DNA of 64,000 nucleotides. Origin: Clostridia bacterium. GTDB lineage: Bacteria > Bacillota > Clostridia > TANB77 > CAG-508. Made by a program: the position numbers and the translations under genes. Location: contig JAGAED010000006.1 in the NCBI GenBank assembly GCA_017613275.1, forward strand, positions 24,841 to 88,840, written 5' to 3'. Under the pieces are notes generated by a model. It did no database searches. It worked only from the letters and a program-made list of their open reading frames with translations, and had not been told where the DNA came from. Of this stretch, positions 1 through 64,000 are shown one piece after another. Position 1 is the first letter of the stretch, and every line of letters begins with the position of its first letter.

Positions 1-1
1 A

Positions 2-2560
2 AAACGTGTTGACTACTCTGGACGTTCAGTTATCGTAGTTGGACCAGAATTAAAATTATATCAATGCGGACTTCCAAAAGAAATGGCAGTTGAATTGTTC
101 AAACCATTTGTAATGAGAGAATTAGTAGGTAGAGGAATTGCACAAAATATCAAAAACGCAAAAAGAATGGTAGAAAGACTAAGACCAGAAGTATGGGGAA
201 TATTAGAAGATGTTATCAAAGATCATCCAGTAATGTTAAACCGTGCTCCAACACTACACAGACTTGGAATTCAAGCATTTGAACCAGTTCTAGTAGAGGG
301 TAGAGCAATCAAACTTCACCCATTAGTTTGTGAAGCCTTCAATGCCGACTTCGATGGTGACCAAATGGCGGTTCACTTACCATTATCACCAGAAGCACAA
401 GCAGAAGCAAGATATTTAATGCTTGCAACAAACAACTTGTTAAAACCACAAGATGGTAAACCAGTTGCAACACCAAGACTTGACATGATTTTAGGAAGCT
501 ACTATTTAACAATGGTACTAGATGGTGAAAAAGGTGAAGGAATGTACTTCAAAGACCCAGATGAAGCTATAATAGCTTTAGAAAACCACGAAGTATCAAT
601 TCATGCAAAAATATTTGTAAGAATAGAAAAAGAAATAAATGGCGAAATAAAACATGGAAAAATTGAAACAAGTGTAGGAAGAATCATCTTCAACCAAGGA
701 ATTCCACAAGATTTAGGATATATCAATAGAGAAGAAGATCCATTCCAATACGAAATCAACTTCCCAGTTATGAAAAAATCAATGGGAGACTTAATTGAAA
801 GAGTTATTAGAAACCATGGTTTAACAGAATCAGCAGAAGTAATCGACTACATCAAAGCTTTAGGTTACAAATACTCTACAGTTGCAGGTATTACATACTC
901 AATGGACGACGTAAAAGTGCCAGCTAAAAAGAAAGAATTACTTGCAGAAGCTGACCAAAAAATCGAAACAATCCGTAAACAATATGCAAGAGGATTGATA
1001 ACAGATAATGAAAGATATATTGCAACAATCAATGTTTGGGAACAAACAACAAAAGACGTTTCTAAGGCCATGGAAGAAAACTTCGAAGACCTAAACCCAG
1101 TTTATATGATGGTTAAATCAGGTGCCCGTGGTAACATGAACCAATTACGTCAAATCGCAGGTATGCGTGGACTTATGGCAAGTACAACAGGTAAAGCGGT
1201 AGAAATACCAATCAAATCATCATTCGCTGAAGGTCTAGATGCCCTAGAATACTTCATTTCAACACACGGTGCTAGAAAGGGTCTATCAGATACAGCCCTA
1301 AGAACAGCCGATTCAGGATACCTAACAAGAAGACTTGTTGACGTATCACAAGATATCATCGTTAGAGAATATGATTGTGGAACAGACGACGGAATCGTAA
1401 TCTACGATATAAAAGACGGAAACCAAATAATCGAAAAAATGCATGAAAGACTAATCGGAAGATTCTCAGTTGAAGATGTAGTTAATCCAACAACTGGTGA
1501 ATTAATTGTGGATAAAGACACAATGATTAACGATGAAATTGCAGATAAAATCATAGAATCTGGAATCGAAAAATTAAAAGTTCGTTCAGCATTAGGATGT
1601 AGAACAAAACACGGTGTATGTCAAAAATGTTATGGTATGGGCTTAGCAAGAAGAAGCCTAGTATCAATAGGAGAAGCAGTCGGAATAATTGCAGCTCAAT
1701 CAATAGGAGAGCCAGGTACACAGCTAACAATGAGAACTATCCACTCTGGTGGTGTTGCTGGTGTAGCAGATATCACACAAGGTCTTCCTAGAGTTGAAGA
1801 ATTATTCGAAGCTAGAAAACCAAAGGGATTAGCAATAATTTCAGAAATAGCAGGAAAAGTAAAAATCAAAGAAACAAAGAAAAAGAAAGAAGTTGTTGTT
1901 ACATCAAATGACGATTCTAGATCATATACAATACCATTCGGTTCAAAAATGAAAGTAAAAAACGGAGACATGGTAGAAGCCGGAGATCCATTAATCGAAG
2001 GTTCAATCAATCCAAACGACATCCTTGAAATCAAAGGAGCCGAAGGAGTTTACGAATACTTAATCTCAGAAGTACAAAAAGTATATAGAAACCAAGGTGT
2101 TGATATAAACGATAAACACATCGAAGTAATTGGTAGACAAATGCTTAAGAAAGTAAAAGTTGGAGACAACGGAGACACAACATTACCAGCTGGTTCATTA
2201 GTAGATATGTACGACTTCGAAGAAGCAAATCAAAAAGCCGAAGAATTAGGTGTAAGAAAAGCAGAAGGAAAACGTGTACTACTAGGAATAACAAAAGCAT
2301 CACTTGCAACAGATAGCTTCCTATCTGCAGCATCATTCCAAGAAACAACAAGAGTACTTACAGATGCAGCAATAAAAGGAAAAGAAGACGACCTACTAGG
2401 ATTAAAAGAAAACGTAATAATCGGTAAATTAATCCCAGCCGGAACAGGTATGCAAGTATACCAAAACACAAAAATAGACACAGAAAAAGAAGAGGAAGAA
2501 ACAGTTGAAACAGAAGAAATAGCAGAAGCTACAGAAACTGTAGAAACAGTTGAAGAATAA
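2..2560 (+). CDS. rpoC: DNA-directed RNA polymerase subunit beta' (C-terminal ~850 aa; 5' end lies upstream of window)
   Basis: Frame open from nt 2 ([28 protein letters not shown]...); catalytic NADFDGDQM motif; collinear with RpoC to an acidic tail; TAA at 2558. Confidence 0.97.
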
Positions 2561-2574
2561 AAGAAAATAAAAAA

Positions 2575-2612
2575 GCTACGCAAGCACGACTTGCGTGGCT
2601 TTTTTATTTTTT
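2575..2612 (+). terminator. Rho-independent terminator of rpoC
   Basis: GCTACGCAAG / CTTGCGTGGC stem with 5-nt loop, followed by TTTTTTATTTTTT. Confidence 0.85.
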
Positions 2613-2648
2613 AAAACCTAGTTTTTTGGGAGTGTCCCAAAAAGTCTG
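2613..2648 (-). repeat. PAL palindrome family, inverted degenerate copy (AAAACCTAGTTTTTTGGGAGTGTCCCAAAAAGTCTG)
   Basis: Left arm and loop (AGTGT, the reverse complement of ACACT) match the window-wide palindrome; right arm diverged. Confidence 0.7.
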
Positions 2649-2750
2649 TTACACAAATGTAAAATAAAAATAATGATATTGCAAAAAACGACAAAAAATA
2701 GCTTCCCTAGTGAGTTAGAAGGCGCTACCAAAACGTGGCAAAAAGTGGTA

Positions 2751-2779
2751 TTGAAATTATATATATAAGTAAGTAAAAT
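2751..2779 (+). promoter_or_regulatory. Putative sigmaA-type promoter of giant protein gene 1 (TTGAAA-17-TAAAAT)
   Basis: Hexamers at 2751-2756 and 2774-2779 with 17-nt spacer containing (TA)5; about 55 nt upstream of the RBS/ATG. Confidence 0.45.
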
Positions 2780-2835
2780 AATTCTTGAATTATACTTTAA
2801 TAAAAAGCGAAAATTATACAAAGGAGAGGCTGGTT

Positions 2836-5800
2836 ATGAAATTGCCATTTAAACCAAAGTATTTGAATTTTAGGAAAGGAAGCGAAAAAGGTAGTGTTAC
2901 TTTATTCGTTCTTATTGCGATGCTATTTTTCCTTATGATTGGAATGATGATTTTTATTATCAACATGAATGCTGAAACAGCGCAAAAGAGAGATGTTGAG
3001 AAGATCAAAAGTGAATACAGCGCAAATACGAACGAAACTGACCTAGAGCAAATGTACCAAGAGGCTAAACAACGTCAAATGGGCACATTTTTTATCAAGT
3101 TGATTGATAAGTTTGGTGTAATCTATAACAGTGGTGAGTGGGTTAACGAAACATGGCTAAATAGTGAAAACTATAGATTGCCATTAACAGTTGAGCCAAG
3201 TTTCCCTGCGGGTCTTACAAACATTGATGTAACAGTAAGAGACGACATAAACGGTGGAAATGTTGTTATAAAAGACACAAACACTATCAAGCAAATGGCA
3301 ATTGGTACAAAAAGTACTACAACAGACCTACTTGTAGATGAAGGTCAATATACAATTACAAACAATATTGACTCAACAAATGAAATCAAGGTTAAAATAG
3401 ATGTTACAAAACCAGTTGTAAATACTATAAGTGGCGGAGAAGTATGGATAGTGCCAGATGGAACTGACACAACACTAGATGTTTCTATTACTGCAACTGA
3501 CCCAGCAGTCGCAAACGGAAAAGCTGGAAGTGGTATGGAAGGCGGAAAAATCGAATACGCTATTGGCACAACTGCACCAGATGGCAACACAACATGGTCA
3601 ACATATACAGGAGCAATAAAAGTTGAAAGTTCTTTGGGAGAAGGAGATTATTATATATATGCTAGAGCAACAGACTTAGCAGGAAATATTTCAGAAATAG
3701 CAACATCAGGAGTAATACAAGTTAGAACAGCAAACTACAAAATCACAACAGGAACAGATACAAGATATTCTGAAACTTTAGCTGATGCAATTTATAGAGC
3801 AAACCAAGCAAGCACAACAACAGAATCTACAATACAAGTATTGAGAGCAGTAAATGACAACTCAGAAGCAACAATTGACAAAACGATAACATTAGACACA
3901 AATGGAAAAACAGTAACAATGGCTAATACAATAACAGTGGCAAAAAACAAAACAGCAACATTTGTAGATACAGCAACAACAAAAGGTAAATTACAAAGAA
4001 CAACAGGAAAATTGATTACAAATAATGGTACTGTAACAGTAAATGGTGCAACAGTAGAATCAACTGATATGGTAATACATGGTGGAACAGTAAATGTTTC
4101 TTCAGGTATAGTAAATAATTCTGAAACAGAAACTAATGCAACTTCTAGAGCAATTCAAGCAACTAATGTTAATATAAGTGGAGGAACAGTATCATGTAGT
4201 GCTAGTCATAGTATTGTATCTACAGGTTTAATTACAATAACAGGTGGAACAGTTTCATCTAGAAATGGTATAGCACCACTAAATGGAACCTTAACAGTAA
4301 GTGGGGGTACAGTAAATGGAACAAACCAAGCAATATATTTTAATAGTGCTCAAAGTCCAAGTATAAATATATCTGGAGGAATAATAACTGGTGGAGACTG
4401 TGGAATAGCAGGATCTGTGACTACGACTGGAACAACAGGAAGGGCTAATATAACAATAACAGGTGGAACTGTGACAGGTGCTACTGATGGTATTAAAATA
4501 GGATGCCCAAATACGACATTAACAATAGGCGAAAGCACAAACGCTCTAAATAAAGAAACACCAGTAATCACTGGTACAAATGGATATTCAGTAAATATAG
4601 AAAGTGCAACATCAACATTCAACTTCTACGATGGTAAATTAATTGGTGGAACAAAAGCATTAGCATCTGAAGAAAAAAGAACATTCTTTGGAAGAGAAAT
4701 GTCATTTAACTTAGCAAATGACACAACAGCAAATTTCTATACAGAAACAGAAGGCAATGCAACAAGAAGATACTTACCATACACAAGAGAAAATGACCAA
4801 ACACACAAATTCGAAACAGTATTAGAAAAAGAAGTAAAAGTTACATTTGACAAAAATGCAGAAGACGCAACATGCACAGAAACAGAAAGAAACGTATTAA
4901 CAAATGTAGAATATAAAGAATTGGCAGGAACAGCACAAAACGATACAAGCGTAACATACTCAAACCTACCAAGACAAACAGGTTTAGAAAATGAAACAGA
5001 CAGCAAAATCGATAGAACAGGTTATACATTCAAGGGATGGCAAACAGTAGAAAATTTAATTCCAGATAGTGTTGATGATTGGGAACAAGGAGCAGTAAAT
5101 ATTGCTGGGGAACTTAGTAATAGTAGTACAAGAATAAGATTAAAGAATTATTTAAAAATAGCACCAAATACAAAATATACAATAACTACAGATAATTCGC
5201 AACAACTAGGAGTGAGAATGATATGTTTGTATGATAAGAATCTTAATTATCAATCAAATGCACAAGATTTACATGGAGCTAAAAATATTTCATTTACGTC
5301 AGGCTCAAATAGTGCATATATATTGGTAGCGTTAATGAACAATAATGGTACTGAAAATGGCGGAGATATATCAGTAAATGATATTCAAAATTCAGGTATA
5401 TACATGACAGCAGAAGTTACAGACACTACAAAAGTAACACAAGACACAGACCACACACTAAAAGCAATATGGGAAGCAAACAAATACACAGTACACTTCG
5501 ATGGAGATGGTGCAACAGGTGGAACAATGGCAGACCAAGAATTTGAATATGACGAAGAAAAAGCTTTAACACAAAATGCGTTCACAAGAGAACATACAGT
5601 AACTTATGATGGAAATGAAGGAACTGCATCAAAAGCAAATGATACAGCAACATACACATTTACAAACTGGGGAAATAAAGATATATTGGGATATGACCTA
5701 GATATGTCAGTTGGTAATGTTAGACAAGATAATATTATAGGGAATGAAAATGGATACAAAACATTAACAAATACAACTGGAAGCAATACACAAAAAGATT

Positions 5801-8800
5801 TTGCAAGATGGACAATACTACCAACATTTAATCCTGGTGATAAATATAAAGTAACATTCTATGCAAAAGGAACAAGAGGAGCATTAGGAGCGGATTTAGG
5901 AATATTCTTTTATGGAGCTACAGATTATTTGCAATGTACTAAAGTAGAATGTTCTAATGGCGCAGGTAATACAAGAGCAGATGGATATATGGGGCTATTA
6001 TTAACAGATAAATGGACAAAATATACAGTAACATGGACACTTGGTTCAAATGGAGATGGAAACGTAAATAAATATTTAATGTTTAGAGTTTATTCTGAAG
6101 CAAATGCTTCAATCTATGGCGTACGTTTCGAAAAACTAGAAAACGAAGAACATGCTGATCAAGAAGTAGTAAGTAACCTTACATCAGATCCAAATGGAAC
6201 AGTAACACTATACGCAGTATGGACACCACATGAAGTTACATTACCAAGTGCAACAAGAGAAGGATACATCTTTAATGGTTGGTATGACGCAACAACAGGT
6301 GGAAACAAAATTGGTAATGCAGGAGATAAATATATTCCAGAAGCAAACATAACACTTCATGCACAATGGAGACAAGTACACTACACAGTTTCAGTAGGAG
6401 AAGAAACTCTTCCAGCTGAAACTTTAGCAGAAGCGGTTGGACTTGCAGAAGAGAGAATAACAGGTTCAGTAACAACTGCAACAATTACTGCATTGATGAA
6501 TTATACAGATAATTCAACTGCGACAATAAGTAAAAATATTACAATAGACACAAATGGTCATGAAATAACAATGGCTAATACAATAACAGTAGCTGCAAAT
6601 ACAACAGCAACATTTGTAGATACAGCAACAACAAAAGGAAAATTAATAAGAACAGCAGGCAAATTGATTACAAATAGTGGTACAGTAAAAATAGGAACAA
6701 ACAATACAGATGGTACCGATATGGATTCTGTTGATAGAGTTGTTTCTGGAGGAGATGTTGAAGTAAATTCCGGAATATTAAATCTTACAGGGGCCGGAGA
6801 ATTAGATACTAATTTTGCAGTTATAAGTGCTGTTAATATAACTGTTAATGGCGGACAGATTATAAATGATTATATGCATTATGGATTATTAACATATGCT
6901 CAAGCTTCAGTAATAGATTTAAATGGTGGAATGATTAGAGCACAAGGTTGTGGCATAAATAGTTATGCAACATTAAATATGAGTGGAACAACTCAAATAA
7001 ACGGTGAAACAGGTATTATAACATATAATAATAATACAACATTTAATATTACAGGTGGAACAATAAATGCTTCAAATAATGGAATTTATAATTCTAAAAA
7101 TGGAACAATAAATGTAAGCGGTGGAACAATAACTGGAGGAACACATGGAATTTACAATGCTGCAAATGGTACTATAAATGTAAGTGGAGCAACTACTTCA
7201 ATTACAGGAACAAGTAGTCAAGGTATTAGGGGATATACAGGTAATGTAACTATATCAGGTGGTACAATACATGGAAATACTCATGGTATTTCTGTAAATG
7301 CAGATACTTTAAATTCAGGTTCAATTCTTATGACTGGTGGAACAGTTGAAAGTGCTTATTATGGTTTATTAGCAGCTGGTAATTCAACTATTACAATGGG
7401 CGCTAATGATGGAACAGTAAGTAAAGAAACACCAGAAGTAATATCTAATGCAACATCAGGAGATTACAATGGTGTATATAGAAATACTACTGCAACATTT
7501 AATTTCTACGATGGTAAAGTTACATGTTATACAGAACATTCTTTAAATGCTGCTGAAACAAGCAAGCCAGATGGTTACCAAGTTGTTAAGAGAACAGCAG
7601 ACGGCAGAGAAACTGCAGTTCTTGAAAAAGAATTAACAGTAACATTTGAACCAAACCCAGGAAACACAACAGGTGCAACAGTAAACCCTACAAGCAAAAC
7701 AGTATTAACAAATACTGCTTATGGGGAATTACCAACACCAACAAAAACGGGTTACTCATTCAAAGAATGGCAAACAGCCGATAATTTAATATCAACAAAT
7801 CCAAATGATTGGCAACAAGGTGCTATTAATGATGCAGCAGGAATAAATGGTTCAGATTTATCTACAAGAATTAGGACAAAAGATTATATAAGAGTATCTC
7901 CTAATACAAAGTATAGATTAAGTGTAAATAATTCAAATAATATAGTGATTAGATTGGTATGGTTTTATGATAACGATAAAGCATTTATTAGTACAAATGG
8001 AAATGAATATTATGTGGATGCTTTTGAATTTACAACACCAAGTAATTGTCATTATATTAGAACGGTATTACAATATGGTTATGCTGGAACAACTGACATT
8101 ACCCCAAGCAATGTTACAGATGCAAATATTCACTTAACAGAAACAGTAACTGATTCAACGTTGGTAACACAAGAAAGCAATCATACATTAAATGCAATTT
8201 GGGAAGCAAACCCATACACTGTTACAGCAGATGCAAATGGTGGTTCAATTACTGCAACAAATAATTGGACAGGTAATGTAGGAGATACAACAGCAACAAA
8301 ATCAGTAACATTCGATACAGCTTACGGAACATTACCAGAAGTATCAAGAACAGGTTATACATTTGATAAATGGACAGGAAAGAACTTGTTGAATTTACAA
8401 GTTCCTGAAAGTACACCAAGTGATACAACAAAAAATAATACAACTGCAAGAAAATTTGAATTTAACACGTATATTAAGGGAATAGCTTATAACAACTATT
8501 ATGTTAATGATAATGTTGGAAGTGTAACGATAAATCAAAATAGTATAAAAGTAAATGCTAAAAATGGATATGGAGCAGGATATGCTTTAAAGGTAAATAA
8601 AAATACAAATTATGTATTGTCATATGATGCAGATGGTGCTAACTCTGTTACATCAATAATTTATTATAATGAAAATGGTGAAATGATAAGTTATGAAAGA
8701 ACGAATGGAAATGGAACTAAAAATGTTCAGTTTACAACTCCAAATGATATTTATTATTTAGTTGTAGTATTTTCTGTTGAAAAAGGTGAATTTACTGAAT

Positions 8801-11800
8801 ATACATTTTCAAACATAATGTTAGAAGAAGGCTCTACTGCTACCTCATACGAACCATACAAAACAATTACAGCAGAAAGCTTATTATCAACAGACTGCGA
8901 CCATAAAATTTATGCACAATGGACACCAATAACATACAATATTACATACAACATGAATGGAGGAACAAACAATGCATCTAATCCTTCGACATACACAATT
9001 GAAACACCAACATTCAATTTACAGACACCAACAAGAGATAATTTTACATTCTTTGGATGGGAAGTAAATGAGGGGACAAGTGTATTAGGAAGTATTTTAA
9101 GTCAGACTCCAACAGTAACAATAAATAATGGTACATATACATTTACAAACGCAACAGAGGATAATAGATATACTAATACGAAACTACAACTATACAGTTC
9201 AACACAAAGTATAATTCTCCAATTAAAACAAAATAGCAATTTAGAAAAGGTTTATGGAATATATGACCACAAATTAGAAAGTGGAGTATACAGGCTAAAA
9301 TTTGCTGCAAATGGTTCAAGAAGTGATGGTTATGTATTTTATAATGTTAATTTAGAACAAGGCAAAAAATACTATTATCAATGGGAAAATACAAAAGCGA
9401 CTGATCAAGAATATGTGGTTAATAACTTTAAATTCGTAGAAGCAACTGGAAACACTTCAGTATCAATTCCTCAAGGAAGTTATGGAGATAAAGAATTTAC
9501 AGCATATTGGTATGCAAATCAATATACATATAGAGAATACACAGCAACATTTGATGTGAATGGTGGTAATGAATTGCCTGAAGCAGATAGAACAAGAACA
9601 TTACAATATGCAACACCATTAGGCGAATTACCAACTACAACCAAAACTGGTTATGACCTAGCAGGATGGTTTACTGCGGCAACAGGTGGAACAGAAATAA
9701 CAGCTGAAACAAAGATGGGGGCAGCTAATGTTACATACTATGCACATTGGACAGCTAAACAATACACAGTTTCATTCGATGCCAATACTGGTACAGGAGG
9801 ACAAAGCGAAGCGGTTACAGCAACTTATGACAGTGCAATGCCAGCAATTAGCACAACAGCACCAACTAAGAGAGGTTATACATTCATGGGATGGTATGAC
9901 AACGCAGACTATACACAAGGTACACAATACTACACAGCAGAAGGTGAAAGTACTAGAACCTGGGATAAAACTGCAGACACAACATTGTATGCAGGATGGC
10001 AAATTAATCAATATACTTTAACAGTTGATCCAAATGGAGGTACATGGAATGGTCAAACAACTGCAACAACTGTTACACAAAACTATGGTACAACTTACAA
10101 TGTAGCAAACAATGCTACAAAAGAAGGCTACGTATTTGGTGGATGGCAGTTAGTTGATGGAAATGGAAATAGACAAAATATAGATCCAAACGATTCAAAT
10201 ATTAAGTATTTTGATGATTCAAACGGTTCTACGCAATTATTGAAACAATACATAATAAATGAAACAAGTACACAGAAACCTGGAGTGTACAATAACAATT
10301 TAAACGGAGCAGTTACTTTTAATAAAATTTCTGATGCTACATCTCCAACAGGATATTCATTAGAAATAAAGACAGATGGAACAGCAAGTCCATCTGCTGG
10401 AGGATTTGTAAATGCTAATAATTCTATAGCTGGAACATTTTATTATCATAAAATAATTGCAAAGGTTCCAAAAGGATATACATTAAATATAGCATCTAAT
10501 ACGACGGGCGTGGGATATGGCAATTATTGGTTAACAAGTAATACTGGAACTGGAGAATGGAGAACATATATTTACGTCCAATACACAGGATATAATAAAC
10601 CATTTAGTTCTTTGGGACATGTATATTTATTTGGAACAAATAATAAAAGTGTAACTTGGTGGTTACAAGAAAGTTCAGTTTATAAAATTGCGAATAATCT
10701 AACCGAATTACAAGCAACAAATGTAGATTATACGTTTACAGATAGTAATCAAAAATTAATAGCTGTGTGGAGGGCATCTGGTTCAAGATTAACATTTGAT
10801 ATACAAGGTGGAACTTATGGTAATGGAACAATTGGAACAGAGTGGACTTCAAAAAGTAAAGATTATAGATATGATACAGCATATCCAAACGCACACGAAG
10901 TTCCATATTATACAAGTGATTCAGACTTTGCAATATACAAAACTGGATACACACTTGATGGTTGGTACACTGAACCAAATGGTCAAGGAACAAAATTATT
11001 TGATGCAAATGGTAGATTAATACCAAACGTATCAGGCTATACAGATGCAAACAGAACATGGAAATATTATGCAAGCAGCTTCACAATTTATGCAAATTGG
11101 GTAGCAAATAATTATACAGTTCAAGCAAACCTAAATGGAGGAACGATTTCTTCAGCAGAAGGTTGGGATTTAACTGGAGAAAAACCAGAAAAAACTGTAA
11201 CTTACGATAGTGCTTATGGCACATTGCCAAGTGTATCAAGAACAGGATATACATTTAAAGGATGGAGTTTATTACCAGCTGGTTATGAACAAGTTGAATA
11301 TATTAATTTTAACGGCTCACAATATATTGATACTGCTGTATTAACAAAACAAAGTTTAATAGTTGAAGCAGAATTTTCTACAACAACTAAATCGAAAACA
11401 TTCTTTGGTGGAAGAACATCAACGGGAGCAAACTCTCTTGTATTTGGATATTTTGATAATAATAGTTCATATGTAGGATTTGGTAAAGATACAACCATCT
11501 ACTCTACAACAATAAATCCAATAGATGGAAACAAGCATAAAGTTATACTTAGCAACGACATTTATCAAATAGATGGAACAGACCAAACAATTAATAATAG
11601 GTCAACATTAACTCAATTTAATAACATCTATTTAGGAACATGGAATAATAATGGTTCAGCAGATAGCAGAATGTATATTGGAAAAATATATAGCTTTATT
11701 GTTTATGATGGACCAGAAATAGTTAGATTTATGATTCCATGTGTGAATAAATCAACTGGAAAAGCAGGATTTTATGATTTAGCAAATGGAGTATTCTATG

Positions 11801-13149
11801 GAAAGACAACAGGAGATGACTTCACATATGGAAATAAAGCATATCTAACATCTGATACAATTGTTAGAATAGCATCAGATCACACAATAACAGCAAATTG
11901 GGAAGCCAATAATTATACTGTCACAGCTGATTTAAATGGCGGAACAGTTACTTCAGCAGATGGTTGGGATACAACTGGGGCTCAACCTACAAAATCAGTA
12001 ACTTATGATAGTGCTTATGGCACATTGCCAACAGTAACAAAAGCAGGTTACACATTTGATAAATGGACAGGAAAGAATATGTTTGATGAAGAAACATTAT
12101 TAATGGCAATTGACGGAGCAACAAAAGAAAATGGATATTATGTATTTGACCCATCAAAGGCACATTTATTATATTCAAGGATAAATGGAACAGAAGAAAT
12201 AGATCCAGGATTTAAAGAAAATACACAATATACGTTAAGCATAAAAGGTTATACTGACTATGTTTCATCAGCTAATGTATATCAAACAGTATTTATTGGT
12301 TTTGTTTATACAGATGGTACATATAGTTCAATAACTATAAGTGGTGAAACAGAAGTGTTGAAAACTTTTGTAAGTTCAAGTGGAAAAACTGTTGAAAAAA
12401 TCAGCATTTCTTTTGGAAGATATAATGCCAATGCACATATAAAATATATTCAAGTTGAAGAAGGCACAACAGCTACTTCATACGAACCATACAAAACAAT
12501 TACTGCAGAAAGTTTAGTAGCAACAGATTGTAACCATACAATCCATGCAAACTGGACTGCAAACCCATACACTGTCACAGCAGATGCAATGGGTGGAACA
12601 ATTCCATCAACAGATGGATGGACAAATGCAGCTGGAAATGGTTCAGCTACAAAAGAAGTAACATACGATAGTACTTATGGCACATTGCCAACACCAACAA
12701 AAGATGGTAACGTATTCGCAGGATGGTATAAAGAAAATACATTTGTAAATAAAGTTGAAACATCAACACAAGTTACAACAGATTCTAACCATACTATTTA
12801 TGCAAAATGGATTAACTTTACTTTAAGTAAAAATCCACTATACATGAACAAAACTACAACAGGCACTGCAATATTAGCACCACAAGGAACAGAAGGTGCA
12901 GCAGTAACATATTCTGGAAATAACATTGGAGAATTGACATTTGAGAGTCAAGATACTAGTGTTGTAACAGTATCGGCAAATGGAGCTAATACACAAGCTA
13001 CAATAACAACAGCAGCAGGTGCACAAAATGGAAATACAACAAAGGTAATAATAAAAGACAGAACAACAGGCGAAACAATAGGTGAGCTAACAGTAATAAT
13101 CGATACAGAACCACCAACATGGATAGTTCACTTACTTGGAATCGAATAA
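2836..13149 (+). CDS. Giant membrane-anchored repeat protein (3437 aa): two parallel beta-helix-like modules, many Listeria-Bacteroides (Flg_new) repeats, jelly-roll/CBM-like modules, LamG-like module, C-terminal Big_2-like Ig domain
   Basis: ATG 2836 preceded by AAAGGAGAGG (the ORF-track TTG at 2785 has no RBS); N-terminal hydrophobic helix; repeated ...YG.LP.P.R.GYTF.GW... motifs; GGTV/GGTI-rich beta-helix repeats; no LPXTG or SLH motif seen. Confidence 0.9.
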   Translation: MKLPFKPKYLNFRKGSEKGSVTLFVLIAMLFFLMIGMMIFIINMNAETAQKRDVEKIKSEYSANTNETDLEQMYQEAKQRQMGTFFIKLIDKFGVIYNSGEWVNETWLNSENYRLPLTVEPSFPAGLTNIDVTVRDDINGGNVVIKDTNTIKQMAIGTKSTTTDLLVDEGQYTITNNIDSTNEIKVKIDVTKPVVNTISGGEVWIVPDGTDTTLDVSITATDPAVANGKAGSGMEGGKIEYAIGTTAPDGNTTWSTYTGAIKVESSLGEGDYYIYARATDLAGNISEIATSGVIQVRTANYKITTGTDTRYSETLADAIYRANQASTTTESTIQVLRAVNDNSEATIDKTITLDTNGKTVTMANTITVAKNKTATFVDTATTKGKLQRTTGKLITNNGTVTVNGATVESTDMVIHGGTVNVSSGIVNNSETETNATSRAIQATNVNISGGTVSCSASHSIVSTGLITITGGTVSSRNGIAPLNGTLTVSGGTVNGTNQAIYFNSAQSPSINISGGIITGGDCGIAGSVTTTGTTGRANITITGGTVTGATDGIKIGCPNTTLTIGESTNALNKETPVITGTNGYSVNIESATSTFNFYDGKLIGGTKALASEEKRTFFGREMSFNLANDTTANFYTETEGNATRRYLPYTRENDQTHKFETVLEKEVKVTFDKNAEDATCTETERNVLTNVEYKELAGTAQNDTSVTYSNLPRQTGLENETDSKIDRTGYTFKGWQTVENLIPDSVDDWEQGAVNIAGELSNSSTRIRLKNYLKIAPNTKYTITTDNSQQLGVRMICLYDKNLNYQSNAQDLHGAKNISFTSGSNSAYILVALMNNNGTENGGDISVNDIQNSGIYMTAEVTDTTKVTQDTDHTLKAIWEANKYTVHFDGDGATGGTMADQEFEYDEEKALTQNAFTREHTVTYDGNEGTASKANDTATYTFTNWGNKDILGYDLDMSVGNVRQDNIIGNENGYKTLTNTTGSNTQKDFARWTILPTFNPGDKYKVTFYAKGTRGALGADLGIFFYGATDYLQCTKVECSNGAGNTRADGYMGLLLTDKWTKYTVTWTLGSNGDGNVNKYLMFRVYSEANASIYGVRFEKLENEEHADQEVVSNLTSDPNGTVTLYAVWTPHEVTLPSATREGYIFNGWYDATTGGNKIGNAGDKYIPEANITLHAQWRQVHYTVSVGEETLPAETLAEAVGLAEERITGSVTTATITALMNYTDNSTATISKNITIDTNGHEITMANTITVAANTTATFVDTATTKGKLIRTAGKLITNSGTVKIGTNNTDGTDMDSVDRVVSGGDVEVNSGILNLTGAGELDTNFAVISAVNITVNGGQIINDYMHYGLLTYAQASVIDLNGGMIRAQGCGINSYATLNMSGTTQINGETGIITYNNNTTFNITGGTINASNNGIYNSKNGTINVSGGTITGGTHGIYNAANGTINVSGATTSITGTSSQGIRGYTGNVTISGGTIHGNTHGISVNADTLNSGSILMTGGTVESAYYGLLAAGNSTITMGANDGTVSKETPEVISNATSGDYNGVYRNTTATFNFYDGKVTCYTEHSLNAAETSKPDGYQVVKRTADGRETAVLEKELTVTFEPNPGNTTGATVNPTSKTVLTNTAYGELPTPTKTGYSFKEWQTADNLISTNPNDWQQGAINDAAGINGSDLSTRIRTKDYIRVSPNTKYRLSVNNSNNIVIRLVWFYDNDKAFISTNGNEYYVDAFEFTTPSNCHYIRTVLQYGYAGTTDITPSNVTDANIHLTETVTDSTLVTQESNHTLNAIWEANPYTVTADANGGSITATNNWTGNVGDTTATKSVTFDTAYGTLPEVSRTGYTFDKWTGKNLLNLQVPESTPSDTTKNNTTARKFEFNTYIKGIAYNNYYVNDNVGSVTINQNSIKVNAKNGYGAGYALKVNKNTNYVLSYDADGANSVTSIIYYNENGEMISYERTNGNGTKNVQFTTPNDIYYLVVVFSVEKGEFTEYTFSNIMLEEGSTATSYEPYKTITAESLLSTDCDHKIYAQWTPITYNITYNMNGGTNNASNPSTYTIETPTFNLQTPTRDNFTFFGWEVNEGTSVLGSILSQTPTVTINNGTYTFTNATEDNRYTNTKLQLYSSTQSIILQLKQNSNLEKVYGIYDHKLESGVYRLKFAANGSRSDGYVFYNVNLEQGKKYYYQWENTKATDQEYVVNNFKFVEATGNTSVSIPQGSYGDKEFTAYWYANQYTYREYTATFDVNGGNELPEADRTRTLQYATPLGELPTTTKTGYDLAGWFTAATGGTEITAETKMGAANVTYYAHWTAKQYTVSFDANTGTGGQSEAVTATYDSAMPAISTTAPTKRGYTFMGWYDNADYTQGTQYYTAEGESTRTWDKTADTTLYAGWQINQYTLTVDPNGGTWNGQTTATTVTQNYGTTYNVANNATKEGYVFGGWQLVDGNGNRQNIDPNDSNIKYFDDSNGSTQLLKQYIINETSTQKPGVYNNNLNGAVTFNKISDATSPTGYSLEIKTDGTASPSAGGFVNANNSIAGTFYYHKIIAKVPKGYTLNIASNTTGVGYGNYWLTSNTGTGEWRTYIYVQYTGYNKPFSSLGHVYLFGTNNKSVTWWLQESSVYKIANNLTELQATNVDYTFTDSNQKLIAVWRASGSRLTFDIQGGTYGNGTIGTEWTSKSKDYRYDTAYPNAHEVPYYTSDSDFAIYKTGYTLDGWYTEPNGQGTKLFDANGRLIPNVSGYTDANRTWKYYASSFTIYANWVANNYTVQANLNGGTISSAEGWDLTGEKPEKTVTYDSAYGTLPSVSRTGYTFKGWSLLPAGYEQVEYINFNGSQYIDTAVLTKQSLIVEAEFSTTTKSKTFFGGRTSTGANSLVFGYFDNNSSYVGFGKDTTIYSTTINPIDGNKHKVILSNDIYQIDGTDQTINNRSTLTQFNNIYLGTWNNNGSADSRMYIGKIYSFIVYDGPEIVRFMIPCVNKSTGKAGFYDLANGVFYGKTTGDDFTYGNKAYLTSDTIVRIASDHTITANWEANNYTVTADLNGGTVTSADGWDTTGAQPTKSVTYDSAYGTLPTVTKAGYTFDKWTGKNMFDEETLLMAIDGATKENGYYVFDPSKAHLLYSRINGTEEIDPGFKENTQYTLSIKGYTDYVSSANVYQTVFIGFVYTDGTYSSITISGETEVLKTFVSSSGKTVEKISISFGRYNANAHIKYIQVEEGTTATSYEPYKTITAESLVATDCNHTIHANWTANPYTVTADAMGGTIPSTDGWTNAAGNGSATKEVTYDSTYGTLPTPTKDGNVFAGWYKENTFVNKVETSTQVTTDSNHTIYAKWINFTLSKNPLYMNKTTTGTAILAPQGTEGAAVTYSGNNIGELTFESQDTSVVTVSANGANTQATITTAAGAQNGNTTKVIIKDRTTGETIGELTVIIDTEPPTWIVHLLGIE

Positions 13150-13153
13150 AAAC

Positions 13154-13200
13154 AAAACCTTGTTTTTTGGGACACTCCCCAAAAACAAGGTTTTATTTTT
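13154..13200 (+). terminator. PAL palindrome copy acting as terminator of giant gene 1
   Basis: AAAACCTTGTTTTTTGGGACACTCCCCAAAAACAAGGTTTTATTTTT; 14-bp arms, ACACT loop, T-rich tail. Confidence 0.8.
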
Positions 13201-13244
13201 GTGTAATGGGAAGTTGATCCTAAAAATGGTGGGCACTTCATGCG

Positions 13245-13272
13245 TGTCGAATTTTGTCGATGAAATGTCAAA
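13245..13272 (+). promoter_or_regulatory. Three tandem Spo0A-box-like heptamers (TGTCGAA, TGTCGAT, TGTCAAA) spaced 10 and 11 bp apart
   Basis: Heptamers at 13245-13251, 13255-13261 and 13266-13272; the first matches the 0A-box consensus TGTCGAA exactly; they end about 20 bp upstream of the -35. Confidence 0.45.
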
Positions 13273-13290
13273 GAATTTTATGAATTATTA

Positions 13291-13319
13291 TTGCTATTTT
13301 TGAAAAAGGGTTGTATAAT
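13291..13319 (+). promoter_or_regulatory. Putative sigmaA-type promoter (TTGCTA-17-TATAAT)
   Basis: Hexamers at 13291-13296 and 13314-13319 with exact 17-nt spacer. Confidence 0.5.
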
Positions 13320-13467
13320 TAGTTCATATTTTAAATCTATTTTATTTATTCATTAGTTTTAAAATTAGCTAGTATTTTCGGGCTAAGATTCTAGAATATT
13401 TTGATTTTATTACGAGTATTTTTTCAGATTTAAAATATTATTATGATGCACAAGGAGGTGAATAAAT

Positions 13468-13719
13468 ATGAATGATGAAACAAAGAGTTTTCTAGTTGAA
13501 CTATTTGATGTAAGGTTTGCAGAGCAAGAAAAAAGGCTAGATGCGAAATTTGATGCAAAATTTGCAGAGCAAAGAGAATATATAGAAAATAGATTAGAAG
13601 ATCAAACATTCCAAGTTACACAAATAGCTAATGAGATTTTATATGCAGTTAATAGAAGATTTAAGAGAGAACGTAAGAAAACAGATGAAAAAATTGAAAG
13701 TAAAATTGCGGCATTATAA
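13468..13719 (+). CDS. Small coiled-coil protein (83 aa), function unknown
   Basis: ATG preceded by AAGGAGGTG; charged heptad-like sequence (RFAEQEKRLDAKFDAKFAEQREYIENRLED). Confidence 0.7.
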   Translation: MNDETKSFLVELFDVRFAEQEKRLDAKFDAKFAEQREYIENRLEDQTFQVTQIANEILYAVNRRFKRERKKTDEKIESKIAAL

Positions 13720-13854
13720 TTTGTAAAGCTTTATATATTACCAATATTTGTAATATATAAAGCTGTTTTGTTTTTTCTATATTTTACTATGGACATTTTT
13801 TTTATGTTTTGTTATAATATATATGTAAAAAAATGTAGAAAAGGAGGAGCGGTC

Positions 13855-15285
13855 TTGGCAAATAAAACTTTATCTCAAGCTTTTGCAGAGCTAGAGCAAG
13901 CTCGTATGGAATACGAATTTGAGAATAACAGAAATATGAATAAGAATAAATCTCGCAAAAAAAAGAATAAGATTTATGACGTTTATTACACTGGCTCTAT
14001 TAAGACTAAGAAGAATAAGGCAATTAACCAGGACAAGCTATCTTTTAAGGAATGGTTCCAGTATAGAATTAACAAAATGAGATATGACAAAAATCAGATT
14101 AAAAAGCTAGCATTGGTTACTACAGGCGCATTTGCTGTTTGTATAGCAGTAATTTCAACAAATAGCATTTTTGCGGAATACCAAAAAGAGGAAGAAATTA
14201 AGAAAAAGATTGCGACAAATGTTTTTGAGACTAATCATTCGTCACTTAATCTTGAAAAAATAATTATTGAAAATGTGGGAATTACTAAGTCTAAAACAAT
14301 AGTGGAAGACGAGGAAAGACCAATTGATTTCGAAATTAAAAAAGAAGACGACCCTACTTTACCAAAGGGCGAGGAAGTAACTTCGCAAGAAGGGGTTCAA
14401 GGAAAGAAACTTGTTGACTGCGTAAAAAGCTATGAAGATGATAAGTTTATTGAAGAAACAATCTTAGATGAAGAAGTTGCAGAAGAACCAGTACCACAGA
14501 TTATAAAGGTTGGTACATCTGAGTTCTTGGCACATTACAAGGTTCACCTTGGTGACAAATTGTACACAACAGATACGATTAACTTAAAGGAAAAAGCGGA
14601 AGATACATCTGAAAATTTGTGCATTATTTTAGCTTCTTTAGATGTTGATTTGCAAGAATTAAACGAAGATGAAACATGGTGCAAGGTTAAATATGGCAAT
14701 TACGAGGGATATTTACAAACTGACAAATTAACTTCAGAGGCTGTAACACCTGGCATTGGTGAATTAAATAGAAAACAAAAACTATATTCTACACTTGATG
14801 CTAACATGGATTTGACAAAGCCAAGTGGATTGACTTTAGATGACTTTAAAAAAGTGTTAAGCGGAAATCCAGCAGATATTTTAAATATTATAGAAAATAA
14901 TGCTGAGGCATTTTACAATGCAGAACAAAAATACAAAGTAAACGGAATTTTCTTGGCATCAATTGCTATTCACGAAAGCGCTTGGGGAACATCTTACATA
15001 GCAAAAGACAAACATAACTTGTTTGGATTTGGGGCTTACGATAGCAGCCCTTATGAATCTGCAAATACATTTGAAGAATACTCAAACGGAATTGATACAG
15101 TTGCAAAATATTTGGCTGTAAATTACTTAAATAAAGCTGGCGCAGAAATTACAGAAGAATTAAAATCGACTGGTACATATTATAATGAGCCAACTATCGC
15201 TGGAGTTAATACAAGATATTGTACAGACAAAGAGTGGTGCACGAAAATTTTCAAATACATGGAATACTTGTATTCGCGTTTATAA
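13855..15285 (+). CDS. Membrane-anchored peptidoglycan hydrolase: G5 domain + SH3-like domain + C-terminal N-acetylglucosaminidase (LytD/glucosaminidase family)
   Basis: TTG 13855 is 7 nt after AAGGAGGAG; TM helix LALVTTGAFAVCIAVI; G5-like PIDFEIKKEDDPTLPKGEEVTSQEGVQGKK...KVGT; glucosaminidase-like GIFLASIAIHESAWGTS...NLFGFGAYD. Confidence 0.85.
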   Translation: MANKTLSQAFAELEQARMEYEFENNRNMNKNKSRKKKNKIYDVYYTGSIKTKKNKAINQDKLSFKEWFQYRINKMRYDKNQIKKLALVTTGAFAVCIAVISTNSIFAEYQKEEEIKKKIATNVFETNHSSLNLEKIIIENVGITKSKTIVEDEERPIDFEIKKEDDPTLPKGEEVTSQEGVQGKKLVDCVKSYEDDKFIEETILDEEVAEEPVPQIIKVGTSEFLAHYKVHLGDKLYTTDTINLKEKAEDTSENLCIILASLDVDLQELNEDETWCKVKYGNYEGYLQTDKLTSEAVTPGIGELNRKQKLYSTLDANMDLTKPSGLTLDDFKKVLSGNPADILNIIENNAEAFYNAEQKYKVNGIFLASIAIHESAWGTSYIAKDKHNLFGFGAYDSSPYESANTFEEYSNGIDTVAKYLAVNYLNKAGAEITEELKSTGTYYNEPTIAGVNTRYCTDKEWCTKIFKYMEYLYSRL

Positions 15286-15301
15286 TAGAGAGGAATGAAT
15301 A

Positions 15302-16132
15302 ATGAAAATTCGAGTAAAACACGAAAGTAAAGCATTAATTATAGCATTCATATTTTTAGCAGCAGTAGTATATTCATATTGGTATTTCATAATTTCGCCA
15401 ATAATTGGAAACATAAGCTTTGCAAACGAAGTATCAAAATTTTTGGTAAAAAACGAAGAACCAATTTTCAAAATTGACGAAGTAATTCTATATAGTAGTG
15501 CTGCTGCCGAAGACAACAGCGAAGGAAAAATTTTGAAAGACTTAGATATTTCACAATTTACTGATATATCAATTAAAATTGATAACAAGTCATACATTTC
15601 AGATTTGAGCAACAAAAACACAATAAGCGAGCTATATATTGACAACATCACAATTACAAAAGAATCTGATAAAGGCGAAAGCAGGCTTAACTATAAAAGC
15701 CCAATGATTTTTGGAAAATACCAAGATAATATAGAGCAAACTGATAGAATTGATTTTAACATTTTACACACAAACGAAGATAATAAAAATAACGATTTTT
15801 CAACTCCAACATTTTTTACAGACTGCTCAAACCCTATTACTTTAGGGTACTTGAACAAAAATGTAAAAACAGGTGCTGAGATTTCAACTACAACAGAAAA
15901 GATTGATTTTAATGGTAAATTGCTTAAACTTGCAGATGTTCCAATAAAAGATGTTGCTTATAGAGTGAGTTTTCAAATTCATTTAAAAAACAGTTTAGAG
16001 GAGTCATTTGTATATTCAATGGATTTGAATTTGCCAATGCAGGAGAAAAACTCTAGTATTTATGATGGATACATTTTTAAGAAAATGTTGAACCAATCTA
16101 AGTCATATTATTTTTTGAAAGATAATTTATAG
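15302..16132 (+). CDS. Hypothetical membrane-anchored protein (276 aa)
   Basis: ATG after GAGAGGAATGA; N-terminal TM helix (ALIIAFIFLAAVVYSYWYFII); no motif I recognise. Confidence 0.75.
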   Translation: MKIRVKHESKALIIAFIFLAAVVYSYWYFIISPIIGNISFANEVSKFLVKNEEPIFKIDEVILYSSAAAEDNSEGKILKDLDISQFTDISIKIDNKSYISDLSNKNTISELYIDNITITKESDKGESRLNYKSPMIFGKYQDNIEQTDRIDFNILHTNEDNKNNDFSTPTFFTDCSNPITLGYLNKNVKTGAEISTTTEKIDFNGKLLKLADVPIKDVAYRVSFQIHLKNSLEESFVYSMDLNLPMQEKNSSIYDGYIFKKMLNQSKSYYFLKDNL

Positions 16133-16135
16133 AAA

Positions 16136-16183
16136 AAAGCAATAAAAAGCATAAAATATTTTATGCTTTTTATTGCTTTTTTT
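16136..16183 (+). terminator. Rho-independent terminator
   Basis: AAGCAATAAAAAGCATAAAAT / ATTTTATGCTTTTTATTGCTT long perfect hairpin plus T-run. Confidence 0.85.
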
Positions 16184-16276
16184 GACACTATATTGTAAAA
16201 TAAAAATCAAATCTTGATATAAAAATTAAAAATATAAAAATATATATCACAAAAAGTAGAAAACTTTTTATATTAA

Positions 16277-16320
16277 GCTTCCCTAAAGCGACAAAAAATA
16301 TTAAGGACAAGTAGTAAAAT
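16277..16320 (+). promoter_or_regulatory. spoIIE upstream control region: GCTTCCCTAA box, CGACAAAAAATA (0A-box-like, reverse orientation), TAAAAT -10
   Basis: GCTTCCCTAA 16277-16286; CGACAAAAAATA 16289-16300 (identical 12-mer at 2689-2700); TAAAAT 16315-16320 with no good -35, as expected for an activator-dependent promoter. Confidence 0.4.
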
Positions 16321-16353
16321 AAGCCTATAAAAAGTTTTGGAGAGGTGATAAGG

Positions 16354-18822
16354 ATGTTTCAAAATATAGAAGGAGTGGTGGAAGAGGTGCCAAACTACTC
16401 TAAACAAAAAATAAAAAAATTCGGTATACTTGCAAACGTTTTCGAAATAAGAAACATTGCAATATACATTGTAAGCCTTATGGTTTCAATGGTCGGAATG
16501 GGAAATGCGATATCCCCATTTGCGGTCAGCATTTTTGCGGCGTGTTTTGCTACGCAAATACCTTTACTGGGAGTTGTGGTAGTTAGCTTGGTAGGAACCG
16601 GAATAATCTTCGGAATAGAGGGTTTGCTGACATACATGCTAACAGCTTTGGTTATGATTGCAACATTTTTTATAATAAAGCCAAAATATAATTTAGAAGA
16701 AAGAAACGAGAAAATAAAGGTTGCAAAACATGTATTTATTGCATGTGCAATAGTTCAACTTGCTAAAATGTTTATGGCCGGATTTACCATTTACGATTTT
16801 CTTGTAAGTATAACATTTTCAGTAATCAGTGTAGTTTTTTACAAGATTTTTGTAAATTCTCTAACTGTTTTACAAGACATTAGAGAAAAAAGGGCATTTA
16901 CAATTGAAGAGGTTATGGGTGCGAGTCTTTTACTTGCTATTGCCGTAAGTTGTTTTGGCGATTTAGCGATTTTCGGTTTTGGAATTAGAAATATTTTAAG
17001 CATTTTAATTGTAATGTTTCTAGGCTGGAAAAATGGAATTTTAGTTGGAACAACTTCTGGAGTTACAATTGGTGTAACATTGGGAATTATCGCAAATACA
17101 GAACCTATAATGATTGCTGCATATAGCATTTCTGGAATGGTTGCTGGAGTTTTGAATAGATTTGGAAAACCAGGAGTAATAGTTGGATTCTGCCTTGGTA
17201 ACGTAGTTCTAGCCTATGTTTCAAATGGTTACACTATTGAGCTAATTCATTTTAAAGAAATCTTAATTGCATCTATTGGGTTGCTTGCAATTCCTAAAAA
17301 AGTCAATATAGATATAGAAGACTTTATGCACAATGGTGCTAAATTATTTCCAAGTTTTCCAAATAGAGGGCTAAATAGGAGTAAAGAGGCTGCAGAACAG
17401 CTAAATAACGTATCTCAGACTATTAAGCAAATGGCGAAAACTTATAAAAAAGCAGATGAAACTCATACAACAAATAATGTATCAAATGACAATAAAAAAA
17501 TCTTTATTTCAGAATTTTTGGACTGCTTAGAGCCATACAAGGAAAATATGCTATATGAAGATTTATCTAAGACTGAGAGCAAACTTGTTGATGATATTTT
17601 TAAATATTTAATGGACAAGCAGGAGATTGACAAAGAGGTGCTTTTAGGAATTTTTGCTGACAATAATAATTACATAGTAAGCCCTCAAGATGATGCATTA
17701 AGCAAAAAGTTGGAAACAAACATAGAGCAAATGGTAAGATGCATAAATACTGCATTTAAGCTTAGCAAAACAAATTATGTTTGGATGAAAAAGTTAGAAG
17801 AAACTAAACAAAATATGGAAGCTCAGCTAAATAATGTTTCTAAAGCGATTTCTGGAATTGCTCAAAATATTGAAAATGACATCAAAAAAGAGGTTGAATT
17901 TGGCGAAGAAAAACAACAAATTTTAGATAAATTAAAACTAAAAAGCATAATTGCAGAAGAGCTTGTAATAAATAAAAATGGTAGATTTTTTGTAGAAATC
18001 TTTTTGGAGAACTCAACAGTGCAAGAGGCTGGAACAATCGAGTATTATCTAGAAGAGGGAAATTGCAAGGACCAAATTGAGCAAATTGTTAGTGATGTTT
18101 TAAAAGAAAAAATAGTTGTAAATTTAGACGAATGTGTTGCTAATAAAGTTAGCTTGATTTCAGATGACAGATTTGTTATGGCAATAGGCACAGCAAGTAA
18201 ATCTAAAGATAAACAAGAGGTTTCTGGCGATAATATGATTACAACTAGATTGAAGGATGGCAAGTATTTGGTAGCCATAAGTGACGGAATGGGTTCAGGC
18301 GAAAATGCAAACCAAAGCAGTATTCAAGCATTAAATATGCTAGAAAGCTTATTGCTAAGCGGTTTTGATAAAAATACATCAATGGAATTGATAAATACAA
18401 GCTTAATAAACAATGGCGAGGAAAACTTTGCAACTCTTGATATTGCAATAGTTGATCTATATGCTGGTACAATAGAAATGATAAAAAATGGAGCTTGCCC
18501 AACTTACTTTAAAAACAAGAAAAAAGTGCAAGTGATAAAATCAAAATCATTACCAGCTGGAATGATAGAAAACATTCAACTTGAGGTATTTGAAAAAGAT
18601 ATCGAAAGTCATGAAATAATGCTAATGTGCACAGATGGAATATTAGATTCAAATGTTGAATATAAAAACAAAGAACTTTGGATAAAATATTTACTTGAAG
18701 ATATGGAAACAGACAACACCAAGAAAATGGCTGATTTAGTACTAAATGAAGCAATAGACAATAACTTTGGTCTACCAAAAGATGACATGAGTGTGTTTGT
18801 ATGTAAATTCAGAGAAAAATAG
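16354..18822 (+). CDS. spoIIE: Stage II sporulation protein E (polytopic membrane PP2C-type phosphatase)
   Basis: About 10 N-terminal TM helices; C-terminal PP2C/SpoIIE motifs (VSGDN, AISDGMGSG, FATLDIA, MCTDGI); ATG 16354 lies 8 nt after GGAGAGG. Confidence 0.92.
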   Translation: MFQNIEGVVEEVPNYSKQKIKKFGILANVFEIRNIAIYIVSLMVSMVGMGNAISPFAVSIFAACFATQIPLLGVVVVSLVGTGIIFGIEGLLTYMLTALVMIATFFIIKPKYNLEERNEKIKVAKHVFIACAIVQLAKMFMAGFTIYDFLVSITFSVISVVFYKIFVNSLTVLQDIREKRAFTIEEVMGASLLLAIAVSCFGDLAIFGFGIRNILSILIVMFLGWKNGILVGTTSGVTIGVTLGIIANTEPIMIAAYSISGMVAGVLNRFGKPGVIVGFCLGNVVLAYVSNGYTIELIHFKEILIASIGLLAIPKKVNIDIEDFMHNGAKLFPSFPNRGLNRSKEAAEQLNNVSQTIKQMAKTYKKADETHTTNNVSNDNKKIFISEFLDCLEPYKENMLYEDLSKTESKLVDDIFKYLMDKQEIDKEVLLGIFADNNNYIVSPQDDALSKKLETNIEQMVRCINTAFKLSKTNYVWMKKLEETKQNMEAQLNNVSKAISGIAQNIENDIKKEVEFGEEKQQILDKLKLKSIIAEELVINKNGRFFVEIFLENSTVQEAGTIEYYLEEGNCKDQIEQIVSDVLKEKIVVNLDECVANKVSLISDDRFVMAIGTASKSKDKQEVSGDNMITTRLKDGKYLVAISDGMGSGENANQSSIQALNMLESLLLSGFDKNTSMELINTSLINNGEENFATLDIAIVDLYAGTIEMIKNGACPTYFKNKKKVQVIKSKSLPAGMIENIQLEVFEKDIESHEIMLMCTDGILDSNVEYKNKELWIKYLLEDMETDNTKKMADLVLNEAIDNNFGLPKDDMSVFVCKFREK

Positions 18823-18824
18823 AA

Positions 18825-18855
18825 AAATTCTTGGCTTAACCGAGAATTTTTTTTA
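18825..18855 (+). terminator. Rho-independent terminator of spoIIE
   Basis: ATTCTTGG-cttaa-CCGAGAAT hairpin followed by T8. Confidence 0.75.
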
Positions 18856-18861
18856 AAACAC

Positions 18862-18890
18862 TTGCAAAATAATAATTTTTAGTCTAAAAT
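18862..18890 (+). promoter_or_regulatory. Putative promoter of topA (TTGCAA-17-TAAAAT)
   Basis: Hexamers at 18862-18867 and 18885-18890, 17-nt spacer. Confidence 0.45.
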
Positions 18891-18967
18891 ACTATATGCA
18901 AACTTAAATAGCAGAAATATTTAAGAAAGGAGCCGTTTATCTTACGGCAATAGGTAATTTAGAATAT

Positions 18968-21037
18968 ATGGCAGATAAATTAGTAATAGTGGAATCTCCT
19001 GCTAAGGCGAATACAATAAAAAAATTCTTAGGTGGAAGTACAAAAGTTATGGCTTCTATGGGACATATAAGGGATTTGCCAAAGTCAAAATTAGGAGTAG
19101 ATGTTGAGCATAATTTTGAACCAGAATATATAAACATTAGGGGTAAAGGCGATTTAATAAAATCTCTAAAAAAAGAAGCAAAAGCAGCTAAGAAAATTTA
19201 TATCGCAACCGACCCTGACCGTGAGGGGGAAGCAATTGCTTGGCATTTGGCCTTCATTTTAAAAGATGAAGAAAAGAAAATTTGCAGAGTTACTTTTAAC
19301 GAAATAACTAAACCTGCAGTAAATAAGGCAATTAAAGAACCAAGAGAAATTGATATAAATACTGTTGATGCACAACAAGCAAGAAGAGTCTTAGATAGAA
19401 TTGTTGGCTACAAAATGAGCCCTGTTCTTTGGAAAAAGGTAAAAAGAGGCTTATCTGCAGGACGTGTACAATCTGTTGCAGTAAAATTAATTGTAGATAG
19501 AGAAAACGAAATAGAACAGTTTATTCCAGAAGAATATTGGAATTTATATGCAGATTTAAAGGATGCAAAATCTAAAAAAACATTTGAAGCAAAGTTTTAT
19601 GGAAAAAATGGCAAAAAACAAGAAGTTCACTCACAAGAAGAAGTTGACAAGATTTTAAGTGACTTAGATGGTGCAAAATATATTATTGATGAAATTAAAA
19701 AAGGTGAGAAGAAAAGAACTCCAGCACCACCATTTACAACAAGTACAATGCAACAAGAGGCCTCAAGAAAGCTAGGATTCACCTTAAAGAAAACAATGTC
19801 AGTTGCTCAAGGATTGTATGAAGGTGTAAAAATACCTGAACATGGAACTGTAGGTCTTATTACTTACATGAGAACAGATTCAACTAGAATCTCAGAGGTT
19901 GCAAGGGCTGCAGCAAAAACTCATATAGAAAGCACATATGGAGAAAAATACTACGAAAACAGATATTACAGAACTAATAAAGATGCTCAAGACGCGCACG
20001 AGGCAATTAGACCAACTTATGTAGATATAGAACCAGAATCAATTAAGGAAAGTTTAACAAAAGATCAATACAAATTATATAAATTGATTTACAATAGATT
20101 TATTGCAAGCCAAATGAGCCAAGCTGTTTATGACACAATGCAAGTAAATATTAAGGCAAACGATTATGATTTCAAGGCAAACGGCCAAACATTGAAATTT
20201 AAAGGATTTATGGTTTTATATGTTGAAGGTACAGATTCAAAAGAACAAGAAGAAGATGGAACTTTACCAGATTTAGAGGAAAAACAAGAAGTTAAACTTG
20301 TAAAATTAAATCCTAAACAAAGCTTTACTGAACCACCTGCAAGATATACAGAAGCAAGCTTAGTAAAAACTTTGGAGGAAAAAGGAATTGGAAGACCATC
20401 AACATATTCTCCAACAATTACAACTATTTTGGAGAGAAGATATATTCAAAAAGAACAAAAACAATTAGTTCCAACAGAACTTGGAAAGATAGTAAATAAG
20501 CTACTTACAGAGAATTTTGCAGACGTTGTAAATGTCGAATTTACAGCCAAAGTTGAAAGCGAATTTGACGAGATTTCTGAAGGGAAAATTAATTGGAAAA
20601 AGATGATAGAGGAATTCTATGGACCATTTTCAGTTCAAATTGAGAAGGTTGAAAAAGAACTTGAACATGTAGAATTGGTTGACGAAGTTTCAGACGTGCA
20701 ATGTGAAAAATGCGGAAGAATGATGGTTTACAAATTTGGTAGATATGGAAAATTCTTGGCTTGCCCAGGTTACCCAGAATGTCAAAACGCAAAACCAATA
20801 ATTGAAACAATAGATGTGCCATGCCCAAAATGTGGAGGAACTGTGCAAATAAGAAAGACAAAACGTGGTAAAAAATATTTTATTTGCGAAAACAATCCTA
20901 GCACATGTGATTACATATCTTGGAACAAACCAAAACCAGGAGAAAAGTGGAATCCAGAAGAGGCTGCACAAATTGAAACAAAACCAAAAACTAAAAAGAA
21001 GGCTACAAAAAGAAAAACAACTAAAAAGAAAAAATAA
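18968..21037 (+). CDS. topA: DNA topoisomerase I
   Basis: TOPRIM N-terminus (LVIVESPAKA), active-site region GLITYMRTDS, C-terminal Cys4 zinc ribbons, Lys-rich tail. Confidence 0.96.
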   Translation: MADKLVIVESPAKANTIKKFLGGSTKVMASMGHIRDLPKSKLGVDVEHNFEPEYINIRGKGDLIKSLKKEAKAAKKIYIATDPDREGEAIAWHLAFILKDEEKKICRVTFNEITKPAVNKAIKEPREIDINTVDAQQARRVLDRIVGYKMSPVLWKKVKRGLSAGRVQSVAVKLIVDRENEIEQFIPEEYWNLYADLKDAKSKKTFEAKFYGKNGKKQEVHSQEEVDKILSDLDGAKYIIDEIKKGEKKRTPAPPFTTSTMQQEASRKLGFTLKKTMSVAQGLYEGVKIPEHGTVGLITYMRTDSTRISEVARAAAKTHIESTYGEKYYENRYYRTNKDAQDAHEAIRPTYVDIEPESIKESLTKDQYKLYKLIYNRFIASQMSQAVYDTMQVNIKANDYDFKANGQTLKFKGFMVLYVEGTDSKEQEEDGTLPDLEEKQEVKLVKLNPKQSFTEPPARYTEASLVKTLEEKGIGRPSTYSPTITTILERRYIQKEQKQLVPTELGKIVNKLLTENFADVVNVEFTAKVESEFDEISEGKINWKKMIEEFYGPFSVQIEKVEKELEHVELVDEVSDVQCEKCGRMMVYKFGRYGKFLACPGYPECQNAKPIIETIDVPCPKCGGTVQIRKTKRGKKYFICENNPSTCDYISWNKPKPGEKWNPEEAAQIETKPKTKKKATKRKTTKKKK

Positions 21038-21051
21038 TGAAGTTCGTGAAA

Positions 21052-21109
21052 AATTTCAGTTAACATTTTGAAAGTGTCCCAAAATGTTAACTGAAATTGA
21101 TTTTTTTTT
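21052..21109 (+). terminator. Terminator of topA; unrelated 18-bp stem but PAL-type loop (GAAAGTGTCCC)
   Basis: AATTTCAGTTAACATTTT / AAAATGTTAACTGAAATT perfect arms, then GATTTTTTTTT. Confidence 0.85.
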
Positions 21110-21121
21110 CTTAAATTTAGC

Positions 21122-21150
21122 TTGACAAAGTTAAGAAAATTTGGTATTAT
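21122..21150 (+). promoter_or_regulatory. Putative tRNA promoter (TTGACA-17-TGgTATTAT)
   Basis: Consensus -35 at 21122-21127; extended -10 ending at 21150; about 35 nt upstream of tRNA-Gly. Confidence 0.6.
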
Positions 21151-21184
21151 TTTAAGTGCTTATTCATATAATTAAATAAAAGAT

Positions 21185-21260
21185 GCGGGAATAGCTCAGT
21201 TGATAGAGCGCTGCCTTGCCAAGGCAGAGGTCGCGGGTTTGAGCCCCGTTTCCCGCTCCA
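21185..21260 (+). tRNA. tRNA-Gly (anticodon GCC), CCA encoded
   Basis: Cloverleaf folded by eye: acceptor GCGGGAA/TTCCCGC, anticodon arm CTGCC-TTGCCAA-GGCAG, T-loop TTTGAGC; 76 nt. Confidence 0.93.
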
Positions 21261-21266
21261 TTTTAT

Positions 21267-21340
21267 GGCGACATAGCCAAGTGGTAAGGCACGAGTCTGC
21301 AAAACTCTGATCCCCGGTTCAAATCCGGGTGTCGCCTCCA
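21267..21340 (+). tRNA. tRNA-Cys (anticodon GCA), CCA encoded
   Basis: Acceptor GGCGACA/TGTCGCC, anticodon loop CTGCAAA, T-arm CCGGG-TTCAAAT-CCGGG; 74 nt. Confidence 0.92.
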
Positions 21341-21357
21341 GAAAAATATAAAAAAAA

Positions 21358-21383
21358 GCATAGCAATAGCTATGCTTTTTTGT
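21358..21383 (+). terminator. Terminator after the tRNA pair
   Basis: AGCATAGC-aata-GCTATGCT followed by TTTTTTG. Confidence 0.75.
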
Positions 21384-21440
21384 TGACTTTTTTACTTCTC
21401 AAAAAACCCAAAAAAACCATAAAAATTTTTTGATTTTTAC

Positions 21441-21469
21441 TTGAAAAATTTACGGAAATAGTATATAGT
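21441..21469 (+). promoter_or_regulatory. Putative promoter of the coiled-coil gene (TTGAAA-17-TATAGT)
   Basis: Hexamers at 21441-21446 and 21464-21469. Confidence 0.35.
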
Positions 21470-21507
21470 GAGAGCGAGAAAAACTATAGAAAAGGAATGT
21501 TGAAGAT

Positions 21508-24423
21508 ATGAATAAAGAAATGATTGAAATACTTGAAATTAAAGAGAATCTTAAGGATTTACAGAAGTCTACAGAGGCAGAAATTGAGAAGATTTCTAAG
21601 AGAGTTAAAGATAGTAAGAATGATAATAATAGATTAATCCAATCTAAATTTGAAGAGATTATGGAGTCATATAGCTATAGTATCAACAACAATCCTAATT
21701 TGGAGAAGTTTTTAAATAAGGATGAGGTTAATGATTTAATTGATAAAAAAATTAAAGATAGTAGCAAAGATGAAGAGATTGATGAATTGACAAGCCTTAT
21801 GGAAGAAATCGCTGATAAGGTTGTTGAGGAAAATAAGAAGTTAAAAGAGAGAATTAAAAATCTTGAACAGTCTGAAAAGTTAGCTGAAGCTCAAAATACG
21901 TTAGAGGATTCTATTGCTACTCTAGAGGGGAAATTCCAAGGAAATAGACTAGATACAACTGAGCAAATTAATTCTATAAAAGAACAATTGGAGATGCTTA
22001 AAGAAAAAGTTTTAAATATACAAGATATAGAAAGTATATTAGAACAAAGAAACGATACAGCTATTGATGAAAAAGAAATACAAGCACTTAAAGATAGATT
22101 TGAAGAACTAAGGGAAACACAAAGAAGTCAAGAGGAAAAACTTGGACAAGTTGAGGGGCTACAATTATACCAAAATGAGAAGCAAAAGGAAAATGAAGAA
22201 ACTAAGTCTAAGATTGATGATATTGAGAAAAAGGTTGAATTGATTGAAAAAAATCAAAAACAAGACTCTGAACAAGTAAATGAATTGAATGAGCAAAACC
22301 TTGCTTATGGAGAAAAAATAGACACTTTAATTAATTTAGTTCAAGAACAGGAAAAACAGCTTGATGCTTATGAAGAAGTGATAAATAGACTTGAAGAAAA
22401 TACTGAGAAGCATGAAGAGAAACTACAAGGAATTGGCTTTGGTTCTGAGGATATTAAGGAACAAATAAAAGCTGAGTATGATAAAAAAATTGCTAATTTT
22501 GAGGACAGACTAAATTTGGCTGAAAAATATCAAAATGACCAAGAAGAAAAGCTACAAAAAACTCAAGATGGAATTCAAGAAGTTCAAGGTAATGTACAAG
22601 AGGTTCAAGAAGGACTTCAAGGCGTTCAAGGCAATGTACAAGAAGTTCAAGGAAATCTTCAAGGAGTTCAAGATAGTGTACAAGAAGTTCAAGAAAATCT
22701 TCAAGGGCTTCAAGATAGTGTACAAGAGGTTCAAACCAATGTACAAGAAGTTGAAACTAGCATAAAAGAAGTTCAAGAATTAGCTGAAAAGCTAGAGGGA
22801 CAAGTTGGCGAAAAAATCGATGAAGTTGATGGAAAAATCAAAAACTTTGATGAAAAATTTGAAAGCTTTGACGAAAGAATTGGAAACTTTGATGAAAAAT
22901 TTGAGGAATTTGCAGAAAAGCAAGAAGAATTTGAAACAAGTTTTGAGAAAAACATTGCAAAGATAAATGAAAAACAACAAAATTATGCGGTAAGCCTAAA
23001 CTACTTGAACAAATGTATAAACGAAGTTAAAGAAGAAAGCAAGACTTCAATTGATGAGACTAATGCAAAGATTGATGAAATCGTAGAAAGTGCAGAAGAA
23101 TATAAGAACTCAATTGAAGAAACAAATGCTAAGATTGAAGAAATTGCACAAGATATTGAAGAATACAAAAGTAGTTTTGATGGATATAATATTGACCAGA
23201 TTCAAGAAAAAATTGAAGAATTGCAAGAAAATATTATAGCTCAAAATGAAAAAGACGGAATTTCTATGGGAGAGCTTGAAGAAAAATACGAACAACTTCA
23301 AGAGATGGTAAACAAACAAGCTGAGAGAATAGAAAAAAATAAAAATAGAGTAAATGAGCAATATGATATAATTAAGAAAATTCCTGAAATTACAAGTGAA
23401 CAAAGTGAAAAAATCAATAACTTAATGGGAAAAATTGATGAACAAAGTGAAAACATTAGAAATCTAGATGAGAAAATTATAGAACAAAACGAGAAAATTG
23501 ATGGTGTTTTAGAAGTTAAAGAAGAAATAGATTCTAGAATGACAGACATCGAAATGACTGTAAATACTGAGCTAGAGGAATTTAAAACAAAAACAGATTT
23601 AATTGACGATATTGCTAAAAAACAAGAAGAGTCAGCAAGAAAAGTTAAAAATCTTGCTATTGCTATGGAAGAAAGATTGGAAGTAGCAGAACAAGGAATA
23701 GAGAATTCAATTAAAGAAGTAGTGGAAGGCTTAGGGATACAGGCACAAATGGAAGAATTGAATACTCAAATTGATGAAAAAATTTCCACATTAAATGAAG
23801 AAATTGTGGAAAAGGTTAACCAAGAAATCGAAAGTGCTAACTTACAAAATAAAGCTGAAAATGATGAGCTAATAGACAGCAAAATTAAGAATATGCAAGC
23901 TAAGGTTAACAAGGTTTTTACAAAGCAATTAGATGATATAACTTCTCAAAACGAAATTAGTTTGAAAGAACAAATAGATAATGTTAAAAAACAAGCTAAT
24001 GAGGCCCTAAATAAGGAACTTGCTAAGATAAAGATGGAAAGCAAAAAAATGATAAATGAAGGTATTGCCAGAATTCAAGTTGAAAATGAGGAAAAACTTT
24101 CTAAACAAATTAAGTCTTTACAAGTTCAATATAGTGGAATTATGGACAAAAAGTTGAAAATAATGCAAGCTGATTATGACAGCAAAATCCAAAAATTAGA
24201 GAAAATGATAGAAAATATGTCAAATGGAGCAAACTCTTCAAATTCAGGCAGAAACAAAATTGCAAGAAGTGGAATCGCAACTCAGGTATTTTCTTATGAA
24301 CCAGTTGATGACTATGAAAATAATATAATGGATTCTGTTAAGGAAACAAACATTAAACAAGCTGCAAAGAAGTACGGAAATGACGATTTCGACGATTCCG
24401 GCATAATAAACTTCTTTGATTAG
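21508..24423 (+). CDS. Large acidic coiled-coil protein (971 aa), function unknown
   Basis: ATG after AAAGGAATG; E/K/Q/I-rich heptad sequence almost throughout; internal tandem repeats; no TM helix or signal peptide seen. Confidence 0.85.
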   Translation: MNKEMIEILEIKENLKDLQKSTEAEIEKISKRVKDSKNDNNRLIQSKFEEIMESYSYSINNNPNLEKFLNKDEVNDLIDKKIKDSSKDEEIDELTSLMEEIADKVVEENKKLKERIKNLEQSEKLAEAQNTLEDSIATLEGKFQGNRLDTTEQINSIKEQLEMLKEKVLNIQDIESILEQRNDTAIDEKEIQALKDRFEELRETQRSQEEKLGQVEGLQLYQNEKQKENEETKSKIDDIEKKVELIEKNQKQDSEQVNELNEQNLAYGEKIDTLINLVQEQEKQLDAYEEVINRLEENTEKHEEKLQGIGFGSEDIKEQIKAEYDKKIANFEDRLNLAEKYQNDQEEKLQKTQDGIQEVQGNVQEVQEGLQGVQGNVQEVQGNLQGVQDSVQEVQENLQGLQDSVQEVQTNVQEVETSIKEVQELAEKLEGQVGEKIDEVDGKIKNFDEKFESFDERIGNFDEKFEEFAEKQEEFETSFEKNIAKINEKQQNYAVSLNYLNKCINEVKEESKTSIDETNAKIDEIVESAEEYKNSIEETNAKIEEIAQDIEEYKSSFDGYNIDQIQEKIEELQENIIAQNEKDGISMGELEEKYEQLQEMVNKQAERIEKNKNRVNEQYDIIKKIPEITSEQSEKINNLMGKIDEQSENIRNLDEKIIEQNEKIDGVLEVKEEIDSRMTDIEMTVNTELEEFKTKTDLIDDIAKKQEESARKVKNLAIAMEERLEVAEQGIENSIKEVVEGLGIQAQMEELNTQIDEKISTLNEEIVEKVNQEIESANLQNKAENDELIDSKIKNMQAKVNKVFTKQLDDITSQNEISLKEQIDNVKKQANEALNKELAKIKMESKKMINEGIARIQVENEEKLSKQIKSLQVQYSGIMDKKLKIMQADYDSKIQKLEKMIENMSNGANSSNSGRNKIARSGIATQVFSYEPVDDYENNIMDSVKETNIKQAAKKYGNDDFDDSGIINFFD
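22570..22762 (+). repeat. About 4.5 tandem copies of a 42-bp (14-aa) unit inside the coiled-coil gene (VQEVQGNLQGVQDS-type)
   Basis: Repeated GTACAAGARGTTCAAG...CTTCAAGG strings; peptide GIQEVQGNVQEVQEGLQGVQGNVQEVQGNLQGVQDSVQEVQENLQGLQDSVQEVQTNVQEVE. Confidence 0.85.
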
Positions 24424-24440
24424 AATAAACACAATAGACT

Positions 24441-24466
24441 ACGCAAGCACGGCTTGCGTGTTTTTT
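24441..24466 (+). terminator. Rho-independent terminator of the coiled-coil gene (near-identical to the rpoC terminator)
   Basis: ACGCAAG-cacgg-CTTGCGT followed by GTTTTTT; CTACGCAAGCACGRCTTGCGTG is shared with 2576-2597. Confidence 0.8.
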
Positions 24467-24590
24467 ATTAGCAATTCTCGTTTAAATGTAACAAAAATGT
24501 AAAATAAACTTAATCTATTCGACAAAAATCGCTAAAATGTGCTTCCCTAAAGGCATATGAGGCGATTTTATTTTTACCAAAATTACTATA

Positions 24591-24619
24591 TTGATTTTGT
24601 ATTTTTTTCTTTATAAAAT
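24591..24619 (+). promoter_or_regulatory. Putative sigmaA-type promoter of giant protein gene 2 (TTGATT-17-TAAAAT)
   Basis: Hexamers at 24591-24596 and 24614-24619; same offset from the GCTTCCCTAR box as the promoter at 2751. Confidence 0.45.
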
Positions 24620-24649
24620 ATAAATAAATAAGCGAATAAATAGCGCTTA

Positions 24650-24687
24650 AAAAACCTAGTTTTTGGGGAGTGTCCCCAAAAGTCGGG
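24650..24687 (-). repeat. PAL palindrome family, inverted degenerate copy in the leader of giant gene 2
   Basis: AAAAACCTAGTTTTTGGGGAGTGTCCCCAAAAGTCGGG; same CCTAG / AAAAGTC variant as the copy at 2613. Confidence 0.7.
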
Positions 24688-24711
24688 AATAAATACAAAG
24701 GAGAGAACAAA

Positions 24712-27700
24712 ATGCAAAAGTTGAAGGGAAAAGGAAAACAAATTATTTTCGCTGTAGCTGCCATTTTACTTGTAATGGGAGTTGTTTGTGGCGTTGTTTT
24801 GAACAATAACACACAACATGTTTCTAAAGAGATTCCAATCAAGGTTAAAGTGCTTGGAATATCTGAATCTGCTACAAGCGAAAGCCTAGTAAATGGCGAT
24901 AATTCTGAAGAAGGGGAGAAAACAGGTACTACCGAAGTTTCGCGAATTGGTGCAATCGAGCCTGAGAAGGCTGATGTAACAGTTGGTGATTTGAATTATG
25001 CAAATAAAGATAATACCATAAGGCTTGAGCTTGATGGTACTGATAATTTTAAAGTGCAAAATTCGACACTAACTATTGACCAAATCGTTGTTAAGGTTAA
25101 TGGAACACAAGTAAATGCTACAAAGAGTTTTGAAAGTGGTCCAGAAGAGTTAAATGATGGCCAAAACGGTAAGAAATACGTACTTGCTTTAACAAATGTT
25201 ACAGGTGATGGAGTTCTTTCTATCGTTATCCCAGCAAATACTTTAACTGACGAAGCAGGTAATACAAATGATGAGATAACTTCAACTTTTGATACTCAAG
25301 TAATTATAGATAATACAGCTCCGACTAAACCAACATGGAATGCATATTTTGTAGATGGTAGTGGAGCATACACAAGTGGTAATTGGACTGCAAAAGAGGT
25401 TAGAACAGCTGTATCTGCAGTAGATATGGGCTCTGGTGTTGAAAAAATCCAATATAGTGTAAATGATGGAACATGGACAGATTGTTCTTTAGCAATAACA
25501 GCAGTTGCTAATGGAATTTTTTCAAGTGGAGATACTTGGACATTTGAAACTGGCAAGAATGACAATATTAGGTTCAGAGCAATAGACTATGTTGGAAATG
25601 TTTCATCAATTTCAGACATCTTCAATGTCAAATATGACAACACAGCCCCAACACTTTCATTAAGCTTAAATCCACTAGGATATGCAGAAGCAATTGATAT
25701 AAATGTAACATCAAGTGATACATACAGTTCAATTGCAACAACAAAATATGCAAAGGGAAACCATGATGTGGCGTATTTTGTAAGCAACGGAGACAATGTT
25801 GCAAACAACACATGTACAGTAACAGAGAATGGAACATACACAGTGTATGTTGAAGACGAAGCCGGAAATGGAGCAGTTGCAACAATAGTAGTAGACAAAA
25901 TTGACAAAACAGCACCAGTAATTGAAGCAAATAATGTATTTAATGGAACAAGTATAAGCTTTACAGCAAAAGATATTGTACCAGATTCAAACGAAGCTCC
26001 ATCAGGAGTAGTAGGATATCAAATAACAAATTCTAGCACAGCTCCAACAAGTGGTTGGACAAATCTAGAGGTACCAGCAGTTGAAACAGTAGATGGAAAG
26101 CAACAAACTTCTAAAGCAGTAACTATTTCAAATTCTGGTTTATCAGCTGGAACATATTATATTTGGGTAATAGATGCTGTAGGACATAAAACAAGCAAAG
26201 AAATTTCAGTTGCATATAACGTAACTTTTGATTATCAAGATGAGGGAACATATTCAAAGGATTTCTTAGATACAGGTTATACAATTGACTGGAGCAAAAG
26301 CTTTAGAGTAGAAGAAACATTTAGAGTTGGAGCATTGGGAAAAGACTATTTATTATTTGGAAACTATCCAACAAAAGGAACATTAAATATAGAAGTAGCT
26401 AGCGATAATAAAATTAGAGTTTACATTACAGATTCAAGTACAAATACAGCAATTAGTGATGTAAAATCTAGTGCAACTATTGCTAATAACGAGGACATTT
26501 CTTTAGTATTTGAATGGAATTCATTAACTAAAAAGTATAGTGTAACAGCTATTGGAACTACAACAAATATTACAATGAATAGTGACACAATAAATATAAC
26601 AAGAACAGCAGAAAACACATCGAGAGTAGGTCAAGACCACAGAGATACAACATACGAAACTTTCAAAAAAATAAGTATTAAGGCATTTAAAATTATCGAG
26701 AATGTACCAAACGTTGCAGGAATAGGAACATTCCCAACAGTTGGAAAAACAGGTTATACATATAATGGATGGTTTACTCAAGCAACAGGTGGAACACAAA
26801 AAACAAGTTTTGCGGATTTAACAACAAACGAAACATTATATGCACAAAAAACAGCTAATACATATTCAGTACAATATAATGGAAATAATAGTACATCTGG
26901 AAGTATGAGCAATAGCTCTCATACTTATGATGTGGCTAAGAACTTAACAGCTAATGCTTTTGGAAGACAATATACAGTAACATATAACCATAATTACCAA
27001 GGCAGTGTTAACGAAAACAAAACAGGAACATATTCTTTTAGTGGATGGGCAACATCAGCTAACGGATTAAAAACTTATGATGATGGACAAAGTGTAACAA
27101 ATTTAAGCAGTACAAATAATGATACAGTAAATCTTTATGCTGTATGGACAGGTGGAAGCATTGACTATACACCAACAAGAACTGATTACTCATTTGGTGG
27201 TTGGTATACAAATTCTGATTGTACAGGAACAAGAGTAGATACAGATGGAGTTTATACTCCAACTGCAAATACAACTTTATATGCTAAATGGATGGATCAA
27301 AATATACCTGTGTTAACTATAGAAGGTGGAATAACAGATAAGGTAACAGCAACAACTGGTCAAGTTGTAACATTAAAAGCACATGATAATGATGGAATTA
27401 CAGCTTATTATTGGGGAACTACAGAGCCAACACAATTATCAGATATAACAAACGGATCACTTTCTAACTTAGCAGCAATACAAGGGGAATCAGGATTAAA
27501 CCAAACAATAAATTCAACAGGAACATATTGGTTTGCATGTAGGGATATAACAGGAAACTGGGATAAAAAGTCAATAACAATAATTAGTTATACAGTAGAT
27601 AATTTAATAGAGAACATAGACGGTGCAGGCGATACATATACAAATGCAAATTATACAAGTGCAATTAATAAAACATATATAATAAAAGATGGAACAAGTT

Positions 27701-30700
27701 TGAAATTAAGAAAAATAGGAACTTTACCAGAAGGAGCAGGAGGAAGTGCTTATCAAGGCTATTCTACAGTATTTTCAACAACACCTGCAACACTTGAACC
27801 AGATCCAGATGCAACAATAACACTAGAAAATGGTACAACATATTATATGTGGTATAACAGAAGAGTATTTACAATAACATTAACTGATAGTGAAAAAGGT
27901 TTAATTACTGCTGAAACAGTAATACAACAAGGAAATCATGTAACTTTACCATCACTAAATGGAGAAGATAGAATTATAGATGCAAAATATGGAGATTCAT
28001 TAAGATTAACAGCAATACCATATGATGGATATACATTTACAGGATGGTCTGGTGGATATGTGAGTGGAACTTCAAATCCAGTAGAAGGTTCAGCAATTAC
28101 AGATTTTAAAACTGTAACAGCATCTTATACATATACCGCAACACCAGTGATTACAAGAACAGCTTATAATACGTTTTCAGTAAGTGCACCATTTGGAGCA
28201 GAATATATTATAAGTAAAACACAAACAACAAAACCTGTAGCAGGGGCAAGTGGATGGTCAACTACAACAACTAAAACAACAAGTACATCAGCAAAAGAAA
28301 CTTGGTATGTATGGGCAAAAGATTCATCAGGAGTAGTATCTCCAAATTGTTCAACAATAACAAATTACCAAGTAACACTAACAGCTGGAACAGGAACAAC
28401 ATTAACAGCAAAAGCAGATAGAAATATACAATCATCACCTGCAGTAACTAGTGCAATGTATGTGCTAGCGGGAACACCTGTATATCCAACAGGTGCAACA
28501 TTAAATGGATACAATTCTTTGGTTATAAAAAATGGAGATGTTGCAATCGCAAATTCAAGTAGCCAAACAATTAATGCAAATACAACATTTACAACTAGCG
28601 CGTCTGAAAATGTTGTAACAATAAATATTAAAAAAGATGATGTGGCATGGCCAGCAAGTGGAATTAAAGTAACATTGTATAATGGCTCAACTCCAACTGC
28701 TTATACTGCAACTGTTAGTGAAAGTGGAGTAAGTTCAGCAACATTTACTAATGTGCCAAATGGAACATATAAGATATATGCTGGAAAAGAAAATTTTGAT
28801 CCGGAAAACTTAATTGATAGCAAATTGGAGGTAACTGTAAATAATAATAGCCCATCTGCTATTACATTGGATTATTATAGTTTAACTTTAAGAACAGGAA
28901 ATGGAGTAGATGTTGTATTAGCGGATGATATATGGTCAGATATAGAATTTGAAAGACTATACTTAAATACACAACAAAGTATAAATATTAGAGCTTATCC
29001 AGAAGAAGGATATTCATTTGATAGATGGACACCAGGAGAATATTTGCCTGACAACTTTACAGCTACTTCTGAAATGCAAACGATAAGGATGGTAGCACAT
29101 CCTGTAACATTAACAGCTAGTGCACATGATATAACTGCTCCAGAAGTAAGCATAGATGGAGGAATAGCTTTAAAGAGTACAAGTCAAACTGTAGCATTAA
29201 AGGGAAGTGACGGAGTAGGAATAACTGGATACTATTGGGGAACAACAGAACCTACTTCTGCAGAATCATGTACAACAACAACAGCTTCACATCTAACAGC
29301 AATAAATAGTTCTAACGGATTAAGTAAAACAATTAGTTCGACAGGAACATATTGGTTTGCATGTAGAGATGCAGCAGGAAATTGGAATAAAACATCTATT
29401 ACAATAGTAAGTTATACAGTAAATAACTTATTGGAAAAAATAGAAGGTGAAAGAAATACATTTACTAATGCAAATTATACAAGCGTAAGTACTGGAACAT
29501 ATATTGTTAGAAGCGGAAGACCTTTAACAATAGATGAAATAAGAACAGTGCCAACAGAATCAACAGGAGCAACAGTTAATGAATATAGAGGATACTCAAC
29601 AACCTTTAATACAACCCCTGCAAGTGTGGATACAACATATACACCACAAGCAACTAATGGCGCAACATATTATATTTGGTTTAATAGAACAACATTTACA
29701 GTAACATTAAATAAAAACGTAAAAGGTGGTATTTCGGCAGAAACTGTAACATTACAAAATAACAGTGTATCAGTTGCAAGTAACTCATCTTCAAATAAAA
29801 CTTTAAGCGTTAAATATGGAGATACAGTAAGAGTAACAGCCCAAGCAAATTCTGGATATACATTTACAGGATGGTCAGGTGGATATGTAAGTGGAGATAC
29901 AAACCCTACAACTGGTGCAGAAGTTACAGAAAACAAAACTGTAACAGCATCATTTGAGGATAGAACAGCTCCAAGAATAAAAGTTCAAGCTTTTGAATAT
30001 TCAAGTACAGCAACAAATTATGCAGGAGATGCATTAAATAATGAAATATCATTTTCAGGATCTGCTAGTACAAATGAATATGTGGGAAATCAACATTGGA
30101 CTAATAAAGGTGTAACATTTAAATTTACTGTTTATGATGAAGTAGGTGTAACAGGAGCTACATGGAGATATAATCCTACTGGACAATACACAGATACAGG
30201 AGATTCATATAATGAAAATCCAAGTACATGGTCAAATGGTGGAACAAATGGAATTAGATACTTAAATTTACAAGGAGCTGGAAGGAGAAAAGCACAATAT
30301 ATCGTACGAGATGCAGCAGGAAATGAAACAACTGTAACAGTTATTGCAAAAATTGATAAAACTGCTCCAACACTTTCAGGAACAGTTACTGCTAATATAG
30401 ATAGTTCAGATAAATTAACTGTAAAACTTGCTATATCTAGTGCATCTGATGTTGGCGGAGGAATTACAAGGTATGGAGTATATGATGGAGATACTGAATT
30501 AGCAGGAACTAATTCAACTGGAACAACAGGAACTAAAACAATAGAATTATCAAATAATACGGATTGGTATTCAAAGGATTTAGTTGTAAAAGCATTTGAT
30601 GATGCAACAAATGTATCAAATGGGGTACCAATAAGCTATTATACTATAAATAGTTTAAATGGCTTTAGCGGATTATCAATGTGCGTAAAATCAGCCAGTG

Positions 30701-33003
30701 CGACAAATACAAATGATAAAATAAGATTTAAGGGTAGAACTGTAAAACAAATTTCTGATATTTATATTACTAAGGATGGGGCAACTTTATATCCTATTGG
30801 ATATAGGGGTTTGAATTCAAATAATGAAGAAACAAATTATGGATTTGAAGGAACTTTTGATGGACAAAATTATAAAATTGAAAGCTTAGCATTTCCGAAT
30901 ACAACATACTATGTTGAAAATGGATTATTTGGATGTACAAAAAATGCTACTATAAAAAATGTAAATTTAGTATATATAAATAGGGAGAGTAGTCCACTAA
31001 TGGAGGGTGTTAATTATACAAATCGAGAATCGCCAACCATGGGAGGAATCGTTGGAACAGCAACTAACACGAAAATAAGTAATTGTACTGTTTCTGGATG
31101 GATTGAATCATATATAACAGGATCAAAAAATGGTGAAGCTTATATTGGAGGAATTTGTGCAAGAGCACTTGGTGGAACAGAAATTACTGGATGTACTAAT
31201 AATGCATATATTGAATCTGCAGGTCCAACTTTTGATAGAGCTGAGGCAGATGTAAAAGTATATACAGGAGGAATAGCGGGGTATGTTAGTAATGATTCAA
31301 AGGTTAAGACTAATGTAGTAAATAATGGAATTATTTATGGTGCTTATGAAACTGGTGGTGTAGTTGCTTATGCCTGTGGAGAAATTTCAGGATGTACCAA
31401 TAATGCAGATATATCAAGTTCTAATAATTTTAACAATACGGCGGATGCGCTAGGAGGAATTGTTGGTAGAGCACATAATACAAGTACTTCAAAACCTTGT
31501 ACAATTACAAATTGTACAAATAGAGGCCAAATAAGTTCATATTCAATAACAAGAGATGGTTATGCAAATCTAGGAGGAATTGCTGGAAAAAATGATGGAG
31601 CTACAATTAGTTCATGTACAAATGATTATGCCGTATTTACATACCATGGTTCTGGGGTTGGAGGAATTGTAGGAAATAATAATGGAGGAACAGTACAAAA
31701 TTCAATTAATAATGGGATAATTGATTATTATTACAATCGAGACAATGAATTTGCATGCATGGGAGGTATTGCAGGTATAAACTATGGTGGAACAATAAAC
31801 GAATGTTCTGCAGATAATGCTGTTTCAACAATGAACTATAAAATTCAACGTATAGGAGGAATAGTTGGCCAAAATTCTAATAATGGTAGTAAAATAGCAA
31901 GTATTACAAATTGTACTGTAACAGCCGATGTTCTTGCTTACCAATATGTAGGAGGAGTTGCAGGAGAAAATATTGATGGAACAATAAGTGGATGTACAGT
32001 AGATCTAACTGAGGCAAAAGATATTGTAGGTGCAATTAAATATGTAGGAGGAGTTGCAGGAAGCAATGGTGGTACTATTTCTAACTGTAATGTAAGTAAT
32101 AAATATTTAATGGGAAGAAATACTGGTGGTGGTATAGCAGGAGAAAATACAGGAAGAATTGATGGTTGCAATGTTTTGGCTTCAAATAATACGCTATTTA
32201 TAGAGGCACCTGCTGTGGATGATGATACTCTTTACAAATATATTGGAGGAATTTCAGGGAAAAATTCGGGAACTATTGTTAATTCACAATTTTTAGCCAA
32301 AATAGGAAGTACAAATCCAACTAACTCAAGTAAGTATTCAGAAGTAGGAGGAATTACAGGATACAGCTCAAGTACAGGAAATATATCAAGTTGCTCAGTA
32401 AATTCATCTTTAATTGGAGGAAAAAGCAACGTAGGAGGAATTGTTGGAAAAAATGAAGGAGACATAACTGGATGTGGAGTAAAAGGACAAATTTATGCTT
32501 ATAATTCATCAAGTGCCTATGTTGGAGGAATAGCAGGAGATAATGTTGGATATATTTCATTGTGTTATAATAGAGCTAAAGTTGGTTCTACAACCAACTA
32601 TGTTAGATATACAGGAGGAATTGCAGGAGAAAATGGAAGAAATAGTACGCTAGTAGGAAGAATAGAGTATTGTTATAATGGCGGAACTATATATGGGGAT
32701 GCGAATACAGGAGGAATTTCTGGAAACAATAATGCAACAATAGAATATTGCTTCAATGTAATGAGGTCATATAATGTTTCTACAGGTACAAATTATGAGA
32801 TAACAGGAAATACTTATGGTGGAACTTGTAATCAATGTTTATATAGATCAGTGTATTCAAATGGAAATGATTTTGGTACTCGACTATCAGATACAGAATT
32901 ACATGCAACATTAGGTCAAGCGCCATGGACAAATTACTTCAAAGAAGACGACAATATACCACCAATAAACTCTAGTTGGCCAATACTTGTTTGGGAAGAA
33001 TAA
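24712..33003 (+). CDS. Giant membrane-anchored repeat protein (2763 aa): Ig-like DNTAPT modules, Listeria-Bacteroides repeats, two ~830-nt duplicated modules, long C-terminal GLUG-like beta-helix
   Basis: ATG 24712 after AAAGGAGAG (the ORF-track start at 24670 reads through the PAL repeat); TM helix IIFAVAAILLVMGVVCGVVL; GYT(F/Y).GW repeats; more than 20 GGI(V/A)G...I..C periodic repeats between about 30916 and 32760. Confidence 0.9.
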   Translation: MQKLKGKGKQIIFAVAAILLVMGVVCGVVLNNNTQHVSKEIPIKVKVLGISESATSESLVNGDNSEEGEKTGTTEVSRIGAIEPEKADVTVGDLNYANKDNTIRLELDGTDNFKVQNSTLTIDQIVVKVNGTQVNATKSFESGPEELNDGQNGKKYVLALTNVTGDGVLSIVIPANTLTDEAGNTNDEITSTFDTQVIIDNTAPTKPTWNAYFVDGSGAYTSGNWTAKEVRTAVSAVDMGSGVEKIQYSVNDGTWTDCSLAITAVANGIFSSGDTWTFETGKNDNIRFRAIDYVGNVSSISDIFNVKYDNTAPTLSLSLNPLGYAEAIDINVTSSDTYSSIATTKYAKGNHDVAYFVSNGDNVANNTCTVTENGTYTVYVEDEAGNGAVATIVVDKIDKTAPVIEANNVFNGTSISFTAKDIVPDSNEAPSGVVGYQITNSSTAPTSGWTNLEVPAVETVDGKQQTSKAVTISNSGLSAGTYYIWVIDAVGHKTSKEISVAYNVTFDYQDEGTYSKDFLDTGYTIDWSKSFRVEETFRVGALGKDYLLFGNYPTKGTLNIEVASDNKIRVYITDSSTNTAISDVKSSATIANNEDISLVFEWNSLTKKYSVTAIGTTTNITMNSDTINITRTAENTSRVGQDHRDTTYETFKKISIKAFKIIENVPNVAGIGTFPTVGKTGYTYNGWFTQATGGTQKTSFADLTTNETLYAQKTANTYSVQYNGNNSTSGSMSNSSHTYDVAKNLTANAFGRQYTVTYNHNYQGSVNENKTGTYSFSGWATSANGLKTYDDGQSVTNLSSTNNDTVNLYAVWTGGSIDYTPTRTDYSFGGWYTNSDCTGTRVDTDGVYTPTANTTLYAKWMDQNIPVLTIEGGITDKVTATTGQVVTLKAHDNDGITAYYWGTTEPTQLSDITNGSLSNLAAIQGESGLNQTINSTGTYWFACRDITGNWDKKSITIISYTVDNLIENIDGAGDTYTNANYTSAINKTYIIKDGTSLKLRKIGTLPEGAGGSAYQGYSTVFSTTPATLEPDPDATITLENGTTYYMWYNRRVFTITLTDSEKGLITAETVIQQGNHVTLPSLNGEDRIIDAKYGDSLRLTAIPYDGYTFTGWSGGYVSGTSNPVEGSAITDFKTVTASYTYTATPVITRTAYNTFSVSAPFGAEYIISKTQTTKPVAGASGWSTTTTKTTSTSAKETWYVWAKDSSGVVSPNCSTITNYQVTLTAGTGTTLTAKADRNIQSSPAVTSAMYVLAGTPVYPTGATLNGYNSLVIKNGDVAIANSSSQTINANTTFTTSASENVVTINIKKDDVAWPASGIKVTLYNGSTPTAYTATVSESGVSSATFTNVPNGTYKIYAGKENFDPENLIDSKLEVTVNNNSPSAITLDYYSLTLRTGNGVDVVLADDIWSDIEFERLYLNTQQSINIRAYPEEGYSFDRWTPGEYLPDNFTATSEMQTIRMVAHPVTLTASAHDITAPEVSIDGGIALKSTSQTVALKGSDGVGITGYYWGTTEPTSAESCTTTTASHLTAINSSNGLSKTISSTGTYWFACRDAAGNWNKTSITIVSYTVNNLLEKIEGERNTFTNANYTSVSTGTYIVRSGRPLTIDEIRTVPTESTGATVNEYRGYSTTFNTTPASVDTTYTPQATNGATYYIWFNRTTFTVTLNKNVKGGISAETVTLQNNSVSVASNSSSNKTLSVKYGDTVRVTAQANSGYTFTGWSGGYVSGDTNPTTGAEVTENKTVTASFEDRTAPRIKVQAFEYSSTATNYAGDALNNEISFSGSASTNEYVGNQHWTNKGVTFKFTVYDEVGVTGATWRYNPTGQYTDTGDSYNENPSTWSNGGTNGIRYLNLQGAGRRKAQYIVRDAAGNETTVTVIAKIDKTAPTLSGTVTANIDSSDKLTVKLAISSASDVGGGITRYGVYDGDTELAGTNSTGTTGTKTIELSNNTDWYSKDLVVKAFDDATNVSNGVPISYYTINSLNGFSGLSMCVKSASATNTNDKIRFKGRTVKQISDIYITKDGATLYPIGYRGLNSNNEETNYGFEGTFDGQNYKIESLAFPNTTYYVENGLFGCTKNATIKNVNLVYINRESSPLMEGVNYTNRESPTMGGIVGTATNTKISNCTVSGWIESYITGSKNGEAYIGGICARALGGTEITGCTNNAYIESAGPTFDRAEADVKVYTGGIAGYVSNDSKVKTNVVNNGIIYGAYETGGVVAYACGEISGCTNNADISSSNNFNNTADALGGIVGRAHNTSTSKPCTITNCTNRGQISSYSITRDGYANLGGIAGKNDGATISSCTNDYAVFTYHGSGVGGIVGNNNGGTVQNSINNGIIDYYYNRDNEFACMGGIAGINYGGTINECSADNAVSTMNYKIQRIGGIVGQNSNNGSKIASITNCTVTADVLAYQYVGGVAGENIDGTISGCTVDLTEAKDIVGAIKYVGGVAGSNGGTISNCNVSNKYLMGRNTGGGIAGENTGRIDGCNVLASNNTLFIEAPAVDDDTLYKYIGGISGKNSGTIVNSQFLAKIGSTNPTNSSKYSEVGGITGYSSSTGNISSCSVNSSLIGGKSNVGGIVGKNEGDITGCGVKGQIYAYNSSSAYVGGIAGDNVGYISLCYNRAKVGSTTNYVRYTGGIAGENGRNSTLVGRIEYCYNGGTIYGDANTGGISGNNNATIEYCFNVMRSYNVSTGTNYEITGNTYGGTCNQCLYRSVYSNGNDFGTRLSDTELHATLGQAPWTNYFKEDDNIPPINSSWPILVWEE

Positions 33004-33027
33004 CATATATAATAGAAGGGGGCTTAC

Positions 33028-33900
33028 ATGAAGAAGAAAATAAAACTATCTAAAAAAAATATAATAATCTTAAGCATAATATTTGTGGGTTTAATATTAG
33101 TGTTGATATGGGTAATTTACTTAAAAAATAATACTATAGTATTTAAAAGTACAGAAGATGTTAAAGATGATTTATTAGAAATACAAAGTAATGTAAAAGA
33201 TGATAGAAAGTATGAAATTGATAATCCTTTATATAAGGAAGATGTAGGAGTCTCAAGAGAGACTCTCTACATCAAAGAAAATGCTTCTTCCAAAATAAAA
33301 GAAGCTGCAAAAGGAACAGATGTAGGGTTTGAAACAAACAACAAATCTGAAAATGGAATGCTTATAATAGACACATATGAAGGAACATCAGCAATAGAAT
33401 ATAAAGTATTGAGTCACACAAAAGATTTTTTAGATGTCGAAATATATTCTTATAAAAACTTATGTGATTTATCATATATTATGGGAAGTATTGAAGATAA
33501 AAAAATCGTTGAAGAAGGTAATGACCAATTACCAAAATGCATGATAGCATCTAATACAACATATACTCTTTCAAGCAATTTTGAAGGTGGAACAAACATT
33601 GCATTTTTCCTTGATGCTGATAAGAAATTTATTAGCAGTACAACAGAAAAAACATTTACAACACCTGCAAATGCAAGGTATATAAAGATTATTACAGAAA
33701 ACGTAGAAGATAAAAAAGATACAGCTATCTCATATAACTTGGTTTTAGGAGATAAACCTTCAAATGAATTTATCTTTAACAAGGCAAAAACTTCTATAGA
33801 TGTAAACGATAATTACCAAAATCTTATTCCATTTAATACTGAAAAATCAGTTCTTTATATAGATGGCGGAGACATCGAAATAAATTATGTAACAAAATAA
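33028..33900 (+). CDS. Membrane-anchored protein (290 aa) with a jelly-roll/CBM-like module related to those in giant protein 1
   Basis: ATG after AGAAGGGGG, 24 nt after the giant gene 2 stop; TM helix IIILSIIFVGLILVLIWVIYL; SNTTYTLSSNF...IAFFLDADKKFISS...FTTPANARYIKI parallels SPNTKYRLSVNN...VWFYDNDKAFIST...FTTPSNCHYIRT. Confidence 0.8.
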   Translation: MKKKIKLSKKNIIILSIIFVGLILVLIWVIYLKNNTIVFKSTEDVKDDLLEIQSNVKDDRKYEIDNPLYKEDVGVSRETLYIKENASSKIKEAAKGTDVGFETNNKSENGMLIIDTYEGTSAIEYKVLSHTKDFLDVEIYSYKNLCDLSYIMGSIEDKKIVEEGNDQLPKCMIASNTTYTLSSNFEGGTNIAFFLDADKKFISSTTEKTFTTPANARYIKIITENVEDKKDTAISYNLVLGDKPSNEFIFNKAKTSIDVNDNYQNLIPFNTEKSVLYIDGGDIEINYVTK

Positions 33901-33902
33901 AT

Positions 33903-33941
33903 TTTGGCAAGAGAGAATTCTCTTGCCAAATTTTTATTTTT
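33903..33941 (+). terminator. Rho-independent terminator
   Basis: TTGGCAAGAGAGAATTCTCTTGCCAA hairpin followed by ATTTTTATTTTT. Confidence 0.8.
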
Positions 33942-33986
33942 ATAGTATATTTACAAATGGAAAAAACAAAGGAAAGGATTATTATA

Positions 33987-36173
33987 ATGGAAAAGATTAT
34001 TAAAACAATTGCTGAGGAACTTAGTATTAAGCCTACTCAGGTTGAAGCAACAATTAAATTGATTGATGAAGGTAACACTATTCCTTTTATTGCACGTTAT
34101 AGAAAGGAAGTCACTGGAGGCCTAAGTGACGAAATTTTAAGAGATTTGGCTGATAGATTGAATTACTTGAGAAATTTAGAGCAAAGGAAACAAGAGGTTA
34201 TAAACTCTATTGAAGAACAAGGAAAGTTGACAGATGAAATATTGCAAAGTGTTGCAATAGCTAAGACTTTAGCAGAGGTAGAAGATATTTATAGACCATA
34301 CAAGCAAAAGAAGAAGACTAGAGCTACAGTTGCTAAAGCAAAGGGATTGGAACCCTTAGCTGACATTATTGTTTCACAAGAGGAAAAGAAAGATATTTTT
34401 GAGATAGCAAAAGATTTTATAAATGTAGATAAATTATCAGATGAAGACAAGAAAAATAAAGATAAAGTTGTAAATACTGCTGAAGAAGCGGTTCAAGGAG
34501 CTTTAGATATTATTGCTGAAAATATTTCAGATAATGCAAAATATAGAAAAGAAATAAAAAGATTGTGTTACAGAGAAGGATTGATTGTTACAAAAGCTTC
34601 AAATGAAGAGGAAAAGACAAATTATGAGATGTATTATGACTTTAATGAGGCTATTAAATTCATTCCAAGTCATAGAATTCTTGCTATTAACAGAGGAGAA
34701 AAGGAAGAAGCTATTAAGGTTAAAATTGAAAAGCCAGAAGAAAAGATTTTAGCATACATCGAAAGAGATATTCTTAAGAAGGAAGAAACTCAATTCACTC
34801 AAATGCTAAAAGACACAATTTTAGATGCTTTCAAGCGTTTGATTGAACCATCAATTGAAAGAGAAATTCGTTCAGATTTAACAGAGAAGGCTGAAGAAAA
34901 GGCGATAAAAGTATTTGGTCAAAATTCTAAGCAATTGCTTTTGGGTGCGCCAATCAAAGGAAAAACAGTTATGGGATTTGACCCAGCATATAGAACAGGC
35001 TGCAAAATAGCTGTAATTGACGAAACAGGAAAGGTGCTAGATTACACGACAGTGTATCCAACAGAACCTCAAAATGATGTTGTTGGAGCTAAAAAAGAGC
35101 TTTTAAAATTGATAGAAAAAGATAAAATTGACATGATTGCTATCGGAAATGGAACTGCTTCTCGTGAGTCTGAAATGTTTGTTGCAGATATGTTAAAAGA
35201 TACTGCACGCAATGTAAGCTATGTTATAGTAAGCGAAGCAGGAGCTTCTGTTTATTCTGCTTCTAAACTTGCAACAGAAGAATATCCAGATATAAATGTT
35301 TCAATTAGAGGTGCTATTTCTATTGCAAGACGTCTACAAGACCCATTAGCAGAGCTTGTTAAAATTGATCCAAAGGCTATTGGGGTTGGTCAATATCAAC
35401 ATGATGTTAACCAAAAAAGATTAGCTGAAAGCTTGTCTGGAGTAGTTGAAGACAGTGTTAACAAAGTTGGAGTTGATGTAAATACTGCAACACCATCACT
35501 TTTGAGCTATGTTTCTGGAATAAATTCTACAATAGCAAAAAATATTGTTAAATACAGAGATGAAAACGGAAAGTTGAAAAATAGAAAGCAATTATTAAAG
35601 GTTCCAAAGCTTGGAAAAGTTGCATTTGAACAATGTGCTGGATTTTTGAGAATTATGGATGGGGATAATCCACTAGAGATAACAGCGGTTCACCCAGAAA
35701 GCTATGATGCAACAGAAAAACTTTTGAAGTCAATTGGATTTGATAAAGAAGACCTAAGAAACAAAGAAAAATTAACAGATTTAAGACAAAAACTAAAAGA
35801 AATAAATGTTGCCAAAACTGCTGCAGAGCTTGGAATTGGCGAGATGACATTAACAGACATAATTGCCGAACTTGCAAAACCTGGTAGAGATCCAAGAGAT
35901 GAGATGCCAAAACCAATTTTAAGACAAGATGTTTTAAAATTAGAAGACCTAAAAGAAGGTATGATTTTAACTGGAACAGTTAGAAACGTAATAGATTTCG
36001 GAGCATTTGTCGATATAGGTGTAAAATATGATGGATTAGTTCATATATCTGAAATGAGCGAAAAATTCATAAAAAATCCATCAGACATTGTTTCAGTTGG
36101 CGATATTGTTAAAGTTCGTGTAATAAAAATCGATATGGAGCGCAAAAAAGTTTCACTATCTATGAAAATTTAA
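33987..36173 (+). CDS. tex: Transcription accessory protein Tex (YqgF/HhH/S1 domains)
   Basis: N-terminal TIPFIARYRKE signature, central YqgF-like region, C-terminal S1 domain (GTVRNVIDFGAFVDIG...VHISE); ATG 33987 after AAGGAAAGGA. Confidence 0.93.
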   Translation: MEKIIKTIAEELSIKPTQVEATIKLIDEGNTIPFIARYRKEVTGGLSDEILRDLADRLNYLRNLEQRKQEVINSIEEQGKLTDEILQSVAIAKTLAEVEDIYRPYKQKKKTRATVAKAKGLEPLADIIVSQEEKKDIFEIAKDFINVDKLSDEDKKNKDKVVNTAEEAVQGALDIIAENISDNAKYRKEIKRLCYREGLIVTKASNEEEKTNYEMYYDFNEAIKFIPSHRILAINRGEKEEAIKVKIEKPEEKILAYIERDILKKEETQFTQMLKDTILDAFKRLIEPSIEREIRSDLTEKAEEKAIKVFGQNSKQLLLGAPIKGKTVMGFDPAYRTGCKIAVIDETGKVLDYTTVYPTEPQNDVVGAKKELLKLIEKDKIDMIAIGNGTASRESEMFVADMLKDTARNVSYVIVSEAGASVYSASKLATEEYPDINVSIRGAISIARRLQDPLAELVKIDPKAIGVGQYQHDVNQKRLAESLSGVVEDSVNKVGVDVNTATPSLLSYVSGINSTIAKNIVKYRDENGKLKNRKQLLKVPKLGKVAFEQCAGFLRIMDGDNPLEITAVHPESYDATEKLLKSIGFDKEDLRNKEKLTDLRQKLKEINVAKTAAELGIGEMTLTDIIAELAKPGRDPRDEMPKPILRQDVLKLEDLKEGMILTGTVRNVIDFGAFVDIGVKYDGLVHISEMSEKFIKNPSDIVSVGDIVKVRVIKIDMERKKVSLSMKI

Positions 36174-36208
36174 ACCTTGTTTTCTGGGACACTCCCCAAA
36201 AACAAGGC
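36173..36208 (+). terminator. PAL palindrome copy immediately after the tex stop
   Basis: AACCTTGTTTTCTGGGACACTCCCCAAAAACAAGGCT. Confidence 0.7.
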
Positions 36209-36227
36209 TCAAAAGTTCAAAAAACAC

Positions 36228-36256
36228 TTGCTTTTTATTGTTAATACTAATATAAT
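36228..36256 (+). promoter_or_regulatory. Putative promoter (TTGCTT-17-TATAAT)
   Basis: Hexamers at 36228-36233 and 36251-36256. Confidence 0.5.
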
Positions 36257-36285
36257 GTAGAAAAAACATTCAGAGGTGATGCGAA

Positions 36286-36978
36286 TTGAATAATGAACCA
36301 ATTGCATTAGAAATAGACGAAGAAATGTCAGAAATGAAAAAGATGAATGACGAATTAACTGAAACAAATGCAGTACTTGAAAGTGCGTATTTGGAATTAG
36401 TTGAAACACTAAGACTTGCCGTTGAGGCAAAAGACAATTACACAAGAGGTCATTCAGATAGAGTTTCTGCATATTCTGTATTATTAGGAGAAAAGTTAGG
36501 CTTATCAACAAGAAGGTTGAAAACTCTTCGTATAGGAGGAATCTTCCATGATGTTGGTAAAATTGGCGTGCCTGATAGTATTTTGTTAAAGGAAAATGGC
36601 TTAAATGACAATGAATATGCTGAAATAAAGAAGCATACAGTTGTTGGAGCCGACATGTTGCAGCCAGTTTCATATTTTAAAAACATTTTACCGATCATAA
36701 AATATCATCATGAAAAATATGATGGAACTGGTTATCCGGAAGGTTTAAAAGGAGAAAAAATTCCATATTTGGCACGAATTGTAGCAGTGGCAGATAGTTT
36801 TGATGCCATGACTTCTAGACGTTCTTATAGGAATTCCTTGACAAGAAAAAAAGTTATTAAACAGTTCGAAATTGGAAGAGGAACGCAATTTGATCCGCAA
36901 ATTGCCGATGTAATGTTAGATATTATTAATAATGAACCTGAGAAAATAAAAGAAATTCAAAATAGGTTCGAAAATTAA
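36286..36978 (+). CDS. HD-GYP domain protein (cyclic-dinucleotide phosphodiesterase family)
   Basis: RGHSDRV, FHDVGKIGVP, HHEKYDGTGYPEGL and ADSFDAMTS motifs; TTG start after AGAGGTGA. Confidence 0.88.
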   Translation: MNNEPIALEIDEEMSEMKKMNDELTETNAVLESAYLELVETLRLAVEAKDNYTRGHSDRVSAYSVLLGEKLGLSTRRLKTLRIGGIFHDVGKIGVPDSILLKENGLNDNEYAEIKKHTVVGADMLQPVSYFKNILPIIKYHHEKYDGTGYPEGLKGEKIPYLARIVAVADSFDAMTSRRSYRNSLTRKKVIKQFEIGRGTQFDPQIADVMLDIINNEPEKIKEIQNRFEN

Positions 36979-37031
36979 AAAATAGTTCACGATGCAAAAG
37001 CTCAATTATATGTGAACGGATGGAGGAAGAA

Positions 37032-37766
37032 ATGAAATATAAGAGAATTTTACTAAAACTAAGTGGTGGAGCGCTAGGAGGAGCAAATGGAGAAAACTTC
37101 AGTAAGGAAAAACTTGAAAACATTACAAACCAAATAATCGCAGCAAAAAATAATGGAATTGAAATAGCTGTTTTAGTTGGTGGAGGAAATATTTTTAGAG
37201 GTAGAACTGCTGAAGAGTGGAACATTGAAAGAGTTGAAGCAGATAATATAGGAATGATGGCTACTATAATTAACAGCTTAATGTTAAGAGGAGCTATATC
37301 ATCTAAAACTGAGGATGATGTAAGAGTTATGACATCAATTCCAGTACCATCAGTTGCTGAACCATACATCAGATTAAAAGCAAAAAAACACTTAGATAAA
37401 GGTAGAATCATTATTTTTGGTGGGGGATTAGGACAACCATTTGTTACAACAGATTATCCATCAGTTCAAAGAGCTATAGAAATAGATGCTGATATTGTTT
37501 TAATGGCAAAGAGCGGGGCAAATGGAGTTTATACTGCTGACCCTAGAAAAGATCAAAATGCTAAGAGATATAAAAACTTAACTTATGATGATGTAATTAG
37601 CCAAAACCTACAAGTTGCTGACCAATCATCATTTGTTTTAGCAAGAGATTACAATATGCCATTATATGTATTTGACTTTGATGAACCAGATGCAATCTCT
37701 AAGGTTTGCAATGGTGAGTTAATTGGAACTTATGTAGGAAGAGATTGTGAAACTGAATTATATTAA
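37032..37766 (+). CDS. pyrH: UMP kinase
   Basis: KRILLKLSGGAL, VGGGNIFRG, GVYTADPRK motifs; ATG 37032 after GGAGGAAGA; not flanked by tsf or frr. Confidence 0.88.
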   Translation: MKYKRILLKLSGGALGGANGENFSKEKLENITNQIIAAKNNGIEIAVLVGGGNIFRGRTAEEWNIERVEADNIGMMATIINSLMLRGAISSKTEDDVRVMTSIPVPSVAEPYIRLKAKKHLDKGRIIIFGGGLGQPFVTTDYPSVQRAIEIDADIVLMAKSGANGVYTADPRKDQNAKRYKNLTYDDVISQNLQVADQSSFVLARDYNMPLYVFDFDEPDAISKVCNGELIGTYVGRDCETELY

Positions 37767-37773
37767 AAATAAA

Positions 37774-37803
37774 AATTCTCAGCTTTGCTGGGAATTTTTT
37801 TGC
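37774..37803 (+). terminator. Rho-independent terminator of pyrH
   Basis: AATTCTCAGC-ttt-GCTGGGAATT followed by T-run. Confidence 0.7.
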
Positions 37804-37810
37804 TTTAAAT

Positions 37811-37840
37811 TTGACAAAAATAGCCATTTTAGGGTATAAT
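37811..37840 (+). promoter_or_regulatory. Putative promoter of gdpP (TTGACA-18-TATAAT)
   Basis: Consensus hexamers at 37811-37816 and 37835-37840. Confidence 0.5.
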
Positions 37841-37902
37841 ATACTTGTATTATAATGCAAATAAGAAAGGAGTGTATGATATAAAATATCATACAAAAGA
37901 AG

Positions 37903-39921
37903 ATGCAAAGTCCAAATAGAAAAGTTTTTGATAATTTAGTTTCAAGAACTAAAATTTATTTAGTAATTATATTACTATTATTGGTTTATATTTGTATAAA
38001 AGAAAATGCATTAATTGTGCCTTCAATATTAGTGTTTGCTGTAATTATGGCATATGCCTATTTTGCAAACAATAAAAGAAAGAGTGAGATTTCTGAAACA
38101 TTGCAAGACCTTACTTTAACAGTTGATAGCACAGCTAAGAGCAGTCTTATAAACTCGCCTTTTCCACTTGTTATCTTGGAAACAGATGGTAATATTGTTT
38201 GGAAAAGTTCAAAGTTCGTGGCTGAGTTTCAAAATGTACAAATTAACAATTATATAGATGACTTAGTTTATGACATAAAAAATGAAATTGAAAAAGAAGA
38301 GAATAAAAAAGACATTGAAAAGCAAATTCAAATCGGAAAAAATACTTATAAGGTATTTGCGAAATTTGTTCATACTAAAAATAAAAATAGGGATAAAAAG
38401 AACAAAAATGCTTATATGATGGTTATTTATTTTCTTAATGAAACAGAAAAAATCAATTTAGAACAAGAATATGAAAACTCTAAAACTTGTGTTGGAATGA
38501 TAATGATAGATAACTATGAGGAAACAACACAGCTTTTAGAAAGTGAGGAAGTAATAAATAGCAAAGCTGAAATAGATAAATGCATGTATGACTGGATTAA
38601 CAAATGGAATGGAATCCTTATTAAAACTGAAAGAGATAGATATGTTTGCTATTTTGAACAAAGATATTTAGAGGAGATAAAGGAAGAAAAATTCAGCATT
38701 TTAGACCAAATAAAAGACATCAACTTGAAGGGAAAAGGGCAGTTAACTCTAAGTATTGCAATTTCTAATGAAGGCGAAAACCTAAAAGAAAAATATAAAT
38801 CAGCTCAAGCAGCTATGGATGTTGTTCTTGGTAGAGGTGGTGACCAAGCTGTTATTAGAGAAAATGATATTTATAAATTCTTTGGTGGAAGAGCCCAAGA
38901 GGTTGAAAAGAGAACTAAGGTTAAGGCAAGGGTTGTAGCTCATGCTTTAGAAAACTTGGTTAAAGAATCTAGCAAAGTTTTAATAATGGGACATACAAAT
39001 CCGGATATAGATGCAATGGGGTCAGCTCTCGGTATGTATAGATTTGTAAAATGCCTAAACAAAAAAGCTTATATAGTAACAGGTGGTTTTTCAACTGCAT
39101 TAGACTCTTTTAATGAGATTTTAAGTGAAGATGTAGAATATGAAGACGCACTTATTTCTAAGGAAGTAGCACTTGAAAATATCGATGATGATACACTTTT
39201 AATAGTTGTAGATACTCATAAGAAAAATTTTGTTGAGTCAATTGAAGTACTAGAAAAATGTAGCAAAATTGTTGTAATTGACCACCACAGAAGAAGTACA
39301 GACTTTATAGAAAATGCAACATTGATGTTCCAAGAAGTTTATGCTTCATCTGCTGCAGAGCTTGTAACAGAATTAATTCAATACGCTACAGCTGAGATAA
39401 ACTTAAAAACAATCGAAGCCGAAAGCTTATATGCCGGAATTATGATGGACACTAAAAACTTTACATTCAAAACAGGTGTAAGAACATTTGAGGCAGCTGC
39501 ATACCTTAGAAAATGCGGTGTTGATATAATTAGAGTTAAAAAATGGTTCCAAAGTAACTTAAACGGATTTACAAAAATAGCTGATATTGTTAAAGATGCA
39601 GAAATAGTAAATGACACAATAGCTATTTCACAATATGATGGCAGGGAAAGAGATGCATGTATTACATGTGCTAAAGCTGCTGACGAATTACTTACGATAT
39701 GTGATATTACAGCATCATTTGTACTTGGATATATTGGAGATAGGATTTGTATAAGTGGTCGTTCAATTGGTGATGTAAATGTTCAAATAATACTTGAAAA
39801 ACTTGGGGGTGGAGGACACTTAACCGTTGCCGGAGCCCAAGTTGAAGGAATGACAATAGAAGAAGTAAAAGAAGAATTAAAAACTCGAATAAACGAATAC
39901 TTTGCAGAATTAACAAACTAA
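37903..39921 (+). CDS. gdpP: GdpP-type c-di-AMP phosphodiesterase (2 TM + PAS-like + degenerate GGDEF + DHH/DHHA1)
   Basis: GHTNPDIDAMGS, VIDHHRR and GGGH (DHHA1) motifs; two N-terminal TM helices; conserved gdpP-rplI-dnaB synteny. Confidence 0.9.
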   Translation: MQSPNRKVFDNLVSRTKIYLVIILLLLVYICIKENALIVPSILVFAVIMAYAYFANNKRKSEISETLQDLTLTVDSTAKSSLINSPFPLVILETDGNIVWKSSKFVAEFQNVQINNYIDDLVYDIKNEIEKEENKKDIEKQIQIGKNTYKVFAKFVHTKNKNRDKKNKNAYMMVIYFLNETEKINLEQEYENSKTCVGMIMIDNYEETTQLLESEEVINSKAEIDKCMYDWINKWNGILIKTERDRYVCYFEQRYLEEIKEEKFSILDQIKDINLKGKGQLTLSIAISNEGENLKEKYKSAQAAMDVVLGRGGDQAVIRENDIYKFFGGRAQEVEKRTKVKARVVAHALENLVKESSKVLIMGHTNPDIDAMGSALGMYRFVKCLNKKAYIVTGGFSTALDSFNEILSEDVEYEDALISKEVALENIDDDTLLIVVDTHKKNFVESIEVLEKCSKIVVIDHHRRSTDFIENATLMFQEVYASSAAELVTELIQYATAEINLKTIEAESLYAGIMMDTKNFTFKTGVRTFEAAAYLRKCGVDIIRVKKWFQSNLNGFTKIADIVKDAEIVNDTIAISQYDGRERDACITCAKAADELLTICDITASFVLGYIGDRICISGRSIGDVNVQIILEKLGGGGHLTVAGAQVEGMTIEEVKEELKTRINEYFAELTN

Positions 39922-39965
39922 CCTTGTTTTGGGGACACTCCCCCAAAACAAGGTTTTTTATTTTT
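39921..39965 (+). terminator. PAL palindrome copy acting as terminator of gdpP
   Basis: ACCTTGTTTTGGGGACACTCCCCCAAAACAAGGTTTTTTATTTTT. Confidence 0.8.
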
Positions 39966-39974
39966 GCAAAATAC

Positions 39975-40003
39975 TTGAAAAATGAGCTAAAATATTGTAG
40001 AAT
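39975..40003 (+). promoter_or_regulatory. Putative promoter of rplI-dnaB (TTGAAA-17-TAGAAT)
   Basis: Hexamers at 39975-39980 and 39998-40003. Confidence 0.45.
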
Positions 40004-40027
40004 AAATGTCGTTAAGGAGTGATAATA

Positions 40028-40474
40028 ATGAAAGTAATTTTATTAGATAATATAAAGGGTGTTGGAAAAAAAGACGAGATTATAAATGCTGCAGATGGAT
40101 ATGCTAGGAATTTTCTATTACCAAAAGGCTTAGGGGTAGAAGCAAATAGCGAGAATTTGGCTAAACTAAAAGCTAAAAATGATTCAAAAGCTTATCAAAA
40201 AAGCCAAGACAAAGAAGCTGCACAAAAGGTTGCGGATAAGATGGAAAAAATTAGATTAAAAATGCCGGTTAAAACTGGAGAAAATGGAAAAGTATTTGGT
40301 GGAGTTTCATCAAAAGAAATTGCTGACGTTTTAGAAAAACAATACGGAATAAAAGTCGACAAAAAGAAAATTGATTTGAAAGAAACTATCAAAGAACTTG
40401 GAACTAGAACAATTGACATCAAACTATTTGAAGGTGTAATTGGCAAACTAAAAATAGACGTAATCGCACAATAG
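40028..40474 (+). CDS. rplI: 50S ribosomal protein L9
   Basis: [34 protein letters not shown] signature; 148 aa. Confidence 0.96.
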
Positions 40475-40516
40475 TTTAAATGTCAATATGTAAAAGGAAA
40501 ACTGGAGGAGAATTTT

Positions 40517-41851
40517 ATGGAGTTAGGAAAAGTACCCCCACACGACATAGAAGCTGAGCAAGCAGTAATAGGAAGTATGCTTACAGACTTCGATGCTGTT
40601 GTAACAGCAATAGAAATGTTAAAACCAGAAGATTTTTATAGAGAAGATAATAGGTTGATATTTGTTGCAATAGTTAGTTTGTTCAACAAAGGGGAACCAG
40701 TCGATATAATCACTGTAAAATCAGAGTTAGAGAGCATGGGCAAGTTTGACAATGTTGGTGGAATTGAATATTTAGCAGAATTGCCAGACAAGGTTCCAAC
40801 AACTGCAAATGTTACAAAATACATAAAAATAGTAGAGGAAAAGGCAACTCTAAGGCAACTAATAAAAACTGCAAACGAAATAATTGATTTGGGTTATGAC
40901 ACAACAGAAGATGTGGATGCAATAATTGAGGGAGCAGAAAAAAAGATTTTTGATACAATTCAAAATAAAAATACAAAAAGCTATACTCCTTTAAAAGATG
41001 TTTTGGTTGATAGCTTTACACAATTGGAAGAATTGTATAATAGAAAACAACATGTTACAGGTGTGCCATCTGGATTTAAAGAGTTGGACTACAAAACAGC
41101 AGGTTTTCATGGTTCTGAATTGATTTTGATTGCTGCAAGACCTGCTATGGGTAAATCTGCTTTTGTTTTAAATATTGCTACAAATGCTGCATTAAAGGCT
41201 AATACGCCAGTTGCAATTTTCAGTTTGGAAATGAGTAAAGAACAGATGGTAAACAGAATTCTTTGTAGTGAGGCGATGGTGGATAGCAATAAGGTTAGAA
41301 CAGGTAAGCTAGAAGAAGATGACTGGACTAAGCTTGCAGAGGCTATTGGACCTCTTTCAGAAGCTGAAATATTTATTGATGATACACCAGGTATTTCTGT
41401 AACAGAGATAAGATCAAAATGTAGAAAGTTGAAAATGGAAAAAAATATAGGCCTTGTTATAATTGACTATTTGCAACTTGTTCAAGCAAGTTCAAGAAGA
41501 GGAGGAAGCCGTGAACAAGAGATTTCTGAGATAAGTAGGTCACTAAAAATTCTTGCAAAAGAGATTGGAGTGCCTGTAATTGCACTTTCTCAGCTATCTA
41601 GAGCGGTTGAACAAAGACCAGACCATAGACCTATGCTTTCGGATTTGCGTGAATCTGGAGCTATTGAGCAAGATGCCGACTTAGTTATGTTTTTATACAG
41701 GGATGATTATTATAATCCAGAAAGTGAAAAGAAAAATGTGGCAGAGGTTATAATTGCAAAACACAGAGGAGGTTCAACTGGAACGCTTGATTTATTATGG
41801 CTTGGAAGCTATACAAAATTTGTTGATTTGGAAAAAAGATTTGATGATTAA
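40517..41851 (+). CDS. dnaB: Replicative DNA helicase
   Basis: PPHDIEAEQAVIGSML N-terminus, Walker A ARPAMGKSAF, IIDYLQL, SQLSRAVEQR motifs. Confidence 0.96.
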   Translation: MELGKVPPHDIEAEQAVIGSMLTDFDAVVTAIEMLKPEDFYREDNRLIFVAIVSLFNKGEPVDIITVKSELESMGKFDNVGGIEYLAELPDKVPTTANVTKYIKIVEEKATLRQLIKTANEIIDLGYDTTEDVDAIIEGAEKKIFDTIQNKNTKSYTPLKDVLVDSFTQLEELYNRKQHVTGVPSGFKELDYKTAGFHGSELILIAARPAMGKSAFVLNIATNAALKANTPVAIFSLEMSKEQMVNRILCSEAMVDSNKVRTGKLEEDDWTKLAEAIGPLSEAEIFIDDTPGISVTEIRSKCRKLKMEKNIGLVIIDYLQLVQASSRRGGSREQEISEISRSLKILAKEIGVPVIALSQLSRAVEQRPDHRPMLSDLRESGAIEQDADLVMFLYRDDYYNPESEKKNVAEVIIAKHRGGSTGTLDLLWLGSYTKFVDLEKRFDD

Positions 41852-41953
41852 AGGTTGCTAATTGGCAACTTTTTCCATTTTAGACTAGATTTTATCTAAA
41901 ATATGTGATATAATTGCACATGCAGAAAAAATTATATATGGGAGTAAAATTTT

Positions 41954-42952
41954 ATGAATGATTTAGAAAAAAAGGTTTTAAATACAATTAAAGAAAACAA
42001 GTTAATTAAAGATGGAGATAAGCTTGTATTGGCTGTTTCTGGCGGCCCAGATTCTATAGCTATGCTAAATGTTTTAAATAATATTAGAAATAGCAAAGAA
42101 ATTGATTTTGAAATTGTAGTATGTCATATAAATCACATGATTAGGGAAGAGGCAGGAGAAGACGAAGCTTTTGTAAAAGATTTTTGCGAAAAAATTGATG
42201 TTCAATTTTTTTCAAAAAGTATAGATGTAAAAGAAATTGCTAATAATAATAAAATAGGATTAGAAGAAGCTGGCAGAATTGCAAGATATAAATATTTTGA
42301 TGAGGTTGCAAAGCTTACGGGTTCAAAGAAAATTGCAATTGCACACAATAAAAATGATAGTGTAGAAACAATTATTATGCATATTCTTAGAGGCTGCGGA
42401 ACCTACGGTTTGCATGGAATTGTTGCAAAAAATGGAAAATACATCAGACCTTTAATAGATTGTCAAAGACAGGAAATTGAGGAATATTGCAATGAGAATG
42501 GCATTGAGGCAAGAATTGATAAAACAAATTTCGAAAATATTTATACAAGAAATAAAATCAGGAATGTAGTTATTCCGTATATAAAAGAGGAATTTAATCC
42601 AAATATTATTGAGACAATTTCAAGACTTTCTGAGGCTGTTAGATTACAAGATGGCTTTTATGATGCTTTTACAAAAAGAGTTTTTGATATTTTGAAGTGC
42701 GAAGATACGTCAAAACAGATTGTTTATGAAATTGGTTCTTTTAATATGCAAGATAAGGTCATAAGATCACGACTTGTTTTATATACTATAAAGAGGCTTA
42801 TGGGTACAAGCAATGGTATTGAGAAAATACATATTGATGATATTTTGAAGCTTTGTGAGAAAAATATAGGAAATAAATTCTTAATGCCTAATAAAAACTT
42901 AAAGGTTTTAGTACAAAATAGAAAGATTTATTTTATGAAGGTTAGGAACTAA
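41954..42952 (+). CDS. tilS: tRNA(Ile)-lysidine synthetase
   Basis: PP-loop LAVSGGPDSIAML, HINHMIR, AHNKNDSVETI motifs. Confidence 0.92.
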   Translation: MNDLEKKVLNTIKENKLIKDGDKLVLAVSGGPDSIAMLNVLNNIRNSKEIDFEIVVCHINHMIREEAGEDEAFVKDFCEKIDVQFFSKSIDVKEIANNNKIGLEEAGRIARYKYFDEVAKLTGSKKIAIAHNKNDSVETIIMHILRGCGTYGLHGIVAKNGKYIRPLIDCQRQEIEEYCNENGIEARIDKTNFENIYTRNKIRNVVIPYIKEEFNPNIIETISRLSEAVRLQDGFYDAFTKRVFDILKCEDTSKQIVYEIGSFNMQDKVIRSRLVLYTIKRLMGTSNGIEKIHIDDILKLCEKNIGNKFLMPNKNLKVLVQNRKIYFMKVRN

Positions 42953-43090
42953 ATATATATTTCCGTAGTAAAACGAGGAAACACGCTATTTTGTAATAAA
43001 AATGACATATAAAAAAGTATTGTAATTCTTAAAATTATATGTTATAAAAAGCTTATAAAATAAATATATGACACTAGAGGAGGAATTGTT

Positions 43091-44899
43091 TTGAAAAACG
43101 GAATTAAAACTTTAGCCATGTGGCTAATTATTGGAGTAATTTTCTTGGTAGTTTTATCTTCAATCTTGGAAAATAGTAACTCTAAACTAAAATATTCTGA
43201 ACTTATTGCTCAAATAAGTGATGGAAAGGTTCAAAGTATTACTTTAGAGGCTGATGGAACAACAGCTACTGTTACTTTAAAAGATAGCAAGCAAAAGAAA
43301 GAAGTAAATATTCCAAGTGTTGAAAGCTTTATGGACTCAACTGCAGATTACCTAAAAGAGGGAGCTTTCGAATTAGAAGAAAAATCCGAATCATTCTTTG
43401 TAACAATTATAAGTCTTCTAACACCATTCGGAATCTTAATTATTTTCTTTATTTTCTGGTTTATCATGATGGGCGGAATTTCTGGCAATAGCGGTGGAAA
43501 CAAAACTATGTCATTTGGAAAAAGCAAAGCTAGAATGATGACTCCAGCTGATAAAAATAAGGTTACTTTTGAAGATGTAGCAGGTGTTGATGAAGAAAAA
43601 GAAGAACTAGAAGAAATTGTTCAATTTTTAAAAAATCCTAAAAAATTCACAGACATGGGTGCAAGAATTCCAAAAGGTGTGCTACTTGTTGGTCAACCAG
43701 GTACTGGTAAAACATTGCTTGCAAAAGCTGTTGCTGGAGAAGCAGGAGTTCCATTCTTTATTATAAGTGGTTCAGACTTTGTTGAAATGTTCGTTGGTGT
43801 TGGTGCATCTAGAGTTAGAGATTTATTTGAACAAGCTAAGAAAAATTCTCCATGTATAGTATTTATAGATGAGATTGATGCAGTTGGTCGTCAAAGAGGT
43901 GCAGGACTAGGAGGAGGACATGACGAAAGAGAGCAAACATTAAACCAATTATTGGTTGAAATGGACGGATTTGCTCCAAACGAAGGAGTTATAGTATTAG
44001 CTGCAACTAACAGACCAGACGTATTAGATAAAGCACTTTTAAGAGCAGGAAGATTTGATAGACAAATTATGGTTGGTGCGCCAGATGTAAAAGAAAGAGA
44101 AAGAATTTTAGAGGTCCACTCTAAAAAGAAAAGATTATCTGATGATGTTGACTTAAAAGTTATTGCTAAAAACACATCAGGTTTTGTGGGAGCTGACTTA
44201 GAAAATGTTCTAAACGAAGCTGCACTTTTAGCTGCAAGAAGAAACTTGACAGAAATCGGAATGAAGGAAATCGAAGATGCCATGGTAAAAGTTACTATGG
44301 GACCTGAAAAGAAGGCAAGAGTAAGAAGCGAAAAGGAAAATAGACTTGTTGCATACCACGAAGCAGGTCATGCTGTTGTAAGTCATTTCCTAGATACACA
44401 AGATCCAGTTCATCAAATATCAATCGTACCAAGAGGTATGGCTGGAGGTTATACAATGTATAGACCTTCAGAAGATAAATCTTTCATGTCTAAAACAGAA
44501 ATGGAAGAAAACATTGTGTCACTTTTAGGTGGCCGTGTTGCTGAAGCATTAATTTTAAATGATATTTCAACTGGTGCTTCAAACGATATTGAAAGAGCAA
44601 CAAAAATTGCAAGAAGTATGGTTACAAAATACGGAATGAGTGAAAGAATCGGTGCTGTAATGCTTGGTTCTAACCAAGAAGAAGTATTTCTTGGAAGAGA
44701 TTTTGCTCAAGGTAAAGAGTATTCAGAAGAAACTGCTGGAATAATTGATGAAGAAACAAAGAAATTTATTGATATTGCATACAACAGAGCTAAACAAATT
44801 TTAACAGACAATATTGACAAATTACATCAAGTTGCAGGAATCTTACTTGAAAAAGAAAAAATCGAGGGCGAAGAATTTGATGCAATATTTGCAGATTAA
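43091..44899 (+). CDS. ftsH: ATP-dependent zinc metalloprotease FtsH
   Basis: Two TM helices, Walker [17 protein letters not shown], zinc site HEAGHA; TTG start after GGAGGAATTGTT. Confidence 0.96.
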
Positions 44900-44911
44900 A
44901 ATAATAAAAAG

Positions 44912-44945
44912 AAAACGATTTGGCATAGCCAAATCGTTTTTTTTA
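44912..44945. terminator. Bidirectional terminator between convergent ftsH and the minus-strand gene
   Basis: AAAACGATTTGGC-ata-GCCAAATCGTTTT with A-run upstream and T-run downstream. Confidence 0.8.
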
Positions 44946-45377
44946 GGCATCTTCATCACATCTTGGCATTGTTTTAACATCTTCAGCAAAACAATCACAT
45001 TTATCCATGTCCTTGCCTCTTAAGCATTTACCTTCGTGATGACATTTTGCACATATTTTGATTTGTTTTGTATCATTTACCCAAATTTGTACGGCATATT
45101 TCTTATCTGGGCAAAGTGGTCCAAATACAAATTCTCCTTCTTTATCAGTAAAGGTATGACCTACTGGTCTTCTTTCTTCTTTTCCATGTTCGTATACTAT
45201 TTCTACTAGTTTTACTACTGCGTCTGCAACTGGTTCTTTGAAACAGTTTTTGACTGTCCCATAGATTGCGTTTCTGTGGTCTTCTGGTAGTGTGATGTCT
45301 AAATCATATTGTTTTCCTTTATTTATTACCCCATCTATATCGAATTTTGGGCAATCTGGCTTTTTGAATTCTTCCAT
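44943..45377 (-). CDS. Small Cys/His-rich protein (144 aa) with transthyretin/CarboxypepD_reg-like beta-sandwich motif; possible spore-coat-type protein
   Basis: ATG 45377 after AAAGGATGA; IYGTVKN...PVADAVVKLV...FTDKEGEFVFGPL pattern; C-terminal CAKCHHEGKCLRGKDMDKCDC; the only minus-strand gene in the window. Confidence 0.7.
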   Translation of the reverse strand: MEEFKKPDCPKFDIDGVINKGKQYDLDITLPEDHRNAIYGTVKNCFKEPVADAVVKLVEIVYEHGKEERRPVGHTFTDKEGEFVFGPLCPDKKYAVQIWVNDTKQIKICAKCHHEGKCLRGKDMDKCDCFAEDVKTMPRCDEDA

Positions 45378-45493
45378 TTTTATCATCCTTTCTACTATAA
45401 TATATGAGAAAAATGTCAAATTAGTGATGATAAAAGTTGGAATAATTATAAAAAAATATCATATAAATAAAAGAGAAATATGGGGTGAATTAA

Positions 45494-45733
45494 ATGTTTT
45501 TGGTTTTGAATAGAGAAAAAATTTCGGCATATGTTATTTCAATTTTGACAGTATGCTTTTTATTTTTTATTGCTAATAATGCTACAAAAAATGATATTAA
45601 TAAAACTGAACCAGCTTCGGTAAAGGCAGAAACAAGAACAGAAGTAAATAATGAAGCTAACAATACAAACAACAATACTACAAATGTGAATAATGCAACA
45701 AGTTCTGGAAATACTATACAAAAGCACAATTGA
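45494..45733 (+). CDS. Small membrane-anchored Asn/Thr-rich protein (79 aa)
   Basis: ATG after GGGGTGA; one TM helix (ISAYVISILTVCFLFFIA); low-complexity tail. Confidence 0.5.
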   Translation: MFLVLNREKISAYVISILTVCFLFFIANNATKNDINKTEPASVKAETRTEVNNEANNTNNNTTNVNNATSSGNTIQKHN

Positions 45734-45773
45734 AAGTTTATAGACTTGTGAAGTGCAACAAGGAGTAAGTAAA

Positions 45774-46277
45774 ATGATTTTTGCTGGTGTTGTTTCTGAC
45801 AACAAAAAATTTGAAATTGTTAAAAAAATAATTTACAAAAATAAGAATAAAAGTGAAATAGCTCTAATACACATAAATAATAAGAGCATAGAAAATTTGA
45901 AAAATATCAAATTTGAGATAATTGTATTATTAGACTTGTCGAGTCCATTAGAGAAATATGTTGGTAGACTAGAGGAACTATGCAAAGATTCTAATTATTT
46001 GCTAATAAATTCTGATATAGAATTCCAAAATGATGTACTAAAAAATGTACAGGCAAATATAATTACTTTTGGGCTAAATCACTTGGCAACAGTTACTTTT
46101 TCAAGTGTGACAGATGAGAATTTGCTGATTTCTGTACAGAGGAATTTTCCTAATATTAATGGAGATTTAATTGATGTTGGGGAATATGCAGTTTCAATTA
46201 AAAAAGCTGAAAGAAATAACATATATGAAGTGATGATTGGACAGATAATTATGGATATAATTGCTGAAAAGCAGTAG
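45774..46277 (+). CDS. Hypothetical protein (167 aa)
   Basis: ATG 45774 is 8 nt after AGGAG; no motif I recognise. Confidence 0.7.
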   Translation: MIFAGVVSDNKKFEIVKKIIYKNKNKSEIALIHINNKSIENLKNIKFEIIVLLDLSSPLEKYVGRLEELCKDSNYLLINSDIEFQNDVLKNVQANIITFGLNHLATVTFSSVTDENLLISVQRNFPNINGDLIDVGEYAVSIKKAERNNIYEVMIGQIIMDIIAEKQ

Positions 46278-46324
46278 CGGTATTAGATATAATGAAAAAA
46301 ATTAGAAAAAATTAACTTTTTATG

Positions 46325-46353
46325 TAGACAAAACCAAAAAAACGTGGTATAAT
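46325..46353 (+). promoter_or_regulatory. Putative promoter (TAGACA-17-TGgTATAAT)
   Basis: Hexamers at 46325-46330 and 46348-46353 with extended -10 TG. Confidence 0.55.
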
Positions 46354-46422
46354 GGAAAAAGATTAAAGAAGTCTGAAGGAAAAAAGTACAATTGATAAAT
46401 ATAAAAATAGGGAGGAAATATT

Positions 46423-47130
46423 GTGGAAACAAATTATTTAGAAAACAACTATATTACATTAGTTGGAAAAGTTACAGGAGAGAAAAAACTAAGTCATGAA
46501 ATTTATGGAGAAAAATTCTATGTATTTAACTTAGAAATTCCAAGATTAAGTGGAAATTCAGATATAATTCCAGTTACAATTTCTGAAAGAATTATAAATG
46601 ATGACACATTAGTTGAAGGAAAAAAATTATTAGTAAAAGGACAATTCAGATCATACAATAGCTATGTTAATGAAAAAAACAAACTTATTTTAACTGTGTT
46701 TGCAAAAGACATTGTTGAAGTAACTGAAAATGAAGTTGAAGAAGAAAACGAAATGGTTAAAAAAGATGTTGTAACTAACGAAGTTGTTCTTATTGGTTAC
46801 ATATGCAAAAAACCAATCTATCGTCAAACACCATTTGGTAGAGAAATTGCTGATATTTTATTAGCTGTAAACAGAGCTTATAACAAATCAGATTATATCC
46901 CTTGTATAGCATGGGGAAGAAATGCTAGATTCTGCCAAACAATTGATGTTGGTGTTCAAGTTAAAATAGTAGGTAGAGTTCAATCAAGAACTTACGAGAA
47001 AAAATTTGAAGACGGAACAGTAGAAACAAGAGTAGCTTATGAAGTTTCAATTGGAAGCTTAGAAGTAATTAATGAAAATAAAGATGAGGCAGAAGGTTCA
47101 GAACAAGTTGAGGAACAAGAAGCTGTATAA
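46423..47130 (+). CDS. SSB-family protein with two tandem OB folds (235 aa)
   Basis: Second half matches the SSB pattern (VVLIGYICKKPIYRQTPFGREIADILLAVNR...CIAWGRNA...VKIVGRVQSRTYE); first half is a divergent OB fold; acidic tail without the canonical DDD(I/L)PF tip. Confidence 0.75.
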   Translation: METNYLENNYITLVGKVTGEKKLSHEIYGEKFYVFNLEIPRLSGNSDIIPVTISERIINDDTLVEGKKLLVKGQFRSYNSYVNEKNKLILTVFAKDIVEVTENEVEEENEMVKKDVVTNEVVLIGYICKKPIYRQTPFGREIADILLAVNRAYNKSDYIPCIAWGRNARFCQTIDVGVQVKIVGRVQSRTYEKKFEDGTVETRVAYEVSIGSLEVINENKDEAEGSEQVEEQEAV

Positions 47131-47144
47131 TGAATAAAATAAAA

Positions 47145-47171
47145 AAATCCGGATAAAATCTGGATTTTTTT
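47145..47171 (+). terminator. Rho-independent terminator
   Basis: AAATCCGGA-taaaa-TCTGGATTT followed by T-run. Confidence 0.7.
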
Positions 47172-47199
47172 AATGTAATTTAGTATAATTATTTTTAGG

Positions 47200-47238
47200 A
47201 AAACCTTGTTTTTGGGGTGTCCCCAAAAACAAGGTTTT
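47200..47238 (-). repeat. PAL palindrome copy with shortened loop, upstream of the membrane protein gene
   Basis: AAAACCTTGTTTTTGGGGTGTCCCCAAAAACAAGGTTTT; perfect 14-bp arms. Confidence 0.8.
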
Positions 47239-47265
47239 AAAAATAGAAAAGATTGGAGAATTAAA

Positions 47266-48939
47266 TTGGAAAAAACGAAAAAATTAAGTAATACTTTTAA
47301 AATTTCGCTAATTGCAATTTTTTTAATTGCTGTATTTTGCATTGCAATTACGCCAGTAACCCTTCAAAATGATACATATTACACAATTAAAATTGGTGAG
47401 CATATTGAAAATAACGGAATAGACATGAAAGATCCGTTCTCATGGCATGATAATTTAGATTATACATATCCACATTGGCTTTACGATTTGTTGACATTTA
47501 AAATATTTTCACAATTTGGATTTGAGGGGATATATGTTGTAACAGTTATTTTGTCAGTTATATTAGGACTTTCATTATATTTTGTGAGTTCAAAAATTTC
47601 CAAAAACAACATTATTGCATTTTTGGTTACATTTGGCGCACTTTATTTGATAAAAGACTATATCGCAGCAAGGGCACAACTTGTAACATTTATACTATTT
47701 GTGTGGTCGATTTTTTGTATAGAGAAATTTATAGAAAATCGTAAAATTAGATATGGTGTTGCATTATTTGGAATTGCTACACTAATTGCAAATTTACATG
47801 TTGCGGTTTGGCCATTTTTCTTTGTATTATTCTTGCCATACATTGGCGAGCTTTTTGTAGCGATTTTGGGCGATTTTATAATATATAGAAAATTTAATCA
47901 GTTCAAATTGAAATTCAAAATAAAACATTCTAAAAATGAAATGAAAATTCAAAAATACAAAGAGCAATTAAGGCAATTGGAAGAAAAGCTAGAGAAGATA
48001 AAAGTCAAAAGAACGAATGATTTACAGAACCCATATAAGATAAAAATAGAAAAAAACAAAAATGTCAAATGGTTAATATTAGTGATGTTAATATGTGTTG
48101 TAACAGGATTTTTAACTCCATTAGGTGACACACCATTTACATATTTAATAAAAACAATGCAAGGAAATACAACGCAAAATATAAATGAACACTTGCCTAT
48201 GACACTTTCTGCTCAGCCAGAAACATTGTGTGCGATTATAATTTTACTAGGTATTTTGACATTTACAAAAACAAAAATTAAATTAAGAGATTTATTCATG
48301 ATAGGTGGATTGAGCTATTTAATGCTTTTAAGCAAAAGACAAGTAACAATGTTTGCATTGGTAGGCACAATAATTTTGGGTAAATTGATTGTAGATTTTG
48401 TTTTTGGGGACACTGCCAAAAAACAAGGGTTATCTGAAAGGGTTGAGAGGCTAGAGAAAATCGCCTTGAAACCAATTATCGTAATAGCGATGATACTTGT
48501 TGTTGGATGGTTTTCTTGGACAAACTGCAAAGATAAATTTGATGATAAAATAGTTGACCCAAGGAATTATCCAGTGGCTGCTTGCGATTATATTTTGAAA
48601 AATATTGATTTAAGCAAGGCGAGATTTTACAATGAATATAATTATGGAAGTTATATGCTTTTTAGAGGTATTCCTGTTTTTATAGATTCTAGAGCTGACT
48701 TGTATGCGCCTGAGTTTAGTGGACTTGAAGATGATATTTTTATGGATTTTATAAATGTTTCTAGTGTTGGAACTTTCTATGAAGATATTTTTGAAAAGTA
48801 TAATATTACTCATGCTATTATGAATAAAAATGCGAAAATTAGCATGATTATTGACAAGACTAATGATAGCAATTATAAGAAGATATATTCTGACAATTAT
48901 TTTGTGATTTATCAAAGGCTTAATGCAAAGGAGAGATAA
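47266..48939 (+). CDS. Polytopic membrane protein (557 aa), function unknown (possibly a GT-C-like glycosyltransferase)
   Basis: TTG 47266 is 7 nt after GGAG (the ORF-track start at 47206 reads through the PAL repeat); more than 10 predicted TM helices, a charged loop (KYKEQLRQLEEKLEKIKVKR) and a soluble C-terminal domain. Confidence 0.75.
   Translation: MEKTKKLSNTFKISLIAIFLIAVFCIAITPVTLQNDTYYTIKIGEHIENNGIDMKDPFSWHDNLDYTYPHWLYDLLTFKIFSQFGFEGIYVVTVILSVILGLSLYFVSSKISKNNIIAFLVTFGALYLIKDYIAARAQLVTFILFVWSIFCIEKFIENRKIRYGVALFGIATLIANLHVAVWPFFFVLFLPYIGELFVAILGDFIIYRKFNQFKLKFKIKHSKNEMKIQKYKEQLRQLEEKLEKIKVKRTNDLQNPYKIKIEKNKNVKWLILVMLICVVTGFLTPLGDTPFTYLIKTMQGNTTQNINEHLPMTLSAQPETLCAIIILLGILTFTKTKIKLRDLFMIGGLSYLMLLSKRQVTMFALVGTIILGKLIVDFVFGDTAKKQGLSERVERLEKIALKPIIVIAMILVVGWFSWTNCKDKFDDKIVDPRNYPVAACDYILKNIDLSKARFYNEYNYGSYMLFRGIPVFIDSRADLYAPEFSGLEDDIFMDFINVSSVGTFYEDIFEKYNITHAIMNKNAKISMIIDKTNDSNYKKIYSDNYFVIYQRLNAKER
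48397..48429 (+). repeat. Degenerate PAL-like sequence inside the membrane protein CDS
   Basis: TTTTGTTTTTGGGGACACTGCCAAAAAACAAGGG, translated in frame as FVFGDTAKKQG. Confidence 0.5.
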
Positions 48940-48941
48940 AA

Positions 48942-49841
48942 TTGGAAAAAATCGTAGTTGAAGATGATGGTAAAAGAAGGATTGATGCTTTTGTAGCAGA
49001 TAATACTGATTTTTCTAGGGTTGCAGTGCAACGCTTGATAGATGAAGGAAAGATTACTGTAAATGGAAAATCAGTTAAATCTTCTTATAAAGTACAAATG
49101 GGGGATGAAATTGAAATCGAGAAGGTTGAGGCTAAGGAGATTTCGCTAGTAGCCCAAGATATACCACTTGATGTTTTATATGAGGATGATGACATTATAG
49201 TTATAAACAAACCTAAAGGAATGGTTGTGCATCCAGCTAACGGCAATCCAGATGGAACCTTAGTAAATGCTGTTATGGCTATTTGCAAGGACTCGCTTTC
49301 TGGAATTGGAGGAGAGATTAGACCAGGGATTGTTCATAGGCTTGATAAAGATACTTCTGGGGTTATTATTGTTGCTAAAAATGATAAGGCACATATAAAT
49401 TTGAGTGAACAAATTAAAAACCATGAGGTTGAAAAGACTTATATTGCACTTGTTAGAGGAAATGTGCCTGAGAATGAGGCGACAATAAATATGCCTATTG
49501 GTAGAAGTACTAAGGACAGGAAGAAGATGGCTGTAACAAAAGCTGGTAAGAATGCTGTTACTCATTTTAGGGTTTTAAAAAGACATAATAATTACACTTT
49601 GTTGGAGGTCAAGATTGAGACTGGTAGAACTCATCAGATTAGAGTACATATGGCTGAAATCGGATTCCCGATTATTGGTGATGGTGTGTATTCTAATGGA
49701 AAGAATGAGTGGGGCATAGAGGGACAATGCCTTCATGCAAAATCTATCAAGTTTAAACATCCTATTTCTCATAAGGAAATGTTTATTGAGGCACCTTTGC
49801 CAAAGTATTTTCAAGATATTATTGATAGTTTAGGAGAATAA
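48942..49841 (+). CDS. rluD: RluA/RluD-family 23S rRNA pseudouridine synthase
   Basis: S4-like N-terminus, HRLDKDTSG catalytic motif, GRTHQIRVH motif. Confidence 0.9.
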   Translation: MEKIVVEDDGKRRIDAFVADNTDFSRVAVQRLIDEGKITVNGKSVKSSYKVQMGDEIEIEKVEAKEISLVAQDIPLDVLYEDDDIIVINKPKGMVVHPANGNPDGTLVNAVMAICKDSLSGIGGEIRPGIVHRLDKDTSGVIIVAKNDKAHINLSEQIKNHEVEKTYIALVRGNVPENEATINMPIGRSTKDRKKMAVTKAGKNAVTHFRVLKRHNNYTLLEVKIETGRTHQIRVHMAEIGFPIIGDGVYSNGKNEWGIEGQCLHAKSIKFKHPISHKEMFIEAPLPKYFQDIIDSLGE

Positions 49842-49842
49842 A

Positions 49843-50571
49843 ATGGAACAAGTTAGATTACAAAAGTTCTTGGCAGAGGCCGGAGTTGCTTCTAGAAGAA
49901 AAAGCGAAGAACTGATTTTGGCAGGAAAAGTCGCCGTAAATGGAAATGTTGTAACTGAATTGGGAACAAAGGTTAATCCAGACACAGATAAAGTCACATT
50001 TAATGGACAAATTGTGGAAAGTAGCGAGAAAAAAGTCTATATTTTGTTAAATAAACCAATTGGATATGTTACAACTGCAAGTGATCAGTTTAATAGAGAT
50101 ACTGTTTTGGATTTGGTAAAAATTAGAGAAAGAGTTGTACCTTGCGGAAGGCTAGATATGTATACATCTGGAGCTTTGATTCTTACAAATGATGGCGATT
50201 TTGTCTATAAAATTACTCACCCAAAGCATGAAATTACAAAAACTTATACTGTTACTTTGAAAGGAATTGTGACAAATGAGGAAGTTCAAAGTTTGCGTAA
50301 TGGTGTTGAAATAGATGATGATGGAACTCCATACAAGACAAAGAAAGCCCAAGTCAAAATTCTGAAAACTGATTTGGAAAAGGATATTTCCAGATTGGAA
50401 ATTGTTATTCATGAGGGAAAGAATAGACAAGTTAGAAAAATGTGTGAGGCAGTTGGCAGAAAGGTTTTAGCATTGCATAGGTCAAAAATAGGAGATATTG
50501 GCGTAAAGGATATAGAACTTGGAAAATGGAGATTTTTAAAAGATTATGAAATTCAAAAGCTATTGAAGTAA
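49843..50571 (+). CDS. rluB: RsuA/RluB-family pseudouridine synthase
   Basis: S4 domain (RLQKFLAEAGVASRRKSEELI), GRLDMYTSGALILTNDG catalytic motif, EGKNRQVRKM. Confidence 0.88.
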   Translation: MEQVRLQKFLAEAGVASRRKSEELILAGKVAVNGNVVTELGTKVNPDTDKVTFNGQIVESSEKKVYILLNKPIGYVTTASDQFNRDTVLDLVKIRERVVPCGRLDMYTSGALILTNDGDFVYKITHPKHEITKTYTVTLKGIVTNEEVQSLRNGVEIDDDGTPYKTKKAQVKILKTDLEKDISRLEIVIHEGKNRQVRKMCEAVGRKVLALHRSKIGDIGVKDIELGKWRFLKDYEIQKLLK

Positions 50572-50590
50572 AATTCAATAGCTTTTTTTT
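50559..50590 (+). terminator. Rho-independent terminator overlapping the rluB stop
   Basis: GCTATTGAA-gtaaaa-TTCAATAGC followed by T8. Confidence 0.8.
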
Positions 50591-50599
50591 ATAAAAAAC

Positions 50600-50628
50600 T
50601 TGAAAAATGAAAAAAGAAAATATATAAT
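50600..50628 (+). promoter_or_regulatory. Putative promoter (TTGAAA-17-TATAAT)
   Basis: Hexamers at 50600-50605 and 50623-50628. Confidence 0.55.
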
Positions 50629-50696
50629 ATAAAAAACTATGAGGTGTGAAGAATGTTTGAAAATTCGCACAATTAAACTAAAGATAGGAGAAACAA

Positions 50697-51500
50697 ATGA
50701 TACAAAATAATATTATGCCTGAAGGTTGGGACAACGTGGTTTCAACATTAGATGGGAACAATATAAACGAAGTGATAAACAATCAAACTACATTACAAGG
50801 AATAGTTACAGATTGTGATGATGATTTTAACTTGCACATTGACCTAGGAAATTATAAAGGAATGATGCCTAGAAGTGAGATTGAAGGAATAAACCTTCAA
50901 AGAAATGGGTTACCCAAAACTAACCTTTGCACAGGAAAGGTTAATAAATTTGTGCAATTTAAAGTTAAAAATATAGAAGATGATGGAACTGCAATATTAT
51001 CTAGAAAAGCAGTCCAAAATGAAGCATTGAATTGGATAAAAAATGACTTAAAAGTTGGGGATATTGTAACTGGAATTGTTAAAAGAGTAGAAAGTTACGG
51101 AGTCTTTATAGAAATTGGTGGCGGAGTTGTAGGACTTGCACATATAGAGGATTTGTCAGTTGCAAGAATTAAGTCAGCTTTTGAGAGAGTTAGCATAGGA
51201 CAAAAACTTGAGGTTATGATAAAAGCTATTGATAAAGAAACTGGTAAACTGATATTATCATATAAAGAACTTTTAGGAACATGGGAGGAAAATGCAGATA
51301 AATTTAATGTAGGACAAAAAGCTAAAGGAATTGTAAGGGAAACTGAAAAACATAAAAACGGTATTTTTATTGAACTATTGCCTAATCTTGTGGGAATGGC
51401 CGAATATGAGGATGGCTTGGAATATGGGCAAGAAGTTAATGTTTATATAAAACGCATTGATTACGAAAGACGAAAAGTGAAATTACTTGTATTATCGTAA
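50697..51500 (+). CDS. S1 RNA-binding domain protein (YabR-like, multiple S1 repeats)
   Basis: GDIVTGIVKRVESYGVFIEIGGGVVGLAHIEDLS S1 signature, plus flanking S1-like repeats. Confidence 0.85.
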   Translation: MIQNNIMPEGWDNVVSTLDGNNINEVINNQTTLQGIVTDCDDDFNLHIDLGNYKGMMPRSEIEGINLQRNGLPKTNLCTGKVNKFVQFKVKNIEDDGTAILSRKAVQNEALNWIKNDLKVGDIVTGIVKRVESYGVFIEIGGGVVGLAHIEDLSVARIKSAFERVSIGQKLEVMIKAIDKETGKLILSYKELLGTWEENADKFNVGQKAKGIVRETEKHKNGIFIELLPNLVGMAEYEDGLEYGQEVNVYIKRIDYERRKVKLLVLS

Positions 51501-51519
51501 ATAGAAAGGAAGTTTAAAG

Positions 51520-52461
51520 ATGATTAAAGATAATGAAATTAAAGCACAAATTTCACCTTTTGCAATGAGAGAAGGAGAAATCAAAACATTTGATGGAAAA
51601 GATGGATATGTTTCTATGAACCAAATTGTCCATAAAATAAACATTGGACATATTACAGACATTCACTTTGCAATTTTGGATTTGGTAAATGAATTTGAGT
51701 TTATAACTTCAAGACAAATTTATCAATTGCTAGAGTTAAAAGGATTCGATCCACAATCTCAAGACAAATTAAACAACAAATTGGATAGTTTAGTTAAATC
51801 TAAAATTTTAACAAGATACTATTTTACATCAGATGAAGGTAAAGGCGTTTACAGAATTTATTGTTTGGAAAAAATGGGTAAATACCTATTGAATTCAAAG
51901 GAAATTGAATGTAAATGGCAACAATCTGACAATACAAAACCAGTTGCTATGATTAAGAAAAGATTAGCAGGAAATCAAATTCTAATTGCATATAAAACAA
52001 AGGTTAAGGCCTTTGATAGTCTTAAGGTAAAACCAACACTTCAAGCAAAACAACTAGGAAAACAATTTAAAGCATCAGCTGGTGGCGTAAAACTTACAAA
52101 GGCTAGTAAATCTATCGATTTCATTTTCGAAGCAGTTAGAAGAGAAGATGACTGGAAAGAAAAATTAGTTGATAAAATGAAGTTATATAAGGACTTTTAC
52201 GAAAATTATGTAATTGGGGATTCTGGATATAGTACAATGCCTCAATTAATAATTGTTGCTGAAGATGATAAACACATGGCAGAATGCTTTAAAGTAATCG
52301 TAACATCTGGTACAGAGATTTCTAAAATTTCTTTACTATTTACAACAGATTTGCGCCAAAATGAAGAAGATTTATCTAAATCTTTGGTACAATATAAATT
52401 AGATGAAAAAACAAATAAATATAAAGTTGAAAATGTAAGTTTAAAACTTTTAGAAAGTTAG
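51520..52461 (+). CDS. Hypothetical protein (313 aa) with winged-helix-like N-terminus; possibly replication-relaxation (Replic_Relax)-like
   Basis: ILDLVNEFEFITSRQIYQLL...LNNKLDSLVKSKILTRYY...YRIYCLEKMGKYLL resembles the wHTH of Replic_Relax proteins; family assignment from motif reading only. Confidence 0.6.
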   Translation: MIKDNEIKAQISPFAMREGEIKTFDGKDGYVSMNQIVHKINIGHITDIHFAILDLVNEFEFITSRQIYQLLELKGFDPQSQDKLNNKLDSLVKSKILTRYYFTSDEGKGVYRIYCLEKMGKYLLNSKEIECKWQQSDNTKPVAMIKKRLAGNQILIAYKTKVKAFDSLKVKPTLQAKQLGKQFKASAGGVKLTKASKSIDFIFEAVRREDDWKEKLVDKMKLYKDFYENYVIGDSGYSTMPQLIIVAEDDKHMAECFKVIVTSGTEISKISLLFTTDLRQNEEDLSKSLVQYKLDEKTNKYKVENVSLKLLES

Positions 52462-52468
52462 ATTTTGT

Positions 52469-52506
52469 AACCTGGTTTTTTGGGACACTCCTAAAAAACC
52501 AGGTTT
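52469..52506 (+). terminator. PAL palindrome copy with compensatory stem changes
   Basis: AACCTGGTTTTTTGGGACACTCCTAAAAAACCAGGTTTT (CCTGG/CCAGG in place of CCTTG/CAAGG). Confidence 0.75.
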
Positions 52507-52536
52507 TGAAAGCCATTTTTAAATGTGGGAGGATAC

Positions 52537-54273
52537 ATGGATAAAAAGGATATTTTAAGAAATGTTTATGAAGATTTTTTTGGAATAGAAAAACTAGCAA
52601 GAGAAAATGAGCGCATTGCTAAGGAATTAGAAGAAATGGATAGCAAATACAAGCCGTTAAAGGATGAAGAAATTCCAGAGATAATTGTTAATAGAGATGA
52701 GGAAAAACAATCAGATAAAGAAGCACAAGAAATTGACAAAGATAAATACATGAAAGATATTTTTGAAGAAATTGATAACTTATATATTGATGATTCTTCA
52801 AAAGATTTGTTAAAGAAAATTGTTGAATATATGAGAAAATATAACGAAAAGATTGAAAAACAATATATTTCATTTAATTTAAAAATGTATTTAAATAACA
52901 AAGAAACAATATCAAAAATTGTAAAAATTCTTTTGGATTCAGCAGACATTTTCAAATATCTAAAAGCTGGAGAAGCGGCATATTATTCAATGTACGACAT
53001 TGAAGAGGTTAAACAATTAGAAAGCGTATATGGTGGTAAAAATAGTATTGTGGTTTTACAAAATTTTGAAGGATTTAATGAAAAAGAAGATAGTTTTAAA
53101 AATAAATTTGTAAGCAAATTTGATGAGTTCTTAGAAAAAAGTGAAAACCAAGTTTTAACTATTTTATGTGCTAAAAATAAGGATTTAATAAACACAGCAT
53201 TTTCTAAAAATGAAGAAGTGTTACAAAAATTCTTCGACTTTGAAATTACAGGCATAGAGCCAGATATACAAGATGTTTACCAAGATGTGTTTAATCAACT
53301 AGAAGAAAAAATGGAATTAACAGATGATTTCAAAGTCAAACTTTTAGACTATATTACAAAAAATTATGCCGGAAATAGCTTGCCTTACCCAGAATACAGG
53401 GACAAGCTATGTGAGAAAATCGTGTTCACAAAAGAACTTCCAGAAGTTGAAAAAGAAAAGACAATGGAAGAAATTTTTGAGGAATTAAATACACTTGTTG
53501 GACTTGATAAAGTTAAAAATATGCTACATGATTTAGTAGACTTAATCGAGTTGAAAAATAAAACAAAAGATGATTTAAAAATCAAAAACATCAATTTACA
53601 TATGGTGTTTTTAGGAAATCCTGGAACTGGTAAAACAACAGTTGCAAGGATTGTGGCAGAAATGCTTTATAACTTAAAATACATTAAACAAAATAAGTTG
53701 ATAGAAGTTTCTAGCAAAGATTTAGTAGCAGAATATGTTGGACAAACTGCACCAAAAACAAATGCTGTTGTTCAAAAAGCTTTGGGTGGAGTACTATTTG
53801 TAGACGAGGCATATAGTTTAGCTTCTGGACAAGGTCAAGGAAATTCATTTAATGAGGAAGCTATTGCAACTTTAATTCAGGCAATGGAAAATTACAGAGA
53901 TGACTTAGTTGTAATATTTGCGGGTTATACAAGAGAAATGCAAGACTTCCTAAATGCAAACTCTGGAATAGTTTCTAGAATAGGCTATACAGTTGAATTT
54001 GAAGACTACACACCAGATGAGTTAATCCAAATATTTAACCAAATGATGGAAAAATCTGGCTTTGTTGTTACAAAAGAAGCACTAGATAAAGTTAGAGAGA
54101 TAATAGATGAATATAAAGGTACTAAAAACTTTGGTAATGCACGTTTTGTGAGAAATATCTACGAAAAATCAATAGTAAAACATGCATCAAATACAAAAGG
54201 AAAGAAAGGGAAAAAAGTACTTAAAACAATATCTAAAGACGATATTAGCACAGAAAACTTGTTAAAGATGTAA
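52537..54273 (+). CDS. SpoVK/CbbX-type AAA+ ATPase with a long N-terminal extension (578 aa)
   Basis: Walker A GNPGTGKTTVA, Walker B VLFVDEAYSL, LVVIFAGY, ...SRIGYTVEFEDYT; ATG 52537 after GGGAGGA. Confidence 0.88.
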   Translation: MDKKDILRNVYEDFFGIEKLARENERIAKELEEMDSKYKPLKDEEIPEIIVNRDEEKQSDKEAQEIDKDKYMKDIFEEIDNLYIDDSSKDLLKKIVEYMRKYNEKIEKQYISFNLKMYLNNKETISKIVKILLDSADIFKYLKAGEAAYYSMYDIEEVKQLESVYGGKNSIVVLQNFEGFNEKEDSFKNKFVSKFDEFLEKSENQVLTILCAKNKDLINTAFSKNEEVLQKFFDFEITGIEPDIQDVYQDVFNQLEEKMELTDDFKVKLLDYITKNYAGNSLPYPEYRDKLCEKIVFTKELPEVEKEKTMEEIFEELNTLVGLDKVKNMLHDLVDLIELKNKTKDDLKIKNINLHMVFLGNPGTGKTTVARIVAEMLYNLKYIKQNKLIEVSSKDLVAEYVGQTAPKTNAVVQKALGGVLFVDEAYSLASGQGQGNSFNEEAIATLIQAMENYRDDLVVIFAGYTREMQDFLNANSGIVSRIGYTVEFEDYTPDELIQIFNQMMEKSGFVVTKEALDKVREIIDEYKGTKNFGNARFVRNIYEKSIVKHASNTKGKKGKKVLKTISKDDISTENLLKM

Positions 54274-54280
54274 CTCTTAG

Positions 54281-54307
54281 AAGTGTCCTAATTTTAGGAC
54301 ACTTTTT
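54281..54307 (+). terminator. Hairpin terminator whose stem is built from the PAL loop motif (AAGTGTCCT / AGGACACTT)
   Basis: AAGTGTCCTAATTTTAGGACACTTTTTGT. Confidence 0.7.
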
Positions 54308-54322
54308 GTATTGAGTTTGAAT

Positions 54323-54351
54323 TTGATTTTATGCGGAAAATGTGGTATAAT
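54323..54351 (+). promoter_or_regulatory. Strong sigmaA-type promoter (TTGATT-17-TATAAT with TGn extended -10)
   Basis: TTGATT 54323-54328, TGG 54343-54345, TATAAT 54346-54351. Confidence 0.65.
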
Positions 54352-54420
54352 ATTAACATAAAATGTTTTAATTATAGACTAATAATTTGCTATGATGAAA
54401 ACAAATGTCTACAAAAGGAG

Positions 54421-54432
54421 TGTGATATCACA
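54421..54432. promoter_or_regulatory. Perfect 12-bp palindrome TGTGATATCACA in the operon leader (candidate operator)
   Basis: Self-complementary 12-mer about 65 nt downstream of the -10 and about 58 nt upstream of the GTG start. Confidence 0.4.
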
Positions 54433-54489
54433 AACAAAATTGTAAGCCCAAAAACCAGAAAACCAAAAACTATAAAGGAGGAATCAGCA

Positions 54490-55560
54490 GTGCTACAACT
54501 GCAAGTAAGCAACATTGACATCTGTCGGATTAGTCAAATACTTGTAAAATATAATATAAAAGCAAGCATTTCTAATTCGCATATCACATTGGAAGGTGAT
54601 ATTTCAAATGAATTACTCACTAAGATTTGTGGGGAATCTGAAATGGAGATAAGATCCATTCAGAACTTTGTTAGAGAAGATATATCAGATTTTCTGATGC
54701 CGGTATTTGTACAACAACCGGAATTTGACCTATTGTATCCGAAGGTCAAGTTTGGAGAGCTGTATTTGTGCGATTTTGGTGACCCCTATGAACACGAGCT
54801 GGGATTCATCAGATATGCAATTATAGTGCAAAACAATTATGGGAATGAAAGCTCTTCAACAACAATAGTTGTACCATGTACAACTAAAAATAAGCGATTT
54901 TTCTCAACTAATTATTATACTACATTTTCTAGCGACAATATGATTGACTACGATATTAAAAAAGTAGGAACGAAGGAAAATGTAATAAAGATTGAGCAAA
55001 TCAGAGCAGTGGATAAGTCAAGACTAAGAAAGTATCTAGGGACACTGAAGCCGGAATTAATGAGTGAAATCTTGGAAAAAATCCATGAAAACATGCAGTT
55101 GAACGAGGACTCTAACAATGTAGATTATAAAAAAGTTTACATTTCCAGAAAGAAGGAACCTGCAAGGTATAGAAAAGATCTGAATATGACTCAAATTCAG
55201 ATTTTGTCTCGTGTAGAGATAAAAAAACTGATAGAAATTTCCGATAGTAATCTCGAGGATGAGAACAAAGTCGAAAAAATCTTAGAGTTGTTCGGATTTA
55301 ATCTCAATCAAAAGGGCGTAAAGCTGCTGGCAAAAGCTATTCTTGCTTCTCCCAAGGATGAATACTTTAACATTGAAACTTTATCAGAAATTGTTTCACG
55401 AGATGAAGTAATTAGCAGGGAAGAAGTTAAAAGATTGATTATTGCAAGAGTTAAAGAAACTTTTGGTTTTAGCAAAGCTCCTACAATTGACTTCATACGA
55501 GTAATTAATGCATTTTTAACAAAACAGGAGGAAAACAAAGATGAAGAAACTAGTTTTTAA
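54490..55560 (+). CDS. Three-domain fusion protein (356 aa): novel N-terminal ~60-aa domain + MazF/PemK-like endoribonuclease fold + C-terminal Spo0A_C-like helix-turn-helix domain
   Basis: GTG 54490 is 7 nt after AAGGAGGA; FGELYLCDFGDPYEHELGFIRYAIIVQNNYGN...TTIVVPCTT...IKIEQIRAVDKSRLRKYLGTL matches MazF/EndoA motifs; LFGFNLNQKGVKLLAKAIL...SREEVKRLIIARVKETF...APTIDFIRVINAFL parallels the Spo0A C-terminal domain. Confidence 0.75.
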   Translation: MLQLQVSNIDICRISQILVKYNIKASISNSHITLEGDISNELLTKICGESEMEIRSIQNFVREDISDFLMPVFVQQPEFDLLYPKVKFGELYLCDFGDPYEHELGFIRYAIIVQNNYGNESSSTTIVVPCTTKNKRFFSTNYYTTFSSDNMIDYDIKKVGTKENVIKIEQIRAVDKSRLRKYLGTLKPELMSEILEKIHENMQLNEDSNNVDYKKVYISRKKEPARYRKDLNMTQIQILSRVEIKKLIEISDSNLEDENKVEKILELFGFNLNQKGVKLLAKAILASPKDEYFNIETLSEIVSRDEVISREEVKRLIIARVKETFGFSKAPTIDFIRVINAFLTKQEENKDEETSF

Positions 55561-63089: not shown

Positions 63090-63752
63090 ATGATTTTTGT
63101 GAATAAACTTGATCCAAAGATAAAAAATGCGTTAGAATGGATTGGTTGCTTTATTATTGCCATAGTTGTAACATTATTAATTAAATTTTATATAGGTACA
63201 CCTACTGTTGTAAAACAGATTTCTATGTATCCTACATTACAACAAGACCAAAGATTGTGGCTTAACAGATGGGGAAGAACAACACATACACTTCCTAAAA
63301 GAGGAGAAATTATAACTTTTGAAGAACCAAGCAAAATTAGTTATAGCGAAAGTGAAATAGATATTAAAAATCCAGTGGCTAAATTTTATGAAAGAACAGG
63401 ATGGGACTGGTTTGTAAGTGAATTCCTAGAAATGGGAGATAAGAGAAGTTATATAAAAAGAGTTATAGCACTTCCAGGGGAACATGTCAAAATTGAAAAT
63501 GGAAAAGTTTATATTGATGGAGAAGAACTTGTAGAAGATTATTTACAACCAGGAATTGTCACAGATGTTATTGGCGTAGGATTTTCTGATTTTGTTGTTC
63601 CTGAAAATTGCGTTTTTGCCATGGGAGATAATAGAAATCATAGTACAGATTGTAGATCTTTTGGTTGTATTCCATTGGAGAAGATTGAAAGTACAGTCGC
63701 ATTTAGATTTTGGCCTCTAGACAAATTTGGCGGAATTGATGCAGTTAAATAA
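63090..63752 (+). CDS. lepB: Signal peptidase I
   Basis: TM anchor, catalytic SMYPTL box, RGEIITF, KRVIALPGE, GDNRNHSTDCR boxes. Confidence 0.92.
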   Translation: MIFVNKLDPKIKNALEWIGCFIIAIVVTLLIKFYIGTPTVVKQISMYPTLQQDQRLWLNRWGRTTHTLPKRGEIITFEEPSKISYSESEIDIKNPVAKFYERTGWDWFVSEFLEMGDKRSYIKRVIALPGEHVKIENGKVYIDGEELVEDYLQPGIVTDVIGVGFSDFVVPENCVFAMGDNRNHSTDCRSFGCIPLEKIESTVAFRFWPLDKFGGIDAVK

Positions 63753-63774
63753 TTTTTAAAATATAGGAGTAAAA

Positions 63775-64000
63775 ATGTTTAATGATATAATTGGAAATGA
63801 TAAAGTTAAAAATTATTTAGAAGCCTCAATTGAGAATGGAAAAACATCGCACAGCTATATGTTTGTGGGAATTGAAGGAATTGGTAAGAAACTTGTTGCA
63901 ATGGATTTTGCGAAAAGGATGTTATGTTTGAGCGAGAGTGATGGCAAGTGTACTTGTAAATCATGTTTGGAGTTTCAATCAAGCAATCATCCGGACTTTA
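63775..64000 (+). CDS. holB: DNA polymerase III subunit delta' (N-terminal 75 aa; continues beyond the window)
   Basis: ATG after ATAGGAGT; MFNDIIGNDKVKNYLEASIENGKTSHSYMFVGIEGIGKK...CKSCLEFQSSNHPDF is the typical HolB N-terminus; not in the ORF track because it is truncated. Confidence 0.85.
   Translation, partial: MFNDIIGNDKVKNYLEASIENGKTSHSYMFVGIEGIGKKLVAMDFAKRMLCLSESDGKCTCKSCLEFQSSNHPDF

What the first reader, a model, noticed from the sequence alone, without database searches (positions are those of the whole stretch)
2649..2779. Collinear paralogous control regions upstream of the two giant genes
Seen: 2649-2779 and 24489-24619 align without any indel.
- ACA(C/A)AAATGTAAAATAAA is at 2651 and 24491.
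- GCTTCCCTA(G/A) is at 2701 and 24541.
- GGCG is at 2721 and 24561.
- The predicted -35 is at 2751 and 24591, and the TAAAAT -10 at 2774 and 24614.
- In both loci the GCTTCCCTAR box starts exactly 50 bp before the -35, and the AAATGTAAAATAAA box 46 bp before GCTTCCCTAR.
- Sequence between the boxes has diverged.

Inference: the boxes are functional sites, such as an upstream activator or repressor site or a UP-like element, that co-regulate the two giant proteins. The regions descend from one ancestral cassette.
Basis: seen in the sequence. Interest (0 to 1): 0.65.

Follow-up and report, generated by a model that had tools for sequence, protein, structure and literature searches.

The report
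Conserved promoter cassette before giant surface-protein genes
The two look-alike stretches are real copies of a roughly 230-base promoter cassette that uncultured gut Clostridia place in front of their giant surface-protein genes, with several short boxes kept at fixed, helix-phased distances that most likely bind regulators.

Summary
2649-2779 and 24489-24619 match at 76 of 131 bases without gaps, against 57.7±2.1 in shuffles (z=8.9).

The homology covers both whole intergenic regions, from terminator hairpin to ribosome-binding site. A dispersed palindromic repeat breaks it at a different place in each locus.

I found 14 such cassettes in at least 7 lineages of related gut Clostridia. All lie upstream of large, N-terminally anchored surface-protein genes.

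Conserved blocks:
- T box: TACGCRA.
- Box A: TGTWAY-AAAAA-TGTAAA.
- Box B: TTCC[C/G]TA.
- An A-tract, then a sigma-A-type -35 and -10 exactly 17 nt apart.

Spacings are fixed: T to B 103-106 nt, A to B 54-58 nt, B to -35 46-50 nt or one helical turn more. Boxes are 81-87% identical between lineages, spacers 44-59%.

The GGCG box is not conserved. A box-B look-alike before spoIIE is not conserved beyond close relatives. No RNA structure, DNA inversion or Spo0A-box enrichment was found.

Best reading: a multi-site, face-of-helix regulatory module. Box A matches the WalR/OmpR-type direct-repeat consensus. Which factors bind is unproven.

The parts
2576..2612 (+). Locus 1: rpoC terminator hairpin CTACGCAAGCACGACTTGCGTG plus T-run. 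It contains the T box TACGCAA (2577-2583).
   Evidence: The T box is conserved in 12 of 13 cassettes.
2613..2646 (.). Copy of the dispersed palindromic repeat (TTTTTGGGA-GTG-TCCCAAAAA), inserted between the T box and box A. It is not part of the ancestral cassette.
   Evidence: family D10. Related strains carry an extra copy at about 2810-2813.
2647..2668 (+). Locus 1 box A: TGTTAC-ACAAA-TGTAAA-ATAAA, a direct repeat with 11-nt register.
2701..2710 (+). Locus 1 box B: GCTTCCCTAG. The invariant core is TTCC[C/G]TA.
2721..2724 (+). GGCG box of the finding. It is shared by the two window loci only and is not conserved.
   Evidence: G2722A and G2724A in a close strain..
2736..2779 (+). Locus 1 core promoter: UP-like TGGCAAAAA (2736-2744), -35 TTGAAA (2751-2756), a 17-nt spacer containing (TA)5, and -10 TAAAAT (2774-2779).
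2823..13149 (+). Ribosome-binding site GGAGAGG and giant gene 1. ATG at 2836, 3437 aa, N-terminal membrane anchor, at least 9 Listeria-Bacteroides (Flg_new) repeats.
24439..24470 (+). Locus 2: terminator hairpin CTACGCAAGCACGGCTTGCGTG plus T-run. It contains the T box (24440-24446).
24487..24508 (+). Locus 2 box A: TGTAAC-AAAAA-TGTAAA-ATAAA.
   Evidence: The only strain variant is T24505C, in the tail outside the two hexamers.
24541..24550 (+). Locus 2 box B: GCTTCCCTAA.
24575..24619 (+). Locus 2 core promoter: A-tract TACCAAAAT, -35 TTGATT (24591-24596), a 17-nt spacer containing T7, and -10 TAAAAT (24614-24619).
24651..24684 (.). Copy of the dispersed palindromic repeat, here in the 5' leader of giant gene 2. 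The 91%-SpoIIE relative L022 has it at the same place.
24700..33003 (+). Ribosome-binding site GGAGAG and giant gene 2. ATG at 24712, 2763 aa, N-terminal membrane anchor, GLUG and Flg_new repeats.
   Evidence: Transcript contigs occur in a faecal metatranscriptome.
16277..16288 (+). GCTTCCCTAAAG upstream of spoIIE, a 12/12 match to locus 2 box B. It is probably not a member of the cassette family.
   Evidence: Lost in relatives at 71% SpoIIE identity or less. Not found by the cassette profile.

Best explanation
Each region is a copy of a conserved expression cassette of about 230 nt. A lineage of uncultured gut and rumen Clostridia uses it to drive large, N-terminally anchored surface-protein genes.

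The cassette has two parts:
- An ordinary sigma-A-type promoter: an UP-like A-tract, -35 TTGAWW, a 17-nt spacer, and -10 TAnnAT.
- A three-site upstream control region. The T box (TACGCRA) and box B (TTCC[C/G]TA) are an imperfect inverted pair held 103-106 nt apart, about 10 helical turns. Box A (TGTWAY-AAAAA-TGTAAA) lies about midway between them.

The most likely mechanism is that regulatory proteins bind these boxes on one face of the helix and control initiation at the promoter about 50 nt downstream of box B. Box A has the form of an OmpR/PhoB-family response-regulator site and fits the WalR/VicR consensus TGTWAH-N5-TGTWAH. T and B could be bound by a second factor that bends or loops the DNA between them.

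What is shown: the conservation, the spacing and phasing, and the gene association. What is inferred: that proteins bind the boxes. I put about 0.55 on the boxes being protein-binding transcriptional control sites. I put about 0.3 on box A being a site for a WalR-like or other OmpR-family regulator.
For: - The match is not chance: z=8.9 against shuffles, and it is the best of 105 real intergenic pairs.
- There are 14 cassettes. Three came from a box-pattern scan (L008, L009, L010). Nine came independently of the boxes through protein homology or synteny (L012, L017, L018a, L018b, L019, L020, L022, L026, L028). L017 is near-identical to locus 1, which leaves 8 independent cassettes.
- All 14 are upstream of surface-protein genes with varied domains, several of them giant (>2,700 aa): Flg_new, GLUG, MBG_2, SdrD_B/SpaA/CLIPPER.
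- Identity between lineages is T 87%, A 86%, B 81%, -10 75%. Spacers are 44-59%.
- Spacing: A to B is 54-58 nt (47 in L019). T to B is 103-106 nt in all 9 cassettes without an insertion between T and A. B to -35 is 46-50 nt, or 60 nt in L009 and L028, which is one turn more. The -35 to -10 spacer is 17 nt in 12 of 13.
- Within-species polymorphism avoids boxes A and B and falls between or after them.
- Box A matches TGTWAH-N5-TGTWAH exactly in 9 of 13 cassettes, with 1 mismatch in 3 and 2 mismatches in 1. These 9 are 9 of the 14 exact matches in 214 kb of held DNA. The consensus and its use in Clostridia are from PMC9210968.
- A WalK/PhoR-family kinase lies in the window at 61498-62961.
- A yocH-like G5-3D gene in relative L028 carries a cluster of TGTWAH half-sites upstream.
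Against: - No binding protein has been identified. No response-regulator gene is in the window.
- The WalR consensus is short and AT-rich. It gives 3 exact hits in the window against 1.6 expected, and 29 intergenic hits in C. difficile. The match alone proves little.
- Box A conserves its spacer (AAAAA) and, less strictly, its tail (ATAAA), more than a simple two-hexamer site would need.
- Box A lies about 104 nt upstream of the -35. That is far for a classical OmpR-type activator.
- The inverted-repeat relation between T and B is modest: 7.4 of 14 positions on average, with two systematic C/G differences.
- In many cassettes the T box is simply the 5' arm of the upstream gene's terminator.
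- The transcription start is predicted, not mapped.
Confidence: 0.55

Rival explanations
1. The cassette is conserved mainly because it is a recombination handle. On this view, a shared 5' module (terminator, promoter, leader and first ~60 codons) lets gene conversion or homologous exchange swap or diversify the giant adhesin bodies. The boxes are relics of that exchange, not regulator sites.
For: - Window locus 1 and L017 are at least 86% identical from about 2555 to about 3016, which covers the cassette and the first ~60 codons.
- Downstream of that, identity drops to about 60% in DNA, and the N-terminal ~400 aa are 39% identical overall. The upstream genes are unrelated: rpoC in the window, DUF4160/DUF2442 in L017.
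- The two window loci share a 21/22 identical hairpin, while the ortholog of locus 2 in L022 has a different hairpin.
Against: - Recombination would homogenise whole tracts. Here only short boxes survive between lineages while spacers fall to background identity.
- Spacing is kept to within about one helical turn.
- Cassettes precede proteins with unrelated N-termini and domains.
- This reading can coexist with regulation. It does not explain the box pattern.
Confidence: 0.2
2. T and B are the inverted repeats of a small invertible or otherwise recombining DNA switch of about 110 nt that flips box A. This would give phase-variable expression of the giant proteins.
For: - T and the reverse complement of B share TTA-G-AA at a fixed distance of 103-106 nt.
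- The genes encode surface proteins of a gut bacterium, a class that is often phase-variable.
- (TA)5 and T7 tracts lie in the promoter spacers.
Against: - All 14 cassettes have the same internal orientation.
- No strand-switch joints appear in contigs of 11 different metagenome runs laid on the two loci, and no length variation at the repeat tracts.
- The repeats are only about 7-10 nt and imperfect.
- The promoter lies outside the T-B segment.
- No recombinase gene was identified among the window ORFs scanned.
Confidence: 0.05
3. The boxes belong to a sporulation (Spo0A-type) regulon that also includes spoIIE. The giant proteins would then be switched at the onset of sporulation.
For: - GCTTCCCTAAAG occurs identically upstream of spoIIE at 16277 and at locus 2.
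- CGACAAAAA, which resembles a reversed 0A box, occurs at 2689, 16289 and 24520, three of only four + strand copies in the window. Locus 2 has a perfect TTCGACA.
Against: - The spoIIE copy degrades to GCTTACTAAAAAA or GTCTACTAAAAAA in relatives at 71% SpoIIE identity or less, while the rest of that promoter stays conserved.
- The cassette profile does not hit the spoIIE region.
- 0A boxes number 4 in 14 cassettes against 1.4 expected, and their positions vary.
- The promoter is sigma-A type.
Confidence: 0.05
4. The conserved stretch is a structured RNA, either a leader or a small RNA, rather than DNA sites.
For: In single cassettes box B can pair with downstream sequence. In L020 this forms a strong hairpin followed by T7.
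Against: - RNAalifold finds no consensus structure on either strand; the energy is 0.
- Single-sequence z-scores are mostly unremarkable.
- There are no Rfam matches near threshold.
- The boxes lie upstream of the conserved -35 and -10 and downstream of a terminator.
- Metatranscriptome contigs do not cover them (weak evidence).
Confidence: 0.03

Closest known systems
WalR/VicR (YycF) operators of Firmicutes, and OmpR/PhoB-family tandem sites in general (B. subtilis PhoP TTHACA-N5-TTHACA is from my own knowledge)
   Same: - Box A is a direct repeat of two hexamers in 11-nt register with an A/T-rich spacer. It fits TGTWAH-N5-TGTWAH exactly in 9 of 13 cassettes (consensus from PMC9210968).
- The target genes encode cell-envelope proteins.
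- The site lies upstream of a sigma-A promoter.
   Different: - The site is about 104 nt upstream of the -35.
- It is flanked by two further conserved boxes.
- Its spacer and tail are also conserved.
- The targets are giant adhesin-like proteins, not the peptidoglycan hydrolases typical of the WalR regulon.
- No cognate regulator has been identified, and binding is untested.
Looped repression or activation complexes with two distant operators and a central architectural site, such as the E. coli gal repressosome (OE-HU-OI, 113 bp) and the NagC-CAP-NagC loop. From my own knowledge.
   Same: Two related, inverted sites about 10 helical turns apart (103-106 nt), a third site near the midpoint, and spacing changes in whole turns.
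   Different: - In those systems the loop encloses the promoter. Here the promoter lies about 50 nt outside the T-B segment.
- The similarity of T and B is modest.
- This is an analogy of geometry only.
Conserved 5' regions of variable surface-protein gene families in mycoplasmas (vsp, vpma, vsa)
   Same: Paralogous surface-protein genes each preceded by a highly similar 5' non-coding region. A homopolymeric tract lies near the -10 (PMC2268961).
   Different: - There the conserved region carries the recombination site for an adjacent Xer-like recombinase, and one promoter serves the locus through DNA inversion.
- Here every cassette has its own complete promoter.
- No recombinase gene was identified among the ORFs scanned around the two loci.
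- No inversion was seen.
Unit of evolution spanning an intergenic region and the 5' end of the next gene (S. aureus lpl cluster; Tsuru & Kobayashi 2008, PMC2568036)
   Same: [quoted passage not shown] This fits window locus 1 against L017.
   Different: The lpl genes are a tandem cluster recombining at a central conserved coding region. Here the loci are dispersed, and the conserved block is mostly non-coding with discrete boxes.
UP elements of strong bacterial promoters. From my own knowledge.
   Same: A conserved A-tract (TGGMAAAAA) sits 7-15 nt upstream of the -35 in most cassettes.
   Different: Box B is G+C-rich.

Membership tests
WalR/VicR binding site | Direct repeat TGTWAH-N5-TGTWAH | tested here: met
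   - Exact at 2647 and 24487.
- Exact in 9 of 13 cassettes, with 1 mismatch in 3 and 2 mismatches in 1.
- Chance matches are common in AT-rich DNA: 1.6 expected per window.
WalR/VicR binding site | Located in promoters of the cell-wall metabolism regulon (autolysins and related genes) | tested here: inconclusive
   - The targets here are giant surface proteins.
- The G5-glucosaminidase gene in the window has only a 1-mismatch match that overlaps a TATAAT.
- A yocH-like gene in L028 has a cluster of half-sites upstream.
WalR/VicR binding site | The genome encodes WalR-WalK, and WalR binds the site | not testable with these tools
   - Only a WalK/PhoR-family kinase was seen, at 61498-62961. It scores 356 bits against WalK, below the 725-bit cutoff.
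- No response regulator is in the window.
- Binding needs an experiment.
UP element | A/T-rich alpha-CTD contact region at about -40 to -60 | tested here: not met
   Boxes A and B lie at about -139..-118 and -85..-76 relative to the predicted start. A separate A-tract next to the -35 may be UP-like.
Invertible promoter or DNA switch | Inverted repeats flanking a segment that is found in both orientations | tested here: not met
   The short imperfect T/B inverted repeat exists. However, all 14 cassettes share one orientation and no strand-switch joints were found. Contigs can miss rare variants.
Mycoplasma-type vsp/vpma expression-site system | One promoter per locus, a recombination site in the conserved 5' region, and an adjacent tyrosine recombinase | tested here: not met
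   Each cassette has its own -35 and -10. No recombinase domain was found in the ORFs scanned, which include all those flanking the two loci.
Structured cis-regulatory RNA or sRNA | Conserved secondary structure with covariation; Rfam match | tested here: not met
   alifold energy is 0 on both strands. Rfam gives only sub-threshold terminator-like hits.
REP/MITE-like dispersed palindromic repeat (applies to the 34-41 nt element inside the two regions, not to the boxes) | Many intergenic copies, palindromic, with presence/absence polymorphism between strains | tested here: met
   - At least 9 copies in the window.
- Contig depth over the element is about 15-20 times that of its flanks.
- Related strains carry an extra copy at about 2810-2813, and L010 has three copies.

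The most novel reading that the evidence does not exclude
T-A-B is a dedicated, helically phased nucleoprotein switch. A looping or bending factor would sit on the inverted T and B sites with a response regulator on box A. The whole lineage of uncultured gut Clostridia would use it to coordinate its repertoire of giant adhesin-like proteins, perhaps choosing among them. The same conserved 5' module would double as the homology handle for exchanging adhesin bodies between strains.
Probability: 0.15. Interest if true: 0.7.

Novelty: new variant of a known kind. Interest (0 to 1): 0.5.

Why it matters
Giant repeat-rich surface proteins are among the largest and most variable genes of uncultured gut and rumen Firmicutes. 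Almost nothing is known about how they are controlled.

A conserved, easily recognised cassette gives three things:
- A sequence tag for finding these genes' true starts and promoters in metagenome-assembled genomes.
- A defined DNA fragment of about 200 nt, with three discrete boxes, for fishing out the regulators by DAP-seq or EMSA with recombinant proteins, without culturing the organism.
- A natural example of strict helical phasing over about 180 nt upstream of a Gram-positive promoter.

If box A is a WalR-type site, it would link envelope-homeostasis signalling to adhesin display in Clostridia.

Tried and rejected
- **Chance in AT-rich DNA.** Rejected by shuffles and by real intergenic controls.
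- **GGCG as a functional box.** Rejected. It mutates in a close strain and is absent in distant cassettes.
- **Spo0A boxes.** CGACAAAAA and TTCGACA looked promising because of spoIIE. The count is 4 against 1.4 expected, positions vary, and they are absent from the L008 and L009 clade.
- **spoIIE as a regulon member.** The box-B look-alike is not conserved at 71% SpoIIE identity or below.
- **Alternative sigma factors.** I read the sequence against the sigma-54, ECF, sigma-H/E/F/G/K, sigma-D and TcdR-type promoter consensus from my own knowledge. No spacing fitted.
- **Promoter on the minus strand inside box A (TTTACA).** No consistent -10.
- **Xer/dif-like site.** Box B and box A each resemble a dif arm, but the order and spacing are wrong.
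- **Rfam.** Nothing at the gathering threshold or at permissive thresholds.
- **Consensus RNA structure.** None.
- **Metagenome pattern scan.** It only re-found L009's contig.
- **Viral-contig pattern scan.** It gave 68 pattern matches, none a full cassette. This works as a specificity control.
- **Literature search for TNACA** (to check my memory of a BceR-type motif). It returned only tnaCA papers, so that comparison is dropped.
- **Metatranscriptome contigs.** They stop at the repeat boundary 24651, so they cannot map the transcription start.
- **Regulator gene next to the loci.** None was found in the window.

Full report
**Setting.** The window has 32% G+C and comes from an uncultured, spore-forming member of the Clostridia found in ruminant and other gut metagenomes. 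It carries the 3' part of rpoC, spoIIE, topA, gdpP-rplI-dnaB, ftsH and a murE-mraY-ftsW-murG cluster. Two giant genes lie on the + strand:
- 2836-13149 encodes 3437 aa with at least 9 Listeria-Bacteroides repeats.
- 24712-33003 encodes 2763 aa with GLUG and Flg_new repeats.

Both proteins have an N-terminal membrane anchor and no C-terminal one.

- The ungapped match is 76 of 131 bases and is the best diagonal between the two intergenic regions.
- 500 dinucleotide-preserving shuffles give 57.7±2.1 with a maximum of 67, so z=8.9.
- Among the other 104 pairs of real intergenic regions in the window, the best reaches 66.

The homology also extends beyond the finding.
- Both regions begin with the same terminator hairpin, CTACGCAAGCACGRCTTGCGTG, which is unique to these two places.
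- Both end with the same ribosome-binding region, ATACAAAGGAGAG.
- Each is interrupted by a copy of a dispersed palindromic repeat (AAAACCTWGTTTTTGGGGACACTCCCCAAAAACAAGGTTTT and truncated forms, at least 9 copies in the window).
- That repeat sits before box A in locus 1 (2613-2646) and in the 5' leader in locus 2 (24651-24684).
- Related strains carry an extra copy at about 2810-2813, so the repeat is a later insertion and not part of the cassette.

**Related sequences.**
- A scan of one genome per species for box A plus box B found three real cassettes (L008, L009, L010) and one chance hit in a Bacteroidales genome.
- The boxes were required for those hits, so I also collected cassettes without using the boxes.
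- Homologs of the giant proteins' N-termini gave L012, L017, L018a, L018b, L019 and L020.
- Synteny around SpoIIE orthologs of 91%, 71% and 64% identity gave L022, L026 and L028.
- In every one of these the same architecture is present, upstream of a large surface-protein gene.
- Those genes' domains differ widely: Flg_new, GLUG, MBG_2, SdrD_B/SpaA/CLIPPER.
- A profile built from 13 cassettes found only the 14 known copies in 232 kb of held DNA.
- A relaxed box pattern in viral contigs gave 68 chance hits, none a full cassette.

**Anatomy.** In order, the cassette contains:
- The T box, TACGCRA. It is often the 5' arm of the upstream terminator. It reads TAGGGAT in L020 and TACGGAA in L019.
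- Box A, 47-49 nt after T: TGTWAY-AAAAA-TGTAAA, followed by a less constrained ATAAA tail.
- Box B, 54-58 nt after the start of box A: (G)CTTCC[C/G]TA, with TTCC invariant.
- An A-tract, TGGMAAAAA, shortly before the -35.
- The -35, TTGAWW, 46-50 nt after the TTCC of box B.
- A spacer of 17 nt in 12 of 13 cassettes.
- The -10, TAnnAT.

The departures from these spacings are informative.
- L009 and L028 have 60 nt from B to the -35, about one helical turn more.
- In L019, box A lies 10 nt closer to B and 10 nt further from T.
- As a result the T-to-B distance is 103-106 nt in all nine cassettes that have no repeat inserted between T and A. L019 has the weakest boxes, so this last point rests on limited evidence.

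**Constraint on the boxes.**
- Between lineages, identity is 87% for T, 86% for A, 81% for B and 75% for the -10. The spacers are 44-59% even after optimal gapped alignment.
- Even between the window and its 91%-SpoIIE relative L022, the T-to-A spacer is only 16/40 identical, while T is 7/7, A 15/17 and B 8/9.
- Strain-level substitutions seen in metagenome contigs fall outside boxes A and B. The one change inside the 22-nt box A is T24505C, in the tail beyond the second hexamer.
- The GGCG box is not conserved. A close strain has G2722A and G2724A, and distant cassettes have nothing there.

**What the boxes resemble.**
- Box A is a direct repeat in 11-nt register and fits the WalR/VicR consensus TGTWAH-N5-TGTWAH. 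PMC9210968 cites that consensus for B. subtilis and uses it to predict C. difficile sites.
- The fit is exact in 9 of 13 cassettes, and these are 9 of the 14 exact matches in 214 kb of held DNA.
- The motif is short and AT-rich. The window has 3 exact hits against 1.6 expected, and C. difficile has 29 intergenic hits. The argument therefore rests on conservation, not on the match.
- T and the reverse complement of B share TTA-G-AA, on average 7.4 of 14 positions against about 3.5 background. This makes them an imperfect inverted pair about 10 helical turns apart, with box A near the middle.
- The window holds a WalK/PhoR-family histidine kinase next to the mur genes at 61498-62961. It scores below the WalK cutoff, and no response regulator is in the window.

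**Alternatives tested.**
- RNA: there is no consensus structure on either strand and no Rfam family. The boxes lie between a terminator and a conserved promoter.
- DNA inversion: all cassettes have one orientation, and no strand-switch joints were seen in contigs of 11 different runs.
- Sporulation regulon: GCTTCCCTAAAG upstream of spoIIE (16277) is identical to box B of locus 2. In relatives at 71% SpoIIE identity or less, that position reads GCTTACTAAAAAA or GTCTACTAAAAAA while the rest of the promoter is conserved.
- Spo0A boxes: they are not enriched, at 4 against 1.4 expected.
- Recombination handle: locus 1 and L017 are at least 86% identical from the terminator through about codon 60, then about 60%, and have unrelated upstream genes. 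The two window hairpins are more alike than the orthologous hairpin in L022.
- So exchange or conversion of the 5' module probably happens, as described for S. aureus lpl genes (PMC2568036). It does not explain box-versus-spacer conservation or the phasing.

**Expression.** A faecal metatranscriptome holds contigs covering 24651-26340 and none upstream. The 5' limit coincides with the repeat boundary, so it does not map the start.

**Conclusion.** The finding is real and is part of a larger, lineage-wide promoter cassette for giant surface-protein genes. The best-supported mechanism is protein binding at three phased upstream boxes that control a sigma-A promoter. Box A has the form of an OmpR/WalR-type response-regulator site. 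Which proteins bind, and whether they activate or repress, remains unknown.

Noticed in passing
window 2613-2646, 13154-13194, 24651-24684, 36171-36207, 39917-39960, 47200-47238, 48398-48431, 52467-52500, 62969-63009 (weaker copy near 21060-21090): A dispersed palindromic repeat (AAAACCTTGTTTTTGGGGACACTCCCCAAAAACAAGGTTTT). Most copies sit right after stop codons and look like bidirectional terminators. Copy number differs between strains: related strains have an extra copy at about 2810-2813, and L010 has three copies. Contig depth over the element is about 15-20 times that of its flanks.
   Followed up: partly
window 16277-16330: The spoIIE promoter region carries GCTTCCCTAAAG, identical to box B of locus 2. 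Next comes GCGACAAAAAAT, then a TAAAAT -10 22 nt after a GCGACA -35-like hexamer. That layout is reminiscent of Spo0A-dependent spoIIE/spoIIG promoters. The box-B look-alike is not conserved in more distant relatives.
   Followed up: yes
window 61498-62961: An orphan PAS-HisKA histidine kinase lies directly after murE-mraY-ftsW-murG. Its best matches are WalK (356 bits) and PnpS/PhoR (351 bits), both below the curated cutoffs. No response regulator is adjacent.
   Followed up: partly
window 2555-3016 compared with L017 812-1330: The terminator, cassette, leader and first ~60 codons are at least 86% identical between two strains. The rest of the giant gene is only about 60% identical and the upstream genes are unrelated. 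This suggests the 5' module is exchanged or the gene body is replaced.
   Followed up: partly
window 2758-2767 and 24602-24608: Simple-sequence tracts lie inside the 17-nt promoter spacers: (TA)5 in locus 1 and T7 in locus 2. T7 is also present in L022. These are candidates for slipped-strand phase variation, but no length variants were seen in the contigs examined.
   Followed up: partly
L008 3400-3573 and L009 1970-2142: The genes upstream of these cassettes end in ...TGPTGAN/TPSTGAN, then a hydrophobic stretch and a basic tail. This may be an unusual cell-wall sorting or anchoring signal.
   Followed up: no
L028 18169-18205: Four TGTWAH-like half-sites at 9-11 nt spacing lie about 200 nt upstream of a G5-3D (yocH-like) gene. 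That fits a WalR-type site in a relative.
   Followed up: no
L012 2625-2690, 885-925 and 2735-2765: Two other families of palindromic or repeated intergenic elements occur in a related genome. One is inserted between the T box and box A of that cassette.
   Followed up: no
window 22502-22795: A run of 21-nt (7-codon) tandem repeats lies inside the 971-aa coiled-coil gene that precedes locus 2.
   Followed up: no
window 24651-26340: Contigs from a faecal metatranscriptome run cover the leader and 5' part of giant gene 2, so the gene appears to be expressed in vivo.
   Followed up: partly
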